Part shown: in pieces, positions 1 to 64,000 of the stretch
How the letters are laid out: each line of letters opens with the position of its first letter
Position numbering within the stretch: the stretch's first letter is position 1
Virus record (IMG/VR): IMGVR_UViG_3300033153_010090
Source of the DNA: an uncultured virus (IMG/VR IMGVR_UViG_3300033153_010090)
Taxonomy: Duplodnaviria > Heunggongvirae > Uroviricota > Caudoviricetes
Reading direction: 5' to 3' (one strand)
DNA length: 64,000 bases
Position numbers and translations under genes: made by a program
Notes under the pieces: generated by a model
What the model saw: the letters and a program-made list of their open reading frames with translations, nothing else
What the model was told of the DNA's origin: nothing
Databases searched by the model: none

Positions 1-1138
1 CGTACCCCTGCGGAGGTCCCTTCGGAAGGTCAGTGGCCTTGCCCACCACGCGGCCGGCGATGACATCCTGGAATGCGTACTGGCTGCCGTTGTTGAACAG
101 CTGCACAGGTAGGGACTTCATGCTGAAGTCGTAGACCTTGGGGAAGACCCAGCCCACAAGCTGGTGCCCCATGTTGTCCTGGACCCGCCAGATGCCAAAC
201 TGATCGGCGACCCGGTCCTCCGTGTCCTCCTCCTCTTGCATGAGTTCGCCGCCCGCCTCAGCACCAGGTGCTGCGGTGACCTCACCCTCCTGGCCCATCT
301 GCTCACCGAGCTGACCCGGACCAGCCATCTGCTGGGCCTGGTCCGGCGGAACCTCCTCCTGCTGTGGGGCGTAGCCGTCAACTGCAGCCCACTTCACCAG
401 GTAGTTGCCGTTGGGCAGCCGCTTCATCTGGACCACATCAGGCGGGATGGCGTCCACCAAAGCACTCGCCGTCTTGACCGGGTCCGTCGCCTCGAGAGAC
501 AGGGCTGAGAGCAGGGCAGCCTGAACACCCTCATCGCCGTTGGCGTAAGCCGTGACGAGGTCCGGGTCCCGGGTGGCCTCCTTGATACGGTCGGAGTGGG
601 TGTTGAGCACGTGCCCATCAAGCTGGGGCAAGAGCGGAACAACCTCTGCCAGCTCTGCGCTCCCCATCTTCATCCCCACGTTGCCGTAACCACCAGCAGC
701 AGAAGGAGGAAAGAGCTCCTGGCCGATCATCGGCTCGGGCTGCCGCGGGACCACCTTGTCGAAGGTCTCCGGCTTGAAGAGGGCCGCCATGAGACGTGGC
801 TCCGACATCCTGCTGTAGCGCTTACCGTGAATGAAGATGTCCAGCGGCTGGAGCATCTGCTCCTTCACCACGACAGGAATGTGCACCTTGCTCAGGCGGC
901 TGGGGGATTGCGCGCCCTTGGCGGTGATCTCCACAGACCCGAAAGCGAACCCGCGCTCCTCGTCCATCTTGTCGAGCACGGCATGCGCGTCAAAGCGGCC
1001 GAGGAAAGGAAGCTGCTTGTATGCCTCCTGCACGATTTCTTGTGGCCACATGCCGACGTTGTCGCCGAGCCGTGTCTTCATGCCCGCCGACTTCTCGAAC
1101 TCGACTGGCTTATCCAGGAACAGAGGCTCTGTGCTCAT
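1..1138 (-). CDS. Probable virion/head protein, truncated at window start (MSTEPLFLDKPVEFEKSAGMKTRLGDN...)
   Basis: ATG at 1138 preceded by TAAGGAG; frame is open to the window edge; not in the ORF track; contains the EKSAG and VKTASA K-x-A motifs shared with other head-region proteins. Confidence 0.75.
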   Translation of the reverse strand, partial: MSTEPLFLDKPVEFEKSAGMKTRLGDNVGMWPQEIVQEAYKQLPFLGRFDAHAVLDKMDEERGFAFGSVEITAKGAQSPSRLSKVHIPVVVKEQMLQPLDIFIHGKRYSRMSEPRLMAALFKPETFDKVVPRQPEPMIGQELFPPSAAGGYGNVGMKMGSAELAEVVPLLPQLDGHVLNTHSDRIKEATRDPDLVTAYANGDEGVQAALLSALSLEATDPVKTASALVDAIPPDVVQMKRLPNGNYLVKWAAVDGYAPQQEEVPPDQAQQMAGPGQLGEQMGQEGEVTAAPGAEAGGELMQEEEDTEDRVADQFGIWRVQDNMGHQLVGWVFPKVYDFSMKSLPVQLFNNGSQYAFQDVIAGRVVGKATDLPKGPPQGY

Positions 1139-1147
1139 GGCTTCTCC

Positions 1148-2299
1148 TTACGCAGTAAAGCTCTTGGTGCTGAGGAGCATGGGCAACTGACTAGCCACGC
1201 TCGCTAGACCCGGGGCAGCAATGACCGGGGCCGGCGCACCTAAAACGACCTGGGCTGTGGGGCAAACAAAAGTACTGATCTGTGCGATGAGACTGGAAAG
1301 CACGGCTACCAACTGGTCACCATGGACCAATGGGTGGGCAGCAGAGGGCCCACCCAGATGAATGGTTGCTCCGTCGATGAACATCTGGGCCGCAGCCTCC
1401 AGTGTGGCGGTGGTACCCGCCTTCAAGTTCACGTCGAGGTCGCTCTCAATGGAAGCAGACTGGGCCGATCTGTAACTCATCGTCCCGCCAACTTCCGTGC
1501 TGTGGTTCCCGTCGATGGTCTCAGTCCGGTTCCCGTGGACGAGAGAGGTTACATCCTTCTGGATCTCCCAGTTGACATTCCCCTCCTTGGTGATCTCTAA
1601 ACGCACCATAGTGTCCGCGTCCGCAGCGCCAGATGCCTTCACCAACATGTTCAGTGTAGTCTGGCTACCCTCCCCATGGGAACCAGCGGTCAGTTCGACG
1701 ATGTGCTCCTTATCGTTGGCCTTCTCCTTCACCAACAACGAGAACTTTGTCATGACGTCGCCGTCGGTGGTCTTCTCCGTCCGGTCCGCAAGCCAAGTCA
1801 GCTCCCCACCGAAGGTAAACAGCTGGTAGTTCTCACAAAAGTCACGAATGAAGTTCTGGATCGGGATGTACATTCGTTGTGCAGCGGAGGTCGCCCCAAT
1901 CTGCACGCCACCACCGCGGCGGAGGATGATGAAGTTCTCATCCCGAGTCTTCATCATCATGTCGCCCGGGTTTAACTGTGCACGATTCGAGGCGAAGTTG
2001 TCATTGTCTTCATCGTGTGGAGCCTGGAAGCCCAGGATGAATGGCACAGCGTGGAGACCCTCACTGGGGGTACAAACCCACACCAGCGCACCTATTTCAG
2101 GCACCGCATAGATGCCCTCGCCGTTGGTGTAGTGGAGGTAGGGGGTCATGATCTGGATGTCGAAGTACTTCTTGTCGCCATGCTCGGAGATGGCGTCGAC
2201 GGTCCAGTCCGCAATGTTGACGTTCGTGATCCTACCGGTCTCCACGACCGGTGAGATAAACTTGGTGTCCTGAATACCACGCGTCATCAGTACAACCAC
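1148..2299 (-). CDS. Baseplate central spike/hub protein (gp5/GpV-like)
   Basis: N-terminal OB-fold-like segment (VPEIGALVWV), beta-strand repeats (HGNRTETIDGNHSTEVGG), C-terminal HLGG..AHPLVHGDQL typical of contractile-tail spikes. Confidence 0.65.
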   Translation of the reverse strand: MVVLMTRGIQDTKFISPVVETGRITNVNIADWTVDAISEHGDKKYFDIQIMTPYLHYTNGEGIYAVPEIGALVWVCTPSEGLHAVPFILGFQAPHDEDNDNFASNRAQLNPGDMMMKTRDENFIILRRGGGVQIGATSAAQRMYIPIQNFIRDFCENYQLFTFGGELTWLADRTEKTTDGDVMTKFSLLVKEKANDKEHIVELTAGSHGEGSQTTLNMLVKASGAADADTMVRLEITKEGNVNWEIQKDVTSLVHGNRTETIDGNHSTEVGGTMSYRSAQSASIESDLDVNLKAGTTATLEAAAQMFIDGATIHLGGPSAAHPLVHGDQLVAVLSSLIAQISTFVCPTAQVVLGAPAPVIAAPGLASVASQLPMLLSTKSFTA

Positions 2300-5200
2300 G
2301 GAGCTTGCTCGGTCCCGAGACCGAACTCTTTTCCGTAAGCCATGCCCGGGATGGGGTGCCTGCTGTGGATGTTGGACTTCCAGCCCTGGGCTGCACCATC
2401 TTCCAAACTGGTCTTCAACCTCGTGGCCTGCATTCTGGCCAGCCAGTCCGTCTGCATCTCCAGCGGCATGATGTTGACCCCCTTCAGGATGGGCGTGTGC
2501 TGCACAGGCTTCTTACCTGCTGAGAGTTTACTGTTGAAGCTGTTGATCTCCGAGGTGGCTGTGGTGTCTCCCCTCAAAAGCCCGTAGTGGGAACCCGGGT
2601 CGTTCACCGCGCTGAGGTTGGTCAGTGAACGGACCACCACCTCCGCGTTCCTGCGATGGAGGGGGGTCTTCTTGTTGTAGACCGCCACGATCTCGTCGGT
2701 CAGGTACCGCTGCACGGAACCGATGCCGGTGAGCGGAAGCATGTGACGGGGGTTCTTCGGACCAGACGACAGGGCGTCCCCCCGCTTCACTGCCTGTCCT
2801 TGCTTCACCGCCAGCTCGTTTCGGCCTGGAACAAAGTGGCGTTGGCCACCCACCTGCACATTCCAGCCACCAGCTGGGTCCTTGTCGACCTTCTCGATCT
2901 TGCCGGCCATGGTGGATAGCGTAGCCGCGCCGGCGACCTTCTCTGGGAGCTCGACCAGCTGCTTCAGCCTATCGAACTGCCCAACTGCGTGGGCGCTCTT
3001 CGACCCAGCGACACCACCCTCGTGGAAGGAACGGAGAACCAGCTGGGTGGTGGGCTCGCCGAGGGCCTGGGCTGCTTTGATCCCGACGTTGTCCCCCTTG
3101 GGAAACTGCTGACCGTCCTCATTCAGACCCATGCACTTGGCACAGATTCCCGAACCGTGGGCGCACTTCAACGGCGTCCGGACAGGAATCTCCTTCACCT
3201 TGTTGTTCTTGAGCCGGGTCATCACCTCGGGAGTCACCAGGGTGCCCGCCGGGATCTTCCCCTTGTCCTTGCCCCCCTTCACCCCGAACCTTATCTCCTT
3301 CGTGGTGAAGCGATCCAGCGCGTTGGTATCGTCTACGCCGAAGGTGATGCCCTTGGACGTCTCGCAGTCATCGGCGGTGACCACCTGGTTGATGGCCGTG
3401 TTGATCATCTGCTTCGAAAGAGCACCAGGCAGCTCAGTGCCTCGTCCCTTACCGATCATACCCATGCGAGCACCGTGCATGGCCGTCCAGTACTGACCTG
3501 CCGACAGCCCCTCGGAGTAGGACTTGGTGATAGGCACGGGCACCGTCTTCCCCGAGCTGTCGAGCACGAGCATGGGAGCGATAGCGAGCTGCTTAAACTG
3601 GTCCCAGCTTCCACGGGAGCCGGACTTCACCCAGTCATACATCCGGTTGCCCGAAGTCTGCATCTGCTTCTTGGTGCGGTCCGAGATGACCTCGTCAGCC
3701 TTTGTGTACAGCTTGATGACAGCGTCGTTCTTTTGCTTCTTCGTCATCTTCGACGACCGGATCTTGGTTTCGGTCGCCTTGGCTGACCGAAGAACTCGGT
3801 CCCGCTCTGTACGGTTGGGTGCGAAGTCCTCGAGCCCCATGGAGAACCCAGTCGCGTACTCGTTTCCAAGGTCCTTCAGATTGTCAGTGGTCTGAGCGTA
3901 GTCTCCCTTCTTCTTGCGAGCCACCTCAGACAGCTTCTTGGAGAGAACACTCTTCGTCATCTCGAACTTAGGATCTGTGAGCATCTTGCTGTCGCGTACT
4001 TCTTCCGGCAGTGAGTTGTGAAGAAGAAGCCGACCCACCGTAGTCTTCACCGGTTTGGCTGCGGTCTTCACAATGCTCTTCGGGTCCTCGATCTTCCCAC
4101 TTATGTTCTTGATGGTGACCACATCGGTCATGTCAATCTTGCCGAGGTGTGCAGCCTTGGCGGCCTCCGCCGGAGTGGCGAAGACATGCTTGGTCTTCTT
4201 CCCCATCTGACTCAGCTTGAAGATACCGAGAGCGGCCTCGTGGTCGGGCTTGTAGGCAATGTCACCCCACGACTGGCTGAACAGATTGTTCGAGGGGAAC
4301 ATCTTGTGAGCTTCCTTCACCGCCGCAGGGGTGACAGGAACAAAAGCGCTCATGGTGTCGCCGTCAAAGTCTGCGTTGTACCCCGACGTGACGAGCGGGT
4401 GAATCTTGATGGTCTTCCCCTCTACCAACTGCGGACGGAAGGCCTGCACACCCTGCTTGTGCAGCACCGGGTCACGCTTCAGAAGGACAGGTCGGTTCGA
4501 TGCTTCGATCTCGAGCGCGCGCCGGGCGGTCGGTGAGTCTTCCTTGATGTGCTTCTGCGCCTCCAAAGGAGAAAGACCCATCCTCACCATCCGAGCGACG
4601 GTGAAGGGCTTGTACATCTCAGAAGCCGCCTTGCGGGGGAGGCCCACCTCATCCAGATTGAGCGTGGGGTCCGGCACAATAGTACTGCGCATCGACATGT
4701 CTTGCCGACGGCCGATCACCTTGTCCTGGAAGAAGCCCAGCTTCGGTGGCTTGCCCCGCGGCCCTGCGATCTGTTCCACGATGCCGGAACGATGCCGCCG
4801 CTTGTAGGTCATGCCCGTAAGATTCAAAGCCTTCAAGCCATCGTACAACTCATTGACGAGTGGGTGCCTCTCTTCCTCTGGCATACCCTTGTCGAAGGTC
4901 TTCAACTGGTGGTTAGGAGCACCAACGCCCCCTGCATAGATGCCGTTCAAGTCTGCTTCGTTGAGGTCACCATTAGGCATCACTGAAATAGGCCGCATGT
5001 TCGCGGGCAACACGGGCACGTACTTCATCGTGTAGGCCTCCTTCGGGGAGAGGCCTGCGGTCTTCAGTGCACGGAGAAATTTAATCTTCTTGTTGGCGGT
5101 GTCGAGCTTGGCACCACGAAGATCGGCGACCGAGTTCTCCAACGAGCCCAGATCCTTCTCCACATCGATCTTGGACAGAGCACTCACAACGGCCTTGGCA

Positions 5201-8200
5201 CTTGTCTTCCCCTCGATCTCGACCTTACCCTCCATCACGCTACCGAACTCCTTTGTGTTCAGCCCAAGCAGAGTCCGTACGGGCTTCTCGAAGGTGGGGT
5301 TGGGCATGCGCTCGGAGAGCTTGATGTGGGCCCACTTGTCACCGAACCGACCCTTAGGCCAGCGGGTACCAGTAACAACGGGGTCGAAGAGACCATCCTT
5401 CTCCGGGGTCGCATCCTTGGCGCGCAACCGCCGGCCCGGGTCTTTGATCTCCCCGTTACTCAGGGCAAGTGTGCCCTTGTCAGTAAGGGGCTCAAGCACC
5501 AAGGAGTTGCCGTCCTTCTTCACGTTAACGCCGGCGCCCCGGAGCATGGACTCGAACTTCTTGTAGACGAAGGGAACCCTGGGTGGAGGGATAGGCTCAC
5601 CCGTCTGCATCTTTGCCCACAACTCGTCGTTCATGTCCGACTTGATAGTCTGCATCTCCCGAACGTTCGCGGTCGCACCGTGAGCTAACAGAGCGTACAT
5701 GCCGCTAGCGTCCATGGACTGACCCCCGTGAGGGCCACCGCGCTGTGGCGTCATGTTCCCCGTGTAGGTATCGCGGGAGCGAGCGGACAGCTTCTTCTCC
5801 GCCGTGTGGTGGAGCTTGAGAATGTACTGCTTGCCCGCCAGCACCTTCTCCTTGAAAGGCTTCTTGGTCTGTGGGTCGAACATCTCCTCGGTAGCAGAGA
5901 GTCCGTGTTGCTTGAGCTCCGCCATCACCTTCGCCGCCTGGTCAGGGACATCAGGGTCGAAGTTGTTGGTGGCGTAGATCTTACCCGTCTTCTCCGCGAT
6001 CTTTGATGCTGCGGTCTCGAACGCCTGACCAATGTTGATGCGGCCCGGAATACCAGCGGGGTTCAAGAGAATCTCGGCAGCGGTCCCGTCTTTGAACGTG
6101 GGCATCTCAACGTCGGCCAAGACAGAGGTGACGATGCCCTTGTTACCGTGCCGGCCGACTACCTTGTCTCCTACCTCGGCGGGGGTCTGGGTCTTCACAT
6201 AGACCGTAGTGTCCTTGCCATGCTTCACGACCTTGGAGACCATGCCCGGGTAGTCCTTCTCCCAGGTCTGCGGCCGGGCACGAACCGGCTTCGCTGCCTT
6301 GCGGGAGAAGAGAGCGAGCTGCTTCTGCTCGGGGGTGAGTAGTTCCTTCTTCAGCTCACCAATGAGAATGTCCCCGGACTCTACGAGTTGGCCAGGCCTG
6401 ACGACTGCATCGTCGTCCAACTTGTCAGCCTGTGCCCTGGTGACCTTACCTGCAGTCTCCGCCAAGAACTTCCTCTTGTTGAGGATGGTGTTCTCATCGG
6501 AGCGGGTGGCCTGGCGGTGAAGGTGCTCGGAGGTGAGCTTCTTGGCCGCAGTCTCCGAAATGACGATGCCGTCCTCGAAGTTCAGCCCCTTCCAAGGCAT
6601 GTACGCAGTGCGCAGGTTGGTGCCCAGGGATAGTGTTCCGTCCCTGGTGAAGGATGTGTCGGCCACAGTCTGACCAGGCTTCACCTTGTCCCCCTTCTTC
6701 ACCAGGGGGGTGGAGTTGACCACGCTCTTGTCATCGTTCAAGGGGAAGTCGTCGTAGAGCTGCACCTCATGGCGCTTGCCCTTTCCATCCTTGACCATGA
6801 TGCTCTGCTTGCCTACGCGCTCGATGGTGCCAGCGACCGGGGAGTGGTGGGCACTGAGCATACCCACAGCCTTCTCGAACGTGCTGCCACGGTCACCGCG
6901 GGTCTGAACCAACGGCTGCTCTCGGTGGACCAAAGGCACGGCCTGCTCAAGCTGACGAGAGGCCACCATGCTCCGGTTGCCCTGGTCGTTCTGCAGGAAG
7001 GGCACCATGTTGGAAGAGACGTCGTACATCCCCTTGGTAGAGTCGAAGACGTAGTCCACCTTCTTCGGATCCAGCAGCATCATGTCACCGCCGGTCTCCA
7101 CAGCCTCCACCTGCTTGGAGCGCGGAACGAGCTTCCCATTCACCTTCTTGAACTGATCCGCGAAGGCGATGTTCGCATTGAGGGCGGCGCCCGGGCCAAC
7201 CATCTCCTTCTTCCCTGTCTTCAAGTTCACGAGGGGGATCTTCAGGTCCTGCCCCACCTTCCGTGCCCCCGAGGAAAGCTGGGTCACTGCACCAATGCGC
7301 TTCCCCTCAGGCGTGTGGACGGGGTCCAGGAATCCAGTGTGACTCGGGTTGATCGACTGAGCAGCGAGAGTGATCCTCCGCTCTGAGTCGATACCATGCT
7401 GCCCGAGGATGGTGGTCTTCCGTGCGCCGACCAAGAACCCCACAGGGTTACGTTGGTCCGACCGCTCCGAGAAAGATGAGTTGGTGAAGAACGATTTGAC
7501 TGGCTTGCCGAAGGTGTCCGGCGTGACGATGTCGGTGACCTTGTCCTTGCGGTCAATGTTGTTCTTCAGCTTCCTCGAGATGTCGTAGCGAGCGTCCTTG
7601 CTCAGGCGCTCCTGCATGAGGTCCTCGGCCGACCACAGCGCCTTGAACTCTAGAGAGTCCCGGTCGTCAGGCTTGTCCTCTTGGCGGGACACCCGCAGCA
7701 ACTTGCCTGCCCCACTGAGCAGAGCTTCACCGGACACCTTGTCGAAGGGCTGGCCCAGCGTCTTGGCGGTGGTGTCCTTGAGCAACTTCGTGTTGCCGAA
7801 TGTCTCCTTCACGTGGCCACGGATCTCATCCAGGTTATCCGAGGTCTTCCCCGTCATCGCCTTGTAGAGCTTGCGGAGGGCCTGGCCTTCGTTGACGTCC
7901 TTGTTGGCCTCGAAGACCTCCGACCCCCAGGTCTTCTCCATAGCCTTGTCGTCCACACCCATAGCCTTGAGCACCGGGTAGACGGGGACGTTGGAGTGGT
8001 TGTAGCCCAGGGTCATCTGCCGCTTGGCAGGATTGAAGTCCATGTCGAACCCCAACCCTTCGGCCAGGTTCCACTGCGACGACAGCTCACCATTGTCCTT
8101 AACCCGAGTGTAGACCCCAGATTTCAGACGGAACTGATTGCCGACCTGCCACTCGTTGCCATCCACGATGTGACTGTAGCGGCGTGTGATCTTCGGTAAC

Positions 8201-8472
8201 TGAGCAATCGTGACTGTCTTGGCATCCTTCACCTTGCCGGTCGCCTTGTCACGGAGCTCGACCGTGGCCTTGACCGGAACAGTCCAACTACGACCCTTCA
8301 GCCGCGCGTCTTGCTGGCCGCGGATGTCGTCGATGTCCTTGTTGTCCTGGACGGTGACGTTCTTGATGGTGAGGGTATTCTTGGACCCCTCAACGGGGAA
8401 GTGCCCCTTGACCGCTTCAACCGTTCTCTCTTTCAGGGTCTCAAAGGCATCCTCTGGAGCGAAGTGAGCCAT
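2287..8472 (-). CDS. Single-polypeptide DNA-directed RNA polymerase, fused beta + beta-prime
   Basis: Beta motifs HTPEGKRIG, GLNFEDGIVIS, GDKVVGRHGNKGIV, YILKLHH; beta-prime motifs GRRQDMSMRSTI, KRDPVLH, NADFDGD, CAHGSGICAKC, AAQALGEPTTQLVLRSFH. Confidence 0.97.
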   Translation of the reverse strand: MAHFAPEDAFETLKERTVEAVKGHFPVEGSKNTLTIKNVTVQDNKDIDDIRGQQDARLKGRSWTVPVKATVELRDKATGKVKDAKTVTIAQLPKITRRYSHIVDGNEWQVGNQFRLKSGVYTRVKDNGELSSQWNLAEGLGFDMDFNPAKRQMTLGYNHSNVPVYPVLKAMGVDDKAMEKTWGSEVFEANKDVNEGQALRKLYKAMTGKTSDNLDEIRGHVKETFGNTKLLKDTTAKTLGQPFDKVSGEALLSGAGKLLRVSRQEDKPDDRDSLEFKALWSAEDLMQERLSKDARYDISRKLKNNIDRKDKVTDIVTPDTFGKPVKSFFTNSSFSERSDQRNPVGFLVGARKTTILGQHGIDSERRITLAAQSINPSHTGFLDPVHTPEGKRIGAVTQLSSGARKVGQDLKIPLVNLKTGKKEMVGPGAALNANIAFADQFKKVNGKLVPRSKQVEAVETGGDMMLLDPKKVDYVFDSTKGMYDVSSNMVPFLQNDQGNRSMVASRQLEQAVPLVHREQPLVQTRGDRGSTFEKAVGMLSAHHSPVAGTIERVGKQSIMVKDGKGKRHEVQLYDDFPLNDDKSVVNSTPLVKKGDKVKPGQTVADTSFTRDGTLSLGTNLRTAYMPWKGLNFEDGIVISETAAKKLTSEHLHRQATRSDENTILNKRKFLAETAGKVTRAQADKLDDDAVVRPGQLVESGDILIGELKKELLTPEQKQLALFSRKAAKPVRARPQTWEKDYPGMVSKVVKHGKDTTVYVKTQTPAEVGDKVVGRHGNKGIVTSVLADVEMPTFKDGTAAEILLNPAGIPGRINIGQAFETAASKIAEKTGKIYATNNFDPDVPDQAAKVMAELKQHGLSATEEMFDPQTKKPFKEKVLAGKQYILKLHHTAEKKLSARSRDTYTGNMTPQRGGPHGGQSMDASGMYALLAHGATANVREMQTIKSDMNDELWAKMQTGEPIPPPRVPFVYKKFESMLRGAGVNVKKDGNSLVLEPLTDKGTLALSNGEIKDPGRRLRAKDATPEKDGLFDPVVTGTRWPKGRFGDKWAHIKLSERMPNPTFEKPVRTLLGLNTKEFGSVMEGKVEIEGKTSAKAVVSALSKIDVEKDLGSLENSVADLRGAKLDTANKKIKFLRALKTAGLSPKEAYTMKYVPVLPANMRPISVMPNGDLNEADLNGIYAGGVGAPNHQLKTFDKGMPEEERHPLVNELYDGLKALNLTGMTYKRRHRSGIVEQIAGPRGKPPKLGFFQDKVIGRRQDMSMRSTIVPDPTLNLDEVGLPRKAASEMYKPFTVARMVRMGLSPLEAQKHIKEDSPTARRALEIEASNRPVLLKRDPVLHKQGVQAFRPQLVEGKTIKIHPLVTSGYNADFDGDTMSAFVPVTPAAVKEAHKMFPSNNLFSQSWGDIAYKPDHEAALGIFKLSQMGKKTKHVFATPAEAAKAAHLGKIDMTDVVTIKNISGKIEDPKSIVKTAAKPVKTTVGRLLLHNSLPEEVRDSKMLTDPKFEMTKSVLSKKLSEVARKKKGDYAQTTDNLKDLGNEYATGFSMGLEDFAPNRTERDRVLRSAKATETKIRSSKMTKKQKNDAVIKLYTKADEVISDRTKKQMQTSGNRMYDWVKSGSRGSWDQFKQLAIAPMLVLDSSGKTVPVPITKSYSEGLSAGQYWTAMHGARMGMIGKGRGTELPGALSKQMINTAINQVVTADDCETSKGITFGVDDTNALDRFTTKEIRFGVKGGKDKGKIPAGTLVTPEVMTRLKNNKVKEIPVRTPLKCAHGSGICAKCMGLNEDGQQFPKGDNVGIKAAQALGEPTTQLVLRSFHEGGVAGSKSAHAVGQFDRLKQLVELPEKVAGAATLSTMAGKIEKVDKDPAGGWNVQVGGQRHFVPGRNELAVKQGQAVKRGDALSSGPKNPRHMLPLTGIGSVQRYLTDEIVAVYNKKTPLHRRNAEVVVRSLTNLSAVNDPGSHYGLLRGDTTATSEINSFNSKLSAGKKPVQHTPILKGVNIMPLEMQTDWLARMQATRLKTSLEDGAAQGWKSNIHSRHPIPGMAYGKEFGLGTEQAPWLY

Positions 8473-8576
8473 CTTATCCTCCGAGCTTCGTCTTCAGCAG
8501 CGCCAGGCCGCCTCGAACCTCAACGTAAATCGTAGTGTCCTCAACCTGTTGCGGTCAAATAGAAACGCAATAATTC

Positions 8577-8584
8577 GGTATAAG
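8577..8584 (+). promoter_or_regulatory. GGTATAAG motif, putative phage promoter
   Basis: Same octamer lies in intergenic DNA upstream of five plus-strand transcription units. Confidence 0.55.
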
Positions 8585-8622
8585 CAGAATGGGAGGCCCC
8601 TTCGTGTTCATGAGGAGAGAGT

Positions 8623-8796
8623 ATGCCTGACACCTTCGACTGCGAATGGGAACCCCGAGATGTGTCCGACTGGTCCAGCGAGTCTTACCAGGAATTGTTC
8701 AGCGATCATCTGGATGATAACCTGATTGGAGGATGGGATGTGGATGACTCCAACGAGGGGTGCTACTCCCAGACAGGACCCGAAGGCGAGCAGTGA
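8623..8796 (+). CDS. Small acidic early protein (57 aa)
   Basis: GAGGAG RBS + ATG; MPDTFDCEWEPRDVSDW...EGEQ; 17 D/E versus 1 R and 0 K. Confidence 0.5.
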   Translation: MPDTFDCEWEPRDVSDWSSESYQELFSDHLDDNLIGGWDVDDSNEGCYSQTGPEGEQ

Positions 8797-9241
8797 TTTG
8801 GTACCTGGTCTGGATGTTCGTCGCCGGCGTTTTAAACGACCAAGCGACAAACCTCTCCCGAGACACGTACCAGTGGGAAAAAGGGCGGAACCCATTGTCG
8901 AGTGCATCGACTGTGGGAAACCGTCGCACTACCCACAAGCAGGCTGGATTCAACTAACTTACGGCTGGGTCGAGTACACCAAACGAGGGCCTCAGTACAA
9001 CCCGTACGAGGACGACCACCCTCAATGGTTATGCCCGATCTGTGCGGTCCGTAGGAAAGTAGACCCAGCCACGCTGCAGCTGGACAAGTGTAGATACTGC
9101 GGAGAACAGTTCTTCAAGAGCGAAACCGCAGTACGTTGCATCTCGGGGAATCCAGATGGCAGGGAGCGTCGCTTTGGCGGAGCGGCGCATTGGGCCTGCC
9201 TGTGCGAAGTCACAGGTCTGCTGTTGGGAAATGACTGGTAG
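8744..9241 (+). CDS. Hypothetical multi-zinc-ribbon protein
   Basis: CIDC, CPIC, CRYC and HWAC pairs; start uncertain. Confidence 0.6.
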   Translation: MTPTRGATPRQDPKASSDLVPGLDVRRRRFKRPSDKPLPRHVPVGKRAEPIVECIDCGKPSHYPQAGWIQLTYGWVEYTKRGPQYNPYEDDHPQWLCPICAVRRKVDPATLQLDKCRYCGEQFFKSETAVRCISGNPDGRERRFGGAAHWACLCEVTGLLLGNDW

Positions 9242-9494
9242 CGTCCTGCCCAACAAAGTGGACCCCATCTGCCAGCGGTGCGGAAAGGGGATCGCTACCA
9301 ATGACGTGCGCTTGTCCTGGGTTGAAGGCGACGAACGGGTCGAGGAAAGCTACTGCATGCAGTGCTTCAAAGGGCGGATCCTTGAATTCGTCGGCCCAGA
9401 GATCGAAGGACGAGTGCGCAAAGAAGAGGCGGAGCTGCATAAACTGGTGTGTCCGGCATGTGTCCGGCGTATCAGGAAGCGCAGCGGCGGGTGA
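9231..9494 (+). CDS. Hypothetical zinc-binding protein
   Basis: CQRC, CMQC, CPAC; overlaps the stop of the previous gene. Confidence 0.6.
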   Translation: MTGSVLPNKVDPICQRCGKGIATNDVRLSWVEGDERVEESYCMQCFKGRILEFVGPEIEGRVRKEEAELHKLVCPACVRRIRKRSGG

Positions 9495-9538
9495 GGAGGA
9501 GCCCTAACGGGGCCTCCCCCTCCTCCCCGCTTTTTAGC
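9487..9538 (+). terminator. Hairpin + T-tract terminator
   Basis: GAGGAGGAGCCC...GGGCCTCCCCCTCC followed by TTTTTAGC. Confidence 0.55.
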
Positions 9539-9562
9539 CCCGTAAATACCCGCGGTCAATTT

Positions 9563-9570
9563 GGTATAAG
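9563..9570 (+). promoter_or_regulatory. GGTATAAG motif, putative phage promoter
   Basis: Upstream of AAAGGAGGCCATTATG of the Myg1-like gene. Confidence 0.6.
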
Positions 9571-9604
9571 CATAGTACCAAACAGCATACCAAAGGAGGC
9601 CATT

Positions 9605-10456
9605 ATGAAGTATGCAGTCACGCACAAGGGTAAGGCGCACCGTGACGAGGTGCTCGCTGTGGGCCTGGCGCTCTACGCCGGGGTCATCACCCTGACCACG
9701 AAAGTCTTCCGGCGCGACCCGACGCCGGAGGAGCTCGAGGACCCCGAGGTTCTCGTGTTGGACGTCGGAGAGAGGCACGACCCCGGTCGTCAGTGCTTCG
9801 ACCACCACCAGCTCCCCCGGGGCACGCGCGACTGTGCGCTGTCCTTGCTGGCCCGTCACCTCCAGGTCAAGGGTAGGGAGCCCCTGACCTTCCACGAGCT
9901 GTGGAGCGACCGTCCCTGGTATCGCTTCACAGTTGGTCTGGACAGCCTTGGCCCATTCGTGGTGGCCAAGGAGCTCGGACTGGAGGAGCTCCCCCCGGAG
10001 CTCAACTCTCCATTCGAGTTGACCATTCTCGACGCGGCTGAGAACTCTTCGGAGTTCGATGAGGTCGTGAAGTTGATGGCATTCCAGACCATCGGTGGGC
10101 GTGTGGAGGACGCGCTGAAAATGCGCGACCGCCTCACGTGGCTTCAGCAGAACGCAGAGCTCCTCGTGATCAACGGAGTGAACATCCTGCTCATCGGGGC
10201 AGATGACACCTTCGGAGTCAACGAGTACCGCTCGCGCCTGCTGGCCGAGGGTGTCGAGATCGCGGCGTCGGTCAGTCACGACGACCGCGGCACTGGTTTC
10301 GCTCTCTACAGGTTCGCTGACCACCCTCGGGTGGACTTCAGTCGGATCGAGGGCGACACTGGTGTGTTGTTTGCTCACAAGGGTGGCTTCATCGCCAAGA
10401 CCCATGGGCGCAACCTCGACGATGCCCGCCGCCTCCTCGCCGCCTCCATCATCTAA
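9605..10456 (+). CDS. Myg1-family (DHH superfamily) metal-dependent hydrolase/exonuclease
   Basis: THKGKAHRDEV, LDVG..HDP...FDHHQ, FAHKGGFIA; strong RBS at the 9605 start. Confidence 0.85.
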   Translation: MKYAVTHKGKAHRDEVLAVGLALYAGVITLTTKVFRRDPTPEELEDPEVLVLDVGERHDPGRQCFDHHQLPRGTRDCALSLLARHLQVKGREPLTFHELWSDRPWYRFTVGLDSLGPFVVAKELGLEELPPELNSPFELTILDAAENSSEFDEVVKLMAFQTIGGRVEDALKMRDRLTWLQQNAELLVINGVNILLIGADDTFGVNEYRSRLLAEGVEIAASVSHDDRGTGFALYRFADHPRVDFSRIEGDTGVLFAHKGGFIAKTHGRNLDDARRLLAASII

Positions 10457-10525
10457 TCACTCGCCCGTTCGGGCACCGGGGGCTTCAAGCCCCTTCCCTT
10501 AGCTGGAAACGTGAGTCGTTACATG

Positions 10526-10533
10526 GGTATAAG
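10526..10533 (+). promoter_or_regulatory. GGTATAAG motif, putative phage promoter
   Basis: Upstream of AAAGGAGGCCATCATG of the CCA enzyme gene. Confidence 0.6.
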
Positions 10534-10556
10534 AAGGACATGGAAAGGAGGCCATC

Positions 10557-11918
10557 ATGGTGGTTCCTGGGATTGTTGAGCGCATTGTGGCGCTCGTTGT
10601 CGCCGCAGGTGGAAAGGCACTGCTCGTTGGGGGAGCGGTAGTTGATCATCTGCAGGGCCGTGAGCCCAAAGACTGGGACATTGAGGTGTACGGTCTGCCC
10701 ATGTCCCGGGTGGAACAGTTGCTGACCGAGGCCGAGCTCAACCCGAAAGCTGTCGGGAAGGAGTTTGGCATCCTCAAGATCGGTGGGGATATTGAGGTGG
10801 ATGTCTCCGTCCCCCGCAGGGAGAACAAGATCGGGAAGGGTCATCGCGACTTTGCGGTGGAGCTCGACCCGAACATGACTCCCAAGGAGGCCGCTCGCCG
10901 GCGCGACCTCACGATCAACAGCATCGCCTATGACCTCAGTACGGGAGAGGTCATCGACCCCTGGGGCGGTGTTGAGGATCTGAAGGCCGGCATCATCCGC
11001 GCCACGGACCCGGAGACCTTTGTTGAGGACCCTCTCCGGGTCTTGCGCATCATGCAGCTACTCCCTCGCAAGGGGGACTCACTGGACGCTGCCACTCTTG
11101 GGCTGTGCAAGCGGCTTGAAGGTGAGTTCCAGAACCTCTCCCGCGAACGTGTGTTTGTGGAGTGGGAGAAGCTGCTGCTCAAGGCAGAGAAGCCCAGCAT
11201 TGGGCTGACCTTCTTGAGGGCGTGCGGATGGATCAGACACTTCCCTGAGCTCGCGGCACTCGTGGGCTGTGCGCAGCACCCGGAGTGGCACCCGGAGGGA
11301 GATGCCTGGCAGCACACCTTGGTGGTGTTGGACAACGCGGCCAAGGTGAGGGGCCAGCTGCCTGAGGAGTGGCGCCTCGGGTTCATGTTCGGAGCTCTGC
11401 TTCACGATGTGGGTAAGCCCTCCACCACCCTGGAGGACTTCACCAGTCGTGGTCATGACGCGGCGGGGTTGCCACTCGCTGAGGGGTTCATGAAGAGAGT
11501 CACGAACAGCAAGTCCCTACTCGAGCAGGTCGACAGCGTCGTTGGGCAGCACATGCAGCCCGGCAACCTCGAGCGGGGCAACGCCAAGGCCTCTGCCTGG
11601 CGCCGGCTGCAGAACAAGCTGCGGCTGGATGTGCTGGGGTGGATGAGCTTGTGCGACTGGGCTTGTGTCCCAGGCCGTGATGTTCTCGCGTCGAACGACC
11701 ACAAGCCCAGCAAACTGTGCTGGAAGTGGTTCGAGGACTTGGGAGCCACGGCTGAGAAGATCGAGTCTATCCTGGGAGGGAAGGACCTGGTCGCCGCTGG
11801 ATACAAGCCGGGCCCTGCGTTCGGGAAGGCTCTCCAGAAAGCCTACGAGGCTCAGATGGAGGGGATCACCAACCGGGGTGAGCTGCTTGCTATCGCAATC
11901 GAAGACCTCATCGCCTGA
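10557..11918 (+). CDS. cca: Class II tRNA nucleotidyltransferase (CCA-adding-like) with HD domain
   Basis: VGGAV.D...DWDIE, RRDLTINS, EDPLRVLR, HPEGD..HT, LLHDVGK, PGP.FG. Confidence 0.9.
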   Translation: MVVPGIVERIVALVVAAGGKALLVGGAVVDHLQGREPKDWDIEVYGLPMSRVEQLLTEAELNPKAVGKEFGILKIGGDIEVDVSVPRRENKIGKGHRDFAVELDPNMTPKEAARRRDLTINSIAYDLSTGEVIDPWGGVEDLKAGIIRATDPETFVEDPLRVLRIMQLLPRKGDSLDAATLGLCKRLEGEFQNLSRERVFVEWEKLLLKAEKPSIGLTFLRACGWIRHFPELAALVGCAQHPEWHPEGDAWQHTLVVLDNAAKVRGQLPEEWRLGFMFGALLHDVGKPSTTLEDFTSRGHDAAGLPLAEGFMKRVTNSKSLLEQVDSVVGQHMQPGNLERGNAKASAWRRLQNKLRLDVLGWMSLCDWACVPGRDVLASNDHKPSKLCWKWFEDLGATAEKIESILGGKDLVAAGYKPGPAFGKALQKAYEAQMEGITNRGELLAIAIEDLIA

Positions 11919-11961
11919 TGAGGCGGCAACCCGTGATGCCCGGGTTTCTTAGCCTGGATTC

Positions 11962-11969
11962 GGTATAAG
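11962..11969 (+). promoter_or_regulatory. GGTATAAG motif, putative phage promoter
   Basis: Follows a hairpin-TTAGC and precedes AAAGGAGGCCATCATG. Confidence 0.6.
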
Positions 11970-11994
11970 AAAGGTACCAAGAAAGGAGGCCATC

Positions 11995-12477
11995 ATGAGT
12001 CTTATTGAGTATGAGAAGAGGGTGGGGGTAACCCACGAAGATAGGGAGCGAGTGCTACCTGGCCCCGAAGCTTTTCAGGAGGAAGCCCTTCGCAACATGG
12101 CTACGTTGGTAGTGCCGGTCCGGACTGGAGGGAGGTGGCACGAGAGCTTCTCCATCGAGGGTGTGACGCCACCGGCGGATATGGAGCTGGGTAACGTCCA
12201 CCACGCCGGGCCGTATATCTTCGTCGCCCTGTGGGGAGACGAGGAACTGACCGGTGAGGAGTACGAGCACCAGCTGTTCATGGGAGCTTTGTCGGCGTGG
12301 GCCTCAGCCGCCATCGGTGAAGCGAAGCTGGTGGTGTTCCCCATCCTCGACGCGTACAAGGACCAGCTGTGGGCTTTGGAGAGAGGAGTCTATGACCAGA
12401 AAATCGGCCACATCTCGGCGGGGCTTCCCACCCCAGATCACATCTATCTCTCAATACCCTTGAGCCGCCGCTTGTAG
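11995..12477 (+). CDS. Hypothetical early protein
   Basis: Strong RBS, 160-aa ORF. Confidence 0.7.
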   Translation: MSLIEYEKRVGVTHEDRERVLPGPEAFQEEALRNMATLVVPVRTGGRWHESFSIEGVTPPADMELGNVHHAGPYIFVALWGDEELTGEEYEHQLFMGALSAWASAAIGEAKLVVFPILDAYKDQLWALERGVYDQKIGHISAGLPTPDHIYLSIPLSRRL

Positions 12478-13247
12478 AGAGCGACGAGCTCGCCCTTCGT
12501 AGGGGAGGGATTTGAAGCGGGGTCAACTACTCGACGGCGGGCGCGGTGGTACAAGCTGGTATCCAACATACGGAGCCCAGCATCCTCTGCGTCCGCCTTC
12601 GGGTACGCGAGGGTCTTGTTTTTAGCCCTGGTCGCAGTGTCGAGGATCGCAGTGTCCGCAGTAGGTAGCGAGCCAGGTGCAGCTTCACGAACGAGCTGCT
12701 TACGCTTCTTCCCTGGGTTCGCCTGCTGCAGTTTCGCGATAGCCTCATTACGAGCTCGGTTCAGCTTGTACCCCTGAGGCCCTGAGACCACCGCCCACGG
12801 GGCAACATTTCCGGTGCGGATATTTCTCGACAGCGGCATCTTGTCAGCCAGGTGTTCCAAGTTCGTTGCAATGCCCTCGTCCTGCAACCCGCCAAGGTAC
12901 TTCTTCTGCTGAGGGAACCCCCTCCACCAGTACACACCGGGGCCATACTGAGCTTTCTCCAAATCTCCAGCAGGCGACGGCCGTATGAACCGGACAGTAT
13001 CGTCACCTCTCTCAACCCCCTCGAGGATGCCCTCCATGTTCTTTGGAGACGTGCCGTGTAGTGCATGCCCTTTCGTCGGAACAAACCGGCCCCCGATGGT
13101 TTCACCGCGCTTTTTGTTGAGCGCAACGCTGCGGCGAGCTTTCTCAAAACCCTCAGCAGCGCGGCGGTACTGCTTCACCGCCCCATGAACTCTGGCTATC
13201 TTCTGAAGCTCATCGGTGAAGGCGGAGAAAGTGGTCGTGTTCATCAC
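12444..13247 (-). CDS. Putative virion internal protein with ADP-ribosyltransferase-like motifs
   Basis: N-terminal AFTDELQKIA motif; LHGTS...IL...RPS...YGPGVYW resembles H-Y clade ART motifs; translationally coupled to the portal gene. Confidence 0.5.
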   Translation of the reverse strand: MMNTTTFSAFTDELQKIARVHGAVKQYRRAAEGFEKARRSVALNKKRGETIGGRFVPTKGHALHGTSPKNMEGILEGVERGDDTVRFIRPSPAGDLEKAQYGPGVYWWRGFPQQKKYLGGLQDEGIATNLEHLADKMPLSRNIRTGNVAPWAVVSGPQGYKLNRARNEAIAKLQQANPGKKRKQLVREAAPGSLPTADTAILDTATRAKNKTLAYPKADAEDAGLRMLDTSLYHRARRRVVDPASNPSPTKGELVALYKRRLKGIER

Positions 13248-15127
13248 ACCGCCTGTGCTTCGGGACCTCGGCGGGCAGGACGCTGTTCAGGCTGCGGCAT
13301 CTCTGCTGAGTTCACGTGGGCGCCTGCGCGCTGCTGCATCATCTGGCTGACGATGTGGTGGAGCTGTGGGTTGTCCCGCTGCATTTGCGTCAAGACGTTG
13401 GCCTTCTCCGCGTCGGGCTTCTGATCCAGCCACCCAGCAACTCGCTCTGCGACCGCGCCCATGTCCTGCGCACCGCCACGCGGAGCCTCAGCAAGCTGGG
13501 ACTGCGCGTCCGGGATGGGAGGCTCTGGTTGGGGTGGCGCCGCCGGTGCTGGTGCCGGTTGCTGCATCTGCATCATCGCCTTCTGACCTCGCATCTGGTA
13601 TTTCTGCATGACGAGCTGGGCTTCACCCTGAATGGTGGCCTGAGCCAGCGCCGTACGCCGCTGGGCCTCCATCGCCCTCTTCTGCTCCTCCATGATGCGC
13701 GTAGTCTCTTCGGTCGAGTCCCAGTCCACCTCCTCCAGGAGGGCCTTGTCGCTGAGCTTGTTCGCCTGGTTGAGCTGCATGAAGAAGGCCGACCGCTGCA
13801 GGTCGTCCGCCATCTTGAACTTCTTGAAGTGGCAGGGAGTCGCGGGCCAACCCATGAACGCCGAGATGGCGGGCATGATGAAGTTGGTGACCATCTTCAG
13901 GTGGTTGCTGCGATCCTCGATGAAGTGGTTCTCGAGCATCCGCATACTCACGTTGGAACCAGAGTAGCTCATGCCTCCGAAGGCGAACTCGAGCGGGACA
14001 CCCATACCGGTGACGATGTGGTCCGCCCAGATCTTGTACTCCTGTGAGAGCGACAGCGCCCGGCCGTCGCCGCCCAGGGTCTGCTGACCCATCGGCAGAG
14101 GGAGCAGGGGGATGTAGTTGTTGTCCATGCGCCAACGGAGGATCTCCCGTTCAGCAGTCTCCTTCCAGTCGGAGATGTTGACCGTGGAGAAGACGTCTGC
14201 ACTGGCCGCCGAGGTCTGTGGGAACAGGATGCGCAGCGGCACAATGTGCTCGACCGCGATGGCTTCCTGAGCCTTGCGCAGGATCTGCAGGTAGAAGGTG
14301 TCCTTCAGGACCGGCAGGATCATCGGCAGGCCCCAACCCTTGTCCTTCTGGGCGATGGTGGGGCGCTTGCGATGGAAGAAGTTGTTCGGGTTGAACCGGA
14401 CCGACTTGTTCCTGGACGCAGCCTGGATGAAGATCTGCGGGATCTTCTCGATGATAGACCGCTTGGCCATTCGAATGTCGTTCGAGAGCGTGGCCGGGAT
14501 GTTGTAGAAGTACTCGCTCTCACCCGTGACATCGTTGTGCACCACGGTCACGTTCTCCGGGTTCCACCTGATGAGGCGGATCTCTCGGTAGGAGCGGATG
14601 TGGATGTCCTTCACCTTGAACGAACCGTTGTAGCCACACGAGCACGAGCCGTGGAACTTGAAGTCACGGAATTTGTAGTTGCGGAACTTGTCGACCCGCG
14701 TTTCCTTCTTGCACTTCGGGCAGATGAGCCACTTCCGGAAGGGGAAGAAGATCGAGATGAAGCTGTTTCCGTAGCAGTAGTAGTCGAGGCCCGACTCCAC
14801 CCTGAACATCTTGAACTGCAACGTGTTGTCGAAGAAGTCTTCCCAGCGGTTCTTCAGATTCGAGTTGCTCGAGTCGATAACCAGGTCGGTCACCGGGTAC
14901 TCGGACATCTTCCAGACGACGTTGTTGATGATGGGATTCGTCAGGAAGTAGAACCGGCACCACCGCAGCATGCTCTTGTAGCTGCTGGGTAGATACATGT
15001 GGGCGATGTCGAAGAAGGGGGATGGGTAGCGGAGCGTACCAAGCGCCTGGCTGGTCAGGTTTCGCCCTGAGTTGCCGGCGAAGCTGGCACCACCAGAGGC
15101 ACCGAACTGCATGGAAGTAAGGCTCAT
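13244..15127 (-). CDS. Portal protein (with inserted Cys4 zinc ribbon)
   Basis: NPII..VV, DYY.YGNSF, WNPENV, FFH...GWGLP, IVTGMGVP..F...SYS pattern and Q/P-rich tail typical of phage portals. Confidence 0.75.
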   Translation of the reverse strand: MSLTSMQFGASGGASFAGNSGRNLTSQALGTLRYPSPFFDIAHMYLPSSYKSMLRWCRFYFLTNPIINNVVWKMSEYPVTDLVIDSSNSNLKNRWEDFFDNTLQFKMFRVESGLDYYCYGNSFISIFFPFRKWLICPKCKKETRVDKFRNYKFRDFKFHGSCSCGYNGSFKVKDIHIRSYREIRLIRWNPENVTVVHNDVTGESEYFYNIPATLSNDIRMAKRSIIEKIPQIFIQAASRNKSVRFNPNNFFHRKRPTIAQKDKGWGLPMILPVLKDTFYLQILRKAQEAIAVEHIVPLRILFPQTSAASADVFSTVNISDWKETAEREILRWRMDNNYIPLLPLPMGQQTLGGDGRALSLSQEYKIWADHIVTGMGVPLEFAFGGMSYSGSNVSMRMLENHFIEDRSNHLKMVTNFIMPAISAFMGWPATPCHFKKFKMADDLQRSAFFMQLNQANKLSDKALLEEVDWDSTEETTRIMEEQKRAMEAQRRTALAQATIQGEAQLVMQKYQMRGQKAMMQMQQPAPAPAAPPQPEPPIPDAQSQLAEAPRGGAQDMGAVAERVAGWLDQKPDAEKANVLTQMQRDNPQLHHIVSQMMQQRAGAHVNSAEMPQPEQRPARRGPEAQAV

Positions 15128-15861
15128 CCGTAGTACTTCCTGACTTTGCTCATTTGCTGGGCGGCTTCAGTGGGGGAAGGAGCTTCCACCGCCTGAACGA
15201 TGTTGGCTCCTCCACGGAGCCGATCCAGGATACGACCGAACTTACCACCAGCCCATGAACCACCAGTGGCCAACCCCATGGCGGGAACCATACCAACACC
15301 CCCGCCCATAACGAATCCACCTGTGCCCCCGACCTCGCGCATCAGCTGCTCGTATCGACCACCTTCCCCGGTGGGGGTTGCCTTGGGGGCAGACGCCACT
15401 CCCGGGATTGCGGAGGCAGCAAAGCTAGCGGTCAAACCCTTCTGCCCCATGGGGAGATACTTGGTGACCTTGCCCCGACCGGTCCAGCCTCGCCGAGACA
15501 ATTCATTTGCAAGGCGGCCTTGGCCCATCGCGTCGCGGATGGACTGCGGACGTTCGAGCAGATGCTTCTGGCTACCCTCACCGAAGGTCCGGGACAGCCA
15601 GCCCCCCTTGGTGGACTTCTCCGCGATGCGTGCTGCCTCACGCGGATCAATCTTGGGCCGCATGGCGTTCCACCCTGCGGGGATGCCCTCAAGAGGGTTG
15701 GCCACACGCTTGGCGGCTGTCCCAAAGTCCTGGGCTCCCGCCGCTGCGAACCGCCGGAGTCGCCCAAGGATGTCCCTGACGGGGATGGCTGCCGTCTTCT
15801 CGATGCTCTCCATCTCATCAAGCATCGCAGACCATTTGACCGCGGTCAATTCGTCACCCAC
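15124..15861 (-). CDS. Putative virion internal protein
   Basis: AMLDEMESIEKTAA motif; basic; Gly-rich hydrophobic segment near the C-terminus. Confidence 0.7.
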   Translation of the reverse strand: MGDELTAVKWSAMLDEMESIEKTAAIPVRDILGRLRRFAAAGAQDFGTAAKRVANPLEGIPAGWNAMRPKIDPREAARIAEKSTKGGWLSRTFGEGSQKHLLERPQSIRDAMGQGRLANELSRRGWTGRGKVTKYLPMGQKGLTASFAASAIPGVASAPKATPTGEGGRYEQLMREVGGTGGFVMGGGVGMVPAMGLATGGSWAGGKFGRILDRLRGGANIVQAVEAPSPTEAAQQMSKVRKYYG

Positions 15862-16718
15862 TTTGCAAGCTCCTTGAGCTGCTCCACCAGCTGCTGCCGA
15901 CGAAAAGCCATGTACCTGTAGGCTACCACGAGCTTCGCAGCTTGAACATCCTCTGCGGACTCGTCATCGATGTCCGCGGTTGGGGGCAGACGGAGAAGTT
16001 CAAGGTAGCGCTCCTTCACACCTGCGGGATCGCGGGTGAGGAACTCATCCCTGTTCTTCCCCACGTGTAGGGGGATCCACGGGGCAGGCTGCCCGTTCAG
16101 GTTGTGCTGATCCATGAAGCGACCTGTGCAGAAGTCACATCGGCCGTCATCATCATCGTCCACGGATTCGATGGTCCCGCAGTCCTTGCAGATGTAGCGC
16201 GGCCGTGACAGGTCCGTGCGGGCGAACTCCAGAGGAAGAGGAAGGTACATCACCCCGGACTCGACAGTGCAGGTGGCCACGTACTTGGAGACCTCCCCGC
16301 TGTACTCATCCTTCTTGATGTTGGCGGCGATGTCCACGCCGGCCATGAGCTGAGGGAGGGTGCAGATCTGGAGCGTGTCGAACTTGGGGATGTTGTTGTT
16401 CAACGCCTGGATGACCTTCTCAAACGACTCCCAATGCTCCCAGTAAACGTCGCTCGTGAGGAGAGTCCGGACTGCCTGGATCTTGTTCCAGTTGTGCTCA
16501 CTGATGCTGGTGGCCTTGAAGGTCTCAACGATCTCCCTCTTCAGAGTCGGAGGCTCCCACCAGATCCAGTCGGTCTCGAACTTTTCCATCAGCACCCAGG
16601 CCGCAGCCGCGGGGTGCATGTCGTGCCAGGCGAAGAAGCGGACGATGGGCTCCTCGGAAGCCCGTACCGCAGCCGGTGCTCGCTTGGGGTCAAGCCCCCA
16701 CTTCTCAAGGTCGCTCAC
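15846..16718 (-). CDS. Hypothetical protein with CxxC...CxxC
   Basis: AGGAG RBS, 290 aa, within the head operon. Confidence 0.75.
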   Translation of the reverse strand: MSDLEKWGLDPKRAPAAVRASEEPIVRFFAWHDMHPAAAAWVLMEKFETDWIWWEPPTLKREIVETFKATSISEHNWNKIQAVRTLLTSDVYWEHWESFEKVIQALNNNIPKFDTLQICTLPQLMAGVDIAANIKKDEYSGEVSKYVATCTVESGVMYLPLPLEFARTDLSRPRYICKDCGTIESVDDDDDGRCDFCTGRFMDQHNLNGQPAPWIPLHVGKNRDEFLTRDPAGVKERYLELLRLPPTADIDDESAEDVQAAKLVVAYRYMAFRRQQLVEQLKELAKWVTN

Positions 16719-16727
16719 GAGCAGCTC

Positions 16728-17846
16728 CTACAGCCTATGCTGCGCGCTGCTGCCGTCCGAAGCTGCGTCCTCCGCCATCCGGGCGAGGAGCTTCTTCTCC
16801 GGGAGCGGCAGGGACTTGAAGAGGCCAATGGGGTCCTTCACGAACTCAGCCTCGAACTTGCCTGCGAAGGTACCCTCCAACAGGTTGGGCCGGTTGCGCG
16901 CCAGGTTGAGAAGGGCCTGACCCGTCACACTGTCACCCCCCTGCTCCCAGATGATGTCGGCTGTCTTCTGCAGACCGAAGGTGGACTCCCAGGGGTCAGG
17001 CAGATCGTGGGCCCACCGGGTGTCCAGCTCGTTGTCGATGTCGAAGCGGCGAAGGCACTCGGAGAAGTAACCCTCACCGATCTGGGCGCGCTTCTCGAAG
17101 AGCTCATCCAGGTACTCGCCCTGCTCTCGGTCCGCGGCGGCCAGCTTCCGTATCGCCAGCATGGCCTTGATGTGGCCAGCGGGGGCGAAGGTCTGGGCGC
17201 CCGCCTCCTTGATGCTCTCGTCCAAAGGGTAGCCGAGGGTCTCGGCCTTGGACGCCAGCTTCACACAGCAGTGCCGGCGGATGGAGGGCTCGAGCAGATG
17301 GCGGTTGTCCTGGATGTATAGCTCAGCCTGCTTCACCCGGTCCCACGTGTCGATGGGGAACTTGGCCCCCAGCAGGTAGTCGTCCGGGTCTGTCGGGCGC
17401 GCGTTGGCCAGCTTCGGCATGGGGCGCCGGCCGGTGATGTCGACCACGGCGTCCTCGCCCAGGTTCGGGGAGCTGAACCCATCAACCTCAACGTGCCCCG
17501 CCACCTTGGTGAGAGCTTGAGGTGGGATGATCCCGAACGCGATACATGCTTGGGACAGGTTGGAGGCGGCAGTCTTCTGCGCGTCCTCGGGCAGCTTGTC
17601 CCCATGTTCCATGAAGTAGATCACCGACATGGCCGTGGTCCCGGCATCGGTACACGCGTACTTCCGCAAGACATCACCGCCGTCAAGGGCCACGAGGGCG
17701 AAGTCCTGGTCAGGAACATCGTCCCGGGGCTGAACAGCCGCGGTCTTGATCGTGTCAGGAAGATCGTCGACAGATGGGAAGCGGGCCTTCAGTGTGGCTC
17801 CCTTGTCATCGTAGTAGTCAAGGACGATTCCGCCGTACTTGTGCAT
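16728..17846 (-). CDS. Putative head/scaffold-type protein rich in K-x-A motifs
   Basis: IKTAA, QKTAA, TKVAG, VKLAS, RKLAA, EKRAQ, QKTAD. Confidence 0.75.
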   Translation of the reverse strand: MHKYGGIVLDYYDDKGATLKARFPSVDDLPDTIKTAAVQPRDDVPDQDFALVALDGGDVLRKYACTDAGTTAMSVIYFMEHGDKLPEDAQKTAASNLSQACIAFGIIPPQALTKVAGHVEVDGFSSPNLGEDAVVDITGRRPMPKLANARPTDPDDYLLGAKFPIDTWDRVKQAELYIQDNRHLLEPSIRRHCCVKLASKAETLGYPLDESIKEAGAQTFAPAGHIKAMLAIRKLAAADREQGEYLDELFEKRAQIGEGYFSECLRRFDIDNELDTRWAHDLPDPWESTFGLQKTADIIWEQGGDSVTGQALLNLARNRPNLLEGTFAGKFEAEFVKDPIGLFKSLPLPEKKLLARMAEDAASDGSSAQHRL

Positions 17847-17931
17847 CGGAGGTCTCCGTTTCGGTGGGCCATTTATCAGGCTACCGTCGCTGATCTCGCC
17901 TGGTCAAGAACGAAAATAACACGAACGCGCC

Positions 17932-17939
17932 GGTATAAG
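17932..17939 (+). promoter_or_regulatory. GGTATAAG motif at the head of the replication operon
   Basis: Divergent intergenic region, followed by AGGAGG RBS. Confidence 0.6.
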
Positions 17940-17975
17940 CACCACATAGATTAACCCACGCCAGGAGGTGCTCCC

Positions 17976-18515
17976 GTGCCCGACGACATGGACGTCCAAG
18001 ATCGGATGTATGCCTGCTTTGGAGGCTACGAAGATCGAGACTGTGACAACTGTGTTGCATTCCACGAAAGTGATGGTCCTTGCTGCTATGCCAGACAGGA
18101 CAAGTTCGACCCTGACGACGACACGAAGAACGGATGTCAGGAATGCCCCCACTTTGACAACTGCGCTGAGGCCTGTGGCTACGAGCTGGTGGAAGAGGAA
18201 GAGGAAGAGACTCCGCCGACGCGTTTCTCCAGCTACACGACGCCATTCCAGCAACAACCAAAGAAGCCCACTCCGAGAATCACCATCCGTGGGGGTGCCC
18301 CCGCAAGACAACCTGTACGCACAATGTACACCCCACCCTCCTCACAAGCCCTCGCTCGTCGACCCGCGATGACAGTCGGACAGCTCGCTCAAGTGGGGCA
18401 GCAATACGGCCGGACATCAAACCCGGAGCGTTTCTTCAAGGACTCAGTCTGGGGTTCCTTCCGTGGGTTCCTCCACGCAGCGCTCCACTTCGTCGACACA
18501 CACTACTGGGATTGA
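17976..18515 (+). CDS. Hypothetical Cys-rich protein
   Basis: AGGAGG + GTG; two C-F/Y...CxxC...C repeats. Confidence 0.7.
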   Translation: MPDDMDVQDRMYACFGGYEDRDCDNCVAFHESDGPCCYARQDKFDPDDDTKNGCQECPHFDNCAEACGYELVEEEEEETPPTRFSSYTTPFQQQPKKPTPRITIRGGAPARQPVRTMYTPPSSQALARRPAMTVGQLAQVGQQYGRTSNPERFFKDSVWGSFRGFLHAALHFVDTHYWD

Positions 18516-18577
18516 GGGCCCTTGACCAATACATACGATGTATGTATAGGGGCCCTCATCCCCTTTAAGGAGGCCAG

Positions 18578-19981
18578 ATGCGGTTCCACCAGAAGGACCC
18601 CAACAAAGCCTACGTCACCAACAACCTCCTCCTCCCTCGTGCAATCATCAACGGCCACTCGGTCAAGACAGCCTGCACCTTCATCCTTGGGAACAAGGAG
18701 ACGGTGGTGGACCCAACTGGTGTGATCGTTGGCAAGGAGCCGGACACACTCGAGCTGTGGGACGAGACTACCCACCATCTCATAGTGCCCCGAGAGTTCA
18801 TCTCGGAGGAGGACCGGAAGCTCTACAACTTTGAGTTCATCGACCTAGCGCCCAAGAGCTTTCGGCAGACTGGGGTCACGCACAACATCACGTTCCGGGA
18901 CCAGCGTCAGGAGGAGGCCTTCGATGCTGTCATGGCCAACCCCAGCGGCACGCTCAACCTGCGTTGCGGGGGAGGCAAGACTGTCATCACGCTACGCGCA
19001 GTGGCTGAAGTAAGAGTACCTACCATCGTCGTCGTGAACGCAACTGCGCTACTCGATCAGTGGCTGGAAGAGATCGACACCCACCTCACCTGCCCTGCTG
19101 GCGTGGGGCTAATCCAGGGTCAGAAGTGGGACTGGGAAGGTCGTGACATCGTCATGGCCACCATCCAGACACTATCCACTGCCGTTAGCTCGCTGCCGCC
19201 TGAGTTCTTCGAGTATTTCGGGATGGCAGTCTACGACGAGGGTCACCACATGAGCGCACCGCTATTCGTCAGGGGCGCTCACGTGAGCTCAGGCCGAAGG
19301 CTCTGCCTCACGGCCACAGCCGAGCGCACGGACAACCTGCAAGCGATCTACCAGTACCACCTGGGGTCGGTCTACTACCGAGACCTGGAACAAGATCTGA
19401 TCCCACACACCACCTTCCACTACCTCGGGTGGGACATGCCGGAGCCGGACAAGAAGCTCATTCGAGACAAAGCAGGAGAGGTCAGCACACCTAAGATTCG
19501 TAGTTATCTCGGTACGTTAGATTGGAGGAATGAAATTATCATAGCTCTTCTGGAAGAAGACCTGAAGAGAGGAAGAACAGTCTTAGTTACCAGCCATTCC
19601 GTCCCTCATGTACTGGCGATGGCTGAGCTGTATGCAGCTGACAAAACGTACCCACCTACGGTCATCATCGGCAAGATAAAAGAAGGTCGGATCGAACTCC
19701 TACGACATGGCAACCCAGTCTTTGCCACCTTCCAGCTCGTGATGGAGGGACTCGACAAACCAGAGCTGGACACGCTGTATGTCACCACCACATTCGGCGC
19801 ACCCAACGCGGTGCAACAGGGATGGGGTCGCACACAGCGGCCGCTCGCTGGTAAGCAACAGCCCCTGGTGCGAGTGTTCGCGGACCGGTGCATCGGTCCC
19901 ACCCTCGGCCAGGCCAAGAACATCAAGAAGTTTCTCCGGGTGGTGAAGTACCCGTTCGACGAGGAGACAATCGATGTGTAA
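18578..19981 (+). CDS. Superfamily 2 DNA helicase (SSL2/XPB/UvsW-like)
   Basis: CGGGKT, DEGHH, TAT, EGLD.PELD, QGWGRTQR. Confidence 0.9.
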   Translation: MRFHQKDPNKAYVTNNLLLPRAIINGHSVKTACTFILGNKETVVDPTGVIVGKEPDTLELWDETTHHLIVPREFISEEDRKLYNFEFIDLAPKSFRQTGVTHNITFRDQRQEEAFDAVMANPSGTLNLRCGGGKTVITLRAVAEVRVPTIVVVNATALLDQWLEEIDTHLTCPAGVGLIQGQKWDWEGRDIVMATIQTLSTAVSSLPPEFFEYFGMAVYDEGHHMSAPLFVRGAHVSSGRRLCLTATAERTDNLQAIYQYHLGSVYYRDLEQDLIPHTTFHYLGWDMPEPDKKLIRDKAGEVSTPKIRSYLGTLDWRNEIIIALLEEDLKRGRTVLVTSHSVPHVLAMAELYAADKTYPPTVIIGKIKEGRIELLRHGNPVFATFQLVMEGLDKPELDTLYVTTTFGAPNAVQQGWGRTQRPLAGKQQPLVRVFADRCIGPTLGQAKNIKKFLRVVKYPFDEETIDV

Positions 19982-20651
19982 ACCGTGGACTCGAAAGTGG
20001 AAGACGCAGCAGCTCGAGGCTCTGCGCGAAGAGTGGAGCCCGTGCATTCAGTGCCGAGAGCTAGCGGCTCACCGCAGCAAGGTAGTCATGGGGTTCGGCA
20101 ACCCGATGGCTGACATCATGCTCATCGGCGCAAGCCCGGGTGAGGTGGAAGACGAGGAGGGCAAGCCGTTCCGCGGTCCGTCCGGGGACTTTCTGCGCGC
20201 CACCTTCAAAGCTCTGCACTACCCGATGCGGGAGCTCTTCCTGAGCAACGTACTCGCGTGCCGCCCGCCAGAGAACCGGGAGGGTGCGACGGACGAGAAG
20301 AAGAACTGCCGGTCACGGCTGCTCGAGGAGGTCTACATCGTCGACCCGAAGATCATCATCCTGGTTGGTCGAGAGGCGATGATCGCCATGCTGAGAGGGA
20401 GGGAGACCTCCATCGAGAAAGAGCGCGGACGCATGAAGACGCTCACCGTCCTGGGCAAGAAGTTTGAGCTTCGCTATGACTGCATCCCCATCTTTCACCC
20501 ATCGCACATTCTGCGCAACGAGCGCCCGGAGAAAGACGGGAAGTACGCAGACGACTCCGATGCGATGCGGACCTACCGAGACATCGAGCAGGCCGTGCGA
20601 ATCGTGGGGCACATCAATGGCGCCTACCGGCGCTACGAAGAGGAGTTTTGA
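19974..20651 (+). CDS. Uracil-DNA glycosylase family 4-like (4Fe-4S)
   Basis: CIQC, GASPGEVED.G.PF.GPSG, SNVLACRPPENR, FHPS. Confidence 0.88.
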   Translation: MCKPWTRKWKTQQLEALREEWSPCIQCRELAAHRSKVVMGFGNPMADIMLIGASPGEVEDEEGKPFRGPSGDFLRATFKALHYPMRELFLSNVLACRPPENREGATDEKKNCRSRLLEEVYIVDPKIIILVGREAMIAMLRGRETSIEKERGRMKTLTVLGKKFELRYDCIPIFHPSHILRNERPEKDGKYADDSDAMRTYRDIEQAVRIVGHINGAYRRYEEEF

Positions 20652-21367
20652 TGTTGACTTTGAAGAAGAAGAAGGCCGAGAATGGATCCAAGAAGGCCAA
20701 GAAACCGGCCCCACGCAAGAACGCCAGCAAGGCGCCAAACACCAGCACGGTGGAAAAGATGACCCCTTCCGACGCTCCCCAGGGCGAGACCACCCCCGAA
20801 ATCGAAGCCGCTCAAACCTCCGTCGCTCAGTTCGAGGAGCTACGCGAACAGTACACTGGCATGTGGAGCCAGTTCCAAACCGACTACCCCGAGGCCTACC
20901 AGCTTTTCTCCGCCATCGAAGAGGCGAAGAGCGACCTGCAGCAGCAGGTGCTGGAAACCAAGGAGTTCATCCGGGAGGCGAAGGTCTCCATCGGCGAGTT
21001 CGTCTGCACGCTGAAGTACACCAAGCCCAAGTACAACGCCGAGACGATGTTCGAGATCGTCGGCAAGCTGCTCAACACAGCTGGGGAGAATGCGCAGCTG
21101 TTGAGCAACAGCATCGAGGGTGCTGCCAACGGTGACAAGGAGCTGGAGATCGACGAGACGATGGACCAGCTCGCTACCGTGCAGAAGATGGTCGGCATGC
21201 TCATCGAGCTCATCCGCTCAGGCGCGCTCAAGGGTGTGCAGCTGGACCAGGCCGTGATGAAGGTCCTCATGCCCCGTGATGCAACTCTCTCTGGGACGTT
21301 CAACGACGCGTACGACCGGGGTGGCACACCGCTGACGCCCTCCATCGAGACACCGAAGGTTTCATGA
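20648..21367 (+). CDS. Hypothetical protein
   Basis: Coupled ORF with GAGGAG RBS; Lys-rich N-terminus. Confidence 0.75.
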   Translation: MMLTLKKKKAENGSKKAKKPAPRKNASKAPNTSTVEKMTPSDAPQGETTPEIEAAQTSVAQFEELREQYTGMWSQFQTDYPEAYQLFSAIEEAKSDLQQQVLETKEFIREAKVSIGEFVCTLKYTKPKYNAETMFEIVGKLLNTAGENAQLLSNSIEGAANGDKELEIDETMDQLATVQKMVGMLIELIRSGALKGVQLDQAVMKVLMPRDATLSGTFNDAYDRGGTPLTPSIETPKVS

Positions 21368-21882
21368 GCACGCAACCTGAGCACGAGGTGGTGGACCTCG
21401 AGCTGACATCCTTCATCCACCAGAGCAGACAGGCAACCAGCGCCGGCGACACGGTTATCAATGAGTGGGCCCGCGGCCCAGTAGAGGAGGAGTACATGGC
21501 GAAGATGGATGAGTTCATGGGGGACGGTACGGCGACAGTGACGGTCTCCGGCGCCCTCGCGCACAACGACTTCGGCAACAAGGCAGAAGCGTTCGTGTCG
21601 GTGCGACTGCCCTGCGGCGCGACGATGGAAGCCGTCATGGGCGCGCACGAGATCGCTCGGGGGATCGTGGAGGAGAAGTGCCGGGAGAACCTGGACCGCA
21701 TGGAGGAGATCCTGGGCGTCCCCCTCTCCGCCTCAGGTGGGGAAGCGGGCAAGGTTGCAGCCCCTTCGGTGGAGACGAAGCTCCCCACAAAGGCGACGAC
21801 TCCTCCCAAGAGGAAGATCACCATCAAGAAGCCTGGCAAGAAGACACCAGCCGGGCCGAAGCCGCCCAGTTTCGAGAGGTGA
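21364..21882 (+). CDS. Hypothetical protein
   Basis: ATGA overlap with the upstream gene. Confidence 0.75.
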   Translation: MSTQPEHEVVDLELTSFIHQSRQATSAGDTVINEWARGPVEEEYMAKMDEFMGDGTATVTVSGALAHNDFGNKAEAFVSVRLPCGATMEAVMGAHEIARGIVEEKCRENLDRMEEILGVPLSASGGEAGKVAAPSVETKLPTKATTPPKRKITIKKPGKKTPAGPKPPSFER

Positions 21883-21884
21883 GC

Positions 21885-22217
21885 ATGTTCAAGTTTCCAG
21901 CCGGCATTGCCGGCACCAAGATCGATGCGGTCCGCTGCCTCCAGGGGGAGTTCGCGTGGTACCCCATGCAGGAGAAGGCGGAGCTGACCATGGTCTACGC
22001 CAACGCCAAGACCGGAGAGACGTTTGGCTCTTGCCCCATGCGCGAGTCGTTGATGAGCAAGACCACGAAAGAAGCGATGGATAAGTTTCTGAGCTTGGCG
22101 GAGGAGGATTTCGCCGCGGCGCTCATGACCCAGTCGACTTCAGATAGCGACAAGGTGCATGAAGATGTCACTGCAGAGAGTAGTGGCGGCCTCGGTAATC
22201 CATTCAGGAGGGACTGA
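21885..22217 (+). CDS. Hypothetical protein
   Basis: GAGGTG RBS, ATG at 21885. Confidence 0.7.
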   Translation: MFKFPAGIAGTKIDAVRCLQGEFAWYPMQEKAELTMVYANAKTGETFGSCPMRESLMSKTTKEAMDKFLSLAEEDFAAALMTQSTSDSDKVHEDVTAESSGGLGNPFRRD

Positions 22218-23737
22218 TGGCGAGTCTGGACTTCCGGGTCATAAGCCAGATTCTCGCAGAGAAGGGGAACATGGGTCGCGGCCTCCGCGCTGGGATTCGA
22301 CCCGACACCTTCCAGGACCCGGATGCCAGGGCTATCTTCAGGTTCATCGAACAGCACTACCGGAACTCGGAGACCTTCAAGAAGGTCCCGCTCATGGAGA
22401 CGGTCGAGTCCCGTTACCCATCATTCCACCCGGCCATACGCTCTGAGGATCACGACAACATTGAGACCCTGATCAAGGAGCTGAAGGCCAAGGCGCTGTC
22501 CAACGACCTGACACGGTTGGCAGAGGAGTTCACAGAGCAAGTAGACGACGACCCGAGGGGAGCGCTACAGGCCATGATGAACTCCCTGCCCACCATCTCC
22601 CAGCGCTACCATTCGAGTGGTGGCTTTGGCATTCAGGACATCTACGAGGGCTTTGAACAACACTATGCCGACGCTGAGTCAGGCGCCATCTACGGCATCC
22701 CATGGATCTGGGATCCGCTCACGGAGGATACGCTCGGGAAGAACAAGGGGGACTTCACCGTCTTCTACGGCCGCATGAAGTCGATGAAGACCTGGATGCT
22801 CCTCGCCAACATGGCTGCGGACTACGCCCTGTTCAACGCCAGGGTGTTGTTCTGGAGTCGAGAGATGGACCAGCGCAAGCTCGTCCTTCGTATGGCATCC
22901 ATCCTTGCAGGTGTTGACTACCAGCTCCTCAAGAAGGCGAAGCTGCCGCGCCCCTTGTTCCAACGGGCACGAGAGATATTGAAGCAGCTGACCATCGAGA
23001 CCCACAAGGCTCGTGAGGACCCGCGTAACCGTGTGAAGAGCGGGATTCGAGACATCATCCTGCTAGCGGGTCGCCACGCGCCGAAGACGTTCGAAGAGTT
23101 CATGGTCGAAATCGACCGCTACCAACCTGATGTGGTGTACGTCGACTCCTTCTACCACATGGAGTCGGGTCGCACGTCTCCAAAGATGGCTCATTGGCTC
23201 AAGGTCCAGTGCATCGCTGAGGACCTCAAGGGGTTGGCTCTCGACGAGGAAGTTCCCATCATCGGTGCAGCCCAGGCCAACCGTGAGGGTGAAAAGGGTA
23301 TGGGTGGGAACCTGACAGAGATGGCCGGCTCTGACGCCATCGGTCGAGAGTGTGACCACGCCATCCGTGTCATCAAGCGCCCTCGGAACCTGGTGTTGAA
23401 CGAACCAGAGTACGAGGGTGGGGCTCACTACGCGCGCGGCAAAGTGCTGCTACCTCACCAGCGTGACGCAGACGACAAGCCTGTGCGCGTCGGTGCTGAA
23501 TTGGCACTGGTTCTCCCAGGCAACCGTGAGGGGACGCTTGAGGGATTCAGGATCCACGCCGTGCCTGGATACAACTGGCAGTTCATCGACTTTCTCACAG
23601 TCGAGCAGGTCAAGCTATGGATAGAGGAGGACACGAAAGAGGCCAAGCGTGAAGCGGCCATGATGTTGGGCAAGGACGCGTCAACGAAGCGAAGGAAACA
23701 GGCTGAGATGAACGAAGTCGGAGGCTTTAGGAAATGA
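22217..23737 (+). CDS. dnaB: DnaB-like replicative helicase
   Basis: Walker A GRMKSMKT, WSREM, Walker B VVYVDS, AAQANR, GSDAIGRECD. Confidence 0.88.
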   Translation: MASLDFRVISQILAEKGNMGRGLRAGIRPDTFQDPDARAIFRFIEQHYRNSETFKKVPLMETVESRYPSFHPAIRSEDHDNIETLIKELKAKALSNDLTRLAEEFTEQVDDDPRGALQAMMNSLPTISQRYHSSGGFGIQDIYEGFEQHYADAESGAIYGIPWIWDPLTEDTLGKNKGDFTVFYGRMKSMKTWMLLANMAADYALFNARVLFWSREMDQRKLVLRMASILAGVDYQLLKKAKLPRPLFQRAREILKQLTIETHKAREDPRNRVKSGIRDIILLAGRHAPKTFEEFMVEIDRYQPDVVYVDSFYHMESGRTSPKMAHWLKVQCIAEDLKGLALDEEVPIIGAAQANREGEKGMGGNLTEMAGSDAIGRECDHAIRVIKRPRNLVLNEPEYEGGAHYARGKVLLPHQRDADDKPVRVGAELALVLPGNREGTLEGFRIHAVPGYNWQFIDFLTVEQVKLWIEEDTKEAKREAAMMLGKDASTKRRKQAEMNEVGGFRK

Positions 23738-24741
23738 TCTCCGGTGTCATCGACGAGATTGTGAACAACAACTTCCGTCTCGTCCGAGCCCGCGACCAGT
23801 ACATGTCGGCCGCATGCCCTTTCCACAAAGAGGGGCAGGAGCGACACCCGTCGTTCTGGGTCAACCGCATTACTGGTGAGTGGGGATGCTTCGCCTGCCA
23901 TGTTCACGGCGCCGATGTCAAGGAGCTGATGAACAAGATCGGCGTGAAGGGCACGCTGCGCGTCGATGCTCTGTTGGAAGAGGCGAAGAAGGATTCCAAG
24001 CTCGCCATGGCTCGCCAGAAGAGGGAAGCCAAGAAGAAGGCCAAGCTGAAGTTCCGGGGCCAGGAGACTCTACCAGAATCCCTGCTGGGGGTGTTCAACT
24101 GGCTTCCGACGGAGTTAATGGACTCAGGGTTCACCGAGGAGGTGCTGAAAGGGCACGACATAGGATTCGACCGAGAGAGGGGCAACATCACGTTCCCTCT
24201 TCGAGATCTGTACGGGAACCTCATCGGCTTCAGTGGTCGTCAACCTGAAGGGTGCCACCCGAAGTACAAGATCTACTCTGGCAAGAAAGTGGTGGACGGC
24301 AAGACTCGGGACAACGAGCTGGGTGAATGGTTCCCCGAGTACGGCAGTGTTGATCCACGCGACCACCTGTGGCGTGCGTGGCTCTTCTTCAACGAGCTCT
24401 TCAACGATGAGTTCCACCAGCTCATCATCGTCGAGGGGTTCAAGGCGGCACTCTGGATGGTGCAGCATGGTTGGTTCCACACGGGTGCACTCATCGGCTC
24501 GTCCATGACCAAGCAGCAGGAGAAGATCATCAAGACGATGGGCGCCGACGTCTGGGTGTTCGGCGACAACGACGACGCAGGCCAAAGCATGACCTACAAG
24601 GTATCCCGGCGGTTGGCCCGCAGCTCTTTCAACGTGTACGAGTGCGTCTACCCAGAGGGGCACGAAGACGACCAGCCGGACGATCTACGACCTGAAGAAA
24701 TCGAGGAAGTTCTATCGACAGCATGTCGAGTTGGAGGTTGA
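23734..24741 (+). CDS. dnaG: DnaG-type DNA primase
   Basis: CPFH...PSF...CFAC zinc finger, FSGR...KY, Toprim VEG and DNDDAG. Confidence 0.92.
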   Translation: MISGVIDEIVNNNFRLVRARDQYMSAACPFHKEGQERHPSFWVNRITGEWGCFACHVHGADVKELMNKIGVKGTLRVDALLEEAKKDSKLAMARQKREAKKKAKLKFRGQETLPESLLGVFNWLPTELMDSGFTEEVLKGHDIGFDRERGNITFPLRDLYGNLIGFSGRQPEGCHPKYKIYSGKKVVDGKTRDNELGEWFPEYGSVDPRDHLWRAWLFFNELFNDEFHQLIIVEGFKAALWMVQHGWFHTGALIGSSMTKQQEKIIKTMGADVWVFGDNDDAGQSMTYKVSRRLARSSFNVYECVYPEGHEDDQPDDLRPEEIEEVLSTACRVGG

Positions 24742-24742
24742 T

Positions 24743-25915
24743 ATGTCGGATTGGAGACAGGGACGCCGGAAGACCAAGGAAGAACGCGCCAAGCGCCCCC
24801 CACGCGGACCCAAGTTGTTCCACCTTCGTTGGAAGCCCCAGGTGCGGCCCATGAAGCTGCACTTCCAGCGGCCGGAGAAGCCCTACGAGGACCGGTTCAA
24901 CCCGGGACTCAAGTTTTGGTGGCTTCGTGGCAAGGCTCACTGGGTTCCCAGCGCCAGGCGCGTCAACCAGTGCAGCACGGACCAGTGCATCGTGTGTGCT
25001 GGTGCCAACCCTCAGGAGTTTGGCCTGGATCTGTCGCCCAACCTGGACCTGGGCAAGCTCGAGCCGAAGGGTTTCACCGCGGCTTCGGGTTGGATCGAGG
25101 AATGGTTCCATCTTCGGGAGAAGAAGCGCGAAGGTGGTGACGGCTACTACAAGGTCCGTGAGCTGTGCGAGGGCCGCGACTGTGATGGCTGCCGCGACAA
25201 CGTCCCCCGCGTGTACGGCCAGCGGTTCTACTGCGCCTTCTCCGAGGCCCAGTGGAGCAACTGCATCGAGCCTCTCATGGAGAAGATCGAGCGCAACTGC
25301 CGCTGTGGTGGGTACCTGTACCCCTCCCACTACGGCTGCCGCAAGTGCGGTGGGAAGCTGTTCGACATGACCAACAGCTGTCCTCACTGCGGCGATGGCA
25401 TCGATGTCGACCTGGACCCGGACACCCACTCCGCGGAATGCTCGAAGTGCAACCGGCAGTGGAGCCTCCTGGAGTACGAGGACGAGAAGCTCGGTGACAT
25501 GGCCGACTCGCTCTTCAAGTGCGCCGAGTGTGGGCATGAGGACTACCCCAAGGTGAAGCTCATCTGCTCCAACAGCTGCCAAGAAGATGGCGATCCCCAC
25601 GACATCTACGACAGCCAGATCATCCTCCGCAAGGACAGCGACAAGGACCAGTACAACCTGGTGTCCAATGGCTTCAAGATCCAGGAGCCAAACCCCAAGC
25701 TGTTCGACGCGCAGCACCAGGGGGGTGACGACGCAGCGGCCAAGATCGTGGAGTACCACAAGGAGTGTCTGGACCTGGACAAGCTCATGCCGCTCCTTGC
25801 ACCGCACGCTCAGTCCCGGGAGCTTCACATGAAGAACCCGTGGGGTGACGTGCCAAGCGACACGACGCACAAGAGGTACTCGGGTACCCCTGGTGATCGA
25901 GGCTCTGACGAGTAA
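24743..25915 (+). CDS. Multi-zinc replication protein, possibly ssDNA-binding
   Basis: Many CxxC pairs; lies between primase and polymerase; GGAGG RBS. Confidence 0.6.
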   Translation: MSDWRQGRRKTKEERAKRPPRGPKLFHLRWKPQVRPMKLHFQRPEKPYEDRFNPGLKFWWLRGKAHWVPSARRVNQCSTDQCIVCAGANPQEFGLDLSPNLDLGKLEPKGFTAASGWIEEWFHLREKKREGGDGYYKVRELCEGRDCDGCRDNVPRVYGQRFYCAFSEAQWSNCIEPLMEKIERNCRCGGYLYPSHYGCRKCGGKLFDMTNSCPHCGDGIDVDLDPDTHSAECSKCNRQWSLLEYEDEKLGDMADSLFKCAECGHEDYPKVKLICSNSCQEDGDPHDIYDSQIILRKDSDKDQYNLVSNGFKIQEPNPKLFDAQHQGGDDAAAKIVEYHKECLDLDKLMPLLAPHAQSRELHMKNPWGDVPSDTTHKRYSGTPGDRGSDE

Positions 25916-25930
25916 TTGACCGCGGGCAAA

Positions 25931-25968
25931 CGGCGGACCCGGGAATAGGCCCGGGCCGCCTGGCCTTT
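25931..25968 (+). terminator. Possible hairpin/terminator
   Basis: GGCGGACCCGGG...CCCGGGCCGCC then CCTTTT. Confidence 0.4.
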
Positions 25969-25978
25969 TGAGGAGCAC

Positions 25979-28099
25979 ATGGGACAGGAATTCAACCTGG
26001 AGGTCCCCTACCCGTTGCTAGTTGAAGGCGACGAGGAGGCCGAAGCCGTGATGGAGCTCTGGTACGAGAAGGCCAGGCTCTACCCGGATGAACCGTTCGG
26101 GTTTGACACCGAGACCCACGGCATGAAGATCGAATGGGAGACAATCAACGACCGTGGAGAGACGAAGAAGAAGGACCTTGGCCTGGACTGGATGAACGAC
26201 ACCATCCTCTTCTGGTCGCTCTCTGCTCGCATGGACCGAGACCTGCAACCTCAGTGGGAAGCCTACCTCCAGAAGTACCACCCCGAAGCTCTCGTGGATG
26301 GCTACGGCGACCCGATTCCTGCCGAACCCTACGGCCGCTGGTGTATTCGGCGGGAATGTCTCCCGATTCACGCCCCTTTCCTTGAAGACCCACGCATCCT
26401 ACTGGTGACGTGGAACGGCAAGTACGACGCCCACGTGTCGTTCAACTCTCGCATCTACGTGTGGAACACGGATCGCGATGAAAATGGTCGGATGCGCCGG
26501 CGCTACCTCGACCTCATGATCGCGGGCTACCTGCACGACGAGAACCTGCAGGGGAAGATGACGCTGAAAGACCGCGCCAAGGCATGGTGTGGCCTACAGA
26601 TGACCCCCTACAAGGATCTTTTCGACTACGACGTTGATGGCAAGAAGGCGGTGGAGTACAAGACCAGCCTCCTCGAGCTACCCATCGACAAGGTGTCAGA
26701 CTACGCGAGCTACGATGCCTACGCGACGCTCAGGCTCTTCGATGTCCTCAAGGAGAAGCTCTCCGCAGAAATCATCGAGCCTGGTTACACCATGTGGAAC
26801 TACTTTCTGGACATGGAGGTGTCAGTCACAGAGGCTCTGTGGCGCATGGAGCGCCGCGGGATGCTCATCGATCAAGACCAGCTGGGGGAGGTTCTCCCTC
26901 GCATCACCGAAGCCATCAACGTATTGCACGGCGAGCTGAACCAGGAGTTCGGCTCGTTCGTCAACGTCAACTCGCCTAAGCAGCTCACCGAGTTCTTCTT
27001 TGGTCCGGACTCAGAGCGCAAGTACAAGATGGTCAAGCCGACCAAGAAGGGTGGGTCTGTTCCCAGCACAGACGCTGAGGTGATGGAGCGGCTTGCTGCA
27101 GAGCACCAGGACCCTGTGGCCCGGGGCATCATCAAGTTCCGCAAGGTCGGCAAGATCAAGAGCACCTACGTGGAGCCGCTGACCAAGCTGACCAAGCACT
27201 ACGGTGACGACCGCATCCACCCGGGGTTCAACCAGTACGGCGCCCGCACCGGCCGCTTCTCTACGAAGACCCCCAACAGCCAGAACATGCCTCGCCCGGA
27301 CGGGGATGTGTACGGCATCAGAAAGATGTTCATCGCTCCTAAGGGCAAGGTCCTGATCGTGTCTGACTACGAGCAGTTGGAGATGCGCATCATGGCGCAC
27401 TTCAGCCAGGACAAGAAGATGGTCGACGCCATTCGGGATGGCATGGACCTGCACTGCTTCACTGTCTCCCTCATGAACAACATCCCATACGACGAGGCCA
27501 TCGCGGCCAAGAAGGCCGACGACCCTACGGAGGAGCAAAAGGAGTTGAAGCGGTTACGGCAGGCGGCCAAGGCCATTGGCTTCGGGCTCATCTACGGTGC
27601 TGGCGCTCTGAACATCGCAGGTCAGCTCGAGATCTCGAAGACAGAGGCACAAGAGAAGATCACCGCCTACTTCCGCGCGTTCCCAGGTGTGGCCGCCTTC
27701 ATCGACTACACCCATGAAAGGTGCCGCGAGAACGAATACGTCTCCACGCTCCTCGGGCGTCGTCGTCGCCTACCTCAGATCAACAACAAGATCTTCATGC
27801 AGAGGAGCACCGCCGAACGCGAGTCAGTGAACTCGATCATTCAGGGCACTGCCGCGGACATCACCAAGGCCGCCATGATCAACATCGAGTTCGACGACTG
27901 GCTGTGTGTCAACGGCGTCTTCATGCTGAACCAGATCCACGATGAGTTGGTGATGGAAGTGCCAGAAGAGAACGCCGAGGCCGCCATGCCTCGCATCATT
28001 GCCCACATGGAGCGGCCGCTCGACCCAGACGAAGACCCGCTCATCGTGCCCACTCCTGTAGATGCGAAGATTGTCACATGCTGGGCAGACGCAAAGTGA
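25979..28099 (+). CDS. polA: Family A DNA polymerase with 3'-5' exonuclease
   Basis: DTET, NGKYD, YASYD; RTGRFS..PN.QN; DYEQLE; RQAAKAIGFGLIYG; IQGTAAD; IHDEL. Confidence 0.96.
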   Translation: MGQEFNLEVPYPLLVEGDEEAEAVMELWYEKARLYPDEPFGFDTETHGMKIEWETINDRGETKKKDLGLDWMNDTILFWSLSARMDRDLQPQWEAYLQKYHPEALVDGYGDPIPAEPYGRWCIRRECLPIHAPFLEDPRILLVTWNGKYDAHVSFNSRIYVWNTDRDENGRMRRRYLDLMIAGYLHDENLQGKMTLKDRAKAWCGLQMTPYKDLFDYDVDGKKAVEYKTSLLELPIDKVSDYASYDAYATLRLFDVLKEKLSAEIIEPGYTMWNYFLDMEVSVTEALWRMERRGMLIDQDQLGEVLPRITEAINVLHGELNQEFGSFVNVNSPKQLTEFFFGPDSERKYKMVKPTKKGGSVPSTDAEVMERLAAEHQDPVARGIIKFRKVGKIKSTYVEPLTKLTKHYGDDRIHPGFNQYGARTGRFSTKTPNSQNMPRPDGDVYGIRKMFIAPKGKVLIVSDYEQLEMRIMAHFSQDKKMVDAIRDGMDLHCFTVSLMNNIPYDEAIAAKKADDPTEEQKELKRLRQAAKAIGFGLIYGAGALNIAGQLEISKTEAQEKITAYFRAFPGVAAFIDYTHERCRENEYVSTLLGRRRRLPQINNKIFMQRSTAERESVNSIIQGTAADITKAAMINIEFDDWLCVNGVFMLNQIHDELVMEVPEENAEAAMPRIIAHMERPLDPDEDPLIVPTPVDAKIVTCWADAK

Positions 28100-28542
28100 C
28101 CAGTCGACGCACATGGTTCCCTCGGAACCTTGCCCGGGACATCAGCCAACGCACAGAAACACCGTACGAGTTGGTGTGGACGGTGATGGAGGAACTAAAC
28201 ACACTCATGGCGAACGCCCTCGATGCTGGAGAGTCTGTTCGACTCATTGGTGTCGGGGTGCTTCGCTGGGAGAAGCTGAAGCCACAACGGACATTCGATA
28301 TGACCCGCGGTGAGTGGGTCAACAAACCGGAGAGACTCAAGCTGAAGTTCACGCCTGTGCGTGAGCTCAGGAGGTCGAGAGACATGGAGAAATACGGCGT
28401 GGTCACGGATGACCCAACGAAAGAAGCCGAGGAGGGCAAGGACCCCACGAAGTGCCCTATCTGTGGCGAGACCCTCGACGGGGGTGGCGCCTGTCCTGTG
28501 CATGGCACCGAGCCGTTCGAGAAGAAGGATCGGAATGAGTAA
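28096..28542 (+). CDS. HU/IHF-family DNA-binding protein fused to a zinc ribbon
   Basis: ALDAGESVRLIGVG...TRGE..KFTP..LR; C-terminal CPIC..CPVHG. Confidence 0.75.
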   Translation: MTSRRTWFPRNLARDISQRTETPYELVWTVMEELNTLMANALDAGESVRLIGVGVLRWEKLKPQRTFDMTRGEWVNKPERLKLKFTPVRELRRSRDMEKYGVVTDDPTKEAEEGKDPTKCPICGETLDGGGACPVHGTEPFEKKDRNE

Positions 28543-28939
28543 CCCAGTTGCCTACGGCTGTGCTGAGTGCGGCACCATCTTCACCACCGCGGTGATGGTG
28601 TGTCCATGTCCGGTACCGGAGACACACCATTGTCCTACTTGTGGCAGCACGGCCACGGAGCTGGGGCCAACCCCTCAGATCACCCGTGACGACGACGGGT
28701 ACTACCTCGTAGTCGCAGAGCGCGCGATGGGGCCGTACACAACCGCTAGCACAGCGCAGCTCAACCTGTGGGGCTGGTTCGGAGGGAGACCTGATGGCAA
28801 TCGCCTTGAAGAAGGGCGCCAAGAAGGCGGCCAAGAAGACTGTGAAGAAGTCTGTGAAGAAGAGTACGACGAAGGCTACTACCAAAGCCTCAGGCTCTGG
28901 CAGCGCCAAGGGGTCATCGTCCCCGAAGGCGAAGCCTAG
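28535..28939 (+). CDS. Hypothetical zinc-ribbon protein
   Basis: CAEC, CPTC; 3' end overlaps recA by 146 nt. Confidence 0.5.
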   Translation: MSNPVAYGCAECGTIFTTAVMVCPCPVPETHHCPTCGSTATELGPTPQITRDDDGYYLVVAERAMGPYTTASTAQLNLWGWFGGRPDGNRLEEGRQEGGQEDCEEVCEEEYDEGYYQSLRLWQRQGVIVPEGEA

Positions 28940-30131
28940 CAAAGCAGGGAGTGAGGCTCAGCGCTGGGTCGAGCGCATCCAGAAGGAGAAGAAGCTGGAG
29001 GGGAAGGCCCAGGTCATCATGGCCTCGGAGGTCATCACCCCCTACCATCTGCGCCGGCCGACTGGTATCCCCAGCTTGGACATCGCCATGGGTGGTGGAC
29101 TGCACGCTGGGGGTGGAATGGAGATCCACGGGACGGAGTCCGTGGGCAAGACTCACTTGGCCTACTGCATCGCCGGGCAGGTACAGAAGAATTACGGGGA
29201 CAAGGCTGCCATCCTCATCTTCTGCACTGAGATTCGTCCTGACGTGAGCTACGCCCGATTGTCTGGGTTCCAGATGGCGTACAGCGACAAGGCCATCGAA
29301 GAGCTGGACTCCATCCGTCAATCTCAAGGGCTCCCTGGGTTCACCCCCGAGGAGGTCGAAGACCTCAAGTCTCAGATCGGGGAGGTGGTGGTGGTCACAG
29401 CTTCCACGGCCGACTACGGCCTGGACGTGATCATCAAGGCGCTCGAGGCCGGCTTCTTCCAGCTGGTCATCATCGAGTCCTTGGGCGCGTTCCTGACACA
29501 ACAGCAGGAGGGGAAGGACACTGGCGAGCGCACGGTGGCTGGACCAGCGATGATGGTCACCACGTTCCAGAACAAGGTCTACCCCCTGTTCATGATGGAC
29601 CGGTCTGATGGATCTCTCTTGGAGACCACCATCATTGGTGTGAACCAGGCGCGGGCCAACGTGGGCGGCGGGCCGAAGGCCCCCAAGACCCAGGCTGCCA
29701 TGGGCGCCTTCTCCTGGAAGCACGGTCAGCTGCTCAGCGTAGAACTACGCAAAGGCGTCGCGCTCAAGAACAGCAAAAAGCAGGACATCGGCCGAGAGGT
29801 TGGCTGGAAGCTCAAGAAGGGAAAGGCCGGCACACATGACGGACTCAGTGGGACCTACCACTACTTTCACATGAAGCGGATGGAGCCTGTGTTCTGGAAG
29901 GATGTCCAGACCACCTTCTTCGGCGGCGTGGATGAGGTTCGAGACCTTGTCGACGCAGTACTCGAGGTGGGCGCTGTCGAGCGGGCTGGTGCTTGGATTC
30001 GCTTCGGTGAGAATGGCAAGTGGAACGGACAAGAGCCCTTCTTGGAGGCTGTCGTTGCCAGCGAGCAGCTACAGGCTGAGCTACGCGAGGCCCTGGTCAA
30101 GACTTCCGGACTCCTTGTGAGGTACTCCTGA
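28794..30131 (+). CDS. recA: RecA/UvsX-like recombinase with Lys-rich N-terminal tail
   Basis: TGIPSLDIAMGGG, GTESVGKT, NQAR, AGAW. Confidence 0.92.
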   Translation: MAIALKKGAKKAAKKTVKKSVKKSTTKATTKASGSGSAKGSSSPKAKPSKAGSEAQRWVERIQKEKKLEGKAQVIMASEVITPYHLRRPTGIPSLDIAMGGGLHAGGGMEIHGTESVGKTHLAYCIAGQVQKNYGDKAAILIFCTEIRPDVSYARLSGFQMAYSDKAIEELDSIRQSQGLPGFTPEEVEDLKSQIGEVVVVTASTADYGLDVIIKALEAGFFQLVIIESLGAFLTQQQEGKDTGERTVAGPAMMVTTFQNKVYPLFMMDRSDGSLLETTIIGVNQARANVGGGPKAPKTQAAMGAFSWKHGQLLSVELRKGVALKNSKKQDIGREVGWKLKKGKAGTHDGLSGTYHYFHMKRMEPVFWKDVQTTFFGGVDEVRDLVDAVLEVGAVERAGAWIRFGENGKWNGQEPFLEAVVASEQLQAELREALVKTSGLLVRYS

Positions 30132-30586
30132 TGCTGACTTGCCCGAAGTGTGGGCTGGAGCTAGAGGGTGTCACGGCCGTGACCAAGACATGCTGGAAGT
30201 GCGGAGTCCGCATGACCGTGAAAAAGAACAAGCGCGGTCGCTCCAACGCGCAGAAGCGTTCCCAGGACCAGGAGCGGCGTGCAGCACAGCGGTATGGGAT
30301 GAGGAAACAGCCGGGCTCCGGGGCTCGGGACGGTGCCAAGGGAGATCTACGCGCGCCAGGTGTACGCCGGGCGGAGCTCAAGGAGACCATCAAGAAATCG
30401 TTCAGCCTGAAGCTCGAGACGCTGGAGAAGATCGAGCGTGAAGCAACAGGTTTGGAGGACCCTCTCCTGGAAGTGGAGTTCCAAGGTGTCTTCCCTCACA
30501 AGAGATACGTGATCCTTCCGGACTGGGTCTACGAATCCATGATCAACAGATTGGAGGCACTCAATGGGACTGATGATAATCCCTGA
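30131..30586 (+). CDS. PD-(D/E)xK Holliday junction resolvase-like nuclease with N-terminal zinc ribbon
   Basis: QERR..QPGSGA..KGD...ELKET. Confidence 0.7.
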   Translation: MLTCPKCGLELEGVTAVTKTCWKCGVRMTVKKNKRGRSNAQKRSQDQERRAAQRYGMRKQPGSGARDGAKGDLRAPGVRRAELKETIKKSFSLKLETLEKIEREATGLEDPLLEVEFQGVFPHKRYVILPDWVYESMINRLEALNGTDDNP

Positions 30587-31382
30587 CCTCCTCAACGCCG
30601 ACCAGCCTTTGATCGATACCTTCGCCTCCAAGGTGACAGTGCTGGATGATCTCTACGCCTTCCAGCGGTGGCTACAAGAAGCGAAGCAACAGATCGAGGT
30701 GAACTTTCTTCTCGGTGGCGAGGAGCGGGCGAACGGTATCCATCCTTCGTCCATCAGCAAGGTGAATGGCTGCGAGCTAGCATGGCTCTGGGAGCTGACA
30801 GGGGAGATCGAGAAAAAGGAGAAGATCGACCCGCACTCTCAGAATATCTTCGACCTCGGGACTGCGATGCACAACGTGCTGCAGACTCACTTCCACGCCA
30901 TGTACGGCAACCAGTTCGAGTCCGAGGTAGCACTCAAGATCCCAGAGCTGTGTGTCACCAGCCACGCTGATGGGCTCTTCACATTCTCGGACTACCGCTT
31001 CATCCTCGAGATCAAGACCATCAAGGAGGGCGGTTCGAAGGGATGGACCACGGTGCAGACTGCACCGATGGAGGACCACCGACGCCAGGCAATGCTCTAC
31101 ATGAAGGCTGCCAACGTCCCCTTCGCGCTCATGCTCTACTTCAACAAGAACACATCGAGGATGAAGGAACACGTCATCGTCTACGACGAGAAGGTCTGGC
31201 AAAGCCTCCTCAAGGACATCGAGAAGGTCATCGCCGCTTCGAAGGGTATCGGCGGTGGCCACATCACTCCACGCCCCGGGTATGCCTGTCGCTGGTGTGG
31301 GTATCTACATGCGTGCGAGCACGGAAGGAACAAGGGCAATGGCAAATCCTCACGGAGATCCTGGGGACGGGCGGGTAGTTGA
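30564..31382 (+). CDS. Cas4/AddB-like PD-(D/E)xK exonuclease
   Basis: HPSS..C, GTAMH, HADG, EIKT, Q..LY, CRWCGY..AC. Confidence 0.85.
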   Translation: MGLMIIPDLLNADQPLIDTFASKVTVLDDLYAFQRWLQEAKQQIEVNFLLGGEERANGIHPSSISKVNGCELAWLWELTGEIEKKEKIDPHSQNIFDLGTAMHNVLQTHFHAMYGNQFESEVALKIPELCVTSHADGLFTFSDYRFILEIKTIKEGGSKGWTTVQTAPMEDHRRQAMLYMKAANVPFALMLYFNKNTSRMKEHVIVYDEKVWQSLLKDIEKVIAASKGIGGGHITPRPGYACRWCGYLHACEHGRNKGNGKSSRRSWGRAGS

Positions 31383-32097
31383 CTACCGCATGAGCGAGTC
31401 GGAGGCCAACGAGGCGTACAGCTACACTGAAAGGGTCGAGGAGCGGCTGACCAACATGGGGATCACCCCCCGTCCTCGGCCAAAGATCGAGCTGGGACAC
31501 GGGAACATCTTCCCCTCCATGAAGAAGGGAGAGTATTTCGACGGTAGGATGCCTACCTCCCTCAAGGACCTGGACCTGGACGATCTCTCTACGTTGTTCA
31601 CGTTGTTCAGCAACTGGTACGCCTACGTTCGGTACCAGACGAGTCTCTGCGCGGTGCGGAAGTCGGAGGCCAAGCGGAAGCAGAAGTTCATAGAAGCTTT
31701 CTGCCGCAACTTCTACCAAGGTGAGAGCACCCAGGTAATGCGGGACAAGGCCAAGGAGGACTCTCGCTTCGTTCAGGCTGACGCTTTCTTCGAGGAGATC
31801 AGTGCCATGCACGACGTCCTCGACGCGCAACGGAGCATCACCGCCAGGGATATCGAGATCATCAGCAGGCAGATCACCATCCGCCAGTTACAGCTCGAGA
31901 GCAACCTCAAGCATCGTGGCTTCAACAACCGAGCCAACAGGGCAGCGCGCCACTCGGTAGACGAACCGGATTCGCCGGGGGCTGATGCCTTCGAGGAGAG
32001 GAAGGAGAGGGGCAATGGAGTTCCGAATAAAGCGAAGGCCCCCGTCTCTGGGAAAGGTCCCAAACTCCCCCGCGCCCGTGACCCCCGGGCACGTTGA
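31339..32097 (+). CDS. Hypothetical helical recombination-region protein (UvsY-like position)
   Basis: Coupled ORF, predicted coiled coil. Confidence 0.65.
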   Translation: MANPHGDPGDGRVVDYRMSESEANEAYSYTERVEERLTNMGITPRPRPKIELGHGNIFPSMKKGEYFDGRMPTSLKDLDLDDLSTLFTLFSNWYAYVRYQTSLCAVRKSEAKRKQKFIEAFCRNFYQGESTQVMRDKAKEDSRFVQADAFFEEISAMHDVLDAQRSITARDIEIISRQITIRQLQLESNLKHRGFNNRANRAARHSVDEPDSPGADAFEERKERGNGVPNKAKAPVSGKGPKLPRARDPRAR

Positions 32098-32581
32098 CGA
32101 GGTCAGCTTCACCTTCGACATGCCGCCATCACAGAACAAACAGTACAAGGCGGTTCGGCATGGAAAGAGACGGGGCAAGGCGCTCTCTGAGGAAGCGAAG
32201 GCGTTCAGGGAGCATGTCAAGACTGTCGTCGGAAAGGGGATGCACAAGCTGGCAGGCTTCCCATCTGAGGACCACAACGTGGTCTACCAGCTCAACATCG
32301 TGCTGTGGTTTGAAAAGCTCGAGAACCCTGGTTGGTTCGAGCACTTCAAGAGCGGCGCACACGCAGGAGAAAGGAAGGCCAAGACTCGGTATAAGATCGT
32401 CGACGTCGACAACCGCCGCAAGTTCTTACAGGACTGGCTATGCAAGTGCATCGGCATCCCTGGCGATGAGCAGGTCTTCCGAGTCGTTGACGACAAGCAG
32501 GAGGGGATACCTGAGCGAGCTGAGGTCACGCTACGGGTAGTTGACCGCGGTCAATTCTTCCCCGGAAGGGAGGCAGAATGA
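32015..32581 (+). CDS. rusA: RusA-like Holliday junction resolvase
   Basis: PPSQNK.Y, DVDNRRKFLQD, GDEQV; start uncertain. Confidence 0.75.
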   Translation: MEFRIKRRPPSLGKVPNSPAPVTPGHVDEVSFTFDMPPSQNKQYKAVRHGKRRGKALSEEAKAFREHVKTVVGKGMHKLAGFPSEDHNVVYQLNIVLWFEKLENPGWFEHFKSGAHAGERKAKTRYKIVDVDNRRKFLQDWLCKCIGIPGDEQVFRVVDDKQEGIPERAEVTLRVVDRGQFFPGREAE

Positions 32582-32940
32582 TGAAGAAGGACACCTCGTT
32601 CCTGGCGGAGTTCAACTACACGGAGCTGGTATCCATTGCGGAGCACAATGAGATCCCGGGTTTCTACCAGGACGGGAACACCAAAGGCATTCCGCGCGAG
32701 GTGCTCGAGCAGATGATCGCTACCCTGGAACCCTGCCCTGAGCCGGAACCGTTGATGAGCTACCGTGAGCGCATCACTGAGTGGGCCCACCGTTGGTGGG
32801 CGAGGTTGCAGCCCCAGATCCAGCCGGGTTACACCCAGTGCCCTAAGTGTATTGAGGGGCAAGAGAAGAAGGGTGTGTTCCGACGATGCTCTGACGTACA
32901 AGTTGTGGACTGCTACCTACGCAACGAGAGAAGTCTCTGA
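32578..32940 (+). CDS. Hypothetical protein
   Basis: GGAGG RBS, coupled. Confidence 0.7.
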   Translation: MMKKDTSFLAEFNYTELVSIAEHNEIPGFYQDGNTKGIPREVLEQMIATLEPCPEPEPLMSYRERITEWAHRWWARLQPQIQPGYTQCPKCIEGQEKKGVFRRCSDVQVVDCYLRNERSL

Positions 32941-33998
32941 TGACCAACGGCTGTGTTTCCTGTCGGAACCTGCCTGGCTGCAAGCTGGTCATAGGCCCAT
33001 CAGGGGAGGCCGACGCCAACAAATTTCTTGTCGGCGAAAGCGAGACATGCAACAGATGGGCGCGAGTTGGTGGCCACACGCTGTTCATGCGGCAGGTGAA
33101 CTACATGAAGTTCGGGAGCGCGGTCCTCCGCGCTATCCACACCATGAAACCCCCAAACGAAGATGAGGAGGAGGACTTGGAGGCTGATTTCCTGTCGATG
33201 ATCGGGGATGGGATCACATACAACGCTCGTCGAGACCAACTTCGGTTCCTCACAACTGAAGATGGTGCGGAGTTTATCCTCGACGGCCGCGAGGAGAAGA
33301 AACCTCGCGGTAGCTACCCACTCCGCAAGTACGCCACGGACGCTGGCGGTCCGGTCCGGGCAACTGATGAGCAGGTCACGTTCATGACCACCCCTGAGCT
33401 CATCAAGCTGATCCTGGAAGCAGAGAAGGCGGCGGGACTCGTGATCCCTGCAAACGAGATGAAGAAACAGAAGAAGGCGGCTGCGGAATCAACCGCGAAG
33501 CCGACCAAGGAGGTAAGGAAGATGGCTAAGATTTCGATTCGGAAGGGCAGCAAGCCGACCACGCTCCCCAACAAGGTTGCGGGAGGTGGCAAGGCCGCCA
33601 AGCCGGCGACCAACAAGAAGGTCGACACAGGGAGCGGTGAGGCCGCCACGGAAGACGCGGTGCAGGCCGTGGGCGGTGAGGTGGACGTGGGCGCCCTCGT
33701 GACCGCGGTGGTGGAGGAGGTGGCGAAGCTCAACGCCGACCAACTCAAGGCCGTCAAGAAGGAGCTGAAGGGTGTGGTCAACAGTGTCGAGGGCGCGGTC
33801 GCTGAGCTCCGTGCGGCGATGACCAAGCAGCACACCGTGCAGCACGATGTCCTCCTGCAGCACATCTACACCACGCTGGGCACGCTCAACGAGGCCCTGG
33901 CCGAGACCAACCTCGACGAGGTGCAGCTGCTGCCCCAGGGCTACGACATCGAGGCCTACGACGCCGAGCCGGAGGGCGACCAGTCGGGGGAATCCTAG
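32940..33998 (+). CDS. Hypothetical protein with internal in-frame start (33522) and probable -1 frameshift extension to 34129
   Basis: AAGGAGG before ATG 33522; GGGGGAA plus hairpin before the stop. Confidence 0.75.
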   Translation: MTNGCVSCRNLPGCKLVIGPSGEADANKFLVGESETCNRWARVGGHTLFMRQVNYMKFGSAVLRAIHTMKPPNEDEEEDLEADFLSMIGDGITYNARRDQLRFLTTEDGAEFILDGREEKKPRGSYPLRKYATDAGGPVRATDEQVTFMTTPELIKLILEAEKAAGLVIPANEMKKQKKAAAESTAKPTKEVRKMAKISIRKGSKPTTLPNKVAGGGKAAKPATNKKVDTGSGEAATEDAVQAVGGEVDVGALVTAVVEEVAKLNADQLKAVKKELKGVVNSVEGAVAELRAAMTKQHTVQHDVLLQHIYTTLGTLNEALAETNLDEVQLLPQGYDIEAYDAEPEGDQSGES

Positions 33999-34136
33999 AG
34001 CTAGCGCCTGATGCGTTCGAGGCGCTAGACCCTGACGAGCTCCGACTCCTGGCCGATGCGGCAGGGGTAGGGTACAAGGGGCTCACCGACGATGAGCTGC
34101 GAGCCAAGCTCGAACAAGCCTCCCAGTAACCTTCAA

Positions 34137-34170
34137 GCGTCCGCCTCCTACTCAGGGGGCGGGCGCATTT
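34137..34170 (+). terminator. Hairpin terminator
   Basis: GCGTCCGCCTCCT-ACTC-AGGGGGCGGGCGC-ATTT. Confidence 0.55.
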
Positions 34171-34184
34171 GGTATCATCAAACC

Positions 34185-34487
34185 ATGGACCTGAAGATTG
34201 CCAGCCCAGAGCGGCGCGCGGATGCACGGTTGCGGAGGATCATCAGCATGATCGCCTGTGAGCGAAAGCATCAGCAACGCCGGTGGACGGACGAGGCGGA
34301 CAAACGAAGGACACCAGCTGACTGGATTGCTGTGCTGTCGATCTTCATCGGCAAAGCAGCTATGGAGACCCCGCTCTACCAGGCGAAGCTCTCTACCACC
34401 AGCTTCAAGAAACGCATCGTTCAGATCGCGGCCATTTGCATGGCCATTCTCGAGGCCATCGACGAAGGCGGAACTGATGAAGGCTGA
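34185..34487 (+). CDS. MazG-like all-alpha fold protein lacking the acidic motif
   Basis: ER.HQ..RW, DWIAVL..GK, IVQIAAIC.AILE pattern. Confidence 0.55.
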   Translation: MDLKIASPERRADARLRRIISMIACERKHQQRRWTDEADKRRTPADWIAVLSIFIGKAAMETPLYQAKLSTTSFKKRIVQIAAICMAILEAIDEGGTDEG

Positions 34488-34818
34488 GAACTACGTCGTC
34501 TCCATGACGGCATTTGAGACTGCGCTCATTGCTCTGGTTCTGATGGGGGTGACCGCCATCGTTGGTGTCGGGACCGGCTTCTACTTCGGCGCCCGCCTCG
34601 CCGCCGCGGGAGTCGTGGACCACACAAACGAGGTGCTTCAACTGTGCAACAAGGTCGTCGACCACGAGGATGATCGCGTGACCGCGTGGAAGATGAACGG
34701 TGAGAGCTGTCAAGACGAAGTGGAGCGGTATCGCACCTGGCTCACCGACGTCGAAGACTCCACAAAGCTGAGAGCCACAGTGGCACACCCCAAGCGGACC
34801 AACCGCGGAGGGCAGTGA
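34477..34818 (+). CDS. Hypothetical membrane-anchored protein
   Basis: N-terminal hydrophobic helix. Confidence 0.65.
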   Translation: MKAENYVVSMTAFETALIALVLMGVTAIVGVGTGFYFGARLAAAGVVDHTNEVLQLCNKVVDHEDDRVTAWKMNGESCQDEVERYRTWLTDVEDSTKLRATVAHPKRTNRGGQ

Positions 34819-34821
34819 GCG

Positions 34822-34859
34822 GGCCCGGCAGGTGTAACAACCTGTCGGGCCTCTTTTTT
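34822..34859 (+). terminator. Intrinsic terminator between the replication block and the convergent tRNA array
   Basis: GGCCCGGCAGG...CCTGTCGGGCC-TCTTTTTT. Confidence 0.8.
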
Positions 34860-34862
34860 AGC

Positions 34863-34948
34863 TGGCAGAGGGTAGAGGAGTCGAACCCCCAACCTTTCGG
34901 CCGCCCCGGTTTTCGAGACCGGTTGCCACCCACGTAGCAGTACCCTCT
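34863..34948 (-). tRNA. tRNA-Ser(CGA)
   Basis: Cloverleaf, loop CT-CGA-AA, long variable arm, GCCA. Confidence 0.9.
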
Positions 34949-34953
34949 TCATA

Positions 34954-35025
34954 TCGGGGTGGGCGGGTTCGAACCGCCGACCTCTCGGTCCCCGACCGAG
35001 CGCCCTACCACTGGGCCACACCCCG
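34954..35025 (-). tRNA. tRNA-Pro(GGG), C33, no encoded CCA
   Basis: CGGGGTG acceptor, loop TC-GGG-GA. Confidence 0.88.
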
Positions 35026-35090
35026 TTGTCGCTCACTGACCTCCTTCTCGTGACACACAAACCTCGTTGTTGCTCACCAGTGATCAGCTA

Positions 35091-35164
35091 TCGGGATGGT
35101 GGGGCTCGAACCCACGACCTCCGGCTCCCGAAGCCGGCGCGCTACCAACCTGCGCTACATCCCG
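35091..35164 (-). tRNA. tRNA-Pro(CGG), no encoded CCA
   Basis: Loop TT-CGG-GA. Confidence 0.92.
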
Positions 35165-35241
35165 TGGTCGGAGAGACAGGGATTGAACCTGCGACCCCCG
35201 GCTCCCAAAGCCGGTGCTCTACCAAACTGAGCTACTCTCCG
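35165..35241 (-). tRNA. tRNA-Pro(TGG)
   Basis: Loop TT-TGG-GA, ACCA. Confidence 0.95.
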
Positions 35242-35245
35242 ATAA

Positions 35246-35337
35246 TGGCGGAGCGTGAGGGATTCGAACCCCCGCGACCCGTGAAGGCCGACCTCGGGTT
35301 AGCAACCCGGCGCTTTGCCAGACTCAGCCAACGCTCC
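35246..35337 (-). tRNA. tRNA-Ser(GCT)
   Basis: Loop TT-GCT-AA, long variable arm, GCCA. Confidence 0.92.
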
Positions 35338-35343
35338 GTAGGA

Positions 35344-35454
35344 CTAGAGCGCTGGCGTACTCGGGGGTGGGTACGAGGAGGATGAGGGCGAGGGCAGACG
35401 ACCGGCGTTGAAGTGGTCGACAAAGAACAGAGCTGCCATCGTGTAGCGGAACAT
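35344..35454 (-). CDS. Leader peptide of tRNA unit 3 (MFRYTMAALFFVDHFNAGRLPSPSSSSYPPPSTPAL)
   Basis: AGGAGGG RBS; 12 of the last 16 codons are Ser/Pro; stop lies 6 nt before tRNA-Ser(GCT). Confidence 0.8.
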   Translation of the reverse strand: MFRYTMAALFFVDHFNAGRLPSPSSSSYPPPSTPAL

Positions 35455-35474
35455 GATGTTCCCTCCTACCTTTC

Positions 35475-35502
35475 AGTATCGGCATCTCCGTCGAGATGTC
35501 AA
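35475..35502 (-). promoter_or_regulatory. Sigma70-like promoter of tRNA unit 3
   Basis: TTGACA-N16-GATACT. Confidence 0.7.
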
Positions 35503-35510
35503 CAAGAAAT

Positions 35511-35586
35511 TGGGGTGACCGACGGGGTTTGAACCCGCGACCTTCCGGGCCACAGCCGGACGCTCTACCACTGAGCTACGGCCACC
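35511..35586 (-). tRNA. tRNA-His(GTG)
   Basis: Loop CT-GTG-GC, G-1 encoded, CCCA. Confidence 0.95.
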
Positions 35587-35589
35587 ACA

Positions 35590-35666
35590 TGGTGATGCCG
35601 ACCGGGCTTGAACCGGCTCTCACCGGCTTGAAAGGCCGGCGGCTCGACCCCTTCGCCTTCGGCACC
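35590..35666 (-). tRNA. tRNA-Glu(TTC), atypical D arm
   Basis: Loop CT-TTC-AA, A at position 8, ACCA. Confidence 0.8.
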
Positions 35667-35669
35667 ACA

Positions 35670-35745
35670 TGGTGGAATCGGAGGGACTCGAACCCTCGAC
35701 CCCCTGTCTGCCAGACAGGTGCTCTCCCAGCTGAGCTACGACCCC
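35670..35745 (-). tRNA. tRNA-Ala(GGC)
   Basis: Loop CT-GGC-AG, G3:U70. Confidence 0.95.
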
Positions 35746-35746
35746 A

Positions 35747-35856
35747 TACCGACCCGTTGACTTGGCTGCTGGCTATTGGCACCGCGCACGGGTCAACACG
35801 CGCTACCGGACCAGCAGTTGCCCCTCCGCTCCTGTTCGCGACCAAGAGCTTCGGTA
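35747..35856 (-). ncRNA. Unclassified structured RNA (~110 nt) between two tRNA-Ala genes
   Basis: Nested pairings TACCGA/TCGGTA, CTTGG/CCAAG, CTGCTGG/CCAGCAG, GCGCG/TGCGC. Confidence 0.45.
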
Positions 35857-35934
35857 TGGTGGACGGGAAGGGATTCGAACCCTCGACCGGCTGGGTGCAA
35901 ACCAGCTGCTCTCCCGGACTGAGCTACCGCGCCC
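35857..35934 (-). tRNA. tRNA-Ala(TGC)
   Basis: Loop TT-TGC-AC, G3:U70, one bulged acceptor base. Confidence 0.9.
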
Positions 35935-35937
35935 ACA

Positions 35938-36012
35938 TGGTACTCGTGGCGGGAATTGAACCCGCGTTACCGGCGTGAGAGGCCGGCGTCCTTACCCCTA
36001 GACGACACGAGC
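35938..36012 (-). tRNA. tRNA-Glu(CTC)
   Basis: Loop CT-CTC-AC. Confidence 0.93.
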
Positions 36013-36036
36013 ACAAACCTTGATCAATCCCTCCTT

Positions 36037-36112
36037 TGGAGCTGGTGAGAGGACTCGAACCTCCAACCTGCTGATTACAAATCAGCTGCTCTACCAGTTG
36101 AGCTACACCAGC
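36037..36112 (-). tRNA. tRNA-Thr(TGT)
   Basis: Loop TT-TGT-AA, TCCA. Confidence 0.95.
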
Positions 36113-36115
36113 ATG

Positions 36116-36180
36116 CGGGGAGCACGAGGATCGAACTCGCAACACCCCCGGCCCAGGGCGTTACCCCTAGCGGACTCCCC
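36116..36180 (-). ncRNA. tRNA-like RNA without a canonical anticodon loop
   Basis: Acceptor GGGGAGT/GCTCCCC, T arm GCGAG-TTCGATC-CTCGT, anticodon arm reduced to CCCT-GGGCC-GGGG. Confidence 0.6.
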
Positions 36181-36184
36181 GAAC

Positions 36185-36260
36185 TGGAGCTGGTGGAGGG
36201 AGTCGAACCCCCGGCCTGCTCATTACGAGTGAGCTGCTCTACCTACTGAGCTACACCAGC
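36185..36260 (-). tRNA. tRNA-Thr(CGT)
   Basis: Loop CT-CGT-AA. Confidence 0.95.
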
Positions 36261-36458
36261 ATCGCCCTTTCTGTTCTCCAAGATTCCTTTGCACGTCTTG
36301 CACGTCACTTCGCCGTCGTGTCTGGTGTGAGTGATGTATGTCTTCCAATCCAACACGATCCCACACAAAGTGATGTCTGCATCTTCAGACCCATGAGACG
36401 GACCGTACAGGGTGTCTTCTTTTGCTCTCACCCTTCGGACTGTATACCGCACATTCAC
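36243..36458 (-). CDS. Small zinc-binding protein (71 aa) inside the tRNA array
   Basis: AAGGAGGG + GTG; H...TLCG...VTCKTC; stop lies inside tRNA-Thr(CGT). Confidence 0.65.
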   Translation of the reverse strand: MNVRYTVRRVRAKEDTLYGPSHGSEDADITLCGIVLDWKTYITHTRHDGEVTCKTCKGILENRKGDAGVAQ

Positions 36459-36469
36459 AGCGCCCTCCT

Positions 36470-36545
36470 TGGAGCTGGGGACCGGGTACGATCCGGTGAC
36501 CTCTCCCGTACCAGGGGAGTGCTCTACCAACTGAGCTACCCCAGC
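36470..36545 (-). tRNA. tRNA-Thr(GGT)
   Basis: Loop CT-GGT-AC; T loop ATCGTAC. Confidence 0.92.
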
Positions 36546-36548
36546 ATA

Positions 36549-36620
36549 TGCCCGAACCTGGGTTTGAACCAGGGACACCCGGCGTGTCGAGCCGGAGCTC
36601 TACCACTGAGCTACCCGGGC
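36549..36620 (-). tRNA. tRNA-Val(GAC), C33, no encoded CCA
   Basis: Loop TC-GAC-AC. Confidence 0.88.
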
Positions 36621-36622
36621 AC

Positions 36623-36698
36623 TGGAGCACGTGACGGGGTTCGAACCCGTGACCTCAGCCTTGGCAAGGCTACGCTCTACCAACTGAGCTACACGCAC
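36623..36698 (-). tRNA. tRNA-Gly(GCC)
   Basis: Loop TT-GCC-AA, TCCA. Confidence 0.95.
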
Positions 36699-36700
36699 AC

Positions 36701-37108
36701 CTACGCTGCCTTCTTCATCCGGTCGAAGTACTGCCGCATCACCGACGCCTTCACCTCGGCGTACGTCAAACCCAGGGCCTGCGCCATGGGCCAGAAGCAC
36801 TGCTTCATCGTACGCTCACGTCCGTCTGCCTTCTCGTAGAGATCGAGCACTGAGCACTGCACACGCCCCTCGAACCGCAGATCACCCTCGAGCTCTTCGA
36901 TGAGGCACGATGTGTACCCGTTGCGCTTGCGATTGGCCGCGGTGAGCGGAGCCACCTTCGCCAACAGGTCCTTGAGCGCTGCACGCGCACCCTCGTCGAG
37001 CTTCTTGAACTCGCCCCCGTACTTGACGTACAGCTCGTCGACCTTGTTGCGCACGACGTCGTGCTTCCAGTTCATGCGGAACTTCTTGCCGCCTACGGTG
37101 ATCAACAT
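36701..37108 (-). CDS. Hypothetical protein inside the tRNA array
   Basis: AGGAGAGGGAG RBS, phage-like codon usage. Confidence 0.75.
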   Translation of the reverse strand: MLITVGGKKFRMNWKHDVVRNKVDELYVKYGGEFKKLDEGARAALKDLLAKVAPLTAANRKRNGYTSCLIEELEGDLRFEGRVQCSVLDLYEKADGRERTMKQCFWPMAQALGLTYAEVKASVMRQYFDRMKKAA

Positions 37109-37121
37109 CTCCCTCTCCTGT

Positions 37122-37337
37122 TCAGCTTGCGCTGAGCTGCAGTCCTCGTCCCAAGACGAAGAGGTTCTTGGCCAAGCACCGGACGACCTTGCCCGGCGCC
37201 TTCTCCACCATCACAGCGTCGAGGCCACGATCTGTGGTGTACCCGACGACCTTGCCGTTGAACGGCCCCTTCATACGACATCCCTTCTTCGTCCGCACCG
37301 GAGTACCGACGGGGAAAGCAACTTTGACACTCATCAC
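37122..37337 (-). CDS. Small beta-barrel (KOW/SH3-like) hypothetical protein
   Basis: AAAGGAGG RBS; FPVGTPVR...GPF.GKVVG. Confidence 0.6.
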   Translation of the reverse strand: MMSVKVAFPVGTPVRTKKGCRMKGPFNGKVVGYTTDRGLDAVMVEKAPGKVVRCLAKNLFVLGRGLQLSAS

Positions 37338-37350
37338 GGCCTCCTTTCTT

Positions 37351-37427
37351 TGGTGGGCTCGGAGGGAATCGAACCCCCGACATGCCGATTAAGAGTCGGC
37401 TGCTCTACCTAGCTGAGCTACGAACCC
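37351..37427 (-). tRNA. tRNA-Lys(CTT)
   Basis: Loop CT-CTT-AA. Confidence 0.95.
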
Positions 37428-37428
37428 A

Positions 37429-37506
37429 TGGTGGGGGCGGTCGGCATCGAACCGACGACCTCCCGGTTAAAAGCCGGGTGCTGCTGCCGCGCTGAGCTAC
37501 GCCCCC
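37429..37506 (-). tRNA. tRNA-Lys(TTT)
   Basis: Loop CT-TTT-AA; irregular D stem. Confidence 0.9.
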
Positions 37507-37612
37507 TAGCGCTTCAGTCGCCCCGGTTTCAACCGTTCCCACGTGTCCTCAGTCATCAGCACAATGTCTCTCCTCGGAAACCACGGACTCTTCAACCACT
37601 CGAAAAAACTCT

Positions 37613-37690
37613 TGGTGCCCTCGACAGGACTCGAACCTGCGACCTCCACGTCCGGAGCGTGGCGCTCTGAATCCACTGAGCTACGAAGGC
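37613..37690 (-). tRNA. tRNA-Arg(CCG)
   Basis: Loop CT-CCG-GA. Confidence 0.95.
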
Positions 37691-37693
37691 ATA

Positions 37694-37771
37694 TGGCGCC
37701 CCCGGTAGGATTCGAACCCACGACCCGCCGGTTAGAAGCCGGCTGCTCTAAATCCACTGAGCTACGGAGGC
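37694..37771 (-). tRNA. tRNA-Arg(TCT)
   Basis: Loop CT-TCT-AA. Confidence 0.95.
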
Positions 37772-37812
37772 GCAACTTGTTCATGCCGATCTCCTCCGTC
37801 GCCTGCCAACAA

Positions 37813-37887
37813 TGGTGGGCGCCCAGGGATTCGAACCCAGGACCGTTCGGTTATGAGCCGAGTGCTCTACCGCTAAGCTATGCGCCC
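37813..37887 (-). tRNA. tRNA(CAT), probably Ile2 (lysidine); elongator Met not excluded
   Basis: Loop CT-CAT-AA; GGGCGC acceptor typical of Ile2. Confidence 0.8.
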
Positions 37888-37907
37888 ACAACACCATCTC
37901 GTCTCCT

Positions 37908-37982
37908 TGGAGCCTGTACTCGGGTTCGAACCGAGGACATCCAGCTTGGAAGGCTGGCGTTCTACCACTGAACTACACAGGC
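37908..37982 (-). tRNA. tRNA-Gly(TCC)
   Basis: Loop CT-TCC-AA, TCCA. Confidence 0.95.
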
Positions 37983-37990
37983 TCATCTAG

Positions 37991-38064
37991 TGCCCAGTGC
38001 AGGGTTCGAACCTGCGCCCTCCGCTGTGTGAAAGCGGCGCTCTACCAAACTGAGCTACCCGGGC
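37991..38064 (-). tRNA. tRNA-Val(CAC), no encoded CCA
   Basis: Loop TT-CAC-AC, 3' A-CTA. Confidence 0.9.
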
Positions 38065-38081
38065 TCACTCCTTTCGATCTC

Positions 38082-38132
38082 GAGGAGGGAGGCTGGCGGG
38101 TCCAGCCATCTGTGACCTCAGCCTCCCTCCTC
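38082..38132. repeat. Long hairpin spacer
   Basis: 14-bp perfect stem GAGGAGGGAGGCTG/CAGCCTCCCTCCTC. Confidence 0.8.
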
Positions 38133-38137
38133 ACAAC

Positions 38138-38214
38138 TGGTACCCCGGGGTGGAATTGAACCACCGGCCCCTCGCTTATCAGGCGAGTGCTCTAGACCCC
38201 TGAGCTACCGGGGC
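38138..38214 (-). tRNA. tRNA-Ile(GAT)
   Basis: Loop CT-GAT-AA. Confidence 0.95.
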
Positions 38215-38259
38215 GAATACTCCCCGGGCGGTAGGCCCGGGGCGCACCGCCCATCAAAC

Positions 38260-38334
38260 TGGTAGCGGCGGAGGGATTCGAACCCTCGACTTCCGGGTTA
38301 TGAGCCCGGCGAGCTACCACTGCTCCACGCCGCA
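38260..38334 (-). tRNA. Initiator tRNA-fMet(CAT)
   Basis: 1:72 mismatch, three G-C pairs in the anticodon stem. Confidence 0.92.
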
Positions 38335-38346
38335 TCACCAACTCCT

Positions 38347-38422
38347 TGGAAGAGGCGGAGGGGCTCGAACCCCCAACCACCAGGATCAAAGCCTGGTGCT
38401 CTACCTGTTGAGCTACGCCTCT
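38347..38422 (-). tRNA. tRNA-Gln(TTG)
   Basis: Loop CT-TTG-AT. Confidence 0.92.
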
Positions 38423-38426
38423 AACC

Positions 38427-38502
38427 TGGCTGGGGCGGCAGGGATCGAACCTGCGACCTTCCGGGTCAGAGCCGACTGCTCTACCAGCTGAGCTACGCCC
38501 CA
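38427..38502 (-). tRNA. tRNA-Gln(CTG)
   Basis: Loop CT-CTG-AC, U1-A72. Confidence 0.92.
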
Positions 38503-38511
38503 TCATCAACC

Positions 38512-38590
38512 TGGCACCCCGAGCAGGACTCGAACCTGCGACCTCCTGATTCGTAGTCAGGCGCTCTGAATCCAACTGAGCTACCGAGGC
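38512..38590 (-). tRNA. tRNA-Arg(ACG)
   Basis: Loop CT-ACG-AA. Confidence 0.95.
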
Positions 38591-38600
38591 ACAACAAAAG

Positions 38601-38679
38601 TGGCGGGGCCGACGGGATTTGAACCCGCGGTCTCCTGAGTGACAGTCAGGCGAAGACGGCCAGACTCTTCCACGGCCCC
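38601..38679 (-). tRNA. tRNA-Asp(GTC)
   Basis: Loop CT-GTC-AC, GCCA. Confidence 0.95.
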
Positions 38680-38766
38680 ACAAGGTGGTGGTCGCAGCGT
38701 AGGTGTCCGTCAGCCAGGTGTCGTTACGGTTTGTCCGTGGTCGGGATCCCAGAGCTGGTGGACAGT

Positions 38767-38895
38767 TTACGCTGCCCTGGGATCTCGAAAAGGATGCTGT
38801 CCCTCGATACCGCGGACCGCAACCATCTTCGCCACGGCTGTTGCCGTAGCGGTTCTGGCTTCTTTGCTGGTCCGTATGGTTTGCACGAGTGACAT
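38767..38895 (-). CDS. Leader peptide of tRNA unit 2 (MSLVQTIRTSKEARTATATAVAKMVAVRGIEGQHPFRDPRAA)
   Basis: ATG 7 nt after the -10 box (probably leaderless); 34 different codons in 42; covers all 23 downstream tRNAs. Confidence 0.75.
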   Translation of the reverse strand: MSLVQTIRTSKEARTATATAVAKMVAVRGIEGQHPFRDPRAA

Positions 38896-38902
38896 CTTCT
38901 TC

Positions 38903-38932
38903 AAGGTAAAGGATTGTGGTTCTGAAAGTCAA
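38903..38932 (-). promoter_or_regulatory. Sigma70-like promoter of tRNA unit 2
   Basis: TTGACT-N18-TACCTT with A-rich upstream DNA. Confidence 0.6.
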
Positions 38933-38981
38933 CAACCTTTTTCTCGTCGCTACTCTTTTTTCGACGAGGTTCATATATATG

Positions 38982-39052
38982 AGTGCGGTACTGGATTCGA
39001 ACCAGTGTAGTTGGGGTTGCAACCCAACACCTCGCCTCTCGGACAACCGCAC
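38982..39052 (-). tRNA. tRNA-Cys(GCA), no encoded CCA
   Basis: Loop TT-GCA-AC, U73. Confidence 0.9.
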
Positions 39053-39053
39053 A

Positions 39054-39139
39054 TGGAGGAGGGTGAGGGATTTGAACCCCCGGAACTTTCGCCCTCACGC
39101 TTTCTAAGCGTGCGCCTTCAACCACTCGGCCAACCCTCC
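39054..39139 (-). tRNA. tRNA-Ser(AGA)
   Basis: CACGC-TT-AGA-AA-GCGTG, Ser-type body with long variable arm. Confidence 0.88.
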
Positions 39140-39141
39140 AC

Positions 39142-39219
39142 TGGTACCGGGAGAGGGAGTCGAACCCTCAGAGAACTGGGTTTTGAATCCAGCGCGTCTA
39201 CCAATTCCGCCACCCCGGC
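39142..39219 (-). tRNA. tRNA-Leu(CAA), short variable loop
   Basis: Loop TT-CAA-AA, Leu-type D arm. Confidence 0.9.
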
Positions 39220-39305
39220 GCTATACTCCTTTCGATCCCTCAACGACATCTATCTTGAGGGAGGCGCAAGGCCCCCCAGGTGTCGACCCGGGGGGCCTTC
39301 TTCTT

Positions 39306-39382
39306 TGGTACCCGGCCCGGGACTCGAACCCGGAAACTCTCGGACCTGAACCGAGCGACTGTGCCAGTTCGCCTAGCCGGGC
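39306..39382 (-). tRNA. tRNA-Leu(CAG), short variable loop
   Basis: Loop TT-CAG-GT. Confidence 0.88.
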
Positions 39383-39388
39383 ACATGA

Positions 39389-39469
39389 TGTAGCGGGATG
39401 GATTTGAACCACCGACCTTTCGGTACTCGGGGGTTACAGCCCCGTGCCTTACCACTCGGCCACCGCTAC
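39389..39469 (-). tRNA. tRNA-Tyr(GTA), no encoded CCA
   Basis: Loop CT-GTA-AC, variable arm, 3' A-TCA. Confidence 0.92.
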
Positions 39470-39472
39470 ACA

Positions 39473-39561
39473 TGGTGTCGGAGGAGGGACTTGAACCCAC
39501 ACGACCCTTTCGGGCCACCGGCTCCTCGGGCCGGCGCGTCTACCAGTTCCGCCACTCCGAC
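39473..39561 (-). tRNA. tRNA-Leu(GAG), C33
   Basis: Loop CC-GAG-GA, long variable arm. Confidence 0.9.
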
Positions 39562-39595
39562 ACATCATTCTTTCTCGTCGCCACTCACCTCAGTT

Positions 39596-39673
39596 TGGTA
39601 CGGGTGAAGGGACTCGAACCCTCAGAGACCCGGGTCTTAAACCCAGCGCATGTACCGATTCTGCGACACCCGC
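39596..39673 (-). tRNA. tRNA-Leu(TAA), short variable loop
   Basis: Loop TT-TAA-GA. Confidence 0.88.
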
Positions 39674-39678
39674 ATGGT

Positions 39679-39754
39679 TGGTGGGCCGGGGCGGATTCGA
39701 ACCGCCGACGCGCGGCTCTTCAGGCCGCCGCTCTACCGACTGAGCTACCGACCC
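39679..39754 (-). tRNA. tRNA-Phe(GAA)
   Basis: Loop CT-GAA-GA. Confidence 0.95.
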
Positions 39755-39816
39755 GCATAAGCGGATGGCGCAGCCGATAAATCGAGTTGTGAGCGTCTTC
39801 GTCATCAGTGCCCTCA

Positions 39817-39891
39817 TGGCAGGCGGCCAAGGAATCGAACCTTGCTGACGGCTGGATTTGGAGTCCGACCCGCTTACCCAGAGCGCCGCCC
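39817..39891 (-). tRNA. tRNA-Trp(CCA), non-canonical compact fold
   Basis: Loop CT-CCA-AA, G73-CCA, no 8/9 connector, extended anticodon stem. Confidence 0.8.
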
Positions 39892-39896
39892 AAAGG

Positions 39897-39972
39897 TGGC
39901 TCCAGGGGAGGGACTCGAACCCCCGACCAGGCGGTTAACAGCCGCCCGCTCTACCAGCTGAGCTACCCTGGA
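39897..39972 (-). tRNA. tRNA-Asn(GTT)
   Basis: Loop CT-GTT-AA, U1-A72, GCCA. Confidence 0.95.
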
Positions 39973-39982
39973 ACAGTTGGGG

Positions 39983-40102
39983 CTAGCGCCAGCTCGTATT
40001 CAGTCGGGGATACAAAAATAGGGAGTCGAGACAAAGAAGTAAGGAGCTCGACGTGGGGGATCGAGGAGTGGTGCGTGCGATGATGGTCTGTTCGGTACGC
40101 AT
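39983..40102 (-). CDS. Leader peptide of tRNA unit 1 (MRTEQTIIARTTPRSPTSSSLLLCLDSLFLYPRLNTSWR)
   Basis: AGGAG RBS; all six Leu codons plus Cys, Phe, Tyr, Asn, Trp and Ser codons; stop lies 10 nt before tRNA-Asn. Confidence 0.82.
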   Translation of the reverse strand: MRTEQTIIARTTPRSPTSSSLLLCLDSLFLYPRLNTSWR

Positions 40103-40119
40103 GGCTGTCTCCTAGTTTC

Positions 40120-40148
40120 AGGATGCACAGTCACATTCGATCTGTCAA
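40120..40148 (-). promoter_or_regulatory. Sigma70-like promoter of tRNA unit 1
   Basis: TTGACA-N17-CATCCT. Confidence 0.65.
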
Positions 40149-40645
40149 TACCAATTTTGAATGGCCAGATAAATACCCGCGGTCAAAGATGAGGCAATGA
40201 CAATCCACCCGGGTATGCGTAGCCACCAAGGGGAGATACCAAAGTCCGCCGCGGCCTTCTGCAGGTCAGTGAACGAACTGCTACCCCACGACCCAACCCA
40301 CAGGTCAATGAGGCCCCCACCGAGAACAACGAGCCACCCGGCCCACATCCAGTCAGGCCAGTAGCTGAAGAACGGGAAGGCCACTGCGGGGATGATGTTG
40401 GCAAGTCGCGGAGCCAGACTGATCCATCCCTGCTCGTGATCTCGCATCGGCCGGTACAGCGTCTTGCTGTTGCACGCCCACCGCCAACCGCCTTTGTACC
40501 GGTGCGGGATGACCTTGATCTCCCAGCTCTTCACCCCAACAAGGTGGTCCGCCACGACGACGTGAAGGAGCTCATGGATGTAGGCCCAGAAGAGGAAGGT
40601 GGGAACGAACCCGACGACCAGGATGATGACGAGCTGGATGATCAT
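40145..40645 (-). CDS. Membrane protein with HExxH (M50/zincin-like metallopeptidase)
   Basis: IHELLHVV, ISLAP, several transmembrane segments. Confidence 0.65.
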   Translation of the reverse strand: MIIQLVIILVVGFVPTFLFWAYIHELLHVVVADHLVGVKSWEIKVIPHRYKGGWRWACNSKTLYRPMRDHEQGWISLAPRLANIIPAVAFPFFSYWPDWMWAGWLVVLGGGLIDLWVGSWGSSSFTDLQKAAADFGISPWWLRIPGWIVIASSLTAGIYLAIQNWY

Positions 40646-40652
40646 GGCAGTA

Positions 40653-40961
40653 TCAGTTCCAACCCTCGACGCCAGTGACGAACTTCTGACGCTTCACGTT
40701 CTGTGTCATCGGATTCCACTTGGCGGTCTGAGTGACACCGCGCGCGTTGGTGCCAGTGCCCTTGCTCACAGCCTGCTGGATGGTCTTGCCGTGCCCTTTG
40801 AACGACGGAGTGAACCCAGAAGACTTCAAGGCCTTGGGCTTGAACAGCTTGCCAACACCCTTGGCGGCGCCAGCAACCATCGAGCCAAGGCCCGCATCCT
40901 TCTCGAAGCCATTGATGTACGCGAGCTCGTCGACAAAAGCTGCCATCATGATGGGATTCAT
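40653..40961 (-). CDS. Small putative virion internal protein
   Basis: AFVDELAYINGFEKDAG motif; AAAGGAG RBS. Confidence 0.7.
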   Translation of the reverse strand: MNPIMMAAFVDELAYINGFEKDAGLGSMVAGAAKGVGKLFKPKALKSSGFTPSFKGHGKTIQQAVSKGTGTNARGVTQTAKWNPMTQNVKRQKFVTGVEGWN

Positions 40962-41012
40962 AGTCAGCTCCTTTCGTGCCTCAGTGATACCACGGGTGGA
41001 GGTGGGGAGGAA

Positions 41013-41492
41013 TCAGTCAGCGTGGTCCGGGACGGACAAGGCCAGGTAGGTGACAACACCTGCGACAATGCCTACCACCACCCCTGCACCAACTCCCCAG
41101 AACATGGTGTCCCAGGGAAAGCCTTCGTTCTCATCCAGGCAAGTCTGCCACTTCTCACCAAGGCGGGTGACCTGCCCATCCAGAACCTTCTTGTCCTTCT
41201 CCAAGAACTCGATGACGAGGTCCTTCTGCTGAAGAAGTAGCCCCTGGTTGGAGATGATGGAGTCCTTCTCCTTGGACTTCTCCTTCTCAGTGTAGAGGTC
41301 GTGGTCCACCTCCAGGAGCTTCTTGAACTCCTCCAAGGTGTAACAGGTCTTCTTCTCCTCACCGACCTGGCAGAGCATCCCGGTGGGGACGTAGAAGGGC
41401 TTGCTGGACAGCTCACGCTGCTGGCACTCCTGAGCCCGGACAGGCGCGGCGAGGAGTAGAGCGAGGATCAGTCCTTGAAGAGATCGTCCCAT
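41013..41492 (-). CDS. Exported coiled-coil protein with C-terminal TM (spanin-like candidate)
   Basis: Signal peptide, coiled coil, C-terminal hydrophobic helix; overlaps the upstream gene. Confidence 0.6.
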   Translation of the reverse strand: MGRSLQGLILALLLAAPVRAQECQQRELSSKPFYVPTGMLCQVGEEKKTCYTLEEFKKLLEVDHDLYTEKEKSKEKDSIISNQGLLLQQKDLVIEFLEKDKKVLDGQVTRLGEKWQTCLDENEGFPWDTMFWGVGAGVVVGIVAGVVTYLALSVPDHAD

Positions 41493-41833
41493 GAGTTGAC
41501 CTTCCGCAGCTTCTTGACATAGACCTCGTGCTGCTTGTCCAGCTCCTCGAGCCGCTCGTTGCTGTCGTCCACCTTCAGCTGCAGGTCGAGGATCTGCCTG
41601 GCGGCCTCGTCACGGACCTTCTGGCTCTCGTCCAGCTTGGCCTGCTCCTTGACCCGCTCGAGCTTCTCGCCCAGGACCAGGGCCTTGTTCCGTTCGATGG
41701 CGGCACGCCGCCGAGCGAGGCCCAGGAAGAAGAACAAGACGCCTGTGATGAGAGCTGCAACGACAAGGCCGATGACCGAGGCATGACCCTCAATCTTGAG
41801 CTCAGTCGTTGTCTCTGGCTTCTCCCCAGGCAT
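41468..41833 (-). CDS. TM + coiled-coil protein (i-spanin-like candidate)
   Basis: N-terminal TM followed by a heptad-rich helix. Confidence 0.6.
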   Translation of the reverse strand: MPGEKPETTTELKIEGHASVIGLVVAALITGVLFFFLGLARRRAAIERNKALVLGEKLERVKEQAKLDESQKVRDEAARQILDLQLKVDDSNERLEELDKQHEVYVKKLRKVNSWDDLFKD

Positions 41834-42147
41834 CAGACAATGGTCCCGGCGTAGTGACCCTCACTGATGAGCCACTCATAGAGCCCACGCTCCACTGCGT
41901 CGTAGGTGAGCTCGTCCGCAAGTGTACTGTGCGTGGAAACCAGCGTATCGAAAGCCGCTCCATCAACGGTGAAGGTGCGCCGGCCTTTACCACGAACCCA
42001 CGCGGCATCGACGGTGTTGCCCACCTCGGTCCTGAACCGGAGCAGTCTCCGTCGATACTCGAAGCCAGTGACTCGCACCTGGGCGTAGGATGCCACACCA
42101 GGGTCAAGGTCTCCTGCGGAGATAGGTGTCGTCAGACTGAGAGGCAT
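41833..42147 (-). CDS. Hypothetical protein
   Basis: AAGGAG RBS, coupled. Confidence 0.7.
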   Translation of the reverse strand: MPLSLTTPISAGDLDPGVASYAQVRVTGFEYRRRLLRFRTEVGNTVDAAWVRGKGRRTFTVDGAAFDTLVSTHSTLADELTYDAVERGLYEWLISEGHYAGTIV

Positions 42148-42184
42148 CTTGATTCTCCTTCCTGAGGGACTGGCACAGGCGGTA

Positions 42185-42748
42185 TCACTCGTCGGTCTTG
42201 AAGACCTTCTGGTACTCCGTCAGGAGAATCGCCCCTGGGCCGCCGAGGAAGATGGTCACCGCGTCCCACCAGGGCATTCCTATTGCGAGGTTGGCCAGCA
42301 CACCGGCCCCGATTCCCAGGGTGATGGTAAGCAGTCGAATGACTGTCTTGCCCTTGCGCTTCTTCCAGAACGGACTGGTGCGCCGGATGACCATGATGAG
42401 GAGCTTCAGCAACGCGGCCAGTACCGCGGCCCACACGAAGGCCTTCTTGGTATCGGACTCCCGTGCCTTGAAGTACTCCTGTGCCTCCTCGATCGTGGCA
42501 AAGGCTGCCTCGATCACTTCCTCAGTGGAAGCGTCTGGAGCCAGGTGCTCCACGGTCTTTGTCACAGGTATGTGCTCAACGACAGGGCTCGCCGCGATGG
42601 GGACGGCACCCTTGACCTCCACGGCTGCCTTCACCAACACCTTGGCGGGCTCAGCCTTCTTCGCGACTGTGGTCGCCGGGGTAGGTGTGTCCTGGGCGAT
42701 AGCAGGTGCTGCGATCAGCAGAGCTGCGATGAGCATGAACTTACGCAT
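42185..42748 (-). CDS. Multi-TM protein (holin-like candidate)
   Basis: AAGGAG + ATG at 42748; signal-like N-terminus and about 3 TM helices. Confidence 0.6.
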   Translation of the reverse strand: MRKFMLIAALLIAAPAIAQDTPTPATTVAKKAEPAKVLVKAAVEVKGAVPIAASPVVEHIPVTKTVEHLAPDASTEEVIEAAFATIEEAQEYFKARESDTKKAFVWAAVLAALLKLLIMVIRRTSPFWKKRKGKTVIRLLTITLGIGAGVLANLAIGMPWWDAVTIFLGGPGAILLTEYQKVFKTDE

Positions 42749-43112
42749 CGGTCTTCTCCTTAGCCTCCCTTGGAGGTCTAGTTGGTTTGAGGGCACCGTT
42801 GCCTGGAACATCCCCCTTCGGGCCATCCCACAAGGCAAGCATGGCGTCCATGATGCCACCGGCGCGGCCGAACTCGGTCTTGACCTCGTCGCGCAGAGAC
42901 TCGAGTTGATTGGTCTTGAACCTGATCTCCTTCTCCATATTATTGGCCTGCGAATTCAAAGCATCGACTTTACGCTCGACCTCCATGTACTTCGCGGCAA
43001 GGCTTCTCTCAACGTCGGTGAGTTCTTCGCTGCCCTTCTTCATCTTCTCCATGACGGAGCTGAGATACTGCGTCTTGGCCTCATTCACGGCTTCTGGATT
43101 CAAAGGATTCAT
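42741..43112 (-). CDS. Coiled-coil hypothetical protein
   Basis: GGGAG RBS; follows the tail fibre gene. Confidence 0.7.
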   Translation of the reverse strand: MNPLNPEAVNEAKTQYLSSVMEKMKKGSEELTDVERSLAAKYMEVERKVDALNSQANNMEKEIRFKTNQLESLRDEVKTEFGRAGGIMDAMLALWDGPKGDVPGNGALKPTRPPREAKEKTDA

Positions 43113-43142
43113 GTTCTTCTCCCGTGCTCTTCTGGCTTCAGA

Positions 43143-46100
43143 TTATCGGAAAGTCTTCGAGTTGCTAGGCATGGTCTCAGGCCGCCCTATGACGACGAGG
43201 GTGAAGTCGAAGTAGGTGGTGGACACGCCTGCCGTTATCATGATGTCCACGTAGGTACCGTTTGGTTCGATCTCGGCATAGGTCTCATGGGTGGTGGGTG
43301 CGGACACCCCCGAGATATCGACCCACAACGTGACCAGCACACTGTTATCGGGGTCTACCGCTTCAGAGAAATGAACACGGTAGAAGTTCTCTCCGTGGAC
43401 GTTGGTCTCCCACGTCACAGTACTACTGAGGTTCCAGCTATTCCCCACAACTGACGGACCAGCAGAATTGCCGTCGATTCTTCCTCTTGCCACAGTTGCG
43501 TTCTGCGCGTTGCGCTCGCACACGTGCAGCTGAGACGCTGGGTCTTGGATGTTGCCGATGAACTCACCGAATTGGCCGAACAGCTGGTCAACGCGGTTGG
43601 TGCTGGCACTCTCGCCAAGGTTCAGGCTGTCTCCATTCGGAACAATGTGGCCTGAGGGGTCGAACGACCACACAATGACGTTGTTCGTTCGAATAGTAAG
43701 GGAGGCGCTAGTACCTCTGCGGTAACGCAGGTCAATGTTGCCGTAAGAGTATAGCTCCATGTCCCCCGCGTTGACGTTCTGCATTATGACGCCGGAGGTC
43801 CCGAAATTGTAGATCTCCAGCTTCTGTGCAGTACCAGAGCTGACAAAACCTATCTGCGCCGCTGTGCCCAGCGACTGACCACTGCGAATGAAGTCTATGG
43901 AAGCACCGTTGGCGGAGTCTTCAAGAAGAATCGTGCGATGTAGCGAGGTCGACGCTTTGACGTGCAAGGGGGCGTCCGCAGTAGCAGCTGCAGTTCCGAT
44001 ACCAAAACCGTTGGTGGTGATGTTCAGCGGGTAGCCGATGGCGCTATAGCGCATAACCTCCGCGAAGATGGTGGAGACTCTGGATCCGTCCCTTCCTATC
44101 GCTTTTCCGGAGTACGGGATGAGGTGACCACTAGAGTCCAGCTCCCAGTTGTACCCAGCGTTGTTCTTGAAGTAGATGCGGTCATAACCATCAAGCTCGA
44201 GTGCGCGCACAGCACCATTGTCAGTGCCGCGAAGGTATCCTGTAGTCCTTGTTGGCCGGGTCTCAAACTGCAGCGAGACCTCAGACTGACCAGCGTCGTA
44301 CCCCTTGAGATTCTGGAGCTCGTGTTGGGCTGTCGTTCTTGCCTTAACGCTCAGAGGAAACTGAGGGTCGTCGTCGGCGATACCAACCCGACCAGCTGCC
44401 CCCTGAAGGACCAGCACGTCACTCTCGCCGTTCCAGTCGTCGAACCGCATCCGGTTGAGGAAGTCACCGCCGTCAACGTAGACCTCAAAATAACCGGCAT
44501 CGGTACCCAGGTGGAGGAAGGACCAGTTCCCCGTACCCCCCGCCTCAAGTGTAAGACCTACTTGGTCGTCGTCAGCCTTCATGTCAAGAATGGCTTCGCC
44601 GGTCGTCTGGGCCCAGATGTCCACCCGGATATTGCCATCGACCCGGTGGATTGCGAGGTCGTTGGCTGCGCTGAATGTGCCCTCACCGATCATCACAGAG
44701 CCATCAGAGTCCACCCTGAACAGGTTTACCCCTGGTGTTGTGCTGTCCTTGAGAACGATCTTGTCAACGTGCCCCGCGTCCTCACCCGCGTCCGCGTTCC
44801 TGACGATGACGGTCTCACCGCTCACGCTTGGGAACATGTCGATAGTGTCGGGACGGATGTTGGAGTGACGCCCTGACCCCTTCCCGCTGTCGTCGTCGTA
44901 ATGCTCGTAGTCGAGGCGATTGAACGCGCCTTCGAGGCTGCGGCGGCGGTCGCCGTAGAGCCAGGTGAGCACGTCGTCGAAGGTGTCCATGGACGGACCG
45001 GCGATACCGATCAGCGCCTTCTGAACCTGGAAGTCTGTCTCCTGGGCGTAGCGAACGCTACCCGCCATCCCAGTGGGGTCACCAGTCAGGGCTTCGCGCA
45101 CGTTCGACATGCCAAGGTAGATGACCCGGATCGTACCTGCTGGCGGCTTGACGTCGTCATCGACGAACTTGATGTAGGGCTGGTCCCAAAACTCTCCATC
45201 AGTCTGAACGTCGACAACACCGGAGACCACGCCCTCCGTGGGGTTGAGGATCACTGGGTCGCCATCTTCGCCGATGAGATCAAGAGTCTTGGCGTCCACC
45301 TTCCGAAGGACCCGGTAGGTTCCGTTGTTGGACCAGGGGTCGGTCACAGTCGACCCAGACCACACCACCTCGTCACCAACGCCGACCGCGGCAAAGTCCG
45401 CCCCAGAACAGTAGATGCGGTTGTTCTTCTCCACGCGTGCGACAGCGCCTGAATAGATACTTTCGTGGCGCTGGTTGACGTTGGGGCTGGACCCAGACTC
45501 CTTGTAGAGCCCAACCGCCGTCACTTTATCGGTGGAGATCTGCTGAGTCTTCAGAGAGGTGAGTGCGCCGTTGAGCTGCTCACGGTCACCCGTCACAGGA
45601 TTCACGTTCTGGACGATTACCTCATCGGAACTGAGTCGGTTGAGAATCTTGAGCTGCAGTCCGTTCAAAGGTGACGGTGCGCCGACCAAGACCACGTACC
45701 ACTCACCAGCCGCGGTGACACCGGTAAATATATCGTCCGGGGAGGAAACTATCATAACTCCGGAGTCAGCATCCGTCGACACCGTGGCGCTAACCGAAAG
45801 GTCCTCCAGCTCAGTCACAACCTGCTCGACCAGAATCTCGTTGTGGCTATCGTCCAGGATGGCGATGAGGTCTTCCATCTTGGGAGTGACTGGACCCGTG
45901 TAGACCATGTCCGGGATCTGGATGTGGAGGTCTGTCCCGTTGTACGAGATCTCCGCTTCCTTCCGGACAGCGACACGCTTGCGGTCGATCAGCCCAGCTG
46001 TACGGTCTGAGTTGAGGGCCATCGCGATGGCCACACGGTTGAATGCTGCTGCGTCGAACGCACCGCCCCAAGGCATGGTGGCCTGGCCTGGGTAGGAGAC

Positions 46101-46568
46101 CTGCCGTGTCGGGTCCGGGTGACCCGGGCTGGTGACGTCGCCGGCGTAGCTCTCAGTCTCAGAGAAGAGACCGAGAAGGTCGAAGACATGCTCTGCAGAA
46201 GTGATGGACTCAAGCCTCAAGTAACTGCCGTCCCCTGTGGTAGGACTCTTGAGGAGAAGAAACCCATTCTCGTTGTAGGCCACCGTGAGAGAGGTATCGG
46301 TATTGATCTCCGCGACCACGTCGTCCAGGGACCAAGGGTCGCCACCAGAGAAGTTGACGGTGAACGGCCCGCCGGCATCCACGTAGATCTTGAAGGCCAA
46401 GCCGTCGAGGCTGAACCCCAAAGCGGGCTCGCGCTTGATAGCGCGGATCGTTGCGCTGCGCAGAGTCACTTCCGGCTGGAACGAGTAACCAGCCCCATCG
46501 GGGTGTGGCGACAGAGGCCACGCACCCAAGAGGGTGGCTGCGTCGAGGTGCCTGAAGTTATTGGACAT
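43143..46568 (-). CDS. Tail fibre/tail spike protein
   Basis: 1141 aa; GRVGI..DPQFPL and GFGIG..PLHV fibre motifs, repeated W..D.SGH..P. Confidence 0.75.
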   Translation of the reverse strand: MSNNFRHLDAATLLGAWPLSPHPDGAGYSFQPEVTLRSATIRAIKREPALGFSLDGLAFKIYVDAGGPFTVNFSGGDPWSLDDVVAEINTDTSLTVAYNENGFLLLKSPTTGDGSYLRLESITSAEHVFDLLGLFSETESYAGDVTSPGHPDPTRQVSYPGQATMPWGGAFDAAAFNRVAIAMALNSDRTAGLIDRKRVAVRKEAEISYNGTDLHIQIPDMVYTGPVTPKMEDLIAILDDSHNEILVEQVVTELEDLSVSATVSTDADSGVMIVSSPDDIFTGVTAAGEWYVVLVGAPSPLNGLQLKILNRLSSDEVIVQNVNPVTGDREQLNGALTSLKTQQISTDKVTAVGLYKESGSSPNVNQRHESIYSGAVARVEKNNRIYCSGADFAAVGVGDEVVWSGSTVTDPWSNNGTYRVLRKVDAKTLDLIGEDGDPVILNPTEGVVSGVVDVQTDGEFWDQPYIKFVDDDVKPPAGTIRVIYLGMSNVREALTGDPTGMAGSVRYAQETDFQVQKALIGIAGPSMDTFDDVLTWLYGDRRRSLEGAFNRLDYEHYDDDSGKGSGRHSNIRPDTIDMFPSVSGETVIVRNADAGEDAGHVDKIVLKDSTTPGVNLFRVDSDGSVMIGEGTFSAANDLAIHRVDGNIRVDIWAQTTGEAILDMKADDDQVGLTLEAGGTGNWSFLHLGTDAGYFEVYVDGGDFLNRMRFDDWNGESDVLVLQGAAGRVGIADDDPQFPLSVKARTTAQHELQNLKGYDAGQSEVSLQFETRPTRTTGYLRGTDNGAVRALELDGYDRIYFKNNAGYNWELDSSGHLIPYSGKAIGRDGSRVSTIFAEVMRYSAIGYPLNITTNGFGIGTAAATADAPLHVKASTSLHRTILLEDSANGASIDFIRSGQSLGTAAQIGFVSSGTAQKLEIYNFGTSGVIMQNVNAGDMELYSYGNIDLRYRRGTSASLTIRTNNVIVWSFDPSGHIVPNGDSLNLGESASTNRVDQLFGQFGEFIGNIQDPASQLHVCERNAQNATVARGRIDGNSAGPSVVGNSWNLSSTVTWETNVHGENFYRVHFSEAVDPDNSVLVTLWVDISGVSAPTTHETYAEIEPNGTYVDIMITAGVSTTYFDFTLVVIGRPETMPSNSKTFR

Positions 46569-46577
46569 GCTTCCTCC

Positions 46578-47114
46578 CTAGAACCGGAGCTCCCAGCGTA
46601 GCACGAGCTCTTTCGAGCTATCCTTGACCAGCGCTGGGGAGATGACCTTGTACACAATGGGTGGGTTGGTTGCGACTGCTGGGTCGAGGATCGTCCCACC
46701 GTCGTTGAAGTCGACGAACAGTGCGGCTTCTGTGACCGTCACCGGGTCCGGGAGGTCAGCCGTGCCGAAGACGTGCTCGAGCTTCTTCGATGAGGGCACC
46801 GGCCAGGAAACCTCTGCGCCCGGATCGATCGCATCCAGATAGTCACTGCCGGAGACGAGAGATGGCGCCACCATCTGGGCGATGCTCACAGCCTCCAGCT
46901 GCACTCCTGTGCCCACCGAGGCCCACCGCACCCGCCGACTGTCCAAGGGGGTGTCATGGACCACCCCCGCGCCGAGGGTGCTCCAGGCGCAGAGCTGGGC
47001 CAGCCACTCGGCACCGAACCGAGTGAGGATGTTGTGCCCCTCTCGGATGGACCCCGGGACTACGTGGCCGTCCTCCCGCAGGAACGCTGTGACGTTGGCG
47101 AGGAGCTCTCGCAT
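46578..47114 (-). CDS. Baseplate/tail-fibre attachment protein (paralog of 47115-47735)
   Basis: HN..T..G..WLA, RVRW.SVGTG, TEAALF, W.LRF. Confidence 0.7.
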   Translation of the reverse strand: MRELLANVTAFLREDGHVVPGSIREGHNILTRFGAEWLAQLCAWSTLGAGVVHDTPLDSRRVRWASVGTGVQLEAVSIAQMVAPSLVSGSDYLDAIDPGAEVSWPVPSSKKLEHVFGTADLPDPVTVTEAALFVDFNDGGTILDPAVATNPPIVYKVISPALVKDSSKELVLRWELRF

Positions 47115-47735
47115 CTAGAACCTGAAGTCCCACAGAATCTCGAAGATAAAGTCCTGGGTCTTCGTCAGTGGCTCAAAGCGCGCGTAGGCCACAGGGCTGT
47201 TGGTCGCGAAGGCTGGGTCCAAGATGGTGTTGAGGCCGGAGGACGGCACATCAACAGCCCCACCAATGCCCACCGGGGGCGCGTCCGCCTTGAAGACGTC
47301 CACGAAGAGGCCTGCCTCAGAGATCGGCACCACGGGGTTGGTCTCGGTCGTGACCTCCAACCCACTGAACTCCTTCTTGAAACGCATCGCCGGGCGGTCG
47401 CCGGGCGATGCCGGGGCGATGAACTCGGAGGACTGAAGAGCCACGAGGTAGCTCCCACCGTCATCAATCCGGGTGGGGACCTCGAGCTGGACGACCGAAG
47501 CCTCCTCAAGCTGAGTCAGGCCGGTACCCACCGACATCCACCGCACCCTGGCGTTCGTGACAGGGGTATCTGGGTCGCCCAGGGCATCCCAGGCCACCAG
47601 GTGAGCCAGCCAGTCGCGGCCCACATCGGTGAAGACGTTGTGCCGCTCACGCCGGTCGACGATGCGCCCCTGCCTGTCGCGGAGGGTGGCGAAGAAGTTG
47701 ACCTCAACGTGAATGTTGTCGAGCTTGTAGAACAT
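47115..47735 (-). CDS. Baseplate/tail-fibre attachment protein
   Basis: Same motifs; SEAGLF; PLTKTQDF. Confidence 0.7.
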   Translation of the reverse strand: MFYKLDNIHVEVNFFATLRDRQGRIVDRRERHNVFTDVGRDWLAHLVAWDALGDPDTPVTNARVRWMSVGTGLTQLEEASVVQLEVPTRIDDGGSYLVALQSSEFIAPASPGDRPAMRFKKEFSGLEVTTETNPVVPISEAGLFVDVFKADAPPVGIGGAVDVPSSGLNTILDPAFATNSPVAYARFEPLTKTQDFIFEILWDFRF

Positions 47736-47761
47736 CCCGACCCTCCTTCGCGGCCATCATA

Positions 47762-50700
47762 TCATGGCTGCAGGAATGCCTCGAAGGCCTCCACGGGGAA
47801 CATCTCTGGCAGCCGCTCGAGCCCTGGATGGTAGTTCGAGTGGATGGTGATGACTGCCTGCAAGGAGGTCTCGACCGGTCTGGCCGCCGTGTCGATCTCC
47901 ACCTTCCCCGGATGAACATAGGCCGTGATGGTGTAGCTCCCGTTGTTGGAGGGATCCTCCGAGTTCGCCACCTGGACGGTGGACCCTACCATGCCTGGGG
48001 TGAAAACGGCCAACGGGACGTTCACGTTCGGGTCAATGACCTCCAGGGCCATCTGGGGGCCAGACTGCACGGACCTGGCGCCAGGCACGACGCGACGCAG
48101 CAAGACGGGCTTGATGATCCGGAACTTGAGGCTCCCATCACCGGCCCAGGTGACCAAGGTACCGTCCATATCCACGACCGTCAGCTCGGTCTCACTGTTC
48201 ACAGAGTAGACCCGGAACTCACCTTCGTCCGCTCCCCCTGGCTCGAGAACGAGGTGATCGTCTACAGCGGCCCCGTCGGTCAGGAAGGTGGACCCGGCCG
48301 AACTGAGAACGCCAGAGTCCCCGGCTGCGGAGACTCCGTCCGTGCCGCGGGTGATGTCGCCGGTCATCCGGCGGAGCACACTGCAGCGAAGCCCGTCGCC
48401 GTACTCGAAAGTACCTGTGTCCAGAGCGACAGGGTCGTAGGACCCCGGAAGCTGCCGAGACGTGGTCTGCAGGAGCTGTAGCTTGGTCGCGCTCACCACC
48501 TGGTCGACCTCGTAGAGGCCATCGTCCAGAACACCAGAGCCTGACTGGCCCTTCCCAATGACCAAGATGTCCCCCTCACGGGCAGGGGTGGTGAGGTCAC
48601 CCGCAACACGGCCGCGAAGCACTGCGTCGTTGGGCTCGATGGTGGTGAAGTCCACGTCGATGGTGGTGCCCAGGTCCCAGACGTTGACACCATTCTCCGA
48701 CCCGGTGAGGTAGCCCGTCGCGTAGTTGATGGCGGCGTTGACATCCTCAGTGTCGAACGACCCGACCCTGTCGTCCCTGGTGACGAAGTCCCCACTCTCG
48801 TGGACGCCGCTACCGTTGCGGCGCAGAACCACAGAGCCAGGAAGGATCCTGCCGCCAGCGGGAACAGAGAGAGTGATAGAGAAGGGGTCGTACTCACTGG
48901 TGGATCCCCCACCAATGTTGACCTGCTGCTGTTGGGTCAGCTTGGAGAACCCTCCAGCAGACTCGGCCACCACGCTCCCAGTGTCCTCCGTCGTCTCCGC
49001 GTCGAAGATGATGGTGGAGGACCTGGTCTTGAACGGGGTCAGGTCGGTCCCCCACACGGTGACGCCCTGAGAGTTGTTCTGGTTCAGGCGCAACGCAGGC
49101 AGCCCAAACCCGGGGCTGGTGTACAACTGCGCGGTGATGTTGGACCCCATCGACTCGTCGAACGTCGACAGCGGGTCGTCCGCAAGACGCTTGAAGATCG
49201 ACACCAGGACCTTTGTGTAGGCCGGCTTCACCTTGGCCAGGAAATCCAGTGCGAAGTTCGCGTCGTTGAGGTCGAAGACGTTCCCGTCAATGGCCACCTT
49301 GAACGTGAAGAACTTCAGGACCTCAAGCCCAACCAGGGCAGTGCGCCACCAGTCCGGGTTCTTGATGTAGTCCTCGACCTCGACACCCTTGGAGACGGGG
49401 GCGAACCGCTCGATGACGTCGCCCTCAACGTAGGTGACTCCTGTGACTGGGTTGTCCTCCAGCCCCACGAGGACTGGGTAGAAGTAGAAGCGACGAAGAC
49501 CAAGCGGAGCGCCGGACTCGTCAACATCCTCCACCAACATGCGCCCTATCGCCAGACCCGTGGGGTCGGTGGAGTAGTTGTCCATGATGGAGATGACACG
49601 ACCACGCTCCTCCGCGAAGGGGAGACCCAGGAAGATCTGCAGCCCGAGGCGAATGTTGGCCACGGTCGGGCCGCTCGTGATGGCGTACCAGAGCCCCTTC
49701 ACCGCGCTGAGATACGACAAGCGGGTAGGGTTCTGTGTCAAGTCTTCGGACATGATGCCGACTGGAGCACCGAAGTTGTTCTCAATCGCGGGGGTGTTAT
49801 CCACCATCGCACATTCAGCCCACAAGTACTGCGGTGCAGGAGAGGTCAGGGTGAAGAGGCCGCCCTGGAACTGGAGATCCCCTCCTCCCAGGGTGTAGTC
49901 CCAGTTCTCCCGCAGGATGACCGGGGGCTCCCACAGCTCCTCCTGCAAAGAGGGAACGGTAGCGAAGTCGGAGTGCACACGGATGGCCGTGTTGTGGATG
50001 AGCGTCTTGGCTCGCATCGTGATGCGGTACGGGGTGAACGTCCTCGAGTTGATGTTCACGCCCATGGGCATGAAGGAGAGCACGGACTCTGCTGCCGCAC
50101 GGGCCTTCGCGTCCGAGGCGTCGGCAGGAACGATGCGCAGATCCTTGACGAGCTGTGTGAATTGACCGCGGTCGATTGTTTCGCCACCAACAGTCAAAGC
50201 ATCGAGCGAGAACTCAAACCCGACGCGGTCTCGGTCCACTCCGACCACTTGAGCCTGAAGCTCCGCGGTAGCTCCAATGTCTGCACGAGTGACCTCGAAG
50301 ATGATCAGGTCCCCGGTACGGACGTTGAAGTCCTCGAGGTTGAGAGACGGCACATGCAGGAGGTGAGGGATTCGCCAGGTGGCATTCGTCAGCCCCCCAG
50401 GGAACGCTGCGTCATTGCAGAAGATGATGGTCTCGGTGTCCGTGGTCTTGACCCGGTCAACCGTGCCTGCTGTGCCATTGACCACCAGCACACGGCCCTT
50501 CGCGGTACGCTGCAGGTCAAGGGCCTCGAAGTCCGTGTAGGTGATGTCGAACCCAACATCAATGCTGTCCCCCGCGCCGAAGACGCCGGAGAGCTCTGTG
50601 ATGATGACCTCATTGGTCTCGTAGTCCACGGTCGCCGTGAGCCCCGCCCCCAGCAGGTTCCCACGCCGGTCATCCACCGCAACGATGCTGCCAGGTGGGT

Positions 50701-53275
50701 CGGTGTACCCATTCTTCCAGACCCTCACAGACCCAGGGACCAGGTTGGACTCAGGCGGTAGGGTCAGGGTAGCAGTGACAGTGTCGAGCCCAGCTGTACC
50801 AGCCCCAACAGTCTGCTGCTTTGAGAAGTTTGAGAGCTGCAGGTGGAACTCGTTGGTGTTCTCCGAAGCCACGTCGTACACCGAGAGGACCTCAGAGCCA
50901 ATACCCCAGATATCCCCCACCTCAGCGACCTGGATGGCACGAGTATCGTAGTCCACCTGCCCAGTGACCGAGTATGGAACCACACCGAAGATCTGCCCGT
51001 TCCCATCGTCCTCGCCTACCTGCACGGCGCCTAACATGAGTTTGACCGTGCCAGGGATAAGCACAGAATCGTCGGGGACATCGAGTGTCCCAGAAAACAC
51101 TTCGTTCGCTGCAACCGTCCCGACCCCAATGATAGTGGAAGTCTCTACCGCAGCGAGAGCTCCGGTCTGACCCCCGGTGCCGTCCCCTGTGTACCCGACC
51201 AGGACACGCTGGGACTCTTCACGAAGGTCCGTGTACATCTCAAAGCGCTGCCAACGTCGGGGGACGTACTCCTGGATTGTGTCCAGCGACTTGTTGTAGT
51301 CGTTGGCCCACAGCTTCACGGTCTCCGCCCCGATGATCTGTGCCGTCGCCGACCAGATGCTGGCGAGATACTCCTTGTCGTCAACCAGCTTCCAGAAGTC
51401 GGAGATGTAGTTCCACAAGAAAGAGAGGTCGGGGACGATGCCGTCGCCGCAGGGAGCTCTGTTCAGGCCGATGGAGACGAACCCAGACGCAGGATCGCTA
51501 TCCACATACCCGTTGTTGACGATGAGCTGGACCTCGTACACGCCCACCTTGTCTGGGATGAAACGGACTGCCCTGTCTCCATCCCAGATGCTGGTGAACG
51601 GGTAGGGATCAGACTGCGCTGGAACTGTCTGGTCTGGGTTCACCTCGCTCCCGATTGGAACGCGAGTGAAAGACCAGTGCCAGGTCAGCGGCCGGTTGTT
51701 CGGGTCGTAACTCGGGCGACCATCCATCTGGATGATGGAGCCAATGATGGCGTTGACCTCGTTGTAATTGAGGACCGCTACAGGCTTGTCGATACCAACT
51801 GCGAAGTCCCACACCTCGGTGGTGTCATTAGGGTTCCCGTTGTCCTCGGCATATGCCGTCACCTCAACCACATCACCAAAGACGAACGGAGTGTCTCGGA
51901 CGATGTTGAACTGGTACTGGGTCACCGGGCCGAAGATGCCTACGGTGACGAACGAACTGACACTAACCTGGAACCCGACTTGTTCTGCTCCCCCAGTGTA
52001 GGCCAGTGCGCCGGCCACCTCGATGACCATGGCGACCAGGTTTATTCCAGTCGTGTCATCGATGGCCCGGAAGACGATTTCAGGAGACAGCTCGTCGATC
52101 GCAGTGCTTGGCACCGGGCTGATGGCGGTGAAGTAAGGAGAGTCAGTGTCAACCACCTCCGTCAAGAAATTCCAGGCGAATTGCGGCATCACGTTCGGCG
52201 GCACCGCGCTGTCGGATGCGTCCACAGTGACGTCGATGAGTGTCTCTGTCGGAAGATTGACTGTCTTGTCGATGACGAAGTGATAGCCATCTACGATGAC
52301 TGTGACAGCACTGTTTGGCCCATCCCACCCAGGGAAGAACCCATCGTCAGGGACTCCGACGCCATTCCAGTTATAGGCGACGTCCCCCTCTACCTCTACA
52401 ACGACCGTGGTCAGGTCGACACCAGCTCCGCCCGTGGGGGCGTCCTTGATGTCGAACGAGATGTCGGTCTCTTTCGGAATGAGAGTGCCCGTCGGAAACT
52501 CGTTGGTCACCGACGGTGCAGAGGAATCCAGGACGTCGAAGCTCCACGACCGCACTGTGACGTTCGGGGTCGTGGCCAGGTCCTGGGCTGTGACCTCCAC
52601 GTCAACGGTATCAAGCTCAGTGAAATCAACCGTAGGGTCGATGACGACCCTGAACCCATTGGCGATGACGGTGACAGCGCTACCTGGGCCATCGAAGCCG
52701 GTCTTAAACCCAGCGTTCGGATCGCCACCAACACCATTCCAGTTGTAGGCCTCCACCGCCTCGACGGTGGCGACGATGTCTGCGGCTGCGACACCAGCCC
52801 CAGTGTCAAGCACATCGAACTGGATATTGGTTGTGGGAGCACCAGACCCGCTGTCCAGAGGGTCCTCATTGACGACGGTGGGGCCCACCACATCCGCAGT
52901 CGTAAACGACCACGAGAAGGTGGTCATGGTGTTGGTGGCTATATCGTCCGCGTCAACGTCCACCCCAATCGTCGCATAGTTGGGGTGCAGACCACCCGGA
53001 GGGGTCAACGCCATATGGTAAGTGTCACCAACCGGGCCCGTCAGCCCTGCACCGCCCCAACTGTTCTGTGTGCTACCACCAGAGAAAGCAACGACGCCGT
53101 CAACAGTGACCACAACGGTGGCCGGGTCAACTCCAGAACCTGAGTCAGAAATGTCAAACTCAACACTCGAGGCCCGCGGTTGGTCAACCCCCGTCGGGGT
53201 GTTGTTCGTAACCACAGGTGCTGTGGCATCCAAGGTGGTGAACGACCAAGAGAATGGGGGCATTGAGATAGGCAT
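47762..53275 (-). CDS. Large baseplate wedge-like protein with N-terminal Ig-like repeats and a PKD-like domain
   Basis: Four D..P.V.N..P...F.I.D..GVD repeats; DGRPSYDP; GPTVANIRLGL; VKPAYT. Confidence 0.7.
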   Translation of the reverse strand: MPISMPPFSWSFTTLDATAPVVTNNTPTGVDQPRASSVEFDISDSGSGVDPATVVVTVDGVVAFSGGSTQNSWGGAGLTGPVGDTYHMALTPPGGLHPNYATIGVDVDADDIATNTMTTFSWSFTTADVVGPTVVNEDPLDSGSGAPTTNIQFDVLDTGAGVAAADIVATVEAVEAYNWNGVGGDPNAGFKTGFDGPGSAVTVIANGFRVVIDPTVDFTELDTVDVEVTAQDLATTPNVTVRSWSFDVLDSSAPSVTNEFPTGTLIPKETDISFDIKDAPTGGAGVDLTTVVVEVEGDVAYNWNGVGVPDDGFFPGWDGPNSAVTVIVDGYHFVIDKTVNLPTETLIDVTVDASDSAVPPNVMPQFAWNFLTEVVDTDSPYFTAISPVPSTAIDELSPEIVFRAIDDTTGINLVAMVIEVAGALAYTGGAEQVGFQVSVSSFVTVGIFGPVTQYQFNIVRDTPFVFGDVVEVTAYAEDNGNPNDTTEVWDFAVGIDKPVAVLNYNEVNAIIGSIIQMDGRPSYDPNNRPLTWHWSFTRVPIGSEVNPDQTVPAQSDPYPFTSIWDGDRAVRFIPDKVGVYEVQLIVNNGYVDSDPASGFVSIGLNRAPCGDGIVPDLSFLWNYISDFWKLVDDKEYLASIWSATAQIIGAETVKLWANDYNKSLDTIQEYVPRRWQRFEMYTDLREESQRVLVGYTGDGTGGQTGALAAVETSTIIGVGTVAANEVFSGTLDVPDDSVLIPGTVKLMLGAVQVGEDDGNGQIFGVVPYSVTGQVDYDTRAIQVAEVGDIWGIGSEVLSVYDVASENTNEFHLQLSNFSKQQTVGAGTAGLDTVTATLTLPPESNLVPGSVRVWKNGYTDPPGSIVAVDDRRGNLLGAGLTATVDYETNEVIITELSGVFGAGDSIDVGFDITYTDFEALDLQRTAKGRVLVVNGTAGTVDRVKTTDTETIIFCNDAAFPGGLTNATWRIPHLLHVPSLNLEDFNVRTGDLIIFEVTRADIGATAELQAQVVGVDRDRVGFEFSLDALTVGGETIDRGQFTQLVKDLRIVPADASDAKARAAAESVLSFMPMGVNINSRTFTPYRITMRAKTLIHNTAIRVHSDFATVPSLQEELWEPPVILRENWDYTLGGGDLQFQGGLFTLTSPAPQYLWAECAMVDNTPAIENNFGAPVGIMSEDLTQNPTRLSYLSAVKGLWYAITSGPTVANIRLGLQIFLGLPFAEERGRVISIMDNYSTDPTGLAIGRMLVEDVDESGAPLGLRRFYFYPVLVGLEDNPVTGVTYVEGDVIERFAPVSKGVEVEDYIKNPDWWRTALVGLEVLKFFTFKVAIDGNVFDLNDANFALDFLAKVKPAYTKVLVSIFKRLADDPLSTFDESMGSNITAQLYTSPGFGLPALRLNQNNSQGVTVWGTDLTPFKTRSSTIIFDAETTEDTGSVVAESAGGFSKLTQQQQVNIGGGSTSEYDPFSITLSVPAGGRILPGSVVLRRNGSGVHESGDFVTRDDRVGSFDTEDVNAAINYATGYLTGSENGVNVWDLGTTIDVDFTTIEPNDAVLRGRVAGDLTTPAREGDILVIGKGQSGSGVLDDGLYEVDQVVSATKLQLLQTTSRQLPGSYDPVALDTGTFEYGDGLRCSVLRRMTGDITRGTDGVSAAGDSGVLSSAGSTFLTDGAAVDDHLVLEPGGADEGEFRVYSVNSETELTVVDMDGTLVTWAGDGSLKFRIIKPVLLRRVVPGARSVQSGPQMALEVIDPNVNVPLAVFTPGMVGSTVQVANSEDPSNNGSYTITAYVHPGKVEIDTAARPVETSLQAVITIHSNYHPGLERLPEMFPVEAFEAFLQP

Positions 53276-53284
53276 CGTGCTCCC

Positions 53285-53968
53285 CTAAAGCGCCAGGTCG
53301 TCGGCGTTGACTATGACCTCGTAGGTCACCCACTCGACATAGTTTGGGTCAGCATCAATAACGAAGTGGTAGCTGGCCATGGTACCAGTAACCGTGCTCG
53401 ACAACCCATCGAACCCGAGCTGGAACCCGCCTGCTGAACCGTCGTAGGCCAGAACCCCGCCCACAGTCACGATCACCGACGCCAGATCAACACCAGCCCC
53501 ATCGTCCTTGAGGTCAAACTCGATGAGCGTAGTGACAGGCACACCTGTGCCTGTGGGGCTATTGCTACCTACGTCAACGTAGGGTGCCTCGTAATCCTCA
53601 GTCTCGAAAGACCACGAGTACTGACCCATGACGTTGGCTAGCGGCGCTTGGTCCTGCCCATCGATCGTAATGCTAACCGTGATGTAGCTGGCGAAGTCTG
53701 GGTGTGTAGTGACGGCCACATGCCAGGTGCCCCCACCTGTGTCCACGATCGTGCCGTCGTAGTCCGGTGTCTCGAAGACGCCGCCGACGATGACGTCGAC
53801 GCCACCAATGATCATTCCAAGGCTACCGAGGTCTACCCCGGCCTCTGTGTCGGTGATGTCAAACTCGACGTCCGTATCCCTGGCCGCACCTACGCCCGTC
53901 GGCGAAGGGTTGGTGACCTCCGGCGGCGTGACGTCGGTACTGAATTCGCCGAGGACGACATCAGACAT
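53285..53968 (-). CDS. Structural protein with two Ig-like repeats
   Basis: Same repeat as in 47762-53275. Confidence 0.75.
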   Translation of the reverse strand: MSDVVLGEFSTDVTPPEVTNPSPTGVGAARDTDVEFDITDTEAGVDLGSLGMIIGGVDVIVGGVFETPDYDGTIVDTGGGTWHVAVTTHPDFASYITVSITIDGQDQAPLANVMGQYSWSFETEDYEAPYVDVGSNSPTGTGVPVTTLIEFDLKDDGAGVDLASVIVTVGGVLAYDGSAGGFQLGFDGLSSTVTGTMASYHFVIDADPNYVEWVTYEVIVNADDLAL

Positions 53969-53972
53969 CAGA

Positions 53973-54224
53973 CTACTCCGCTAGCTCCAACTCTGTGAAC
54001 TCTGCCTGGATGCCAGTCTTGCCGTAGTCCAGGCCCTCAGTTAGACACCATTCCTTGAGTCGCTTCACAGCCTGGGGCGGATAGCACTGGGCGTCAAACT
54101 CGTGATCGCCACCTGAGATGATGGACACCTGCTGCACGCCCTCGACTCTGGTGAAAAAGGACAACAGATTCAGAGTCAATGTGCCGTCGGTGTTGTTGTG
54201 CAAGACAACGTGGTGGGTCATCAC
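53973..54224 (-). CDS. Hypothetical protein
   Basis: Coupled small ORF. Confidence 0.6.
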   Translation of the reverse strand: MMTHHVVLHNNTDGTLTLNLLSFFTRVEGVQQVSIISGGDHEFDAQCYPPQAVKRLKEWCLTEGLDYGKTGIQAEFTELELAE

Positions 54225-56302
54225 ACTTTCCCCTTTGCGTAGTCCCGGATCTGGGACAATGCCTTGGCCGTCGACATTAGGTGCCAGGACAAGAGCCTAT
54301 CACGTTGTCCTAGCCTGAAGATGAGACGGTTCAGGCTTGCAGGGCTCATGGCCAGGTCCCCTGAGCCTACGACCCACTCAGCCTCGACCTGACTGCCGTT
54401 GACAGTCATAAATGTTGATGTCGCGTCACCGTAGACATGACTCACAGCCACGTAGTTATCGCGGCCCGCGTCGAGTTCTCGGCCAGACTTCTGAACGTAG
54501 TGCATCTCTGGCACTATGGTCCAGGTTCCGGTCCCGCCGGCCGCAGCATTGTAGACCCCTGCTACCTTGAAGGCGTTGGTCGTCGCGTTCTCGACCGCGT
54601 GATAGCCAAGATTGCCGTTGGCGCCGGTGATCGAGACTACAGCTCCGTTCGATAGTCCGTGAGCCGTGGCGTTGACCTGAATCTTACCTACACCATCACT
54701 AAACGAGCCCACTGCTCCTGTTGATGTCGTGTACAAGCTCTGCGGCTGCGTTAGCCTAAAAAACAACTTGCCAGTATTGTCGTAGCCAAACTTGATCTCG
54801 TTGGCGTCCAGTAGGTAGGACTCCGCCGAATCAAGCCTCGGCGAAATCCAGGCCTCGATGGTCACGCCGGTTGCAGCTGCGACAGTCTTCAACATCACCG
54901 ACGTACCCGTGAGATCTATCCCATGAACGTTGTAGTCCAAGGCCCCGAGGTCCAGGTGATTATCGTTCCCCGATAGATCGTAGAGCGAAACAACGAGTTC
55001 CGAGTCGTCGAGCTTCCAGAGCCCAACCAGGCCCGGGTACAGTTCCTGGCTCAGGTATCCAGGCAGGGCGTCGTTGATCGTAACAACCTCATCTTCACCC
55101 AGCTCATAAGAGAACAGAGCCAGCTCCGCCACCATCCCGTCCCATCCGTTGCCATAGATGGACGAGCCCAGCACCAAGGCACGTATCGGATTCAAGATCT
55201 TTTTGAGGTTTGTACCGCTGTGCCACAGCACCCCGTCTCGATAGATCTTCATGCTCCCAGACGAGGAGTTGTGTATGAAGACCCAATGCTCCATCCCCGA
55301 CACGGGCGCCAACACCTTGTTGATCCGGTCTAGCGTGTGGTCGGTATCGTAGACGTCGAAGTAGGCGTAGCCATTGGACCACGGCAAGTGGATGTTGATG
55401 TACGAGTCATCGTCGTTTGTAAGACCTCTCAAGAACACTGTCTCGTATGGAGATTGCGGGGTCGTCACCCACGCGTGGATTGACCACGCCGGCTCAAGGT
55501 CAAAGGTCGGGCTTATCGGCAGAATCACGCCCCACGGCGGGTCGAAGGACCCCGGGTCCAAAAACTTGTAGGCCTGACCGAGCCCTATGGACGGATACCC
55601 AGTCTCTACGTTCTTGCTAATGAAACCCCCGGATTCCTGCGCCACCTCGTCGTAAGGTAAGATCGTCCCGGCTCTCTGGATGGCGAGTCCAGACTCAAAC
55701 AAAGCCTCAGACGAGGCCTCGGCAGTGAAGCGCCGGGCCACAGCTGCGCGCTGACCGTGCAGCCCCAAATACCTGGCCACCGTCGGTGCCCCTGACTTGT
55801 CGTGAGTATCATGGTCCCGCAGGTCAGATGACGATGGCCTAGCGATTTCCAGTTCTGGGGCTAACAGCCCTTTGCGGGCACGTAGACCGCCGGCAACCAA
55901 ATATGAGGCCAGGGCCTCGGAGACCCCGGTGGCCAATGATGGAGACGACCCTTGATACAGGAACGTAGGACCCGAGGTCACCGCGTGAGCAGCATAGTCG
56001 TACTCGATGACCCACAGACCGTCTTCCCTGGCTAAGACAACGGCCACAACGTTAGATGTATCCGTCTCCCGAGCTGCGAACGATGACACTGACGCGAATG
56101 GCCCTGCGATGATCTCGTCGCTGTGGTCCTGGTCGTAGAAGTCCACGGCGTCCGAGGGCCTAGTGACCAAATAGTATCCGCTGGCGTCGAGCCTCGCCGT
56201 CCAGATCGTGTAGGACTTGACCAGGCCCGTGAGATACACGTGCCGAACCTGCACGGCATCACCGAGCAGTGACACAATCTCTGCTGGCGTCGAGAAAGTC
56301 AT
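54221..56302 (-). CDS. LamG/concanavalin-like domain virion protein
   Basis: WSIHAWV...HW...IY.DG...G.VAEL, LVGLWKLD, DLSGNDNH, TIEAWI; start coupled to the upstream stop. Confidence 0.75.
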   Translation of the reverse strand: MTFSTPAEIVSLLGDAVQVRHVYLTGLVKSYTIWTARLDASGYYLVTRPSDAVDFYDQDHSDEIIAGPFASVSSFAARETDTSNVVAVVLAREDGLWVIEYDYAAHAVTSGPTFLYQGSSPSLATGVSEALASYLVAGGLRARKGLLAPELEIARPSSSDLRDHDTHDKSGAPTVARYLGLHGQRAAVARRFTAEASSEALFESGLAIQRAGTILPYDEVAQESGGFISKNVETGYPSIGLGQAYKFLDPGSFDPPWGVILPISPTFDLEPAWSIHAWVTTPQSPYETVFLRGLTNDDDSYINIHLPWSNGYAYFDVYDTDHTLDRINKVLAPVSGMEHWVFIHNSSSGSMKIYRDGVLWHSGTNLKKILNPIRALVLGSSIYGNGWDGMVAELALFSYELGEDEVVTINDALPGYLSQELYPGLVGLWKLDDSELVVSLYDLSGNDNHLDLGALDYNVHGIDLTGTSVMLKTVAAATGVTIEAWISPRLDSAESYLLDANEIKFGYDNTGKLFFRLTQPQSLYTTSTGAVGSFSDGVGKIQVNATAHGLSNGAVVSITGANGNLGYHAVENATTNAFKVAGVYNAAAGGTGTWTIVPEMHYVQKSGRELDAGRDNYVAVSHVYGDATSTFMTVNGSQVEAEWVVGSGDLAMSPASLNRLIFRLGQRDRLLSWHLMSTAKALSQIRDYAKGKV

Positions 56303-59300
56303 CAGGTGATGGTCTCGTTGGTCGTGGTCGTCGACTTCAACGTCCTTGCTTTCCAGAACCTGCGCCTGAGCAGGCGGCAACTGAGACCACTCAAAGATGG
56401 CGGCAGCTCATCTAAGTAGACGACCACGGCGCTGGGGCTGGACGTCGTCGGGATCTCCTTGATCTCGAACATGCGCTTGCCGATGCCCGTACCCGAGACT
56501 TCAATGTAGTCCCCCGGCACCACCTGGTTGAAGCCAGGCCCATTGAGGTCTACTGGCACACTCACGAACTTCACACGTCCGTCACCGTCACTATCCGAAA
56601 GTGTGGAGCACCCAGCAATAGGACTACCGCTGAGTTCAACGAACTCGATCTGATCGGCGTGGAAATAGACGCCGGTACGAGGGTCCCAATACCCACAAAG
56701 ATTGGTAGAGAAATCGAAACTAGAACTGTACCCAGGACAGTGCCAGTCGACGCTGTCTGGGAACTCGCGGACGATGCTGAAGTCTACGCCCGTGGTCAAG
56801 GGCGCGACCAGTGGCACCGAATCCCCAGCCAGGGTCAGTGTCGTCGCCGTCGGCACGTCGATGACCGTTGGCAGCAAATCTCTGGTCTCCGCATACTCCG
56901 TGGGCAAGAAATAACCGTCGTCCAGGAACACTCGGTCTCCATACCCAAACCCCAACAAGGCCCAGGTCAGGCCCGAGGTGTCGTTGAGGTCGATGTTGAT
57001 ACCTACTGTCAACGCGTCGAGGACGCTGGTGATGGTCACGAATCCGTAGTAGTCACCGCCGCCAGACGGTACACCGGCCGGGATTCTGATCTGCTTACCC
57101 ACGTCGGCCTGTGAGAACGGGTACAAGGTCGCCGTGCCCGTGTATGCCTCGGCGACCCCGATGCGGTTGTAGTATTTGACCTGTGTCGCACTGACGTAAT
57201 CAGTGATAGTAAACGTACCGTTGTTGGCACCCGTCGTCGCGCCGGCAATGTTGAGTTGCTTGCCCACATGGGCCGGCAGGAACGTGCCTCCGGCCACGGT
57301 CAACAGCATCTCTGGGGACGTGCCGCCAATAGTCGTACCTGTGGCCGTGGCCGCCGACGGAGCCGAGAATTCAGAGGCCCCCGTTGTCGTGATGCCGTTG
57401 GTACCGTTAGTCTCGTAGAGGGATCCGGAGACCAGCTGCAGCAAATTCGTGTAGCCGTCGCCGTCGCCGTCGTCCACGGTCTGGATCTGGTCGCCGCCTG
57501 GATCGTGGACCGCTAGCTTGCGCGTCGTCGGCCCCAGATTCTTATTACCGAGATAGGTGGCCAAGAACTTTGGGTCGTCCGCGTCCGCACACTTCAGATT
57601 CGTCGGCGCGCCTAGGATCTTGAAGTTCTCATCGCGAAGAATCAGTCCGGCGTGGCGCAAATACTGGTTGGCTGTGTAGTAGCGCCTCCATACCTTCCAA
57701 TAGGTCTTGCGTCTGGCCACATGGTCCAGGGCCGTGAGGTCGAAAATGACAGTGACGCCGTTGGACGCGGCACTCCAACCGCTTATGCCGCTTATGAAGA
57801 CATCGTCGTCTTCGTAGGTCGACAGGTCCTCGTCGTCTGTACACGCCTCCGTGCGCAGCATCTTCTTGACATCACCCCAGACCTCGCCCCTGTCACCGCT
57901 GCTATATAACTTCCAGTCCATACCCTGGGCCATGACGTAGGGTTGGTCGCTGTAGGAGGCACGGAACTCGACGTACCCGACTGCTGGGATGTCGATGAGC
58001 TTCCACCGCCTAGCCGCTCCCGCGTTTTCTGTGGCCGGGAAGTTGCGGTCCACCTGCACTGTCGTCGGCGTCAGATAAGCAATGATGACGTACCCGCCGT
58101 TGTTGTCGAAGGTCCCGACCGTCGAGTCCTCAATCTCGATGGTCTTTCCCATGTCTCCGGCCGCGAAGGTGTGAGCGCCTGCTGTCGTGAAGACATCCGA
58201 ACCTACGGCCACCGAGTAGTCATCGGCCCATTCACCCTCGGGCTTGATACGCAGGCAGGCCATGAAGTGGGCCTCGGGCGCTGGCGCTGGCTTCCCGTAT
58301 GTCGACACAAAGTCTATGAACCCGCCGTATCCGTATCCTGCCAGCGACACTGGCATGGCGACTCCCAATCCCCAATCTGGTGTCGTCTGCTCGACGGCAC
58401 TGTCTGGTTCCCACCCGCCGTCTACGCCCATGGTCTCGAAGTCCGGACCCTCAACCGTCCAAGGATTTGCTGCCTCACCGCCAGCCTCGACCCCCTGCCG
58501 CAAGATTGTAGGAGAGAAGTAGAGGCCCATGCTGTATTCAGCGTCGGATATGTTGTCCTTGCCCCATCCCACGTAAACCGGGACCGTGGTCTGCTCGTCG
58601 ATCACAAACTCGTTGGCCTGTGCTACCCCACCGTCCTGGGTAAAACGCACATTCAGACCCAACTCAAGCTCCTGCCAATCTCCGAAGGCACGACGGATGC
58701 CTGAGCCCAAGGCCAGATTCCCACCATCGTGCATGTGCGGGCCTGGAAACCCGTCGTCCTGGTCAAAGTCCAGGTCCACGTCATGTTGGTTACCCAGCAT
58801 GATCTCCCACGTCGACCCATCCCACCCAAGGCACGTCCACGGGCCGTGGTGCAGCATGACACCTATATGATTGTGGTCGTCATAGTAAATGCCGGTCATG
58901 AGCCCCTGGCTCGTCCCATCTCTGCCAAAATGCTGAGCCAGAGCCGGTTGCCACGCGTAACAGCGTTCAGAGCGTGTCGACCCGTCGCCTGACGGGGTTG
59001 AATATGCCGATCTCGTCGGCATTAGCCCTACGTCTGACCCCTGCATCGTCACACACCACATCGGAACTTCACCTGTGGTGTATGCCGACAAAAGATAGAT
59101 CTGTCCGCTCGTCTCGTCGACGACTGTATCCATCGCCCCGTTCACATCCGTGGTCGAAGCTATGTCCACCGTCAGCGGCCAGTTGTCCGCCACGCCATCG
59201 TGGTACTTGGTGACGACAATGGCCCAAGTCCCAGCTGCGCCCTCGGCCGTGTACGCCGACACGATCTCGAAAGTGTCAGTGGCGACAGACGAGATCGTAT

Positions 59301-61623
59301 AGAAACCGTTGTAGTTTGTTGTCCCGGAAATCTGGATCTCACAGTCGTTCTTGAGACCGTGTCCGGTACTGGTGACTATGACCTTGCCGCCGCCAGCGTC
59401 GGCAAACGCACCGTCGATGGCCGCCGAGTTGTCAACAAACTCGAAATTAGCCTTAGGAATTCTGGCGACACCGTCGGCGACGCTCGCTATCCAGATATTC
59501 TCGTCGAGCTCACTCGTGCCCAAGTTCGCGAACTGTGGCAAACGAGATACGACAAGAGACCGCAGCTGTCCGCCACCAAACGCATGGCCATCGCTCGGAA
59601 GCTCGGACTCCAAAACCCTATAGACCCTGCCGTCCGTCGGTGACCACTTGCAGATCAACGTGCGGCCGGAAGCCAGCCAGTAGATATTGCCGTCGCGGTC
59701 GAAGTCGCAGACACATCGTGCCTGTGTAGAAACGTTATGAGAGGCAGGTGTCCCGGACCATGGGCCGTAATGCGCCACTGCTTCATCAGCAGCTAGTGCA
59801 CCCTTCTGCATTGTCTCCGCCGTAGCCCCGCCGTGGGCTGTTGACAGGGTCATGGCGGTTGCGCTGTCAACGCTTGCGATCTCGTGGCTGTAGGTGTCAG
59901 AGCCGATGCGGACCCAATCGCCGGCCGCGAAAACCGTCGTCATGTCCACGGACCCAGTATTCCTTGTCAAGGCCGTACCGGCAACATCGAAGGTATCGGC
60001 ACCCGTGACCGTGTGTAGCCTGTGCAGACGCTTCCACGTCGTGCCTGCGTCTGGAGTGTAGCTGATTCCGCCGTCGTCCTGGTCCGTACCCAACCTAGCC
60101 CCCGTGTCGTGGAAGATCCAGGTCACGGAGTTCTCGTAGTCGCAGAGCACGCCGATGGGGTCATCAGAACATAGGCCCGTGGCGTCGTCGGCGCCTGCTT
60201 GAGCTTCGTAGGTACCCACGGCCTCTGGGTACCGGGCGTCTGCCGGGGCTCCGGGGTAGGGATGGATCTTGGCCAGACGTTTATCGGCGTCCGGAGCGTC
60301 CGGTGCACCGTGCCACGCTACCCAGATGAAGTGATCGGCGTCGACGTTCATATCACGCCAGTAAGTGATGCCCGCGGGCATGTCGGTGATGTCGTCGTCT
60401 TCATAGGTCGGGTCAAAGCCCTGAGGGCTCATCTGCGTGTAGCGATACAAGGCCTTGGGCCACATCGACGTATCCATCGACTGGCCGTTCATGTACGCAT
60501 TCAAGCACCAATAATTTCCGGCACCGTCATTGACGATGGCCGTTGCGCTGCGATTGGCTATGTCGGCTGTGCCTCTGATCTCGTTGATTGTGTTGTACAC
60601 GGGCACCGAACCATAGGTCGAGGACAACCCTCTACTTGGCCTATCGTATTTACTGTACGGCCGACGACGCCAGAAGTATTCTGCGATTGGTCCTGTGATC
60701 ATCTCCCAGACGACATTGACCACGGAGAACGTGTTGAATGGTTGTTTGACTGTCGAAGCATCCGTGTCCGCGTCCCCGCCCGTGATGGCCAGAATCTCGT
60801 AGACGCCCTCGTCAACCTCGCCTTTGCCATCGGTGACCTTGATGAACTTGCCGATGTCGCCGGCCAAGAACGTGTAACCAGCTGAGTGGAATGTGTCAGC
60901 GTCCGTTGGCCCGCCGTCGGTACCCGAAGTTCCTGTGGCCGTTCCCGTGCCACCGGACTTGGTGATGTAGACCTGGTAGATATGATGATTGAGCCTAGCG
61001 CTTGGGTAGTCGACATGGCCCCCGAACTCGACGGCCCCCTGGCTCAGGGCATTGTCTCCTGAGTCGACGTAGAAGTATCTGCTGTTTGGAACATCAGCCT
61101 GATGTAGGAACGCACTGCCTATGGTGATGCCTGGGATGTCCATCCAACTGTAGATATGTTGCAGCCCGTACCTATTGAGGGGCAGCGCTCCAGAATCCGG
61201 AAGATCTATGTTGTCTTTATCAATGCCACCATACACGGCACCCAGCGCCGTGACTCTTGCCAGACCATCGTTATCGACTGGCACCTGCACGTTTGTTGTC
61301 TGACCCTGACGGCGGTTGGAATATTGTGGTAGCGGATCCGTATAGCTGTGCGGTTTACACCAATAAGCGAACTGACCAGCTTCGTGAAAGGCGTTGCCTA
61401 GATACCGCGAGTCTTTGTCGTAGCGCATCTTAGAGTGGCGCCGAAATAGAGGCATGGCGCCCAAAATAATCTCAGTGGTGTTCACCGCACGTCTGCTAGC
61501 GATGACGCTATTGACGGCCGCGTCCAAGACGTCGGTGCCGCCATCAAAGTTCTTTAGCTCGCGTGTCTCAGAGTCACCGACGCGAATGGAGCCAAGACCG
61601 ACGTGGATAGACGACTTAGACAT
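56302..61623 (-). CDS. Very large tail/baseplate-associated structural protein
   Basis: 1773 aa, beta-rich, Asp-box-like motifs (YTPDAGTTW, SGDRGEVW), repeated F...D.GK.I motifs. Confidence 0.75.
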   Translation of the reverse strand: MSKSSIHVGLGSIRVGDSETRELKNFDGGTDVLDAAVNSVIASRRAVNTTEIILGAMPLFRRHSKMRYDKDSRYLGNAFHEAGQFAYWCKPHSYTDPLPQYSNRRQGQTTNVQVPVDNDGLARVTALGAVYGGIDKDNIDLPDSGALPLNRYGLQHIYSWMDIPGITIGSAFLHQADVPNSRYFYVDSGDNALSQGAVEFGGHVDYPSARLNHHIYQVYITKSGGTGTATGTSGTDGGPTDADTFHSAGYTFLAGDIGKFIKVTDGKGEVDEGVYEILAITGGDADTDASTVKQPFNTFSVVNVVWEMITGPIAEYFWRRRPYSKYDRPSRGLSSTYGSVPVYNTINEIRGTADIANRSATAIVNDGAGNYWCLNAYMNGQSMDTSMWPKALYRYTQMSPQGFDPTYEDDDITDMPAGITYWRDMNVDADHFIWVAWHGAPDAPDADKRLAKIHPYPGAPADARYPEAVGTYEAQAGADDATGLCSDDPIGVLCDYENSVTWIFHDTGARLGTDQDDGGISYTPDAGTTWKRLHRLHTVTGADTFDVAGTALTRNTGSVDMTTVFAAGDWVRIGSDTYSHEIASVDSATAMTLSTAHGGATAETMQKGALAADEAVAHYGPWSGTPASHNVSTQARCVCDFDRDGNIYWLASGRTLICKWSPTDGRVYRVLESELPSDGHAFGGGQLRSLVVSRLPQFANLGTSELDENIWIASVADGVARIPKANFEFVDNSAAIDGAFADAGGGKVIVTSTGHGLKNDCEIQISGTTNYNGFYTISSVATDTFEIVSAYTAEGAAGTWAIVVTKYHDGVADNWPLTVDIASTTDVNGAMDTVVDETSGQIYLLSAYTTGEVPMWCVTMQGSDVGLMPTRSAYSTPSGDGSTRSERCYAWQPALAQHFGRDGTSQGLMTGIYYDDHNHIGVMLHHGPWTCLGWDGSTWEIMLGNQHDVDLDFDQDDGFPGPHMHDGGNLALGSGIRRAFGDWQELELGLNVRFTQDGGVAQANEFVIDEQTTVPVYVGWGKDNISDAEYSMGLYFSPTILRQGVEAGGEAANPWTVEGPDFETMGVDGGWEPDSAVEQTTPDWGLGVAMPVSLAGYGYGGFIDFVSTYGKPAPAPEAHFMACLRIKPEGEWADDYSVAVGSDVFTTAGAHTFAAGDMGKTIEIEDSTVGTFDNNGGYVIIAYLTPTTVQVDRNFPATENAGAARRWKLIDIPAVGYVEFRASYSDQPYVMAQGMDWKLYSSGDRGEVWGDVKKMLRTEACTDDEDLSTYEDDDVFISGISGWSAASNGVTVIFDLTALDHVARRKTYWKVWRRYYTANQYLRHAGLILRDENFKILGAPTNLKCADADDPKFLATYLGNKNLGPTTRKLAVHDPGGDQIQTVDDGDGDGYTNLLQLVSGSLYETNGTNGITTTGASEFSAPSAATATGTTIGGTSPEMLLTVAGGTFLPAHVGKQLNIAGATTGANNGTFTITDYVSATQVKYYNRIGVAEAYTGTATLYPFSQADVGKQIRIPAGVPSGGGDYYGFVTITSVLDALTVGINIDLNDTSGLTWALLGFGYGDRVFLDDGYFLPTEYAETRDLLPTVIDVPTATTLTLAGDSVPLVAPLTTGVDFSIVREFPDSVDWHCPGYSSSFDFSTNLCGYWDPRTGVYFHADQIEFVELSGSPIAGCSTLSDSDGDGRVKFVSVPVDLNGPGFNQVVPGDYIEVSGTGIGKRMFEIKEIPTTSSPSAVVVYLDELPPSLSGLSCRLLRRRFWKARTLKSTTTTNETIT

Positions 61624-62161
61624 TGTGACCCTCCTCCCATGCCAGGCGATAGCTAACTACCACCTGCTGAGTCTCATCCTGTACCCTGACCGAGGAAAGC
61701 AACGTGGCTGCGTACACCGCGTAGATAGCCGAAGAGTTACTGCGTGTGGTGTAACCCGCCCGAGCGACGCCTACTGTCTTGAACGTGCGCGTTTTGCCCG
61801 CCGCCGGGGCAAGGACAGTACCCGTGAGCGTCCACAACCTCGACGGCAGGTTGATGTCGAAACCAGCAGGGACGCTACCGCCGGCCTGGAACGTAGACCT
61901 GTAAAGGGTCTTTAGCGGATGTGGTGCTTTCTGGTCGGAGCTTATGAAGACGTTAGCGTTAACGACCTGCTGGTCAAACAATGACTCACTAAGCTCACGA
62001 GTCACGAGGTTGGGCTTGACCTCACGCCAGACCCGCTCTCCAGTCCTGACATCGTAGGCCGCGACGTCGAACTCGCCCGTCCGCGGCTGCAAGCTGAATA
62101 GCGGCCTGCCCTCTGCCCTGTGGATCTCCAAGACCTCGTCGATGGAGAGATTACGCATCAC
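61616..62161 (-). CDS. Tail-associated hypothetical protein
   Basis: Coupled ORF; VKPNLVT. Confidence 0.7.
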   Translation of the reverse strand: MMRNLSIDEVLEIHRAEGRPLFSLQPRTGEFDVAAYDVRTGERVWREVKPNLVTRELSESLFDQQVVNANVFISSDQKAPHPLKTLYRSTFQAGGSVPAGFDINLPSRLWTLTGTVLAPAAGKTRTFKTVGVARAGYTTRSNSSAIYAVYAATLLSSVRVQDETQQVVVSYRLAWEEGHNV

Positions 62162-64000
62162 CCTACTCCTATGATCCCAAAACCACCGATCAAGACGACG
62201 GCCATGGACTCTGAACCCGCCAGGCCCTCGGCCGCATTGTCTGGGGTCTCTTCGTTTGTTTCCTTGGACGTCTCGTACCTGAAGCCCCTGAACACGTAAA
62301 GCGCCTCGTCACCCGCCAGGCCCTCGGCCACATTGTCTGGGACGAAGAACTTGAGTGGCGGGAATGTCGTCGAGCCAAAAACGTACTGGCCCTCGCTGCC
62401 GGCCAAAGACTCTGAGGCAAGGCTACTGTAATCAGGCAACCCCACCCGGTCGCTCGATGCGCCCTCCAACAACTCACCACCACGATCGTAGACCGGCCTG
62501 ACAAAATATTGGGAACCAAGTATGTAGTCCGGGATCAGATATGTCGTAGGGTCGGTCGGGTCGGCGACCACGTACTTGATCAAGCTCGCCGTCCCATGCC
62601 ACAGGGTGTAGAGATTGAAGCCCACCAGCTGATCGGCAGAGGGGTCCGTCGTCGGCCTGTAGATGTCAATGTCCAAAACGCCGTCTGGTGGCACGCCCTT
62701 GACAATCGGGTCCTGCGGCCGGGCCGTGAGCCTGGTCTTGATGTAGACGCTCTCCGACCCACCCAGGGCCTCTGTGATCGTGCCGTTGATCGTGCTGTAC
62801 TCCGGTAGAACCTCTGGCGCGTCGCCCGGGTCGGCGGCCGAGTAGAAGACGCGGCCGTTGTCGATCCAGTAGAGCAGATACTTACCCAGGGTCGGGTCGT
62901 AGCCGTGGTCCCACTGCCTAGCTGGGATGACGGTGACCTCGCCGGTCAAAGGATCGCCTTTGCGCAAGACCAGATTACCCGAGCGCACGTAGCCGATCCA
63001 GACGTTGGCGGCCGTGGCCTCAGTGATCTTGGGGCCAGTGACATCGCTCGTCGTCGTGATCTGCTGGCTACTGACGCGGAACGTGTAGCTCCGGGCGTAG
63101 GAGGCCGTAGTCACGGACACGGTCACGTTGGCGTTGATGGTGAAGGGCGTGGGTGGCTCCAAGATCAGACGCTTGCCGTTGTCGTCGTCGATGTACGCCC
63201 CGCCCCAGCCGTTGCGGAACTTGGGCACGAGGCCGTCATCGTAGGCCAGGACTCCGCCGACGGTGACCGTCAACGGGTCCTCGAATTTGAAGTCCAGGGC
63301 CAGACTCTCGCCGGTGGACACCAGGTTCTCTTGGTCGACCGGGTACTCTGGGGCGATGTCCTCTGCCACTTCCACGGTCCTGAACCAGTAGCGGATTCGG
63401 GCGCGGTTGCCCGCGTAATCGTAGACGTCAGCGCGAATGTAGATTGGGGCGTCGACGCCCAGGTCCAATGTGTCGACTGTCACATTGTACTGTCGAATGC
63501 CCTCGACGCCGTCGGCGACCACGGACCCAGTGTATGGAGCCTGGAAACTACCGCCGGAATAGATGGTCTCGTACGCACGGTTTCCGTGCTTGTCGATCTC
63601 CAAAAGCAGAGTACTCTCATCAATGCCCGCGGTCTCATCCCAGAGCTCGAAGTAGAGCGCCGTCGTCGTCGACACACGTTGTCCCAGATCTGCCGGTATC
63701 TGCCCCTGGAATGCTGGGGCCACGACGTCCGTGGGCGTGTAGAACAGGTAGTGGGCGATTATATGCTGGCCGCCGTCGTTTGTCGTGAACACATAAATCG
63801 GCACTTCTGTGTTCCAGGGCAGTTGATAGTCAGCAGGACCCCACTCGATCAACACATGCAGACCTACGCCCGCAGATGGTGTGTAGGTGACCACAAAGTC
63901 GTTGCCGTTACCCGATGGCTCCGGGACGCCATTACGAATGATTATCTTCTCCTCGTCAGGGATCATGACGTTGACGTTCAGAGATACCGTTTGAACGACG
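62158..64000 (-). CDS. Structural protein with Ig-like repeats, 5' end beyond the window
   Basis: Frame stays open upstream of 63966 to the window edge. Confidence 0.75.
   Translation of the reverse strand, partial: VVQTVSLNVNVMIPDEEKIIIRNGVPEPSGNGNDFVVTYTPSAGVGLHVLIEWGPADYQLPWNTEVPIYVFTTNDGGQHIIAHYLFYTPTDVVAPAFQGQIPADLGQRVSTTTALYFELWDETAGIDESTLLLEIDKHGNRAYETIYSGGSFQAPYTGSVVADGVEGIRQYNVTVDTLDLGVDAPIYIRADVYDYAGNRARIRYWFRTVEVAEDIAPEYPVDQENLVSTGESLALDFKFEDPLTVTVGGVLAYDDGLVPKFRNGWGGAYIDDDNGKRLILEPPTPFTINANVTVSVTTASYARSYTFRVSSQQITTTSDVTGPKITEATAANVWIGYVRSGNLVLRKGDPLTGEVTVIPARQWDHGYDPTLGKYLLYWIDNGRVFYSAADPGDAPEVLPEYSTINGTITEALGGSESVYIKTRLTARPQDPIVKGVPPDGVLDIDIYRPTTDPSADQLVGFNLYTLWHGTASLIKYVVADPTDPTTYLIPDYILGSQYFVRPVYDRGGELLEGASSDRVGLPDYSSLASESLAGSEGQYVFGSTTFPPLKFFVPDNVAEGLAGDEALYVFRGFRYETSKETNEETPDNAAEGLAGSESMAVVLIGGFGIIGVG

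Follow-up and report, generated by a model that had tools for sequence, protein, structure and literature searches.

The closest described relative of the polymerase analysed here is found in Salmonella phage Arash (OQ632216; PMC10585845), which carries an orthologous polymerase as two proteins, Gp206 and Gp216 (32.7% and 25.7% identity), named 'beta' and 'beta-prime' in the text of that paper, the main text of which contains neither the word 'promoter' nor 'rifamp'. Arash and the Vibrio phages D69, D181 and D148 resemble our phage in having the same join between beta and beta' and the same loss of a zinc domain, and Arash in addition has orthologous sigma (Gp10, 31% identity) and portal (32%) proteins, the GGTATAAG box and head proteins rich in the motif K-x-A. 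They differ in that beta' of Arash and D69 is split into two genes at a loop, where our phage has a single open reading frame with K-x-A in this loop, and in that Arash and D69 carry a second sigma. A second described group, mReC (Weinheimer and Aylward 2020, PMC7481178), also has tailed-phage polymerases that can be aligned to cellular beta and beta', contain NADFDGD and fall outside the bacterial clade, but beta and beta' are separate proteins in all 90 rows compared from that source, whereas they are fused here. In the mReC locus L200 and its kin, beta' precedes beta, the zinc motif is mostly kept and the polymerases form a clade of their own. The capsids of mReC match PF07068 and that of Arash weakly matches PF05065; a phrog_2522 capsid is present in 15 of 17 relatives of our phage, while the fragment analysed is without a capsid gene.

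Phages phiKZ, AR9 and SPN3US (PMC7598289, PMC10052503) are similar to the system proposed below in the lack of alpha and omega, in having a virion enzyme for early genes and in the cleavage of head proteins, which is due to a prohead protease. However, they have 4-5 highly divergent subunits and two enzymes per genome where we find one chain approximately 31% identical to E. coli, no recognisable sigma where we find a sigma70-family factor, and head proteins cleaved after A-x-E rather than K-x-A; on our fragment (~70% complete) none of the phiKZ/AR9-type traits (4-5 subunits, two enzymes, no sigma) was seen. For crAss-like phages and for N4, one large chain packaged in the virion is described as the enzyme of the early genes, but the crAss enzyme does not match the COG0085/0086 profiles, the N4 virion polymerase is T7-like, and no use of sigma is reported for either in the texts compared. 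The late genes of N4 are transcribed by the host sigma70 enzyme. With the bacterial sigma70 holoenzyme our phage enzyme shares the catalytic core, the flap tip, the clamp helices, the second zinc site and sigma regions 2-4, but it is without alpha, omega and the zinc-binding domain, has an altered rifampicin pocket and large deletions (2061 aa, where beta and beta' of E. coli add up to 2749 aa), and the phage promoter box has G instead of T at the inferred position -7. In the literature searched, which was mostly outside subscription journals, neither the fusion nor the GG(T/C)ATAAG box nor the K-x-A code was found described.

The polymerase gene is a stop-free reading frame of 6186 nt without any N (Table 1), located in a 64,000-nt stretch of DNA (the window) from a large uncultured phage, the contig of which is a linear fragment, ~70% complete. 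In an alignment to E. coli made with the reference L005, the match to RpoB covers residues 1 to ~990 (965 pairs, 30.6% identical) and that to RpoC residues 986-2061 (1051 pairs, 32.4% identical), in agreement with the earlier note that one chain carries beta and beta' in cellular order. As that note had also reported, both barrel motif sets are kept (here K770 and K778, equivalent to K1065 and K1073, and the NADFDGD motif; E633-D634 is kept as well), the bridge-helix region and the trigger-loop histidine H1817 are retained, the N-terminal zinc domain of beta' is gone, with no residue aligned to C70, C72, C85 or C88, and the second beta' zinc site is intact (equivalent to C814, C888, C895 and C898). 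The four cysteines of this site are the only ones in the entire chain. K770, K778 and D1368 are invariant in 120 of 120 relatives, and cysteine is absent from the deletion site in 188 of 189. An assembly artefact or chance read-through is excluded by the best 120 matches, of which 112 carry the two sets of motifs on a single chain when a strict pattern is applied and 89 are between 2000 and 2130 aa long. From the sequences, the fusion, the zinc loss and the altered pocket are traits of a large phage family and not peculiar to this phage. A Foldseek search with the polymerase model gave bacterial beta' matches only, and these fitted poorly overall (rmsd about 20, pTM 0.50).

Table 1 Features of the polymerase locus and of related genes and promoters. 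Positions refer to the window unless a contig is given.
Feature	Position	Strand	Basis or remark
Baseplate hub/spike-like gene, immediately 3' of the polymerase gene	1148..2299	-	
Fused beta-beta' RNA polymerase, 2061 aa	2287..8472	-	ORF and E. coli alignment
Trigger loop region, H1817 = E. coli H936	2968..3057	-	alignment
Second beta' zinc site, C1703/C1770/C1777/C1780	3133..3366	-	alignment
Optional loop, aa 1457-1476, with IVKTAA; likely head-protease site	4045..4104	-	low pLDDT
NADFDGD catalytic motif, aa 1366-1372	4357..4377	-	alignment
Site of deleted beta' zinc-binding domain, aa 1026-1052, no Cys	5317..5397	-	model pLDDT 88-93
Beta/beta' junction, aa 981-995, continuous, without long linker	5488..5532	-	alignment
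GRHGNKG motif, beta barrel (K778 = E. coli K1073)	6136..6156	-	alignment
Beta flap-tip helix, aa 711-727, predicted contact with sigma C-terminal region	6292..6342	-	alignment and model
Rifampicin cluster I equivalent, aa 332-357; Q513E, H526G, R529K, S531T; D516 kept	7402..7479	-	
Host-type sigma70-like promoter TTGACC-18-TACGAT before polymerase gene; predicted late promoter	8529..8558	-	
GGTATAAG box, directed away from polymerase gene; predicted early promoter	8577..8584	+	
GGTATAAG box before MYG1-family gene	9563..9570	+	
GGTATAAG box before CCA-adding/poly(A) polymerase-family gene	10526..10533	+	
GGTATAAG box before 160-aa gene	11962..11969	+	
Portal protein, Arash gp204 orthologue (32% identity)	13244..15127	-	
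Host-type promoter TTGACC-18-TAGCCT heading portal operon, back to back with the box at 17932..17939	17878..17907	-	
GGTATAAG box at head of replication operon (helicases, primase, PolA)	17932..17939	+	
Sigma70-family gene, 244 aa, Arash gp10 orthologue, N-terminal LIKEA leader	G000:C1:86432-87166	-	outside window, among tail genes

In an unrooted tree the bacteria are monophyletic (SH-aLRT 100) with the phage polymerase outside the bacterial rpoBC clade, which supports the earlier note, and the trees exclude the nesting expected of a captured host rpoBC. Our polymerase and that of Arash form one clade (SH-aLRT 100 without L186, 96.7 with L186). Membership in the deep-branching mReC group is rejected: the polymerase is placed outside the mReC clade, represented in the trees by L200, the one listed member identified (by matching to the published contig list), and 13 similar loci. 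Since the trees are without a root, the depth of branching cannot be read from them. A FastTree placement as sister to the CPR bacteria (0.955) is distrusted, given the long branches and the lack of an outgroup. In GTDB, of which 1 of 64 parts was scanned, the matches were ordinary bacterial genes only, with 26-33% identity.

The earlier statement that there is neither alpha nor sigma is correct for the window, and holds for alpha on the contig, but a sigma70-family gene is present on the same contig, outside the window. The encoded protein contains regions 2-4, and an orthologue of this Gp10 type is found in 17 of 17 near-complete relatives, while in 50,697 phage records the sigma query matched only Arash gp10 and Vibrio D69, D181 and D148. 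Alpha (PF01000) had no match on the contig, a linear fragment ~70% complete, and neither alpha nor omega came above the cut-off in any of the 17 near-complete relatives, where controls were matched in 14 of 14. Judged by gene content, the phage enzyme is not sigma-less but has its own sigma encoded. A second sigma was above the cut-off in 4 of 17 relatives, Arash included, leaving 13 of 17 without one, and none was found on this ~70% complete fragment. Structure prediction of a complex between polymerase residues 590-1300 and sigma gave a score of 0.73, compared to 0.02 for the best of three controls, with a contact agreement of at least 74% and a partner pLDDT of at least 73; the mark used for this score is passed by 116 of 157 solved pairs and 2 of 215 mismatched pairs. 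Polymerase and sigma are a textbook pair, so the score may reflect model memory.

Having pointed at a phage-encoded sigma, we turn to its putative promoter. The GGTATAAG box occurs 6 times in the window and 13 times on the whole contig, with 0.40 and 0.6 expected by chance, respectively, and 15 of 20 GGYATAAG sites stand before a Shine-Dalgarno sequence and an open reading frame (13% for random sites). Among 70 related loci there are 94 GGYATAAG sites on the strand opposite to the polymerase gene (21.7 expected) and 11 on its own strand (28 expected), and the control GGYATAAT is found 15 times (17.8 expected). In the Arash genome, one strand has 30 boxes and the opposite strand 1, and there as in our phage GG(T/C)ATAAG stands at the head of non-structural genes. 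The box is no commoner than the control in 3 of 17 relatives, Vibrio D69 among them. The polymerase gene itself is preceded by a host-type promoter, which suggests that the phage holoenzyme would serve early genes and the host enzyme late genes. With a pattern picked after inspection of the data, 31 of 66 loci, which are kin, have such a sigma70-like site ahead of the polymerase gene; on the reverse strand 3 of 66 have it, and in shuffled sequences the rate is 10%. Of 9 minus-strand starts checked on the contig 2 have the site, and these are the starts of the polymerase and portal operons. In 7 cases the TT of the sigma70-like site is the reverse complement of the AA of the early promoter.

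The polymerase gene was previously described as lying in the virion gene block, which is mostly correct: a spike-like gene adjoins it, while the portal gene is located ~4.8 kb upstream beyond an island of genes on the opposite strand. Genes for capsid, terminase and head protease were searched for on the fragment (~70% of the genome) and none was found. Mass spectrometry of Arash particles reported 3516 spectra for Gp206, the top protein, 1210 for Gp216 and 467 for Gp10 (PMC10585845), which from the published figures is 2.3, 2.0 and 2.0 spectra per residue, compared to 1.5 for the portal and 4.3 for the capsid. The second Arash sigma, Gp196, is not mentioned in the main text. It should be noted that 116 proteins, with primase, ligase and reductases among them, were obtained from this sucrose-gradient preparation, and that the authors allow for carry-over (PMC10585845).

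The internal VKTAA motif, proposed in the earlier note as a processing site, is part of an IVKTAA sequence (residues 1467-1472) in a loop positioned at the gene-split point of the Arash-type relatives; the natural split flanks the loop position in 7 of 8 split relatives. K-x-A is present in 76 of 76 long loops (66 of 76 in the strict form, 2.7% background), in 85 of 120 sigma leaders (0.3% background) and in 12 of 12 capsid N-termini, and it is 4.5-fold denser on the structural strand, while controls with R and E are flat. The sigma leader of our phage (LIKEAV) fits the loose motif only, and a head-protease profile was matched in 11 of 17 relatives. As K-x-A is common to capsid proteins and sigma leader, the KTAA of the loop is a likely head-protease site on sequence grounds. 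Processing is optional at best: the loop is absent from 104 of 181 relatives, which means that internal cutting is not required and that KTAA as an obligatory packaging signal can be discarded. A strict K-x-A was found in the first 25 polymerase residues of 0 of 189 relatives. Taken together, the Arash proteomics and the K-x-A loop, both indirect, favour virion packaging, and it is likely that polymerase and sigma are packed in the virus particle and injected.

At the level of sequence we have established the fusion, the intact catalytic motifs, the loss of the zinc domain and the co-occurrence with a conserved sigma, alpha and omega being absent. On this basis we find it probable that the trimmed beta-beta' chain is made late, packaged in the head with its own sigma, injected, and used for transcribing the early genes and those of replication, with GG(T/C)ATAAG as the promoter. 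Late transcription of the polymerase and virion genes would start at sigma70 promoters of the host type and would probably be due to the host enzyme, and polymerase and sigma would enter the prohead, where a K-x-A-recognising protease would trim the sigma leader and, in loop-bearing subclades including our phage, nick the polymerase at about residue 1469, yielding the two pieces that in Arash are the products of separate genes. After injection the holoenzyme would read AA(-32/-31)-N16-GG(T/C)ATAAG(-14 to -7), where the numbering is inferred from a T-purine step downstream.

Alternatively, polymerase and sigma could be made after infection by the host polymerase, with GGTATAAG defining a middle or replication class and the Arash proteins in the particles being carry-over. 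The host-type promoter on the polymerase gene could fire at once, GGTATAAG heads the replication operon, and many non-structural enzymes are reported in the Arash preparation. Against this, the sigma gene is located among tail genes and carries a head-protein motif, the polymerase is the top protein reported for Arash at a per-residue level equal to that of sigma, and an early host-type promoter would mean early expression of the portal operon too, and we regard this alternative as unlikely. It appears more unlikely still that the phage enzyme is autonomous, transcribing also the late genes with sigma70 borrowed from the host or with another sigma of the phage and making the whole cycle rifampicin-proof: flap tip and clamp helices are kept, some relatives including Arash have a second sigma, and phiKZ grows in rifampicin, but the majority of relatives are without a second sigma and the clamp helices are strongly unlike those of E. 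coli. Least likely of all is a hybrid enzyme formed inside the infected cell with host alpha (and omega), for which alpha as assembly platform of cellular enzymes and an acidic residue mostly retained as E (167 of 189) at beta D1084, presumably an alpha contact, could speak, but beta G1215, which we also take to be an alpha contact, is replaced by P in 173 of 189, jumbo-phage enzymes function without alpha, and in a fusion two chains need no bringing together. Use of host alpha is in itself compatible with virion packaging.

Returning to the injected holoenzyme, a more complete picture can be offered, which we hold only tentatively. Here a two-gene sigma70 holoenzyme, composed of an alpha- and omega-free chain and a small sigma, would be co-matured by a lysine-cutting head protease, injected ready-made and blind to rifampicin, its promoter unchanged over phages of 41-69% GC; late genes would be returned to the host through back-to-back promoters with one common -35 element, and the cut loop would be the protease-made counterpart of a gene split that has arisen at least two times. 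To our knowledge, no smaller transcription machine of the sigma70 type would be known. The system bears on the long-standing question whether a near-cellular bacterial polymerase is able to assemble, and to initiate, when both alpha and the beta' zinc domain are missing. The phages of this lineage are many, and with Arash as a cultured relative, experiments on packaging, on use of the promoter, on sensitivity to the drug and on cleavage are within reach, while an orthogonal set of polymerase, sigma and promoter could serve as a tool.

Finally, the four rifampicin pocket substitutions listed in the earlier note (Table 1) are all present in the alignment to E. coli RpoB, together with L511F, S522G and R687E. 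S531T is found in 187 and H526G in 158 of 189 relatives, where R529 is unchanged in 63, D516 in 74 and Q513 in 23. The pocket changes are thus old, family-wide and uneven, and therefore no special adaptation of this phage to rifampicin. The polymerase is predicted from these residues to be rifampicin-insensitive; if the late genes depend on the host polymerase, growth of the phage would still be sensitive to the drug.

The polymerase chain carries both catalytic halves in the cellular order, as the earlier note had claimed, and aligned to E. coli K-12 these are 30.6% identical to RpoB and 32.4% to RpoC. It retains the barrel lysines, NADFDGD, the trigger-loop His and the region of the bridge helix. 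The same alignment bears out the proposed deletion of the β′ N-terminal zinc domain, with the second zinc site and the trigger loop kept; the chain has four cysteines in all, together making the second zinc site, and a short loop, confidently modelled by AlphaFold2, takes the place of the domain. The four changes suggested for the rifampicin pocket (Q513E, H526G, R529K and S531T) also proved correct, and changes of this kind would be expected to reduce rifampicin binding. The window takes in the opening 64 kb of a linear record (contig G000:C1) that is 134,485 bp long and by estimate approximately 70% complete.

Features on the record; positions are those of the window unless prefixed by the contig.
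Feature	Position	Strand	Remarks
Fused β-β′ polymerase ORF	2287-8472	-	2061 aa; DNA without any N
Predicted host-type TTGnnn-TAnnnT promoter ahead of the polymerase gene	8558-8529	-	pattern search
Acidic peptide, 57 aa	8623-8796	+	SD-led, behind first GGTATAAG box; not the 171-aa ORF listed at 8726
MYG1-family gene	~9605-10456		behind GGTATAAG box
CCA-adding/poly(A) polymerase-family gene	10557-11918		behind GGTATAAG box
RecA-like gene	28794-30131	+	
tRNA genes	34863-39972	-	38 genes
Patatin-like phospholipase gene	G000:C1:79626-80423	-	
Sigma70-family gene	G000:C1:86432-87166	-	244 aa; among tail genes, beyond the window
RecA-like gene	G000:C1:112429-113361	-	

A protein search with the polymerase gave 716 matches at E ≤ 1e-50; among the best 120 of these, the 119 other than the polymerase itself are 44-67% identical to it, and 112 of the 120 hold both motif sets within a single chain. 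Over 189 partly redundant family sequences, S531T is found in 187, R687E in 172 and H526G in 158, while R529 is retained in 63 and D516 in 74, and the zinc-gap region is Cys-free in 188. It is clear that the fused polymerase is real and family-wide. The nearest cultured-phage relatives are those of Vibrio phages D69, D181 and D148 and Salmonella phage Arash. The Arash and D69 enzymes likewise lack the zinc domain, but consist of a ~1525-aa chain of β plus half of β′ and a ~606-aa remainder, where the present phage has one chain. Among the best 120 of the 716 homologues, 29 exceed 2200 aa (e.g. P0003, P0015, P0030 and P0046); LAGLIDADG or intein domains (Pfam) are present in many of these, and some are without an intact ADFDGD.

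Phylogeny was analyzed with two unrooted trees, one by FastTree (82 taxa over 1591 columns, after removal of two bacterial loci that were incomplete) and one by IQ-TREE, of 47 of these taxa. In the latter, bacteria and the mReC-type phage enzymes (Weinheimer and Aylward 2020) form separate groups with SH-aLRT values of 100 each, and the fused-plus-Arash group is separate at 100, or 96.7 with L186 included; the placement within a bacterial rpoBC clade that the earlier note had named as a refuting outcome was thus not found. The order among the three groups is not fixed (supports 27.7 and 62.2). The mReC representative, L200, was matched to a contig on the published mReC list, protein sizes included. 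In 90 of 90 mReC rows among those listed in PMC7481178 β and β′ are separate, whereas here they make one chain, which is a novel form of phage multisubunit polymerase. L186, a 2325-aa fused polymerase, branches basal to the whole family, and Cobetia phage Carin-5 (L163) and YerA41 (L164) form a separate phage lineage with β′ ahead of β and the zinc motif retained, Carin-5 having an annotated sigma immediately upstream.

We consider it fairly likely that the polymerase would be made late from host-type promoters, packaged jointly with its sigma, trimmed by a protease and injected with the sigma, after which early genes would be transcribed from GG(T/C)ATAAG. The cultured phage Arash makes this reading testable. 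For the fusion, the box and the K-x-A code the literature searches turned up no account. According to the Arash paper (PMC10585845), Gp206 of the split polymerase is the most-detected protein of Arash particles, and its partner Gp216 and the sigma Gp10 were found too; the spectra per residue computed from it are 2.3, 2.0 and 2.0, respectively. The second sigma, Gp196, goes unmentioned in the main text. It speaks against packaging that the preparation came from a sucrose gradient, with 116 proteins detected and carry-over allowed for by the authors. We find it unlikely that the polymerase is a non-virion enzyme.

As to trimming of packaged proteins, the internal VKTAA motif of the earlier note is present, as IVKTAA within residues 1457-1476, in a loop modelled as low-confidence coil between two strands. 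Among 181 usable polymerase sequences (8 were left out as unmappable) the insert is absent in 104, present in 76 and intermediate in 1. All 76 inserted loops contain K-x-[AGS], 66 of them in the strict form against a background of 2.7%. With duplicates removed, the 72 long loops fall in two clades of 64 and 8, so that they count as two independent events at most. Of the 8 split relatives, 7 have a first gene that stops at the strand preceding the loop and a second gene that begins at or just ahead of TT-x-G; in L168 the first gene stops earlier. Since the split forms take two tree positions (L016, L017, L206, L209, L219 and L240 in one; L168, with the fused L081, in the other), the split at the loop was gained, or reversed, more than once. 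The structural strand has a 4.5-fold higher density of the K-x-A motif, R and E controls staying flat, and the motif is concentrated in Arash gp220-225, among them the head protease gp222. It lies close to the N-terminus in 12 of 12 capsid proteins, and its strict form occurs in 85 of 120 sigma leaders, the leader of the present phage having the loose form only. Head maturation guided by a sequence motif has precedent in SPN3US, and we infer from the sequences that cleavage may occur at K-x-A. K-x-A-S is also seen at the extreme N-termini of Arash gp206 (L016:14962, MPKSAS) and D69 gp261 (L017:11962, MPKKAS).

The early promoter is predicted from GGTATAAG, which occurs 6 times in the window against 0.40 expected and 13 times on the whole contig against 0.6; an SD and an ORF follow 15 of 20 GGYATAAG sites. 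Across 70 related loci the box is enriched on the polymerase-opposite strand only (94 vs 21.7 expected). Of 17 family genomes, 14 have more copies of the box than of its reversed control (not G006, G013 and D69), as against 0 of 3 outside genomes. In a logo of 100 sites, AA stands 17-18 nt ahead of the box (70-73%) and a T-purine step follows 6-7 nt behind it, which places G at position -7, for which sigma70 requires T. In 29 of 66 loci the 300 nt upstream of the polymerase gene include a divergently oriented box (background 1.7%). On the polymerase's own strand, TTGnnn-16/18-TAnnnT is found in 31 of 66 loci, compared with 3 on the reverse strand and 10% in shuffles, for a pattern picked after viewing the data, in related loci and with the early AA shared in 7 cases. 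Such a site was present at 4 of 6 Arash starts checked and at 1 of 6 in D69. It appears quite improbable that the phage enzyme is fully autonomous and serves late genes too.

The window is indeed without an alpha or sigma gene, as had been noted, but a sigma70-family gene sits further along the same contig. Its product matches Sigma70_r3 (E 1.6e-8), a PHROG sigma family and solved sigma70 proteins, and among phage records only Arash gp10 and three Vibrio phages. All of the 17 near-complete relatives have an orthologue. In L008, L010 and L011 the distance from the sigma gene down to the polymerase gene is 4-5 kb. The predicted polymerase-sigma complex scored 0.73 (best of 3 controls 0.02), by a mark that 116 of 157 solved pairs and 2 of 215 mismatched pairs pass, with the flap tip and the clamp helices as predicted sites of contact, contact agreement of at least 74% and partner pLDDT of at least 73; because this is a textbook pair, the model shows likeness rather than binding. 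Alpha and omega profiles rose above cut-off in 0 of the 17 near-complete relatives. That the polymerase depends on host alpha strikes us as very unlikely. Elsewhere on the record, the tRNA genes form a single array, there are two RecA-like genes, and the patatin-like phospholipase gene lies on the structural strand.

Follow-up and report, generated by a model that had tools for sequence, protein, structure and literature searches.

Leader-peptide transcription attenuators control amino-acid operons, the examples being trpL, hisL, leuL, thrL and ilvL. The thr and ilv leaders are multivalent and sense two or three amino acids. Rho-dependent control by leader peptides is exemplified by tnaC of the tna operon and by leaders of the mgtL/mgtP type. 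T-boxes are not translated; each binds a single tRNA and regulates either aminoacyl-tRNA synthetase genes or amino-acid genes.

In mycobacteria, leaderless polycysteine short ORFs are reported to be cysteine-responsive attenuators (bioRxiv 10.1101/834739). A literature search found no description of codon-matched leaders before phage tRNA blocks. Here, we describe such leaders in a 64-kb stretch of DNA from an uncultured phage (the window). Their codons match the tRNAs behind them, the match is frame-specific, and it is conserved in relatives, where the leader codons co-vary with tRNA content. From this we infer a regulatory role. Our main reading, with a probability of about 0.6, is that each tRNA block has a translated, codon-matched 'codon census' leader, through which tRNA output would depend on how fast the codons are decoded.

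Layout of the tRNA blocks and their leaders

ARAGORN placed 38 tRNA genes at 34863–39972, all on the minus strand. The initial annotation had grouped them into three units, each a short ORF followed by tRNAs, and ARAGORN together with an ORF check confirmed this. Each of the three blocks follows a TTGAC(A/T) element and a short ORF (39, 42 and 36 codons). The features are as follows.

40143..40148, minus strand: TTGACA, a -35-like hexamer before leader 1; -10 poor, below the consensus scan
39983..40102, minus strand: leader 1 (L1), 39 codons plus stop; AGGAG 6 nt 5' of the ATG
38981..39972, minus strand: unit 1, 10 tRNA genes (ARAGORN, Rfam): Asn, Trp, Phe, Leu-taa, Leu-gag, Tyr, Leu-cag, Leu-caa, Ser-aga, Cys
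38903..38932, minus strand: promoter-like site of leader 2; TTGACT, 18-nt spacer, TACCTT, 7 nt to the ATG
38767..38895, minus strand: leader 2 (L2), 42 codons plus stop; 34 distinct codons
35511..38679, minus strand: unit 2, 23 tRNA genes from Asp to His, with three protein-coding ORFs between
36243..37337, minus strand: the ORFs inside unit 2
37337..37122, minus strand: ORF in unit 2, 71 aa
37108..36701, minus strand: ORF in unit 2, 135 aa
36458..36243, minus strand: ORF in unit 2, 71 aa, with cysteine pairs; runs into tRNA-Thr-cgt
35475..35502, minus strand: promoter-like site of leader 3; TTGACA, 16 nt, GATACT
35344..35454, minus strand: leader 3 (L3), 36 codons plus stop; AGGAGG before the ATG; Ser/Pro-rich tail
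34863..35337, minus strand: unit 3, 5 tRNA genes (ARAGORN): Ser-gct, Pro-tgg, Pro-cgg, Pro-ggg, Ser-cga

The sigma70-like promoters of the initial annotation held in part. TTGAC(A/T) lies 37–48 nt 5' of all three leader ATGs, but only the L3 site passed the consensus scan (10 of 12 matches). Counting both strands, the window contains this hexamer 44 times. The TTGACA before L1 overlaps the stop codon of an upstream 166-aa ORF (40645..40145). The geometry of the L2 site would fit a leaderless mRNA, and five leaders of two relatives have the same geometry (TANNNT or GAGGAT, 6 nt, start codon). No intrinsic terminator was found on the tRNA strand. As the units are bounded by promoter-like sites and not by terminators, read-through from upstream is possible.

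The leaders are probably translated, judging from their Shine-Dalgarno or leaderless geometry and from the substitution pattern described below. The leader peptides had no family match and no homologue in the protein collection searched. In an Rfam search of the region, tRNAs were the sole match, with no T-box and no other family.

The three protein-coding ORFs in unit 2 (71, 135 and 71 aa) were absent from the initial annotation. Family searches with them gave no match. The 135-aa protein has one relative (83%), and six of the nine listed differences between the ORF at 36458..36243 and a related contig are at third codon positions.

Codon content of the leaders

Coverage was counted under the decoding rule of the initial annotation, in which G34 is taken to read C/U, A34 U/C/A, U34 A and C34 G; CAT was scored via ATG. 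Its own-block counts were reproduced (L1 10/10, L2 23/23, L3 5/5). With strict Watson-Crick pairing only, the counts were 5/10, 19/23 and 4/5. Across blocks, L2 covered 3 of the 10 tRNAs of unit 1, in agreement with the earlier count, and L1 and L3 each covered 10 of the 23 of unit 2, where 9 had been given. L3 also covered 6/10 of unit 1, and L1 the first three tRNAs of unit 2.

Unit 2 tRNAs can read 30 of the 41 non-start codons of L2. The corresponding own-unit numbers are 14/38 for L1, where the cognate codons are located in codons 21–38, and 9/35 for L3; many codons lie outside the own unit. CTA is present in every Leu-containing leader, although a phage tRNA for CTA is absent. The leaders use codons that are rare in this genome, as the initial annotation had supposed: TTA occurs 1, TGT 2, AGA 2, ATA 4 and AAA 4 times per thousand (11,659 codons in long ORFs).

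The exact probability of full coverage under phage codon usage was 1.0e-4 for L1, 7.3e-8 for L2 and 1.2e-2 for L3 (uniform codons: 5.0e-3, 8.6e-7 and 3.5e-2). We also scored same-length sliding windows in all six frames of the whole 64 kb. Full coverage of unit 2 was reached in 9 of 127,750 windows, every one at L2. For unit 1, it was reached in 51 of 127,768 windows in six clusters, with 22 windows at L1. Unit 3 was fully covered in 9,835 of 127,786 windows (7.7%), and hence the L3 match alone is not significant. The match is beyond chance for L1 and L2 and is weak for L3 taken alone.

The match exists only in the leader reading frame. In the other two frames, the leader stretches covered 6 and 6 of 10 (L1), 14 and 14 of 23 (L2) and 3 and 5 of 5 (L3). 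When the L2 peptide was kept and its synonymous codons were redrawn, P was 1.2e-4, which supports a match at the level of the isoacceptor (codon). The amino-acid-level P was 0.20.

Leaders in related phages

Two family-level relatives (G004 and G005) were found via a UvsX-like recombinase (45% identity). In them, each of the eight tRNA blocks that were examined is preceded closely by a short ORF whose codons match it. Coverage was 4/4, 4/4, 5/5, 17/19, 2/2, 3/3, 5/5 and 5/5; the leader that misses 2 of its 19 tRNAs is from G005. The sliding-window fractions ranged from 9e-4 to 8e-2 (only 0.05–0.08 for the Ser/Pro and Glu leaders), and the p-values are optimistic because these ORFs were picked after inspection. 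The G004 and G005 leaders are homologous, and the two relatives are not mutually independent. By our own sums, own-block coverage in the three phages together was 83/85 and off-diagonal coverage 86/238. At three small tRNA loci of other relatives, a matched mini-ORF was found at one.

The initial annotation had proposed comparing leader codons with tRNA content in relatives, and the outcome was positive. L2 and its G005 homologue share 15 identical bases (the last L2 codons, ~38782–38796) and the FRDP tail. Of the tRNAs private to one of the two blocks, the own leader covered 12/13 and the other leader 5/13 (Fisher p 0.0056). At sequence level, leader codons thus co-vary with tRNA content in family-level relatives. 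The order of the unit 3 block is identical in both.

The substitutions are of the coding type. In codons 6–25 of the two Leu leaders, 10 codons are the same, 6 differ synonymously and 4 non-synonymously. Among the synonymous changes are a serine switch between AGC and TCC and a CTA/CTT exchange in both directions, after which both codons are still present. Between L3 and a ~96% relative, there are four synonymous and three non-synonymous changes, with second codon positions unchanged; in our reading of the comparison table, all five matching codon families are retained. The leaders of His-Cys-Gln-Gln-Tyr blocks end in QQHYCH or contain YQHCHQY, and the two are barely alignable.

It is highly improbable that the match arose by chance, or from base composition together with free choices in the initial annotation. 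L3 alone is unremarkable, and the wobble rule and unit borders were indeed chosen in that annotation. However, L2 has an exact P of 7e-8 and is unique in the window, the pattern recurs in eight of eight blocks, and the co-variation has a p of 0.006. Moreover, gp18 of the unrelated control phage S-CBWM1 gave no signal (15/21 covered, p 0.40).

The short ORFs could also be small genes that are translated, or may arise as side products of strong promoters, without a regulatory role; their codons would then reflect another constraint, for example what the peptide does or the local composition. Three peptide motifs (CPSSSSPSPS, GLLSLLR and FRDP) show conservation between relatives, as this explanation would have it, and C-richness tracks codon identity: leaders of the Ser/Pro/Leu type exceed the 96th percentile of C over G, and the other leaders do not. 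Peptide function nevertheless leaves unexplained how 21 codon families of one block come to lie in 42 codons (P 7e-8). Synonymous choice matters given the peptide (P 1.2e-4), the non-alignable His-Cys-Gln-Gln-Tyr leaders both hold all five families, and the database searches with the peptides gave neither a family nor a homologue. We regard this explanation as unlikely.

Leader structure, possible output and known systems

Three structural features were predicted between the leaders and their first tRNAs.

39943..40008, minus strand: predicted pairing of the last L1 codons with the 5' part of tRNA-Asn; duplex -30.5 kcal/mol
38680..38766, minus strand: structured spacer from L2 to tRNA-Asp; fold z -4.3
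35327..35356, minus strand: 11-bp hairpin of the last L3 codons with bases 1–11 of tRNA-Ser-gct; stop codon at the stem-loop junction

Of the initial proposal, the analysis supports the frame-specific match, the isoacceptor level of L2 and the co-variation; attenuation itself is not supported by an intrinsic terminator or by structure at L1 and L3. Depletion switching on the tRNAs, and a link to anticodon nucleases, are speculative parts of that proposal. L1 and L3 did not fold significantly (z +0.28 and -0.29). Only 10 and 6 nt separate their stop codons from the first tRNA, which leaves no room for a terminator-antiterminator switch of the trp/his type. The L2 region, which was also folded with a ribosome placed at different codons, has a long predicted hairpin that begins within the final codons and takes in the stop codon, and an alternative 8-bp hairpin. 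The homologous region of G005 is structured as well (z -3.3).

In short-spacer leaders (6–10 nt to the tRNA), the last codons are predicted to base-pair with the 5' strand of the acceptor stem of the first tRNA. The L1/tRNA-Asn duplex had p 0.007–0.017 against shuffles and random 36-mers, and it is seen in the MFE of the leader plus tRNAs. Duplex energies were significant for L1 only; across the leaders, p was 0.014, 0.05–0.10, 0.3–0.5, 0.13, 0.2 and 0.5–0.6. The outer helix of the L3 hairpin is kept in both family-level relatives, where two of its pairs have both partners replaced, and in the ~96% relative two changes keep the pairing. Predicted stop-codon hairpins with the first tRNA had -20.5, -29.2 and -22.6 kcal/mol in three Ser/Pro leaders and -18.0 kcal/mol in the Glu leader. 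In these models, a hairpin holding the stop codon is a recurring leader feature.

Untranslated RNA leaders of a tRNA precursor, with a role in processing or folding or with a T-box-specifier-like anticodon contact, would make the open frames incidental. The strong structure of the L2 region and of its G005 homologue fits this, and the predicted pairing with the first tRNA would work at the RNA level. It is an improbable account all the same: coverage is complete in the ORF frame only, every leader has a start codon with Shine-Dalgarno or leaderless geometry, the substitutions are of the coding type, and Rfam gave neither a T-box nor another match.

In the codon census model, each tRNA block would have its own promoter and a short translated ORF whose codons sample every tRNA of the block. 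A ribosome would finish the leader quickly only with all block tRNAs available. Hence, the leader would be a cis-acting gauge of decoding capacity for the codons of its block, and it would set the amount of usable tRNA from that block. The stop-codon hairpin is the most concrete candidate for the output part; a ribosome at the leader end would release the first tRNA for folding and processing. Such a helix would account for control of the first tRNA alone, leaving the rest of the block unexplained.

The sign of the response is less certain than the role itself. Weighed against all readings together, it is possible, though tentative, that slow decoding raises tRNA output, which would be homeostatic. 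That translated, codon-matched leaders act as a licence and not as a shortage alarm is rather unlikely on the same scale. A ribosome that decodes every codon would then open the stop-codon hairpin and let polymerase or processing enzymes proceed, and the block would be made while translation works and be off when it fails. In favour of this, a predicted hairpin encloses or borders the stop codon of L2, L3, the G005 Asp leader, both Ser/Pro leaders and the Glu leader, and ribosomes could not arrive at the stop without melting it. Against this, the hairpins have no following U-runs, no terminator was found on the tRNA strand, and positive feedback would deprive the phage of the very tRNAs that it lacks. 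The remainder of the probability given to the main reading belongs to a regulatory role with some other output.

Compared with T-box riboswitches, the codon census leaders would share a cis-acting leader that reads a specific tRNA state by codon-anticodon logic; they differ in the missing Rfam T-box match and in the frame dependence of the match. As in Rho-dependent leaders (tnaC, mgtL/mgtP), an intrinsic terminator would not be needed. L1 and L3 are C-rich (C/G 3.67 and 2.92 in 78-nt windows), G-poor and unstructured, resembling Rho loading sites. However, of the 11 leaders in the three phages, only 5 rank beyond the 95th percentile of C over G, so that the C-richness appears to be a side effect of Ser/Pro/Leu codons, and an arrest peptide is not evident.

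The likeness to attenuators of the trpL/hisL type is a short ORF directly upstream whose codons name the sensed resource, with ribosome speed as the proposed signal. Here, no terminator hairpin with a U-run was found, and L1 and L3 lack structure. The genes under the proposed control encode tRNAs and no enzymes. A single phage leader samples as many as 21 codon families, most of them once, where the classical leaders have runs of one codon, and resolution is by isoacceptor. The mycobacterial polycysteine ORFs, as described in the preprint (bioRxiv 10.1101/834739), are likewise a leaderless first cistron that senses tRNA or amino-acid supply by ribosome stalling; leaderless geometry is predicted here for L2 and five leaders of relatives. 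Those ORFs have single-codon runs and protein-coding targets, whereas the phage leaders hold a census of many codons and have tRNAs as targets.

Layout of the tRNA array

The window (G+C content: 59.6%) originates from a large uncultured phage and encodes a tRNA nucleotidyltransferase, a family A DNA polymerase, a DnaB-like helicase, a primase and a UvsX-like recombinase. ARAGORN identified 38 tRNA genes at 34863–39972, every one on the minus strand; 36 of the 38 were above the Rfam threshold, and Rfam gave no further RNA family in the region. The tRNA genes form three units, each headed by a short ORF (leader):

Leader 1: 40102..39983, minus strand, 39 codons, followed by 10 tRNAs (unit 1)
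Leader 2: 38895..38767, minus strand, 42 codons, followed by an 87-nt spacer and 23 tRNAs with three protein-coding ORFs (71, 135 and 71 aa) interspersed (unit 2)
Leader 3: 35454..35344, minus strand, 36 codons, followed by 5 tRNAs (unit 3)

Between the genes of tRNA-Thr-ggt and tRNA-Thr-cgt lies a 71-aa ORF (36458..36243, minus strand) with two cysteine pairs, the final codons and stop of which fall within the tRNA-Thr-cgt gene. It had no family match, but is considered a real gene because third codon positions took six of the nine differences listed for a related contig. A 71-aa and the 135-aa ORF were located at 36701–37337 (minus strand) in the middle of unit 2, where one related contig had 874 bases vs 1154 in the window. 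Among 5.8 billion clusters, the 135-aa protein had a single relative (83%).

The tRNA nucleotidyltransferase (CCA-adding enzyme; 10557–11918, plus strand, PHROG E 1.6e-67) was encoded 23 kb off the array, yet the inspected tRNA genes encode CCA ends. Just beyond the last tRNA, at 34821–34852, a 13-bp hairpin with a plus-strand T-run and a preceding A-run was found. This is the terminator of the converging plus-strand gene, and it may also close the tRNA array. Long G+C-rich hairpins without U-runs were present in three inter-tRNA spacers on the minus strand (38064–38138, a near-perfect 14-bp stem; 38214–38260; 39219–39306) and may be processing sites.

Codon content of the leaders

The initial annotation had proposed that each leader holds a cognate codon for every tRNA of its own unit. 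With the decoding rule used there (G34 reading C/U, A34 U/C/A, U34 A, C34 G, and CAT via ATG), this was confirmed for all units (10/10, 23/23 and 5/5). The rarity of the leader codons in this phage was reproduced as well (per thousand: TTA 1, AGA 2, TGT 2, ATA 4, AAA 4). Coverage of other units was 3/10–6/10 for unit 1, 10/23 for unit 2 (9/23 in the initial annotation) and 2/5–3/5 for unit 3.

The match was above chance for leaders 1 and 2, and weak for leader 3 alone. For leaders 1, 2 and 3, a random same-length ORF would reach full coverage with an exact probability of 1.0e-4, 7.3e-8 and 1.2e-2 under the codon usage of the phage, and 5.0e-3, 8.6e-7 and 3.5e-2 with uniform codons. As an empirical null, all same-length stretches in six frames of the 64 kb were used. 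Complete coverage of unit 2 was found in 9 of 127,750 stretches, all at leader 2. For unit 1, there were 51 such stretches in 6 clusters (22 of the 51 at leader 1). Leader 3 is unremarkable when taken singly, because 9,835 stretches fully covered unit 3.

The codon match is confined to the ORF frame: the two alternative frames of the leader stretches covered 6/10 and 6/10 (leader 1), 14/23 and 14/23 (leader 2), and 3/5 and 5/5 (leader 3). The claim that the match extends to the isoacceptor level held for leader 2. When its peptide was fixed and synonymous codons were redrawn by genome usage, P was 1.2e-4; at the amino-acid level, P was 0.20. Of the 41 non-start codons of leader 2, 34 were distinct. 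As a control, the unrelated Synechococcus phage S-CBWM1 gave no signal: its 57-codon gp18 ahead of a 21-tRNA block covered 15/21 (p 0.40).

Near and distant relatives of the array

Contigs with 93–97% identical pieces of the array and a differing layout were found in four public runs (labelled sediment metagenomes). In the ~96% relative, the reading frame of leader 3 was intact and none of the five matching codon families was lost; the differences listed (40 of 260) included four synonymous and three non-synonymous changes in this leader, none of them at a second codon position. The listed rows did not extend to changes in leaders 1 and 2. One ~95% relative contig had 479 bases in place of 664 in the window (39148–39812, unit 1), and another had 98 bases vs 160 around tRNA-Phe. 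Contig cover was zero in bins 36791–36971 in all four runs and nearly zero at 36972–37333 (depth ≤2.6, one run each).

Further searches for close relatives were negative. Megablast of the array against isolated phages gave tRNA-sized matches only (four records), tblastn with the neighbouring 135-aa and 166-aa proteins gave no match, and the DNA polymerase was at most ~34% identical to that of any isolated phage, none being close. The 135-aa protein, the 166-aa protein and the polymerase gave nothing in protein scans of IMG/VR, where a 24-base pattern from leader 3 was likewise unmatched. A metagenome scan with the 166-aa protein led to three matches at 30–34%, all without tRNAs. Searches of genome contigs yielded no relatives, and the leader peptides had no candidates in the protein collection.

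More distant relatives were reached through the UvsX-like protein, which was searched against 1.84 billion representatives and belonged to a distinct group with 11 relatives (E <1e-94). An alignment of ten of them, omitting an 843-aa two-stretch match, recovered 43 IMG/VR loci. The ten closest loci (L005–L014) contained no tRNA within the loci themselves. In the whole records, two arrays were identified: G005 (202 kb, 34 tRNA matches) and G004 (133 kb, 17 matches, array cut by the contig end). The records of five further relatives were fragments with 0 to 3 tRNAs.

The tRNAs of G005 and G004 were sorted into smaller blocks: Leu only; Ser-gct, Pro, Pro, (Pro), Ser; His-Cys-Gln-Gln-Tyr; Glu-Glu; and Asp plus 18 others. 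The order of the Ser-gct/Pro/Ser block is that of unit 3 of the window. A short ORF was found just 5' of the block in all eight blocks examined, and each ORF was preceded by a promoter-like TTGNCN and a −10 hexamer (TANNNT in seven, GAGGAT for the Glu leader). These ORFs covered 4/4, 4/4, 5/5, 17/19, 2/2, 3/3, 5/5 and 5/5 of their tRNAs. The corresponding sliding-window fractions were 9e-4 to 8e-2, values which are optimistic because the ORFs were chosen after inspection. Summed over the three phages (window, G004 and G005), own-block coverage was 83/85 and off-diagonal coverage 86/238.

The two His-Cys-Gln-Gln-Tyr leaders could scarcely be aligned; the C-terminus of one is QQHYCH, and YQHCHQY occurs within the other. 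The Leu leaders of the relatives are homologous and contain five of the six Leu codons, and leader 1 of the window contains all six. Leader 2 is homologous to the G005 leader ahead of tRNA-Asp (15 identical bases and an FRDP tail), and the blocks behind the two differ. The co-variation suggested as a check in the initial annotation was observed in this pair: block-private tRNAs were covered by their own leader in 12/13 and by the other in 5/13 cases (one-sided Fisher p 0.0056). Trp and Asn codons are present and Glu and His codons absent in the G005 Asp leader, and leader 2 shows the reverse, in agreement with the location of those tRNAs. The leaders also track tRNAs that lie behind interrupting protein genes (in G005, a 147-aa ORF; in the window, the 71-aa and 135-aa ORFs). 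Codon-matched leaders are real and selected.

The 15 identical bases, with (P/T)FRDP codons, lie at 38782–38796 (minus strand) in the window and at ~11190–11204 (minus strand) in L058, a locus of G005; the remainder has diverged. The stretch opens with a four-T run and looks like half a tRNA T-arm. In the same locus, the array ends in a tRNA-like gene (8265–8336, minus strand), for which ARAGORN gave an unusual two-base anticodon loop call. The 147-aa ORF (10505–10950, minus strand), HNH-like by eye, lies between tRNA-Asp and tRNA-Arg-acg, a pair spaced by 10 nt in the window.

Small tRNA loci gave a mixed picture. At ~1415–1460 (plus strand) of locus L052 in the relative G001, a promoter-like site (TTGACA / TATCAC) and an ORF of 14 codons, three of them Tyr, precede a lone tRNA-Tyr; the stop of the ORF lies 41 nt 5' of the tRNA. 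The tRNA-Asn of G002 had a promoter-like site and no leader, and for the Arg-Met-Trp trio of G003 the sole ORF ran across the apparent tRNA 3' end. Within the window, an 18-codon mini-ORF (37507–37563, minus strand) with an upstream GAGGAG site, AAA and AAG abuts tRNA-Lys-ttt, the next tRNA being tRNA-Lys-ctt. As it was not conserved in G005, this match was treated as chance.

Leader anatomy, proposed function and known systems

The sigma70-like promoter proposed for each unit was recovered in part. TTGAC(A/T) was present 37–48 nt 5' of the ATG in all three leaders, but only the leader 3 promoter passed a consensus scan; the hexamer occurs 44 times on both strands of the window. Read-through from upstream is possible for leader 1, because its −35 shares bases with the stop codon of the preceding gene. 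Ribosome binding sites of the AGGAG type precede leaders 1 and 3. In leader 2, a −10-like TANNNT hexamer ends 7 nt 5' of the ATG, a geometry that fits a leaderless mRNA, and a −10-like hexamer ends 6 nt 5' of the start codon in five leaders of the relatives.

Codons 6–25 of the two Leu leaders of G004 and G005 comprised 10 identical, 6 synonymous (including an AGC/TCC serine switch) and 4 non-synonymous codons. Also among the synonymous changes, CTA and CTT were reciprocally swapped between codons 16 and 21, so both codons were retained. The change between the relatives' leaders is of the coding type. The leaders are very probably translated.

The analogy to trp/his-type attenuation drawn in the initial annotation was not supported. 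No terminator-like site was found on the minus strand at 34000–41000. Shuffled sequences folded as well as leaders 1 and 3 (z +0.28 and −0.29), in which 10 and 6 nt separate the stop codon from the first tRNA. The leader 2 region is predicted to form alternative hairpins depending on the ribosome position, with no terminator as output.

Nowhere in the region is the sequence richer in C and poorer in G than in leaders 1 and 3, and Rho loading sites were therefore considered. A general Rho model was demoted, as C over G was above the 95th percentile in only 5 of the 11 leaders of the three phages: leaders 1 and 3 were among these, leader 2 was at the 85th percentile, and five of the eight relatives' leaders were below. 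The C-richness seems to follow from the Ser, Pro and Leu codons themselves.

The recurring feature was a hairpin containing the stop codon. In the three Ser/Pro leaders (window, G004 and G005), the stop is 6–8 nt from tRNA-Ser-gct. The last codons, from the CCA proline codon on, pair with bases 5–11 of this tRNA (1–11 in the window) in predicted hairpins of −20.5, −29.2 and −22.6 kcal/mol. In the 7-bp outer helix, two pairs were changed on both sides between phages; the helices were taken from single folds, and MAFFT junction alignments set the helix bases in different columns. In the ~96% relative, two changes in the leader 3 stem kept the pairing. Predicted pairing was also obtained between the G005 Glu leader and bases 1–8 of tRNA-Glu, and between leader 1 and tRNA-Asn (−30.5 kcal/mol, p ~0.01). 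In leaders with long spacers, the last codons and the stop form a predicted hairpin with the spacer, and these regions have strong structure overall (z −4.3 for leader 2, −3.3 for its G005 homologue). Duplex energies between leader and tRNA were significant for leader 1 only. As they are mostly non-significant when taken alone, the leader/tRNA helix is a lead and not a result.

The most economical reading is that the leaders gauge the decoding capacity for the codons of their own block, with a probability of about 0.6. That a shortage switches the tRNA block on is plausible, if tentative. We consider it rather doubtful that this phage family has a multiplexed, isoacceptor-level sensor of the tRNA pool. 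In such a sensor, the leader would gate the block: a ribosome would stall in it when any of up to ~20 isoacceptors is scarce or cut by a host anticodon nuclease, and through this stall the block would yield more of just those tRNAs that replace the affected ones. A ribosome at the leader end could set the partner of the 5' acceptor strand of the first tRNA, i.e. the leader or its own 3' strand. If the helix is real, tRNA folding or processing would be switched in this way, which would account for control of the first tRNA only.

Depletion of tRNAs by host nucleases is a recognised major antiviral strategy, and to our knowledge the regulation of tRNA genes by phages is essentially unknown. If the sensor existed, phage tRNA arrays would be inducible counter-defence and supply modules, not constitutive cargo. 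A leader spelling out its tRNA block would be the first ribosome-mediated control of tRNA genes and would far exceed all known leaders in multivalency, and a pairing decided by the ribosome would be a new mechanism. The leader could serve as a predictor of tRNA content, or the reverse, and a simple statistic is enough to search any phage genome for the same layout. The observation also points to dozens of mini-genes in viral genomes that are unannotated and probably translated.

In trp and his attenuators, a short translated ORF is located directly 5' of the regulated genes; here, the candidates for such an ORF have 39, 42 and 36 codons and Shine-Dalgarno or leaderless geometry. The codons are cognate to the regulated function in both, but here as a census of single codons instead of runs. 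The attenuators have a G+C hairpin and a U-run before the first gene, whereas none was found on the tRNA strand. The C-rich, G-poor, unstructured character of the loading site in tnaC-type Rho attenuators was seen in leaders 1 and 3, but not in leader 2 or in five of the eight relatives' leaders. T-box riboswitches have an untranslated specifier loop and a T-box, whereas the codon match here is frame-specific; Rfam 15 (E up to 1) gave only tRNA-type matches and sub-threshold noise at 34700–40300, and no T-box. In the accessible parts of the literature searched, no published description of leader-ORF control of tRNA genes was found.

The closest known systems are leader-peptide attenuators, among them the leaderless mycobacterial cysteine sORFs (10.1101/834739). 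A leaderless start may also apply to leader 2 and to five leaders of the relatives, where a −10-like hexamer ends 7 and 6 nt 5' of the start codon. The polycysteine sORFs contain a run of one codon and precede a protein-coding gene, whereas leader 2 contains 34 distinct codons and precedes tRNAs.

Follow-up and report, generated by a model that had tools for sequence, protein, structure and literature searches.

A Ser/Pro-tailed leader open reading frame in front of a Ser/Pro tRNA unit of a phage tRNA array and its codon-matched counterparts

Little is known about how phages control their own tRNA genes, and such genes are commonly regarded as untranslated units that are controlled by growth rate. 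The locus described here raises the question of why a short open reading frame (ORF) ending in serine and proline codons directly precedes a group of tRNA genes specific for these two amino acids. The window (the whole stretch of DNA analyzed, 64 kb) carries phage-type replication and transcription genes. Among the products are a single 2061-aa protein containing both the beta and the beta' domains of RNA polymerase, a DNA polymerase of family A, a CCA-adding enzyme, a RecA-like protein and a DnaB-like helicase. We found 38 tRNA genes at positions 34863-39972 (5.1 kb), all of them on the minus strand. In a passage of PMC4758250, a tRNA array is defined by at least 20 genes at a density of at least 2 per kb, and by this definition the 38 genes form an array. 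The RecA-like protein was located on a 134-kb contig; the sequences closest to it (about 55% identity) come from metagenomic contigs that reach about 200 kb. Contigs that are about 97% identical over the locus of interest come from runs labelled marine sediment metagenome.

Anatomy of leader 3 and its match to the tRNA unit

The ORF in question (leader 3) encodes the peptide MFRYTMAALFFVDHFNAGRLPSPSSSSYPPPSTPAL, and the elements of the locus are listed in Table 1. An earlier note on this DNA had described a Ser/Pro tract 6 nt upstream of a pure Ser/Pro tRNA unit, and this spacing was found to be exact. The composition given there for the unit (Ser-GCT, Pro-TGG, Pro-CGG, Pro-GGG, Ser-CGA) was borne out by the tRNA calls. 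Codons 21-34 read as reported (CCC TCG CCC TCA TCC TCC TCG TAC CCA CCC CCG AGT ACG CCA), the 20 codons that precede them contain neither Ser nor Pro, and the PPP run is indeed written as CCA CCC CCG with one codon for each Pro isoacceptor.

Table 1. Coordinates of leader 3, the Ser/Pro tRNA unit, neighbouring elements and leader 1
Feature	Position	Strand	Remarks
-35 hexamer TTGACA	35497..35502	-	sigma70-like promoter scan
-10 hexamer GATACT	35475..35480	-	16-nt spacer from -35
Inverted repeat CATCTC-GACG-GAGATG	35483..35498	-	promoter spacer, read from sequence
Shine-Dalgarno AGGAGG	35462..35467	-	7 nt before ATG
Leader 3 ORF, 36 codons + TAG	35344..35454	-	ATG at 35454, TAG ends 35344
Ser/Pro tract, codons 21-34	35353..35394	-	12/14 Ser or Pro; C-rich, G-poor
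Leader tail GCCAGCGCUCU	35346..35356	-	complementary to tRNA-Ser positions 1-11; candidate anti-acceptor strand
6-nt spacer, stop codon to tRNA-Ser(GCT)	35338..35343	-	tRNA starts 35337
tRNA-His	ends 35511	-	upstream neighbour of leader 3 promoter
tRNA-Ser(GCT)	35246..35337	-	first gene of Ser/Pro unit
tRNA-Pro(TGG)	35165..35241	-	Ser/Pro unit
tRNA-Pro(CGG)	35091..35164	-	Ser/Pro unit
tRNA-Pro(GGG)	34954..35025	-	Ser/Pro unit
tRNA-Ser(CGA)	34863..34948	-	last gene of unit and of array
13-bp GC-rich hairpin	34821..34852		just past Ser/Pro unit; scored as terminator for a plus-strand gene
Leader 1, 39-codon ORF	39983..40102	-	ends 10 nt before tRNA-Asn, first tRNA of array

When the region 34000-41000 was scanned for sigma70-like promoters, TTGACA-N16-GATACT (35502..35475) was the sole site found. 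Since 1.4 such sites were expected, the promoter count alone is not significant. GGAGG-type sites are present upstream of most long ORFs in the window and thus, the Shine-Dalgarno (SD) sequence of leader 3 is of the phage's normal kind. An Rfam search of the same region matched only tRNA families and no T-box was detected at E-values up to 1. The hairpin just past the Ser/Pro unit does not involve a U run on the minus strand.

The 14 long ORFs of the window have a background Ser+Pro share of 0.111. Against this background, the tail of leader 3, in which 12 of 16 residues are Ser or Pro, has a binomial p-value of 4e-9, and a density of 12/16 is reached at only three places when all six frames of the 64-kb window are considered. 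At the codon level, the leader offers CCC (three times) for Pro-GGG, CCA (twice) for Pro-TGG, CCG for Pro-CGG, TCG (twice) for Ser-CGA and AGT for Ser-GCT; TCA and TCC (twice) find no cognate tRNA in the unit.

Conservation in close and distant relatives

Profile searches of two very large protein collections yielded exactly two more leader 3 peptides, P0121 (MFRYTMAALFFVDYFNAGRLPSPSSPSYPPPSTPTL) and P0122 (MFRYTMAVLLYTTDHFFAGRLPSPSTSSSYPPPSTPSL), both of which are gene-caller predictions. In these collections, no Pfam or other homologues were detected beyond the clade. We aligned contigs of four runs to positions 35150-35620 and the leader was spanned by X1 record 1, X2 record 9 and X3 record 17. 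Among the close relatives, there are nine distinct differences in the leader 3 ORF, all of them transitions. Six of these are synonymous in the leader frame (codons 9, 11, 17, 25, 26 third position and 34), as compared with four and none in the other two frames. With 34% of transitions being synonymous by chance, this excess has a binomial p-value of 0.049. The nonsynonymous differences are H14Y, S26P and A35T, so that the sole replacement within the tract converts Ser to Pro. The -35 and -10 hexamers, the SD sequence, the ATG and the stop codon are unchanged in the contigs that cover these sites. No difference is listed for tRNA-Ser(GCT) in X1-X3, and in run X3 the spacer between the stop codon and the tRNA is one base longer.

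More distant relatives were identified among IMG/VR contigs that were found via an alignment of RecA relatives. Fifteen of these records were searched for tRNAs and arrays of at least 17 tRNAs were present in five of them. Two of the five carry a separate Ser/Pro unit, namely G005 (locus L113) and G007 (locus L114). The RecA of the window shares 45% identity with that of either record, and the two records share 55% with each other. In L113, the leader MNTTFNEARLVHAALLQLCPSSSSPSPSQPPSPRS precedes the unit Ser-GCT/Pro-TGG/Pro-CGG/Ser-TGA, and in L114 the leader MLMLNETRARLNCNLAVLCPSSSSPSPSPSPSSPLSR precedes Ser-GCT/Pro-TGG/Pro-CGG/Pro-GGG/Ser-TGA. Both leaders stop 8 nt before Ser-GCT. Their promoters follow the pattern TTGACG-N17-TAnnnT with TACGGT (L113) or TACATT (L114) as -10 hexamer, and both have the ribosome site GGAGGACG, followed by ATG.

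The ORFs at L113 and L114 comprise 35 or 37 codons, which gives a range of 35-37 codons over all three leaders. Their Ser/Pro tails (CPSSSSPSPSQPPSPRS or CPSSSSPSPSPSPSSPLSR) follow 19 codons without Ser or Pro. When the first 19-20 codons of the three leaders are pooled, 0 of 58 encode Ser or Pro (p about 1e-3). In the tails, Ser and Pro account for 12/16 residues in the window, 14/16 in L113 and 14/16 or 15/18 in L114. The leaders of L113 and L114 also carry cognate codons for each tRNA of their own unit. TCC TCC is common to all three leaders. Each of them uses AGY codons for Ser (1, 3 and 3) alongside TCN codons, which argues against a mere pyrimidine run. Although the N-terminal halves hardly align, the leaders agree in length, frame and stop position; ahead of the tract, the leader alignment shows a weak (F/L)N..R motif. 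Judged from these comparisons, the architecture of leader 3 is not a product of chance. Within the tract, 27 bases are identical between L113 and L114 and therefore, constraint at the RNA level is also indicated.

Two proposals of the earlier note did not extend to these relatives. An inverted repeat in the promoter spacer had been put forward as a possible operator. This repeat is present in the window, but its sequence is not conserved in L113 and L114, so that the suggested function is unsupported: L113 has a different 5-bp repeat at the equivalent place and L114 only a weak one. In a close relative from run X1, a change at 35488 breaks one pair of the repeat, and by our own estimate about 4% of stretches of some 30 nt would contain a 6-bp repeat by chance. 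The PPP run had been suggested to report EF-P status. Outside the window, it was seen only in the close relatives P0121 and P0122; L113 has PP and L114 no PP. Because PPP is confined to the near relatives, a role of EF-P is not a feature of the family.

For specificity controls, a 15-nt motif of the Ser-GCT anticodon arm was scanned over IMG/VR, which gave at least 120 matches, and the DNA of 80 loci was examined. A tRNA-Ser(GCT) was called over the motif match in 51 of these 80 loci, and leaving out G005 itself provided 50 controls. Among these controls, which were taken from the matches listed, the highest number of Ser and Pro in the last 16 residues of an ORF ending no more than 30 nt from the tRNA was 5, as compared with 12, 14 and 14 in the three Ser/Pro leaders. 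Many of the 50 listed control loci have no ORF ending within 30 nt of Ser-GCT.

Searches for further relatives gave the following results. The order Ser-GCT followed by Pro-TGG was found in IMG/VR only in G005 and G007 and was not matched in a set of one genome per prokaryote species. Cultured-phage records contained no relative of leader 3 and matched only parts of the tRNAs. No match was obtained in IMG/VR with the single proteins of three neighbouring ORFs or with the exact 28-nt promoter pattern. Of 80 metagenome loci around RecA relatives, 25 were scanned and no tRNA was present within 10 kb.

Codon-matched leaders at other tRNA units

Leader 3 is not the only ORF of this kind. Leu-rich leader ORFs are located upstream of the Leu unit of L113 (Leu-GAG, CAG, CAA, TAA; MNAMARILSRLRGPHLCAGLLSLLR) and of the Leu-only unit of L114 (MQRDHRVLSLLRGPHLSTGLLSLLR). 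They use the Leu codons CTG, TTA, CTA, CTT and TTG, and the -10 hexamer of their promoters lies 6 nt before the ATG. A pattern search for the Leu leaders returned the same two records only, G005 and G007. The His-Cys-Gln-Gln-Tyr units are preceded by MSRASKARDLLMAPLRGQQHYCH in L113 and MVSRFYQHCHQYPAQA in L114. Here, the matched stretches read QQHYCH and YQHCHQY, so that their composition is alike and their order is different, and both Gln codons are used. When folded, the His-unit leaders form GC hairpins just before the tRNA without U-run terminators. Some leaders of these other classes stop 74-107 nt before their tRNA.

At the upstream end of the array in the window, leader 1 (MRTEQTIIARTTPRSPTSSSLLLCLDSLFLYPRLNTSWR) precedes a composite unit of Asn, Trp, Phe, four Leu, Tyr, Ser and Cys tRNAs. 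A TTGACA hexamer is located at 40143-40148 and AGGAG precedes the ATG. Among the last 22 residues of leader 1, 17 match the unit and N, W, F, L, Y, S and C are all present. This tail match is in the top 1e-4 of stop-free windows. No homologue of leader 1 was found in the protein collection searched. TTA accounts for only 1% of the Leu codons in the genes of the window and yet occurs in all three Leu-bearing leaders, for which the probability by chance is about 3e-4.

We also carried out a blind screen, in which each unit with no more than five amino-acid types was scored by its best upstream window of 7 codons. Regions upstream of units that share no amino acid, read on both strands, served as null. 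The three Ser/Pro units and the His unit of L114 ranked first with 7/7, a score that was equalled by 0 of 98-104 null regions. The His unit of L113 scored 5/7 (6/104 null regions). The Leu leaders scored 4/7 and were not significant in this screen (28/108 null regions). In the window, no leader was detectable at the Lys-Lys, Ala-Glu-His and Gly-Val-Thr units, and the same was true in L113 for the Glu, Asp, Arg and lone Tyr units. A survey of about 45 units from three more remote relatives (L237-L239) yielded no convincing leader.

Some side observations were made at these loci. The Gly-Val-Thr unit of the window is preceded by a 135-aa ORF, and the ORFs in front of the Asp and Thr-CGT units of the window are ambiguous. 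Among the remoter relatives, a Leu-rich ORF with GGAGG precedes a Leu unit in L238, and a Lys/Tyr window reached 4/7.

The comparisons strongly support the view that leader 3 is a real and translated ORF, the last 14-17 codons of which include a cognate for every isoacceptor of the unit. On the evidence of sequence comparison, it is a member of a family of codon-matched leaders in this clade that comprises Ser/Pro, Leu, His-Cys-Gln-Tyr and composite types. The match between Ser/Pro leader and Ser/Pro unit, which was the central claim of the earlier note, is strongly supported by both the conservation in distant relatives and these parallel leaders; the regulation it implied is what we infer from the match.

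Possible mode of action and relation to known systems

The anatomy of leader 3, its conservation, its codon match and the signs of coding constraint are observations. From a translated and codon-matched ORF onward, we infer regulation, its sign and its output step. We consider it probable (about 0.6) that leader 3 is a ribosome-mediated sensor of decoding capacity which tunes the output of the tRNA unit, and the output step of this reading is the more conjectural part. Leader 3 would be transcribed from its own host-type promoter and the ribosome translating it would sense how efficiently Ser and Pro codons are decoded. Slow reading would mean that there is too little cognate aminoacyl-tRNA, and a ribosome held on the tract would keep the transcript productive. 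Fast reading and release of the ribosome would lead to attenuation of the tRNA unit, and the net effect would be negative feedback on tRNA supply.

Two output steps may be envisaged. In one of them, the C-rich, G-poor tract would be a Rho loading site that is shielded by the ribosome. The value of (C-G)/40 is 0.45, 0.35 and 0.45 for the three Ser/Pro leaders, which is in the top 0.01-0.3% of windows, and the tract of leader 3 (0.45) is in the top 0.01%. Each of the eight leaders examined has a stretch with C>G that ranks in the top 7%; that of leader 1 does not coincide with its matched codons. The C-richness of the tract follows automatically from its Ser/Pro codons. In the other output step, the leader tail, when free of ribosomes, would form a helix with the 5' acceptor strand of tRNA-Ser(GCT); the pairing results given below for gated maturation bear on this step as well. 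For the whole unit, Rho shielding appears to be the more likely output, with the Rut site being assigned by composition only. A point against the sensor reading is that the phage has an RNA polymerase of its own, and either that enzyme or Rho may act here. We did not find an intrinsic terminator (hairpin plus U run) on the minus strand between the leader 3 ORF and the tRNA, and leader 3 alone folds no better than shuffled sequences (z -0.21). Classical attenuation is excluded because there is no such terminator and because 6-8 nt leave no room for one.

The same features can be read differently. It may be that the conserved entity is an RNA-level element, in which the pairing tail is kept together with the C-rich tract, the latter as a site of Rho loading or of processing or as an anti-SD partner, and the reading frame is a by-product. 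This is unlikely in our view. Besides the extreme C>G skew, it would account for the finding that L113 and L114, whose tRNA-Ser genes differ, agree exactly in the shared tract bases and in an SD segment (GGAGGACGTCAT), and also for the perfect complementarity of GGAGGACG and CGTCCTCC. However, the SD:anti-SD helix is not formed beyond the level of shuffles (85-95/1000) and there is none in the window. The AGY Ser codons inside the tract argue for the frame, as does the synonymous excess, which is confined to it. Moreover, ATG, SD spacing, ORF length and stop are kept although the N-terminal halves cannot be aligned, and the other leader classes keep composition rather than order.

A second alternative assumes gated maturation with the opposite sign. 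The tail would trap the 5' acceptor strand of tRNA-Ser(GCT) and a ribosome reaching the stop codon would melt this trap. Good decoding of Ser and Pro would then release the first tRNA, and leader 3 would be a feed-forward or commitment switch and not a homeostat. In the window, a helix between GCCAGCGCUCU and positions 1-11 of tRNA-Ser(GCT) is part of the minimum free energy fold and was equalled by 9 of 2000 shuffles. GCCACCG of L113 and GCCACUG of L114 pair with positions 5-11 of their tRNA-Ser, but these helices are weak (equalled by 286/2000 and 149/2000 shuffles, respectively). The variable codon of the tail (GCG, CCG, CUG) is complementary to positions 5-7 of the phage's own tRNA in each case, and two changes of the close relatives in the tail preserve the pairing. 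The stop codon lies 6-8 nt from the RNase P site, and a ribosome footprint is large enough to span this distance, so that a terminating ribosome would cover the cleavage site. The helix competes with the acceptor stem, and at equilibrium the tRNA fold should win. In the MAFFT alignment, the helix of the window is not located at codons homologous to those of L113 and L114 and therefore, the pairing is suggestive only. In addition, such gating would affect a single tRNA and would leave the leaders that stop 74-107 nt before their tRNA unexplained. We regard this alternative as improbable, too.

It is quite unlikely that leader 3 encodes a small protein with a Ser/Pro tail and a function unrelated to the tRNAs, the location of which in front of the Ser/Pro unit reflects linkage only. 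The ORF is conserved and is called as a gene in metagenomes, and the weak motif ahead of the tract would fit such a protein. However, it is composition and not sequence that is conserved, the homologues found are restricted to the clade, and linkage fails to explain why three further leader classes match their own units. A chance ORF in a GC-rich spacer that holds an internal promoter is very unlikely in view of the conservation and the enrichment statistics of the leaders, even though short ORFs are abundant in DNA of 60% GC and the promoter count is not above that of shuffles.

Returning to the sensor reading, one may ask whether it applies to the arrays of the clade in general. We tentatively suggest, and would give this somewhat less than even odds, that these arrays are self-governing modules, in which each unit has its own promoter and a leader that spells the encoded isoacceptors and in which the speed of the ribosome sets the output. 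If this were true, it would explain the division of the array into amino-acid-pure sub-units with internal promoters. The phage would carry a homeostat of tRNA supply that answers codon-usage mismatch, starvation and host depletion or cleavage of particular tRNAs. Such a homeostat would work without a classical terminator, via Rho shielding and/or a leader:tRNA anti-acceptor hairpin. It would also offer a handle on the synthesis of phage tRNAs on demand, for instance when the host runs short of tRNAs or defence nucleases destroy them. Being short and modular, the leader elements could be used to sense decoding capacity in a codon-specific manner.

In the openly accessible full-text literature searched, leader peptides are described before biosynthetic, transporter and resistance genes and none before tRNA genes. 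Within the same scope, we found no precedent for codon-matched leader ORFs ahead of sub-units of a tRNA array. Papers of the 1980s on the E. coli tRNA-Phe genes pheU and pheV may discuss attenuator-like upstream regions and would then be a possible precedent. In T-box systems, the status of a given tRNA sets the expression of genes for the translation supply of the same amino acid. This logic would be shared by leader 3. The T-box, however, binds the tRNA directly and without translation, and the region 34000-41000 gave no T-box match.

In uORF-dependent Rho attenuators, a Rut site located next to or within the uORF is protected by a stalled ribosome, and downstream transcription is thereby permitted, as stated in a section of the review PMC12360218. 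Leader 3 resembles these systems (tnaC, speFL, cruR, mgtL, corL) in its C-rich, G-poor 3' half, a similarity of composition only. In the known cases, a ligand or an arrest peptide at the stop codon makes the ribosome stall, whereas for leader 3 we propose scarcity of cognate tRNA as the cause. The targets differ as well: leader 3 precedes tRNA genes, and the term 'tRNA operon' is absent from that review. Another parallel is mgtP of Salmonella mgtCBR, a short ORF rich in Pro codons that raises downstream transcription when charged tRNA-Pro falls (PMC3641672). The genes governed by mgtP are those of Mg2+ transport and virulence, and the control operates via stem-loops in a long leader. Unlike mgtP, leader 3 mixes Ser with Pro codons and ends 6 nt before a tRNA, and its proposed targets are the Ser/Pro tRNA genes.

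Leaders of classical attenuation include trpL, hisL, leuL, pheL and thrL, together with pheM of pheST. Attenuation leader peptides are characterized, in a passage of PMC1183508, as promoter-proximal short ORFs with regulatory codons near their end that gauge the charged cognate tRNA. Like these leaders, leader 3 and its counterparts in L113 and L114 consist of a short ORF with a ribosome site directly behind a promoter, and in all three the cluster of regulatory codons is located near the end of the ORF and is cognate to the downstream genes. In contrast to them, leader 3 has no hairpin plus U-run terminator, for which only 6-8 nt would be available, and it precedes five tRNA genes instead of biosynthetic or synthetase genes. 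Moreover, a single phage leader lists several amino acids and several isoacceptors. If the proposed role holds, the leader-peptide principle would thus be extended from amino-acid supply to tRNA supply.

Leaders ahead of other tRNA units

Leader 1, the short ORF that precedes the first tRNA unit of the window, ends 10 nt upstream of tRNA-Asn, and its tail (N, W, F, L, Y, S, C) covers 7 of the 7 amino-acid types of this unit. Its Leu codons are TTA, CTT, CTC, CTA, TTG and CTG.

In the loci L113 and L114 (IMG/VR contigs G005 and G007), leaders were found before Leu-only tRNA units and before His-Cys-Gln-Gln-Tyr units. In both Leu leaders the distance between the -10 element and the ATG is 6 nt, and the corresponding mRNAs are possibly leaderless. 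When the two sequences are compared, a hairpin containing the stop codon seems to covary (UUA/UAA in L113 vs CUA/UAG in L114). For the His-Cys-Gln-Gln-Tyr leaders, the stop codon is separated from the tRNA by 83 nt (L113) and 107 nt (L114), and in both loci a GC-rich hairpin is located immediately 5' of the tRNA.

Coordinates of leaders, array ORFs, trailers and phage proteins
Feature	Location	Strand	Details
Leader 1 ORF	window 39983-40102	-	39 codons; AGGAG ribosome site
Leader 1 promoter	window 40143-40148	-	TTGACA
Leu-rich leader	L113 11774-11851	+	25 codons; before Leu-only unit
Leu-rich leader	L114 about 5754-5831	-	25 codons; before Leu-only unit
His-Cys-Gln-Gln-Tyr leader	L113 about 16414-16485	+	ends QQHYCH
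His-Cys-Gln-Gln-Tyr leader	L114 about 2551-2601	-	contains YQHCHQY
ORF before Asp...Lys unit	window 38767-38895	-	42 codons; TTGACT-N17-TTACCT upstream
GTG-start ORF	window 36243-36458	-	71 codons; AGGAGG
Protein ORF in array	window 36701-37108	-	135 aa
Protein ORF in array	window 37122-37337	-	71 aa
Insert between Pro-CGG and Pro-GGG	L114 3247-3493	-	247 nt
U-rich short trailer	L113 14212-14225		CCAAUUUUG
U-rich short trailer	L114 3652-3661		CCAACUUUUCUC
U-rich short trailer	window 35503-35510		CCAAUUUCUUG
Fused RNA polymerase	window 2287-8472	-	2061 aa, single protein; Rpb2 (beta) and Rpb1 (beta') domains
CCA-adding enzyme or poly(A) polymerase-family protein	window 10557-11918	+	HD domain

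ORFs and trailers within the tRNA arrays

In the 42-codon ORF, Gln and Lys are each written with both of their codons and Arg with several, with no overall enrichment, and the assignment of this ORF as a leader is ambiguous. The GTG-start ORF could encode a small protein or constitute a further leader; it is rich in Thr, His and Glu close to its end and overlaps tRNA-Thr(CGT) by 18 nt. Pfam gave no match for the two protein ORFs of the array, the longer of which ends 2 nt upstream of tRNA-Gly(GCC). The gap between Pro-CGG and Pro-GGG measures 65 nt in the window, compared with 247 nt in L114, where an ORF with a ribosome site appears to reach or enter the next tRNA. The trailers directly 3' of tRNAs may be processing signals.

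Phage transcription and tRNA-related proteins

The virus encodes its own RNA polymerase, which is of the multisubunit type with beta and beta' fused. The CCA-adding enzyme or poly(A) polymerase-family protein fits with an investment of the phage in tRNAs.
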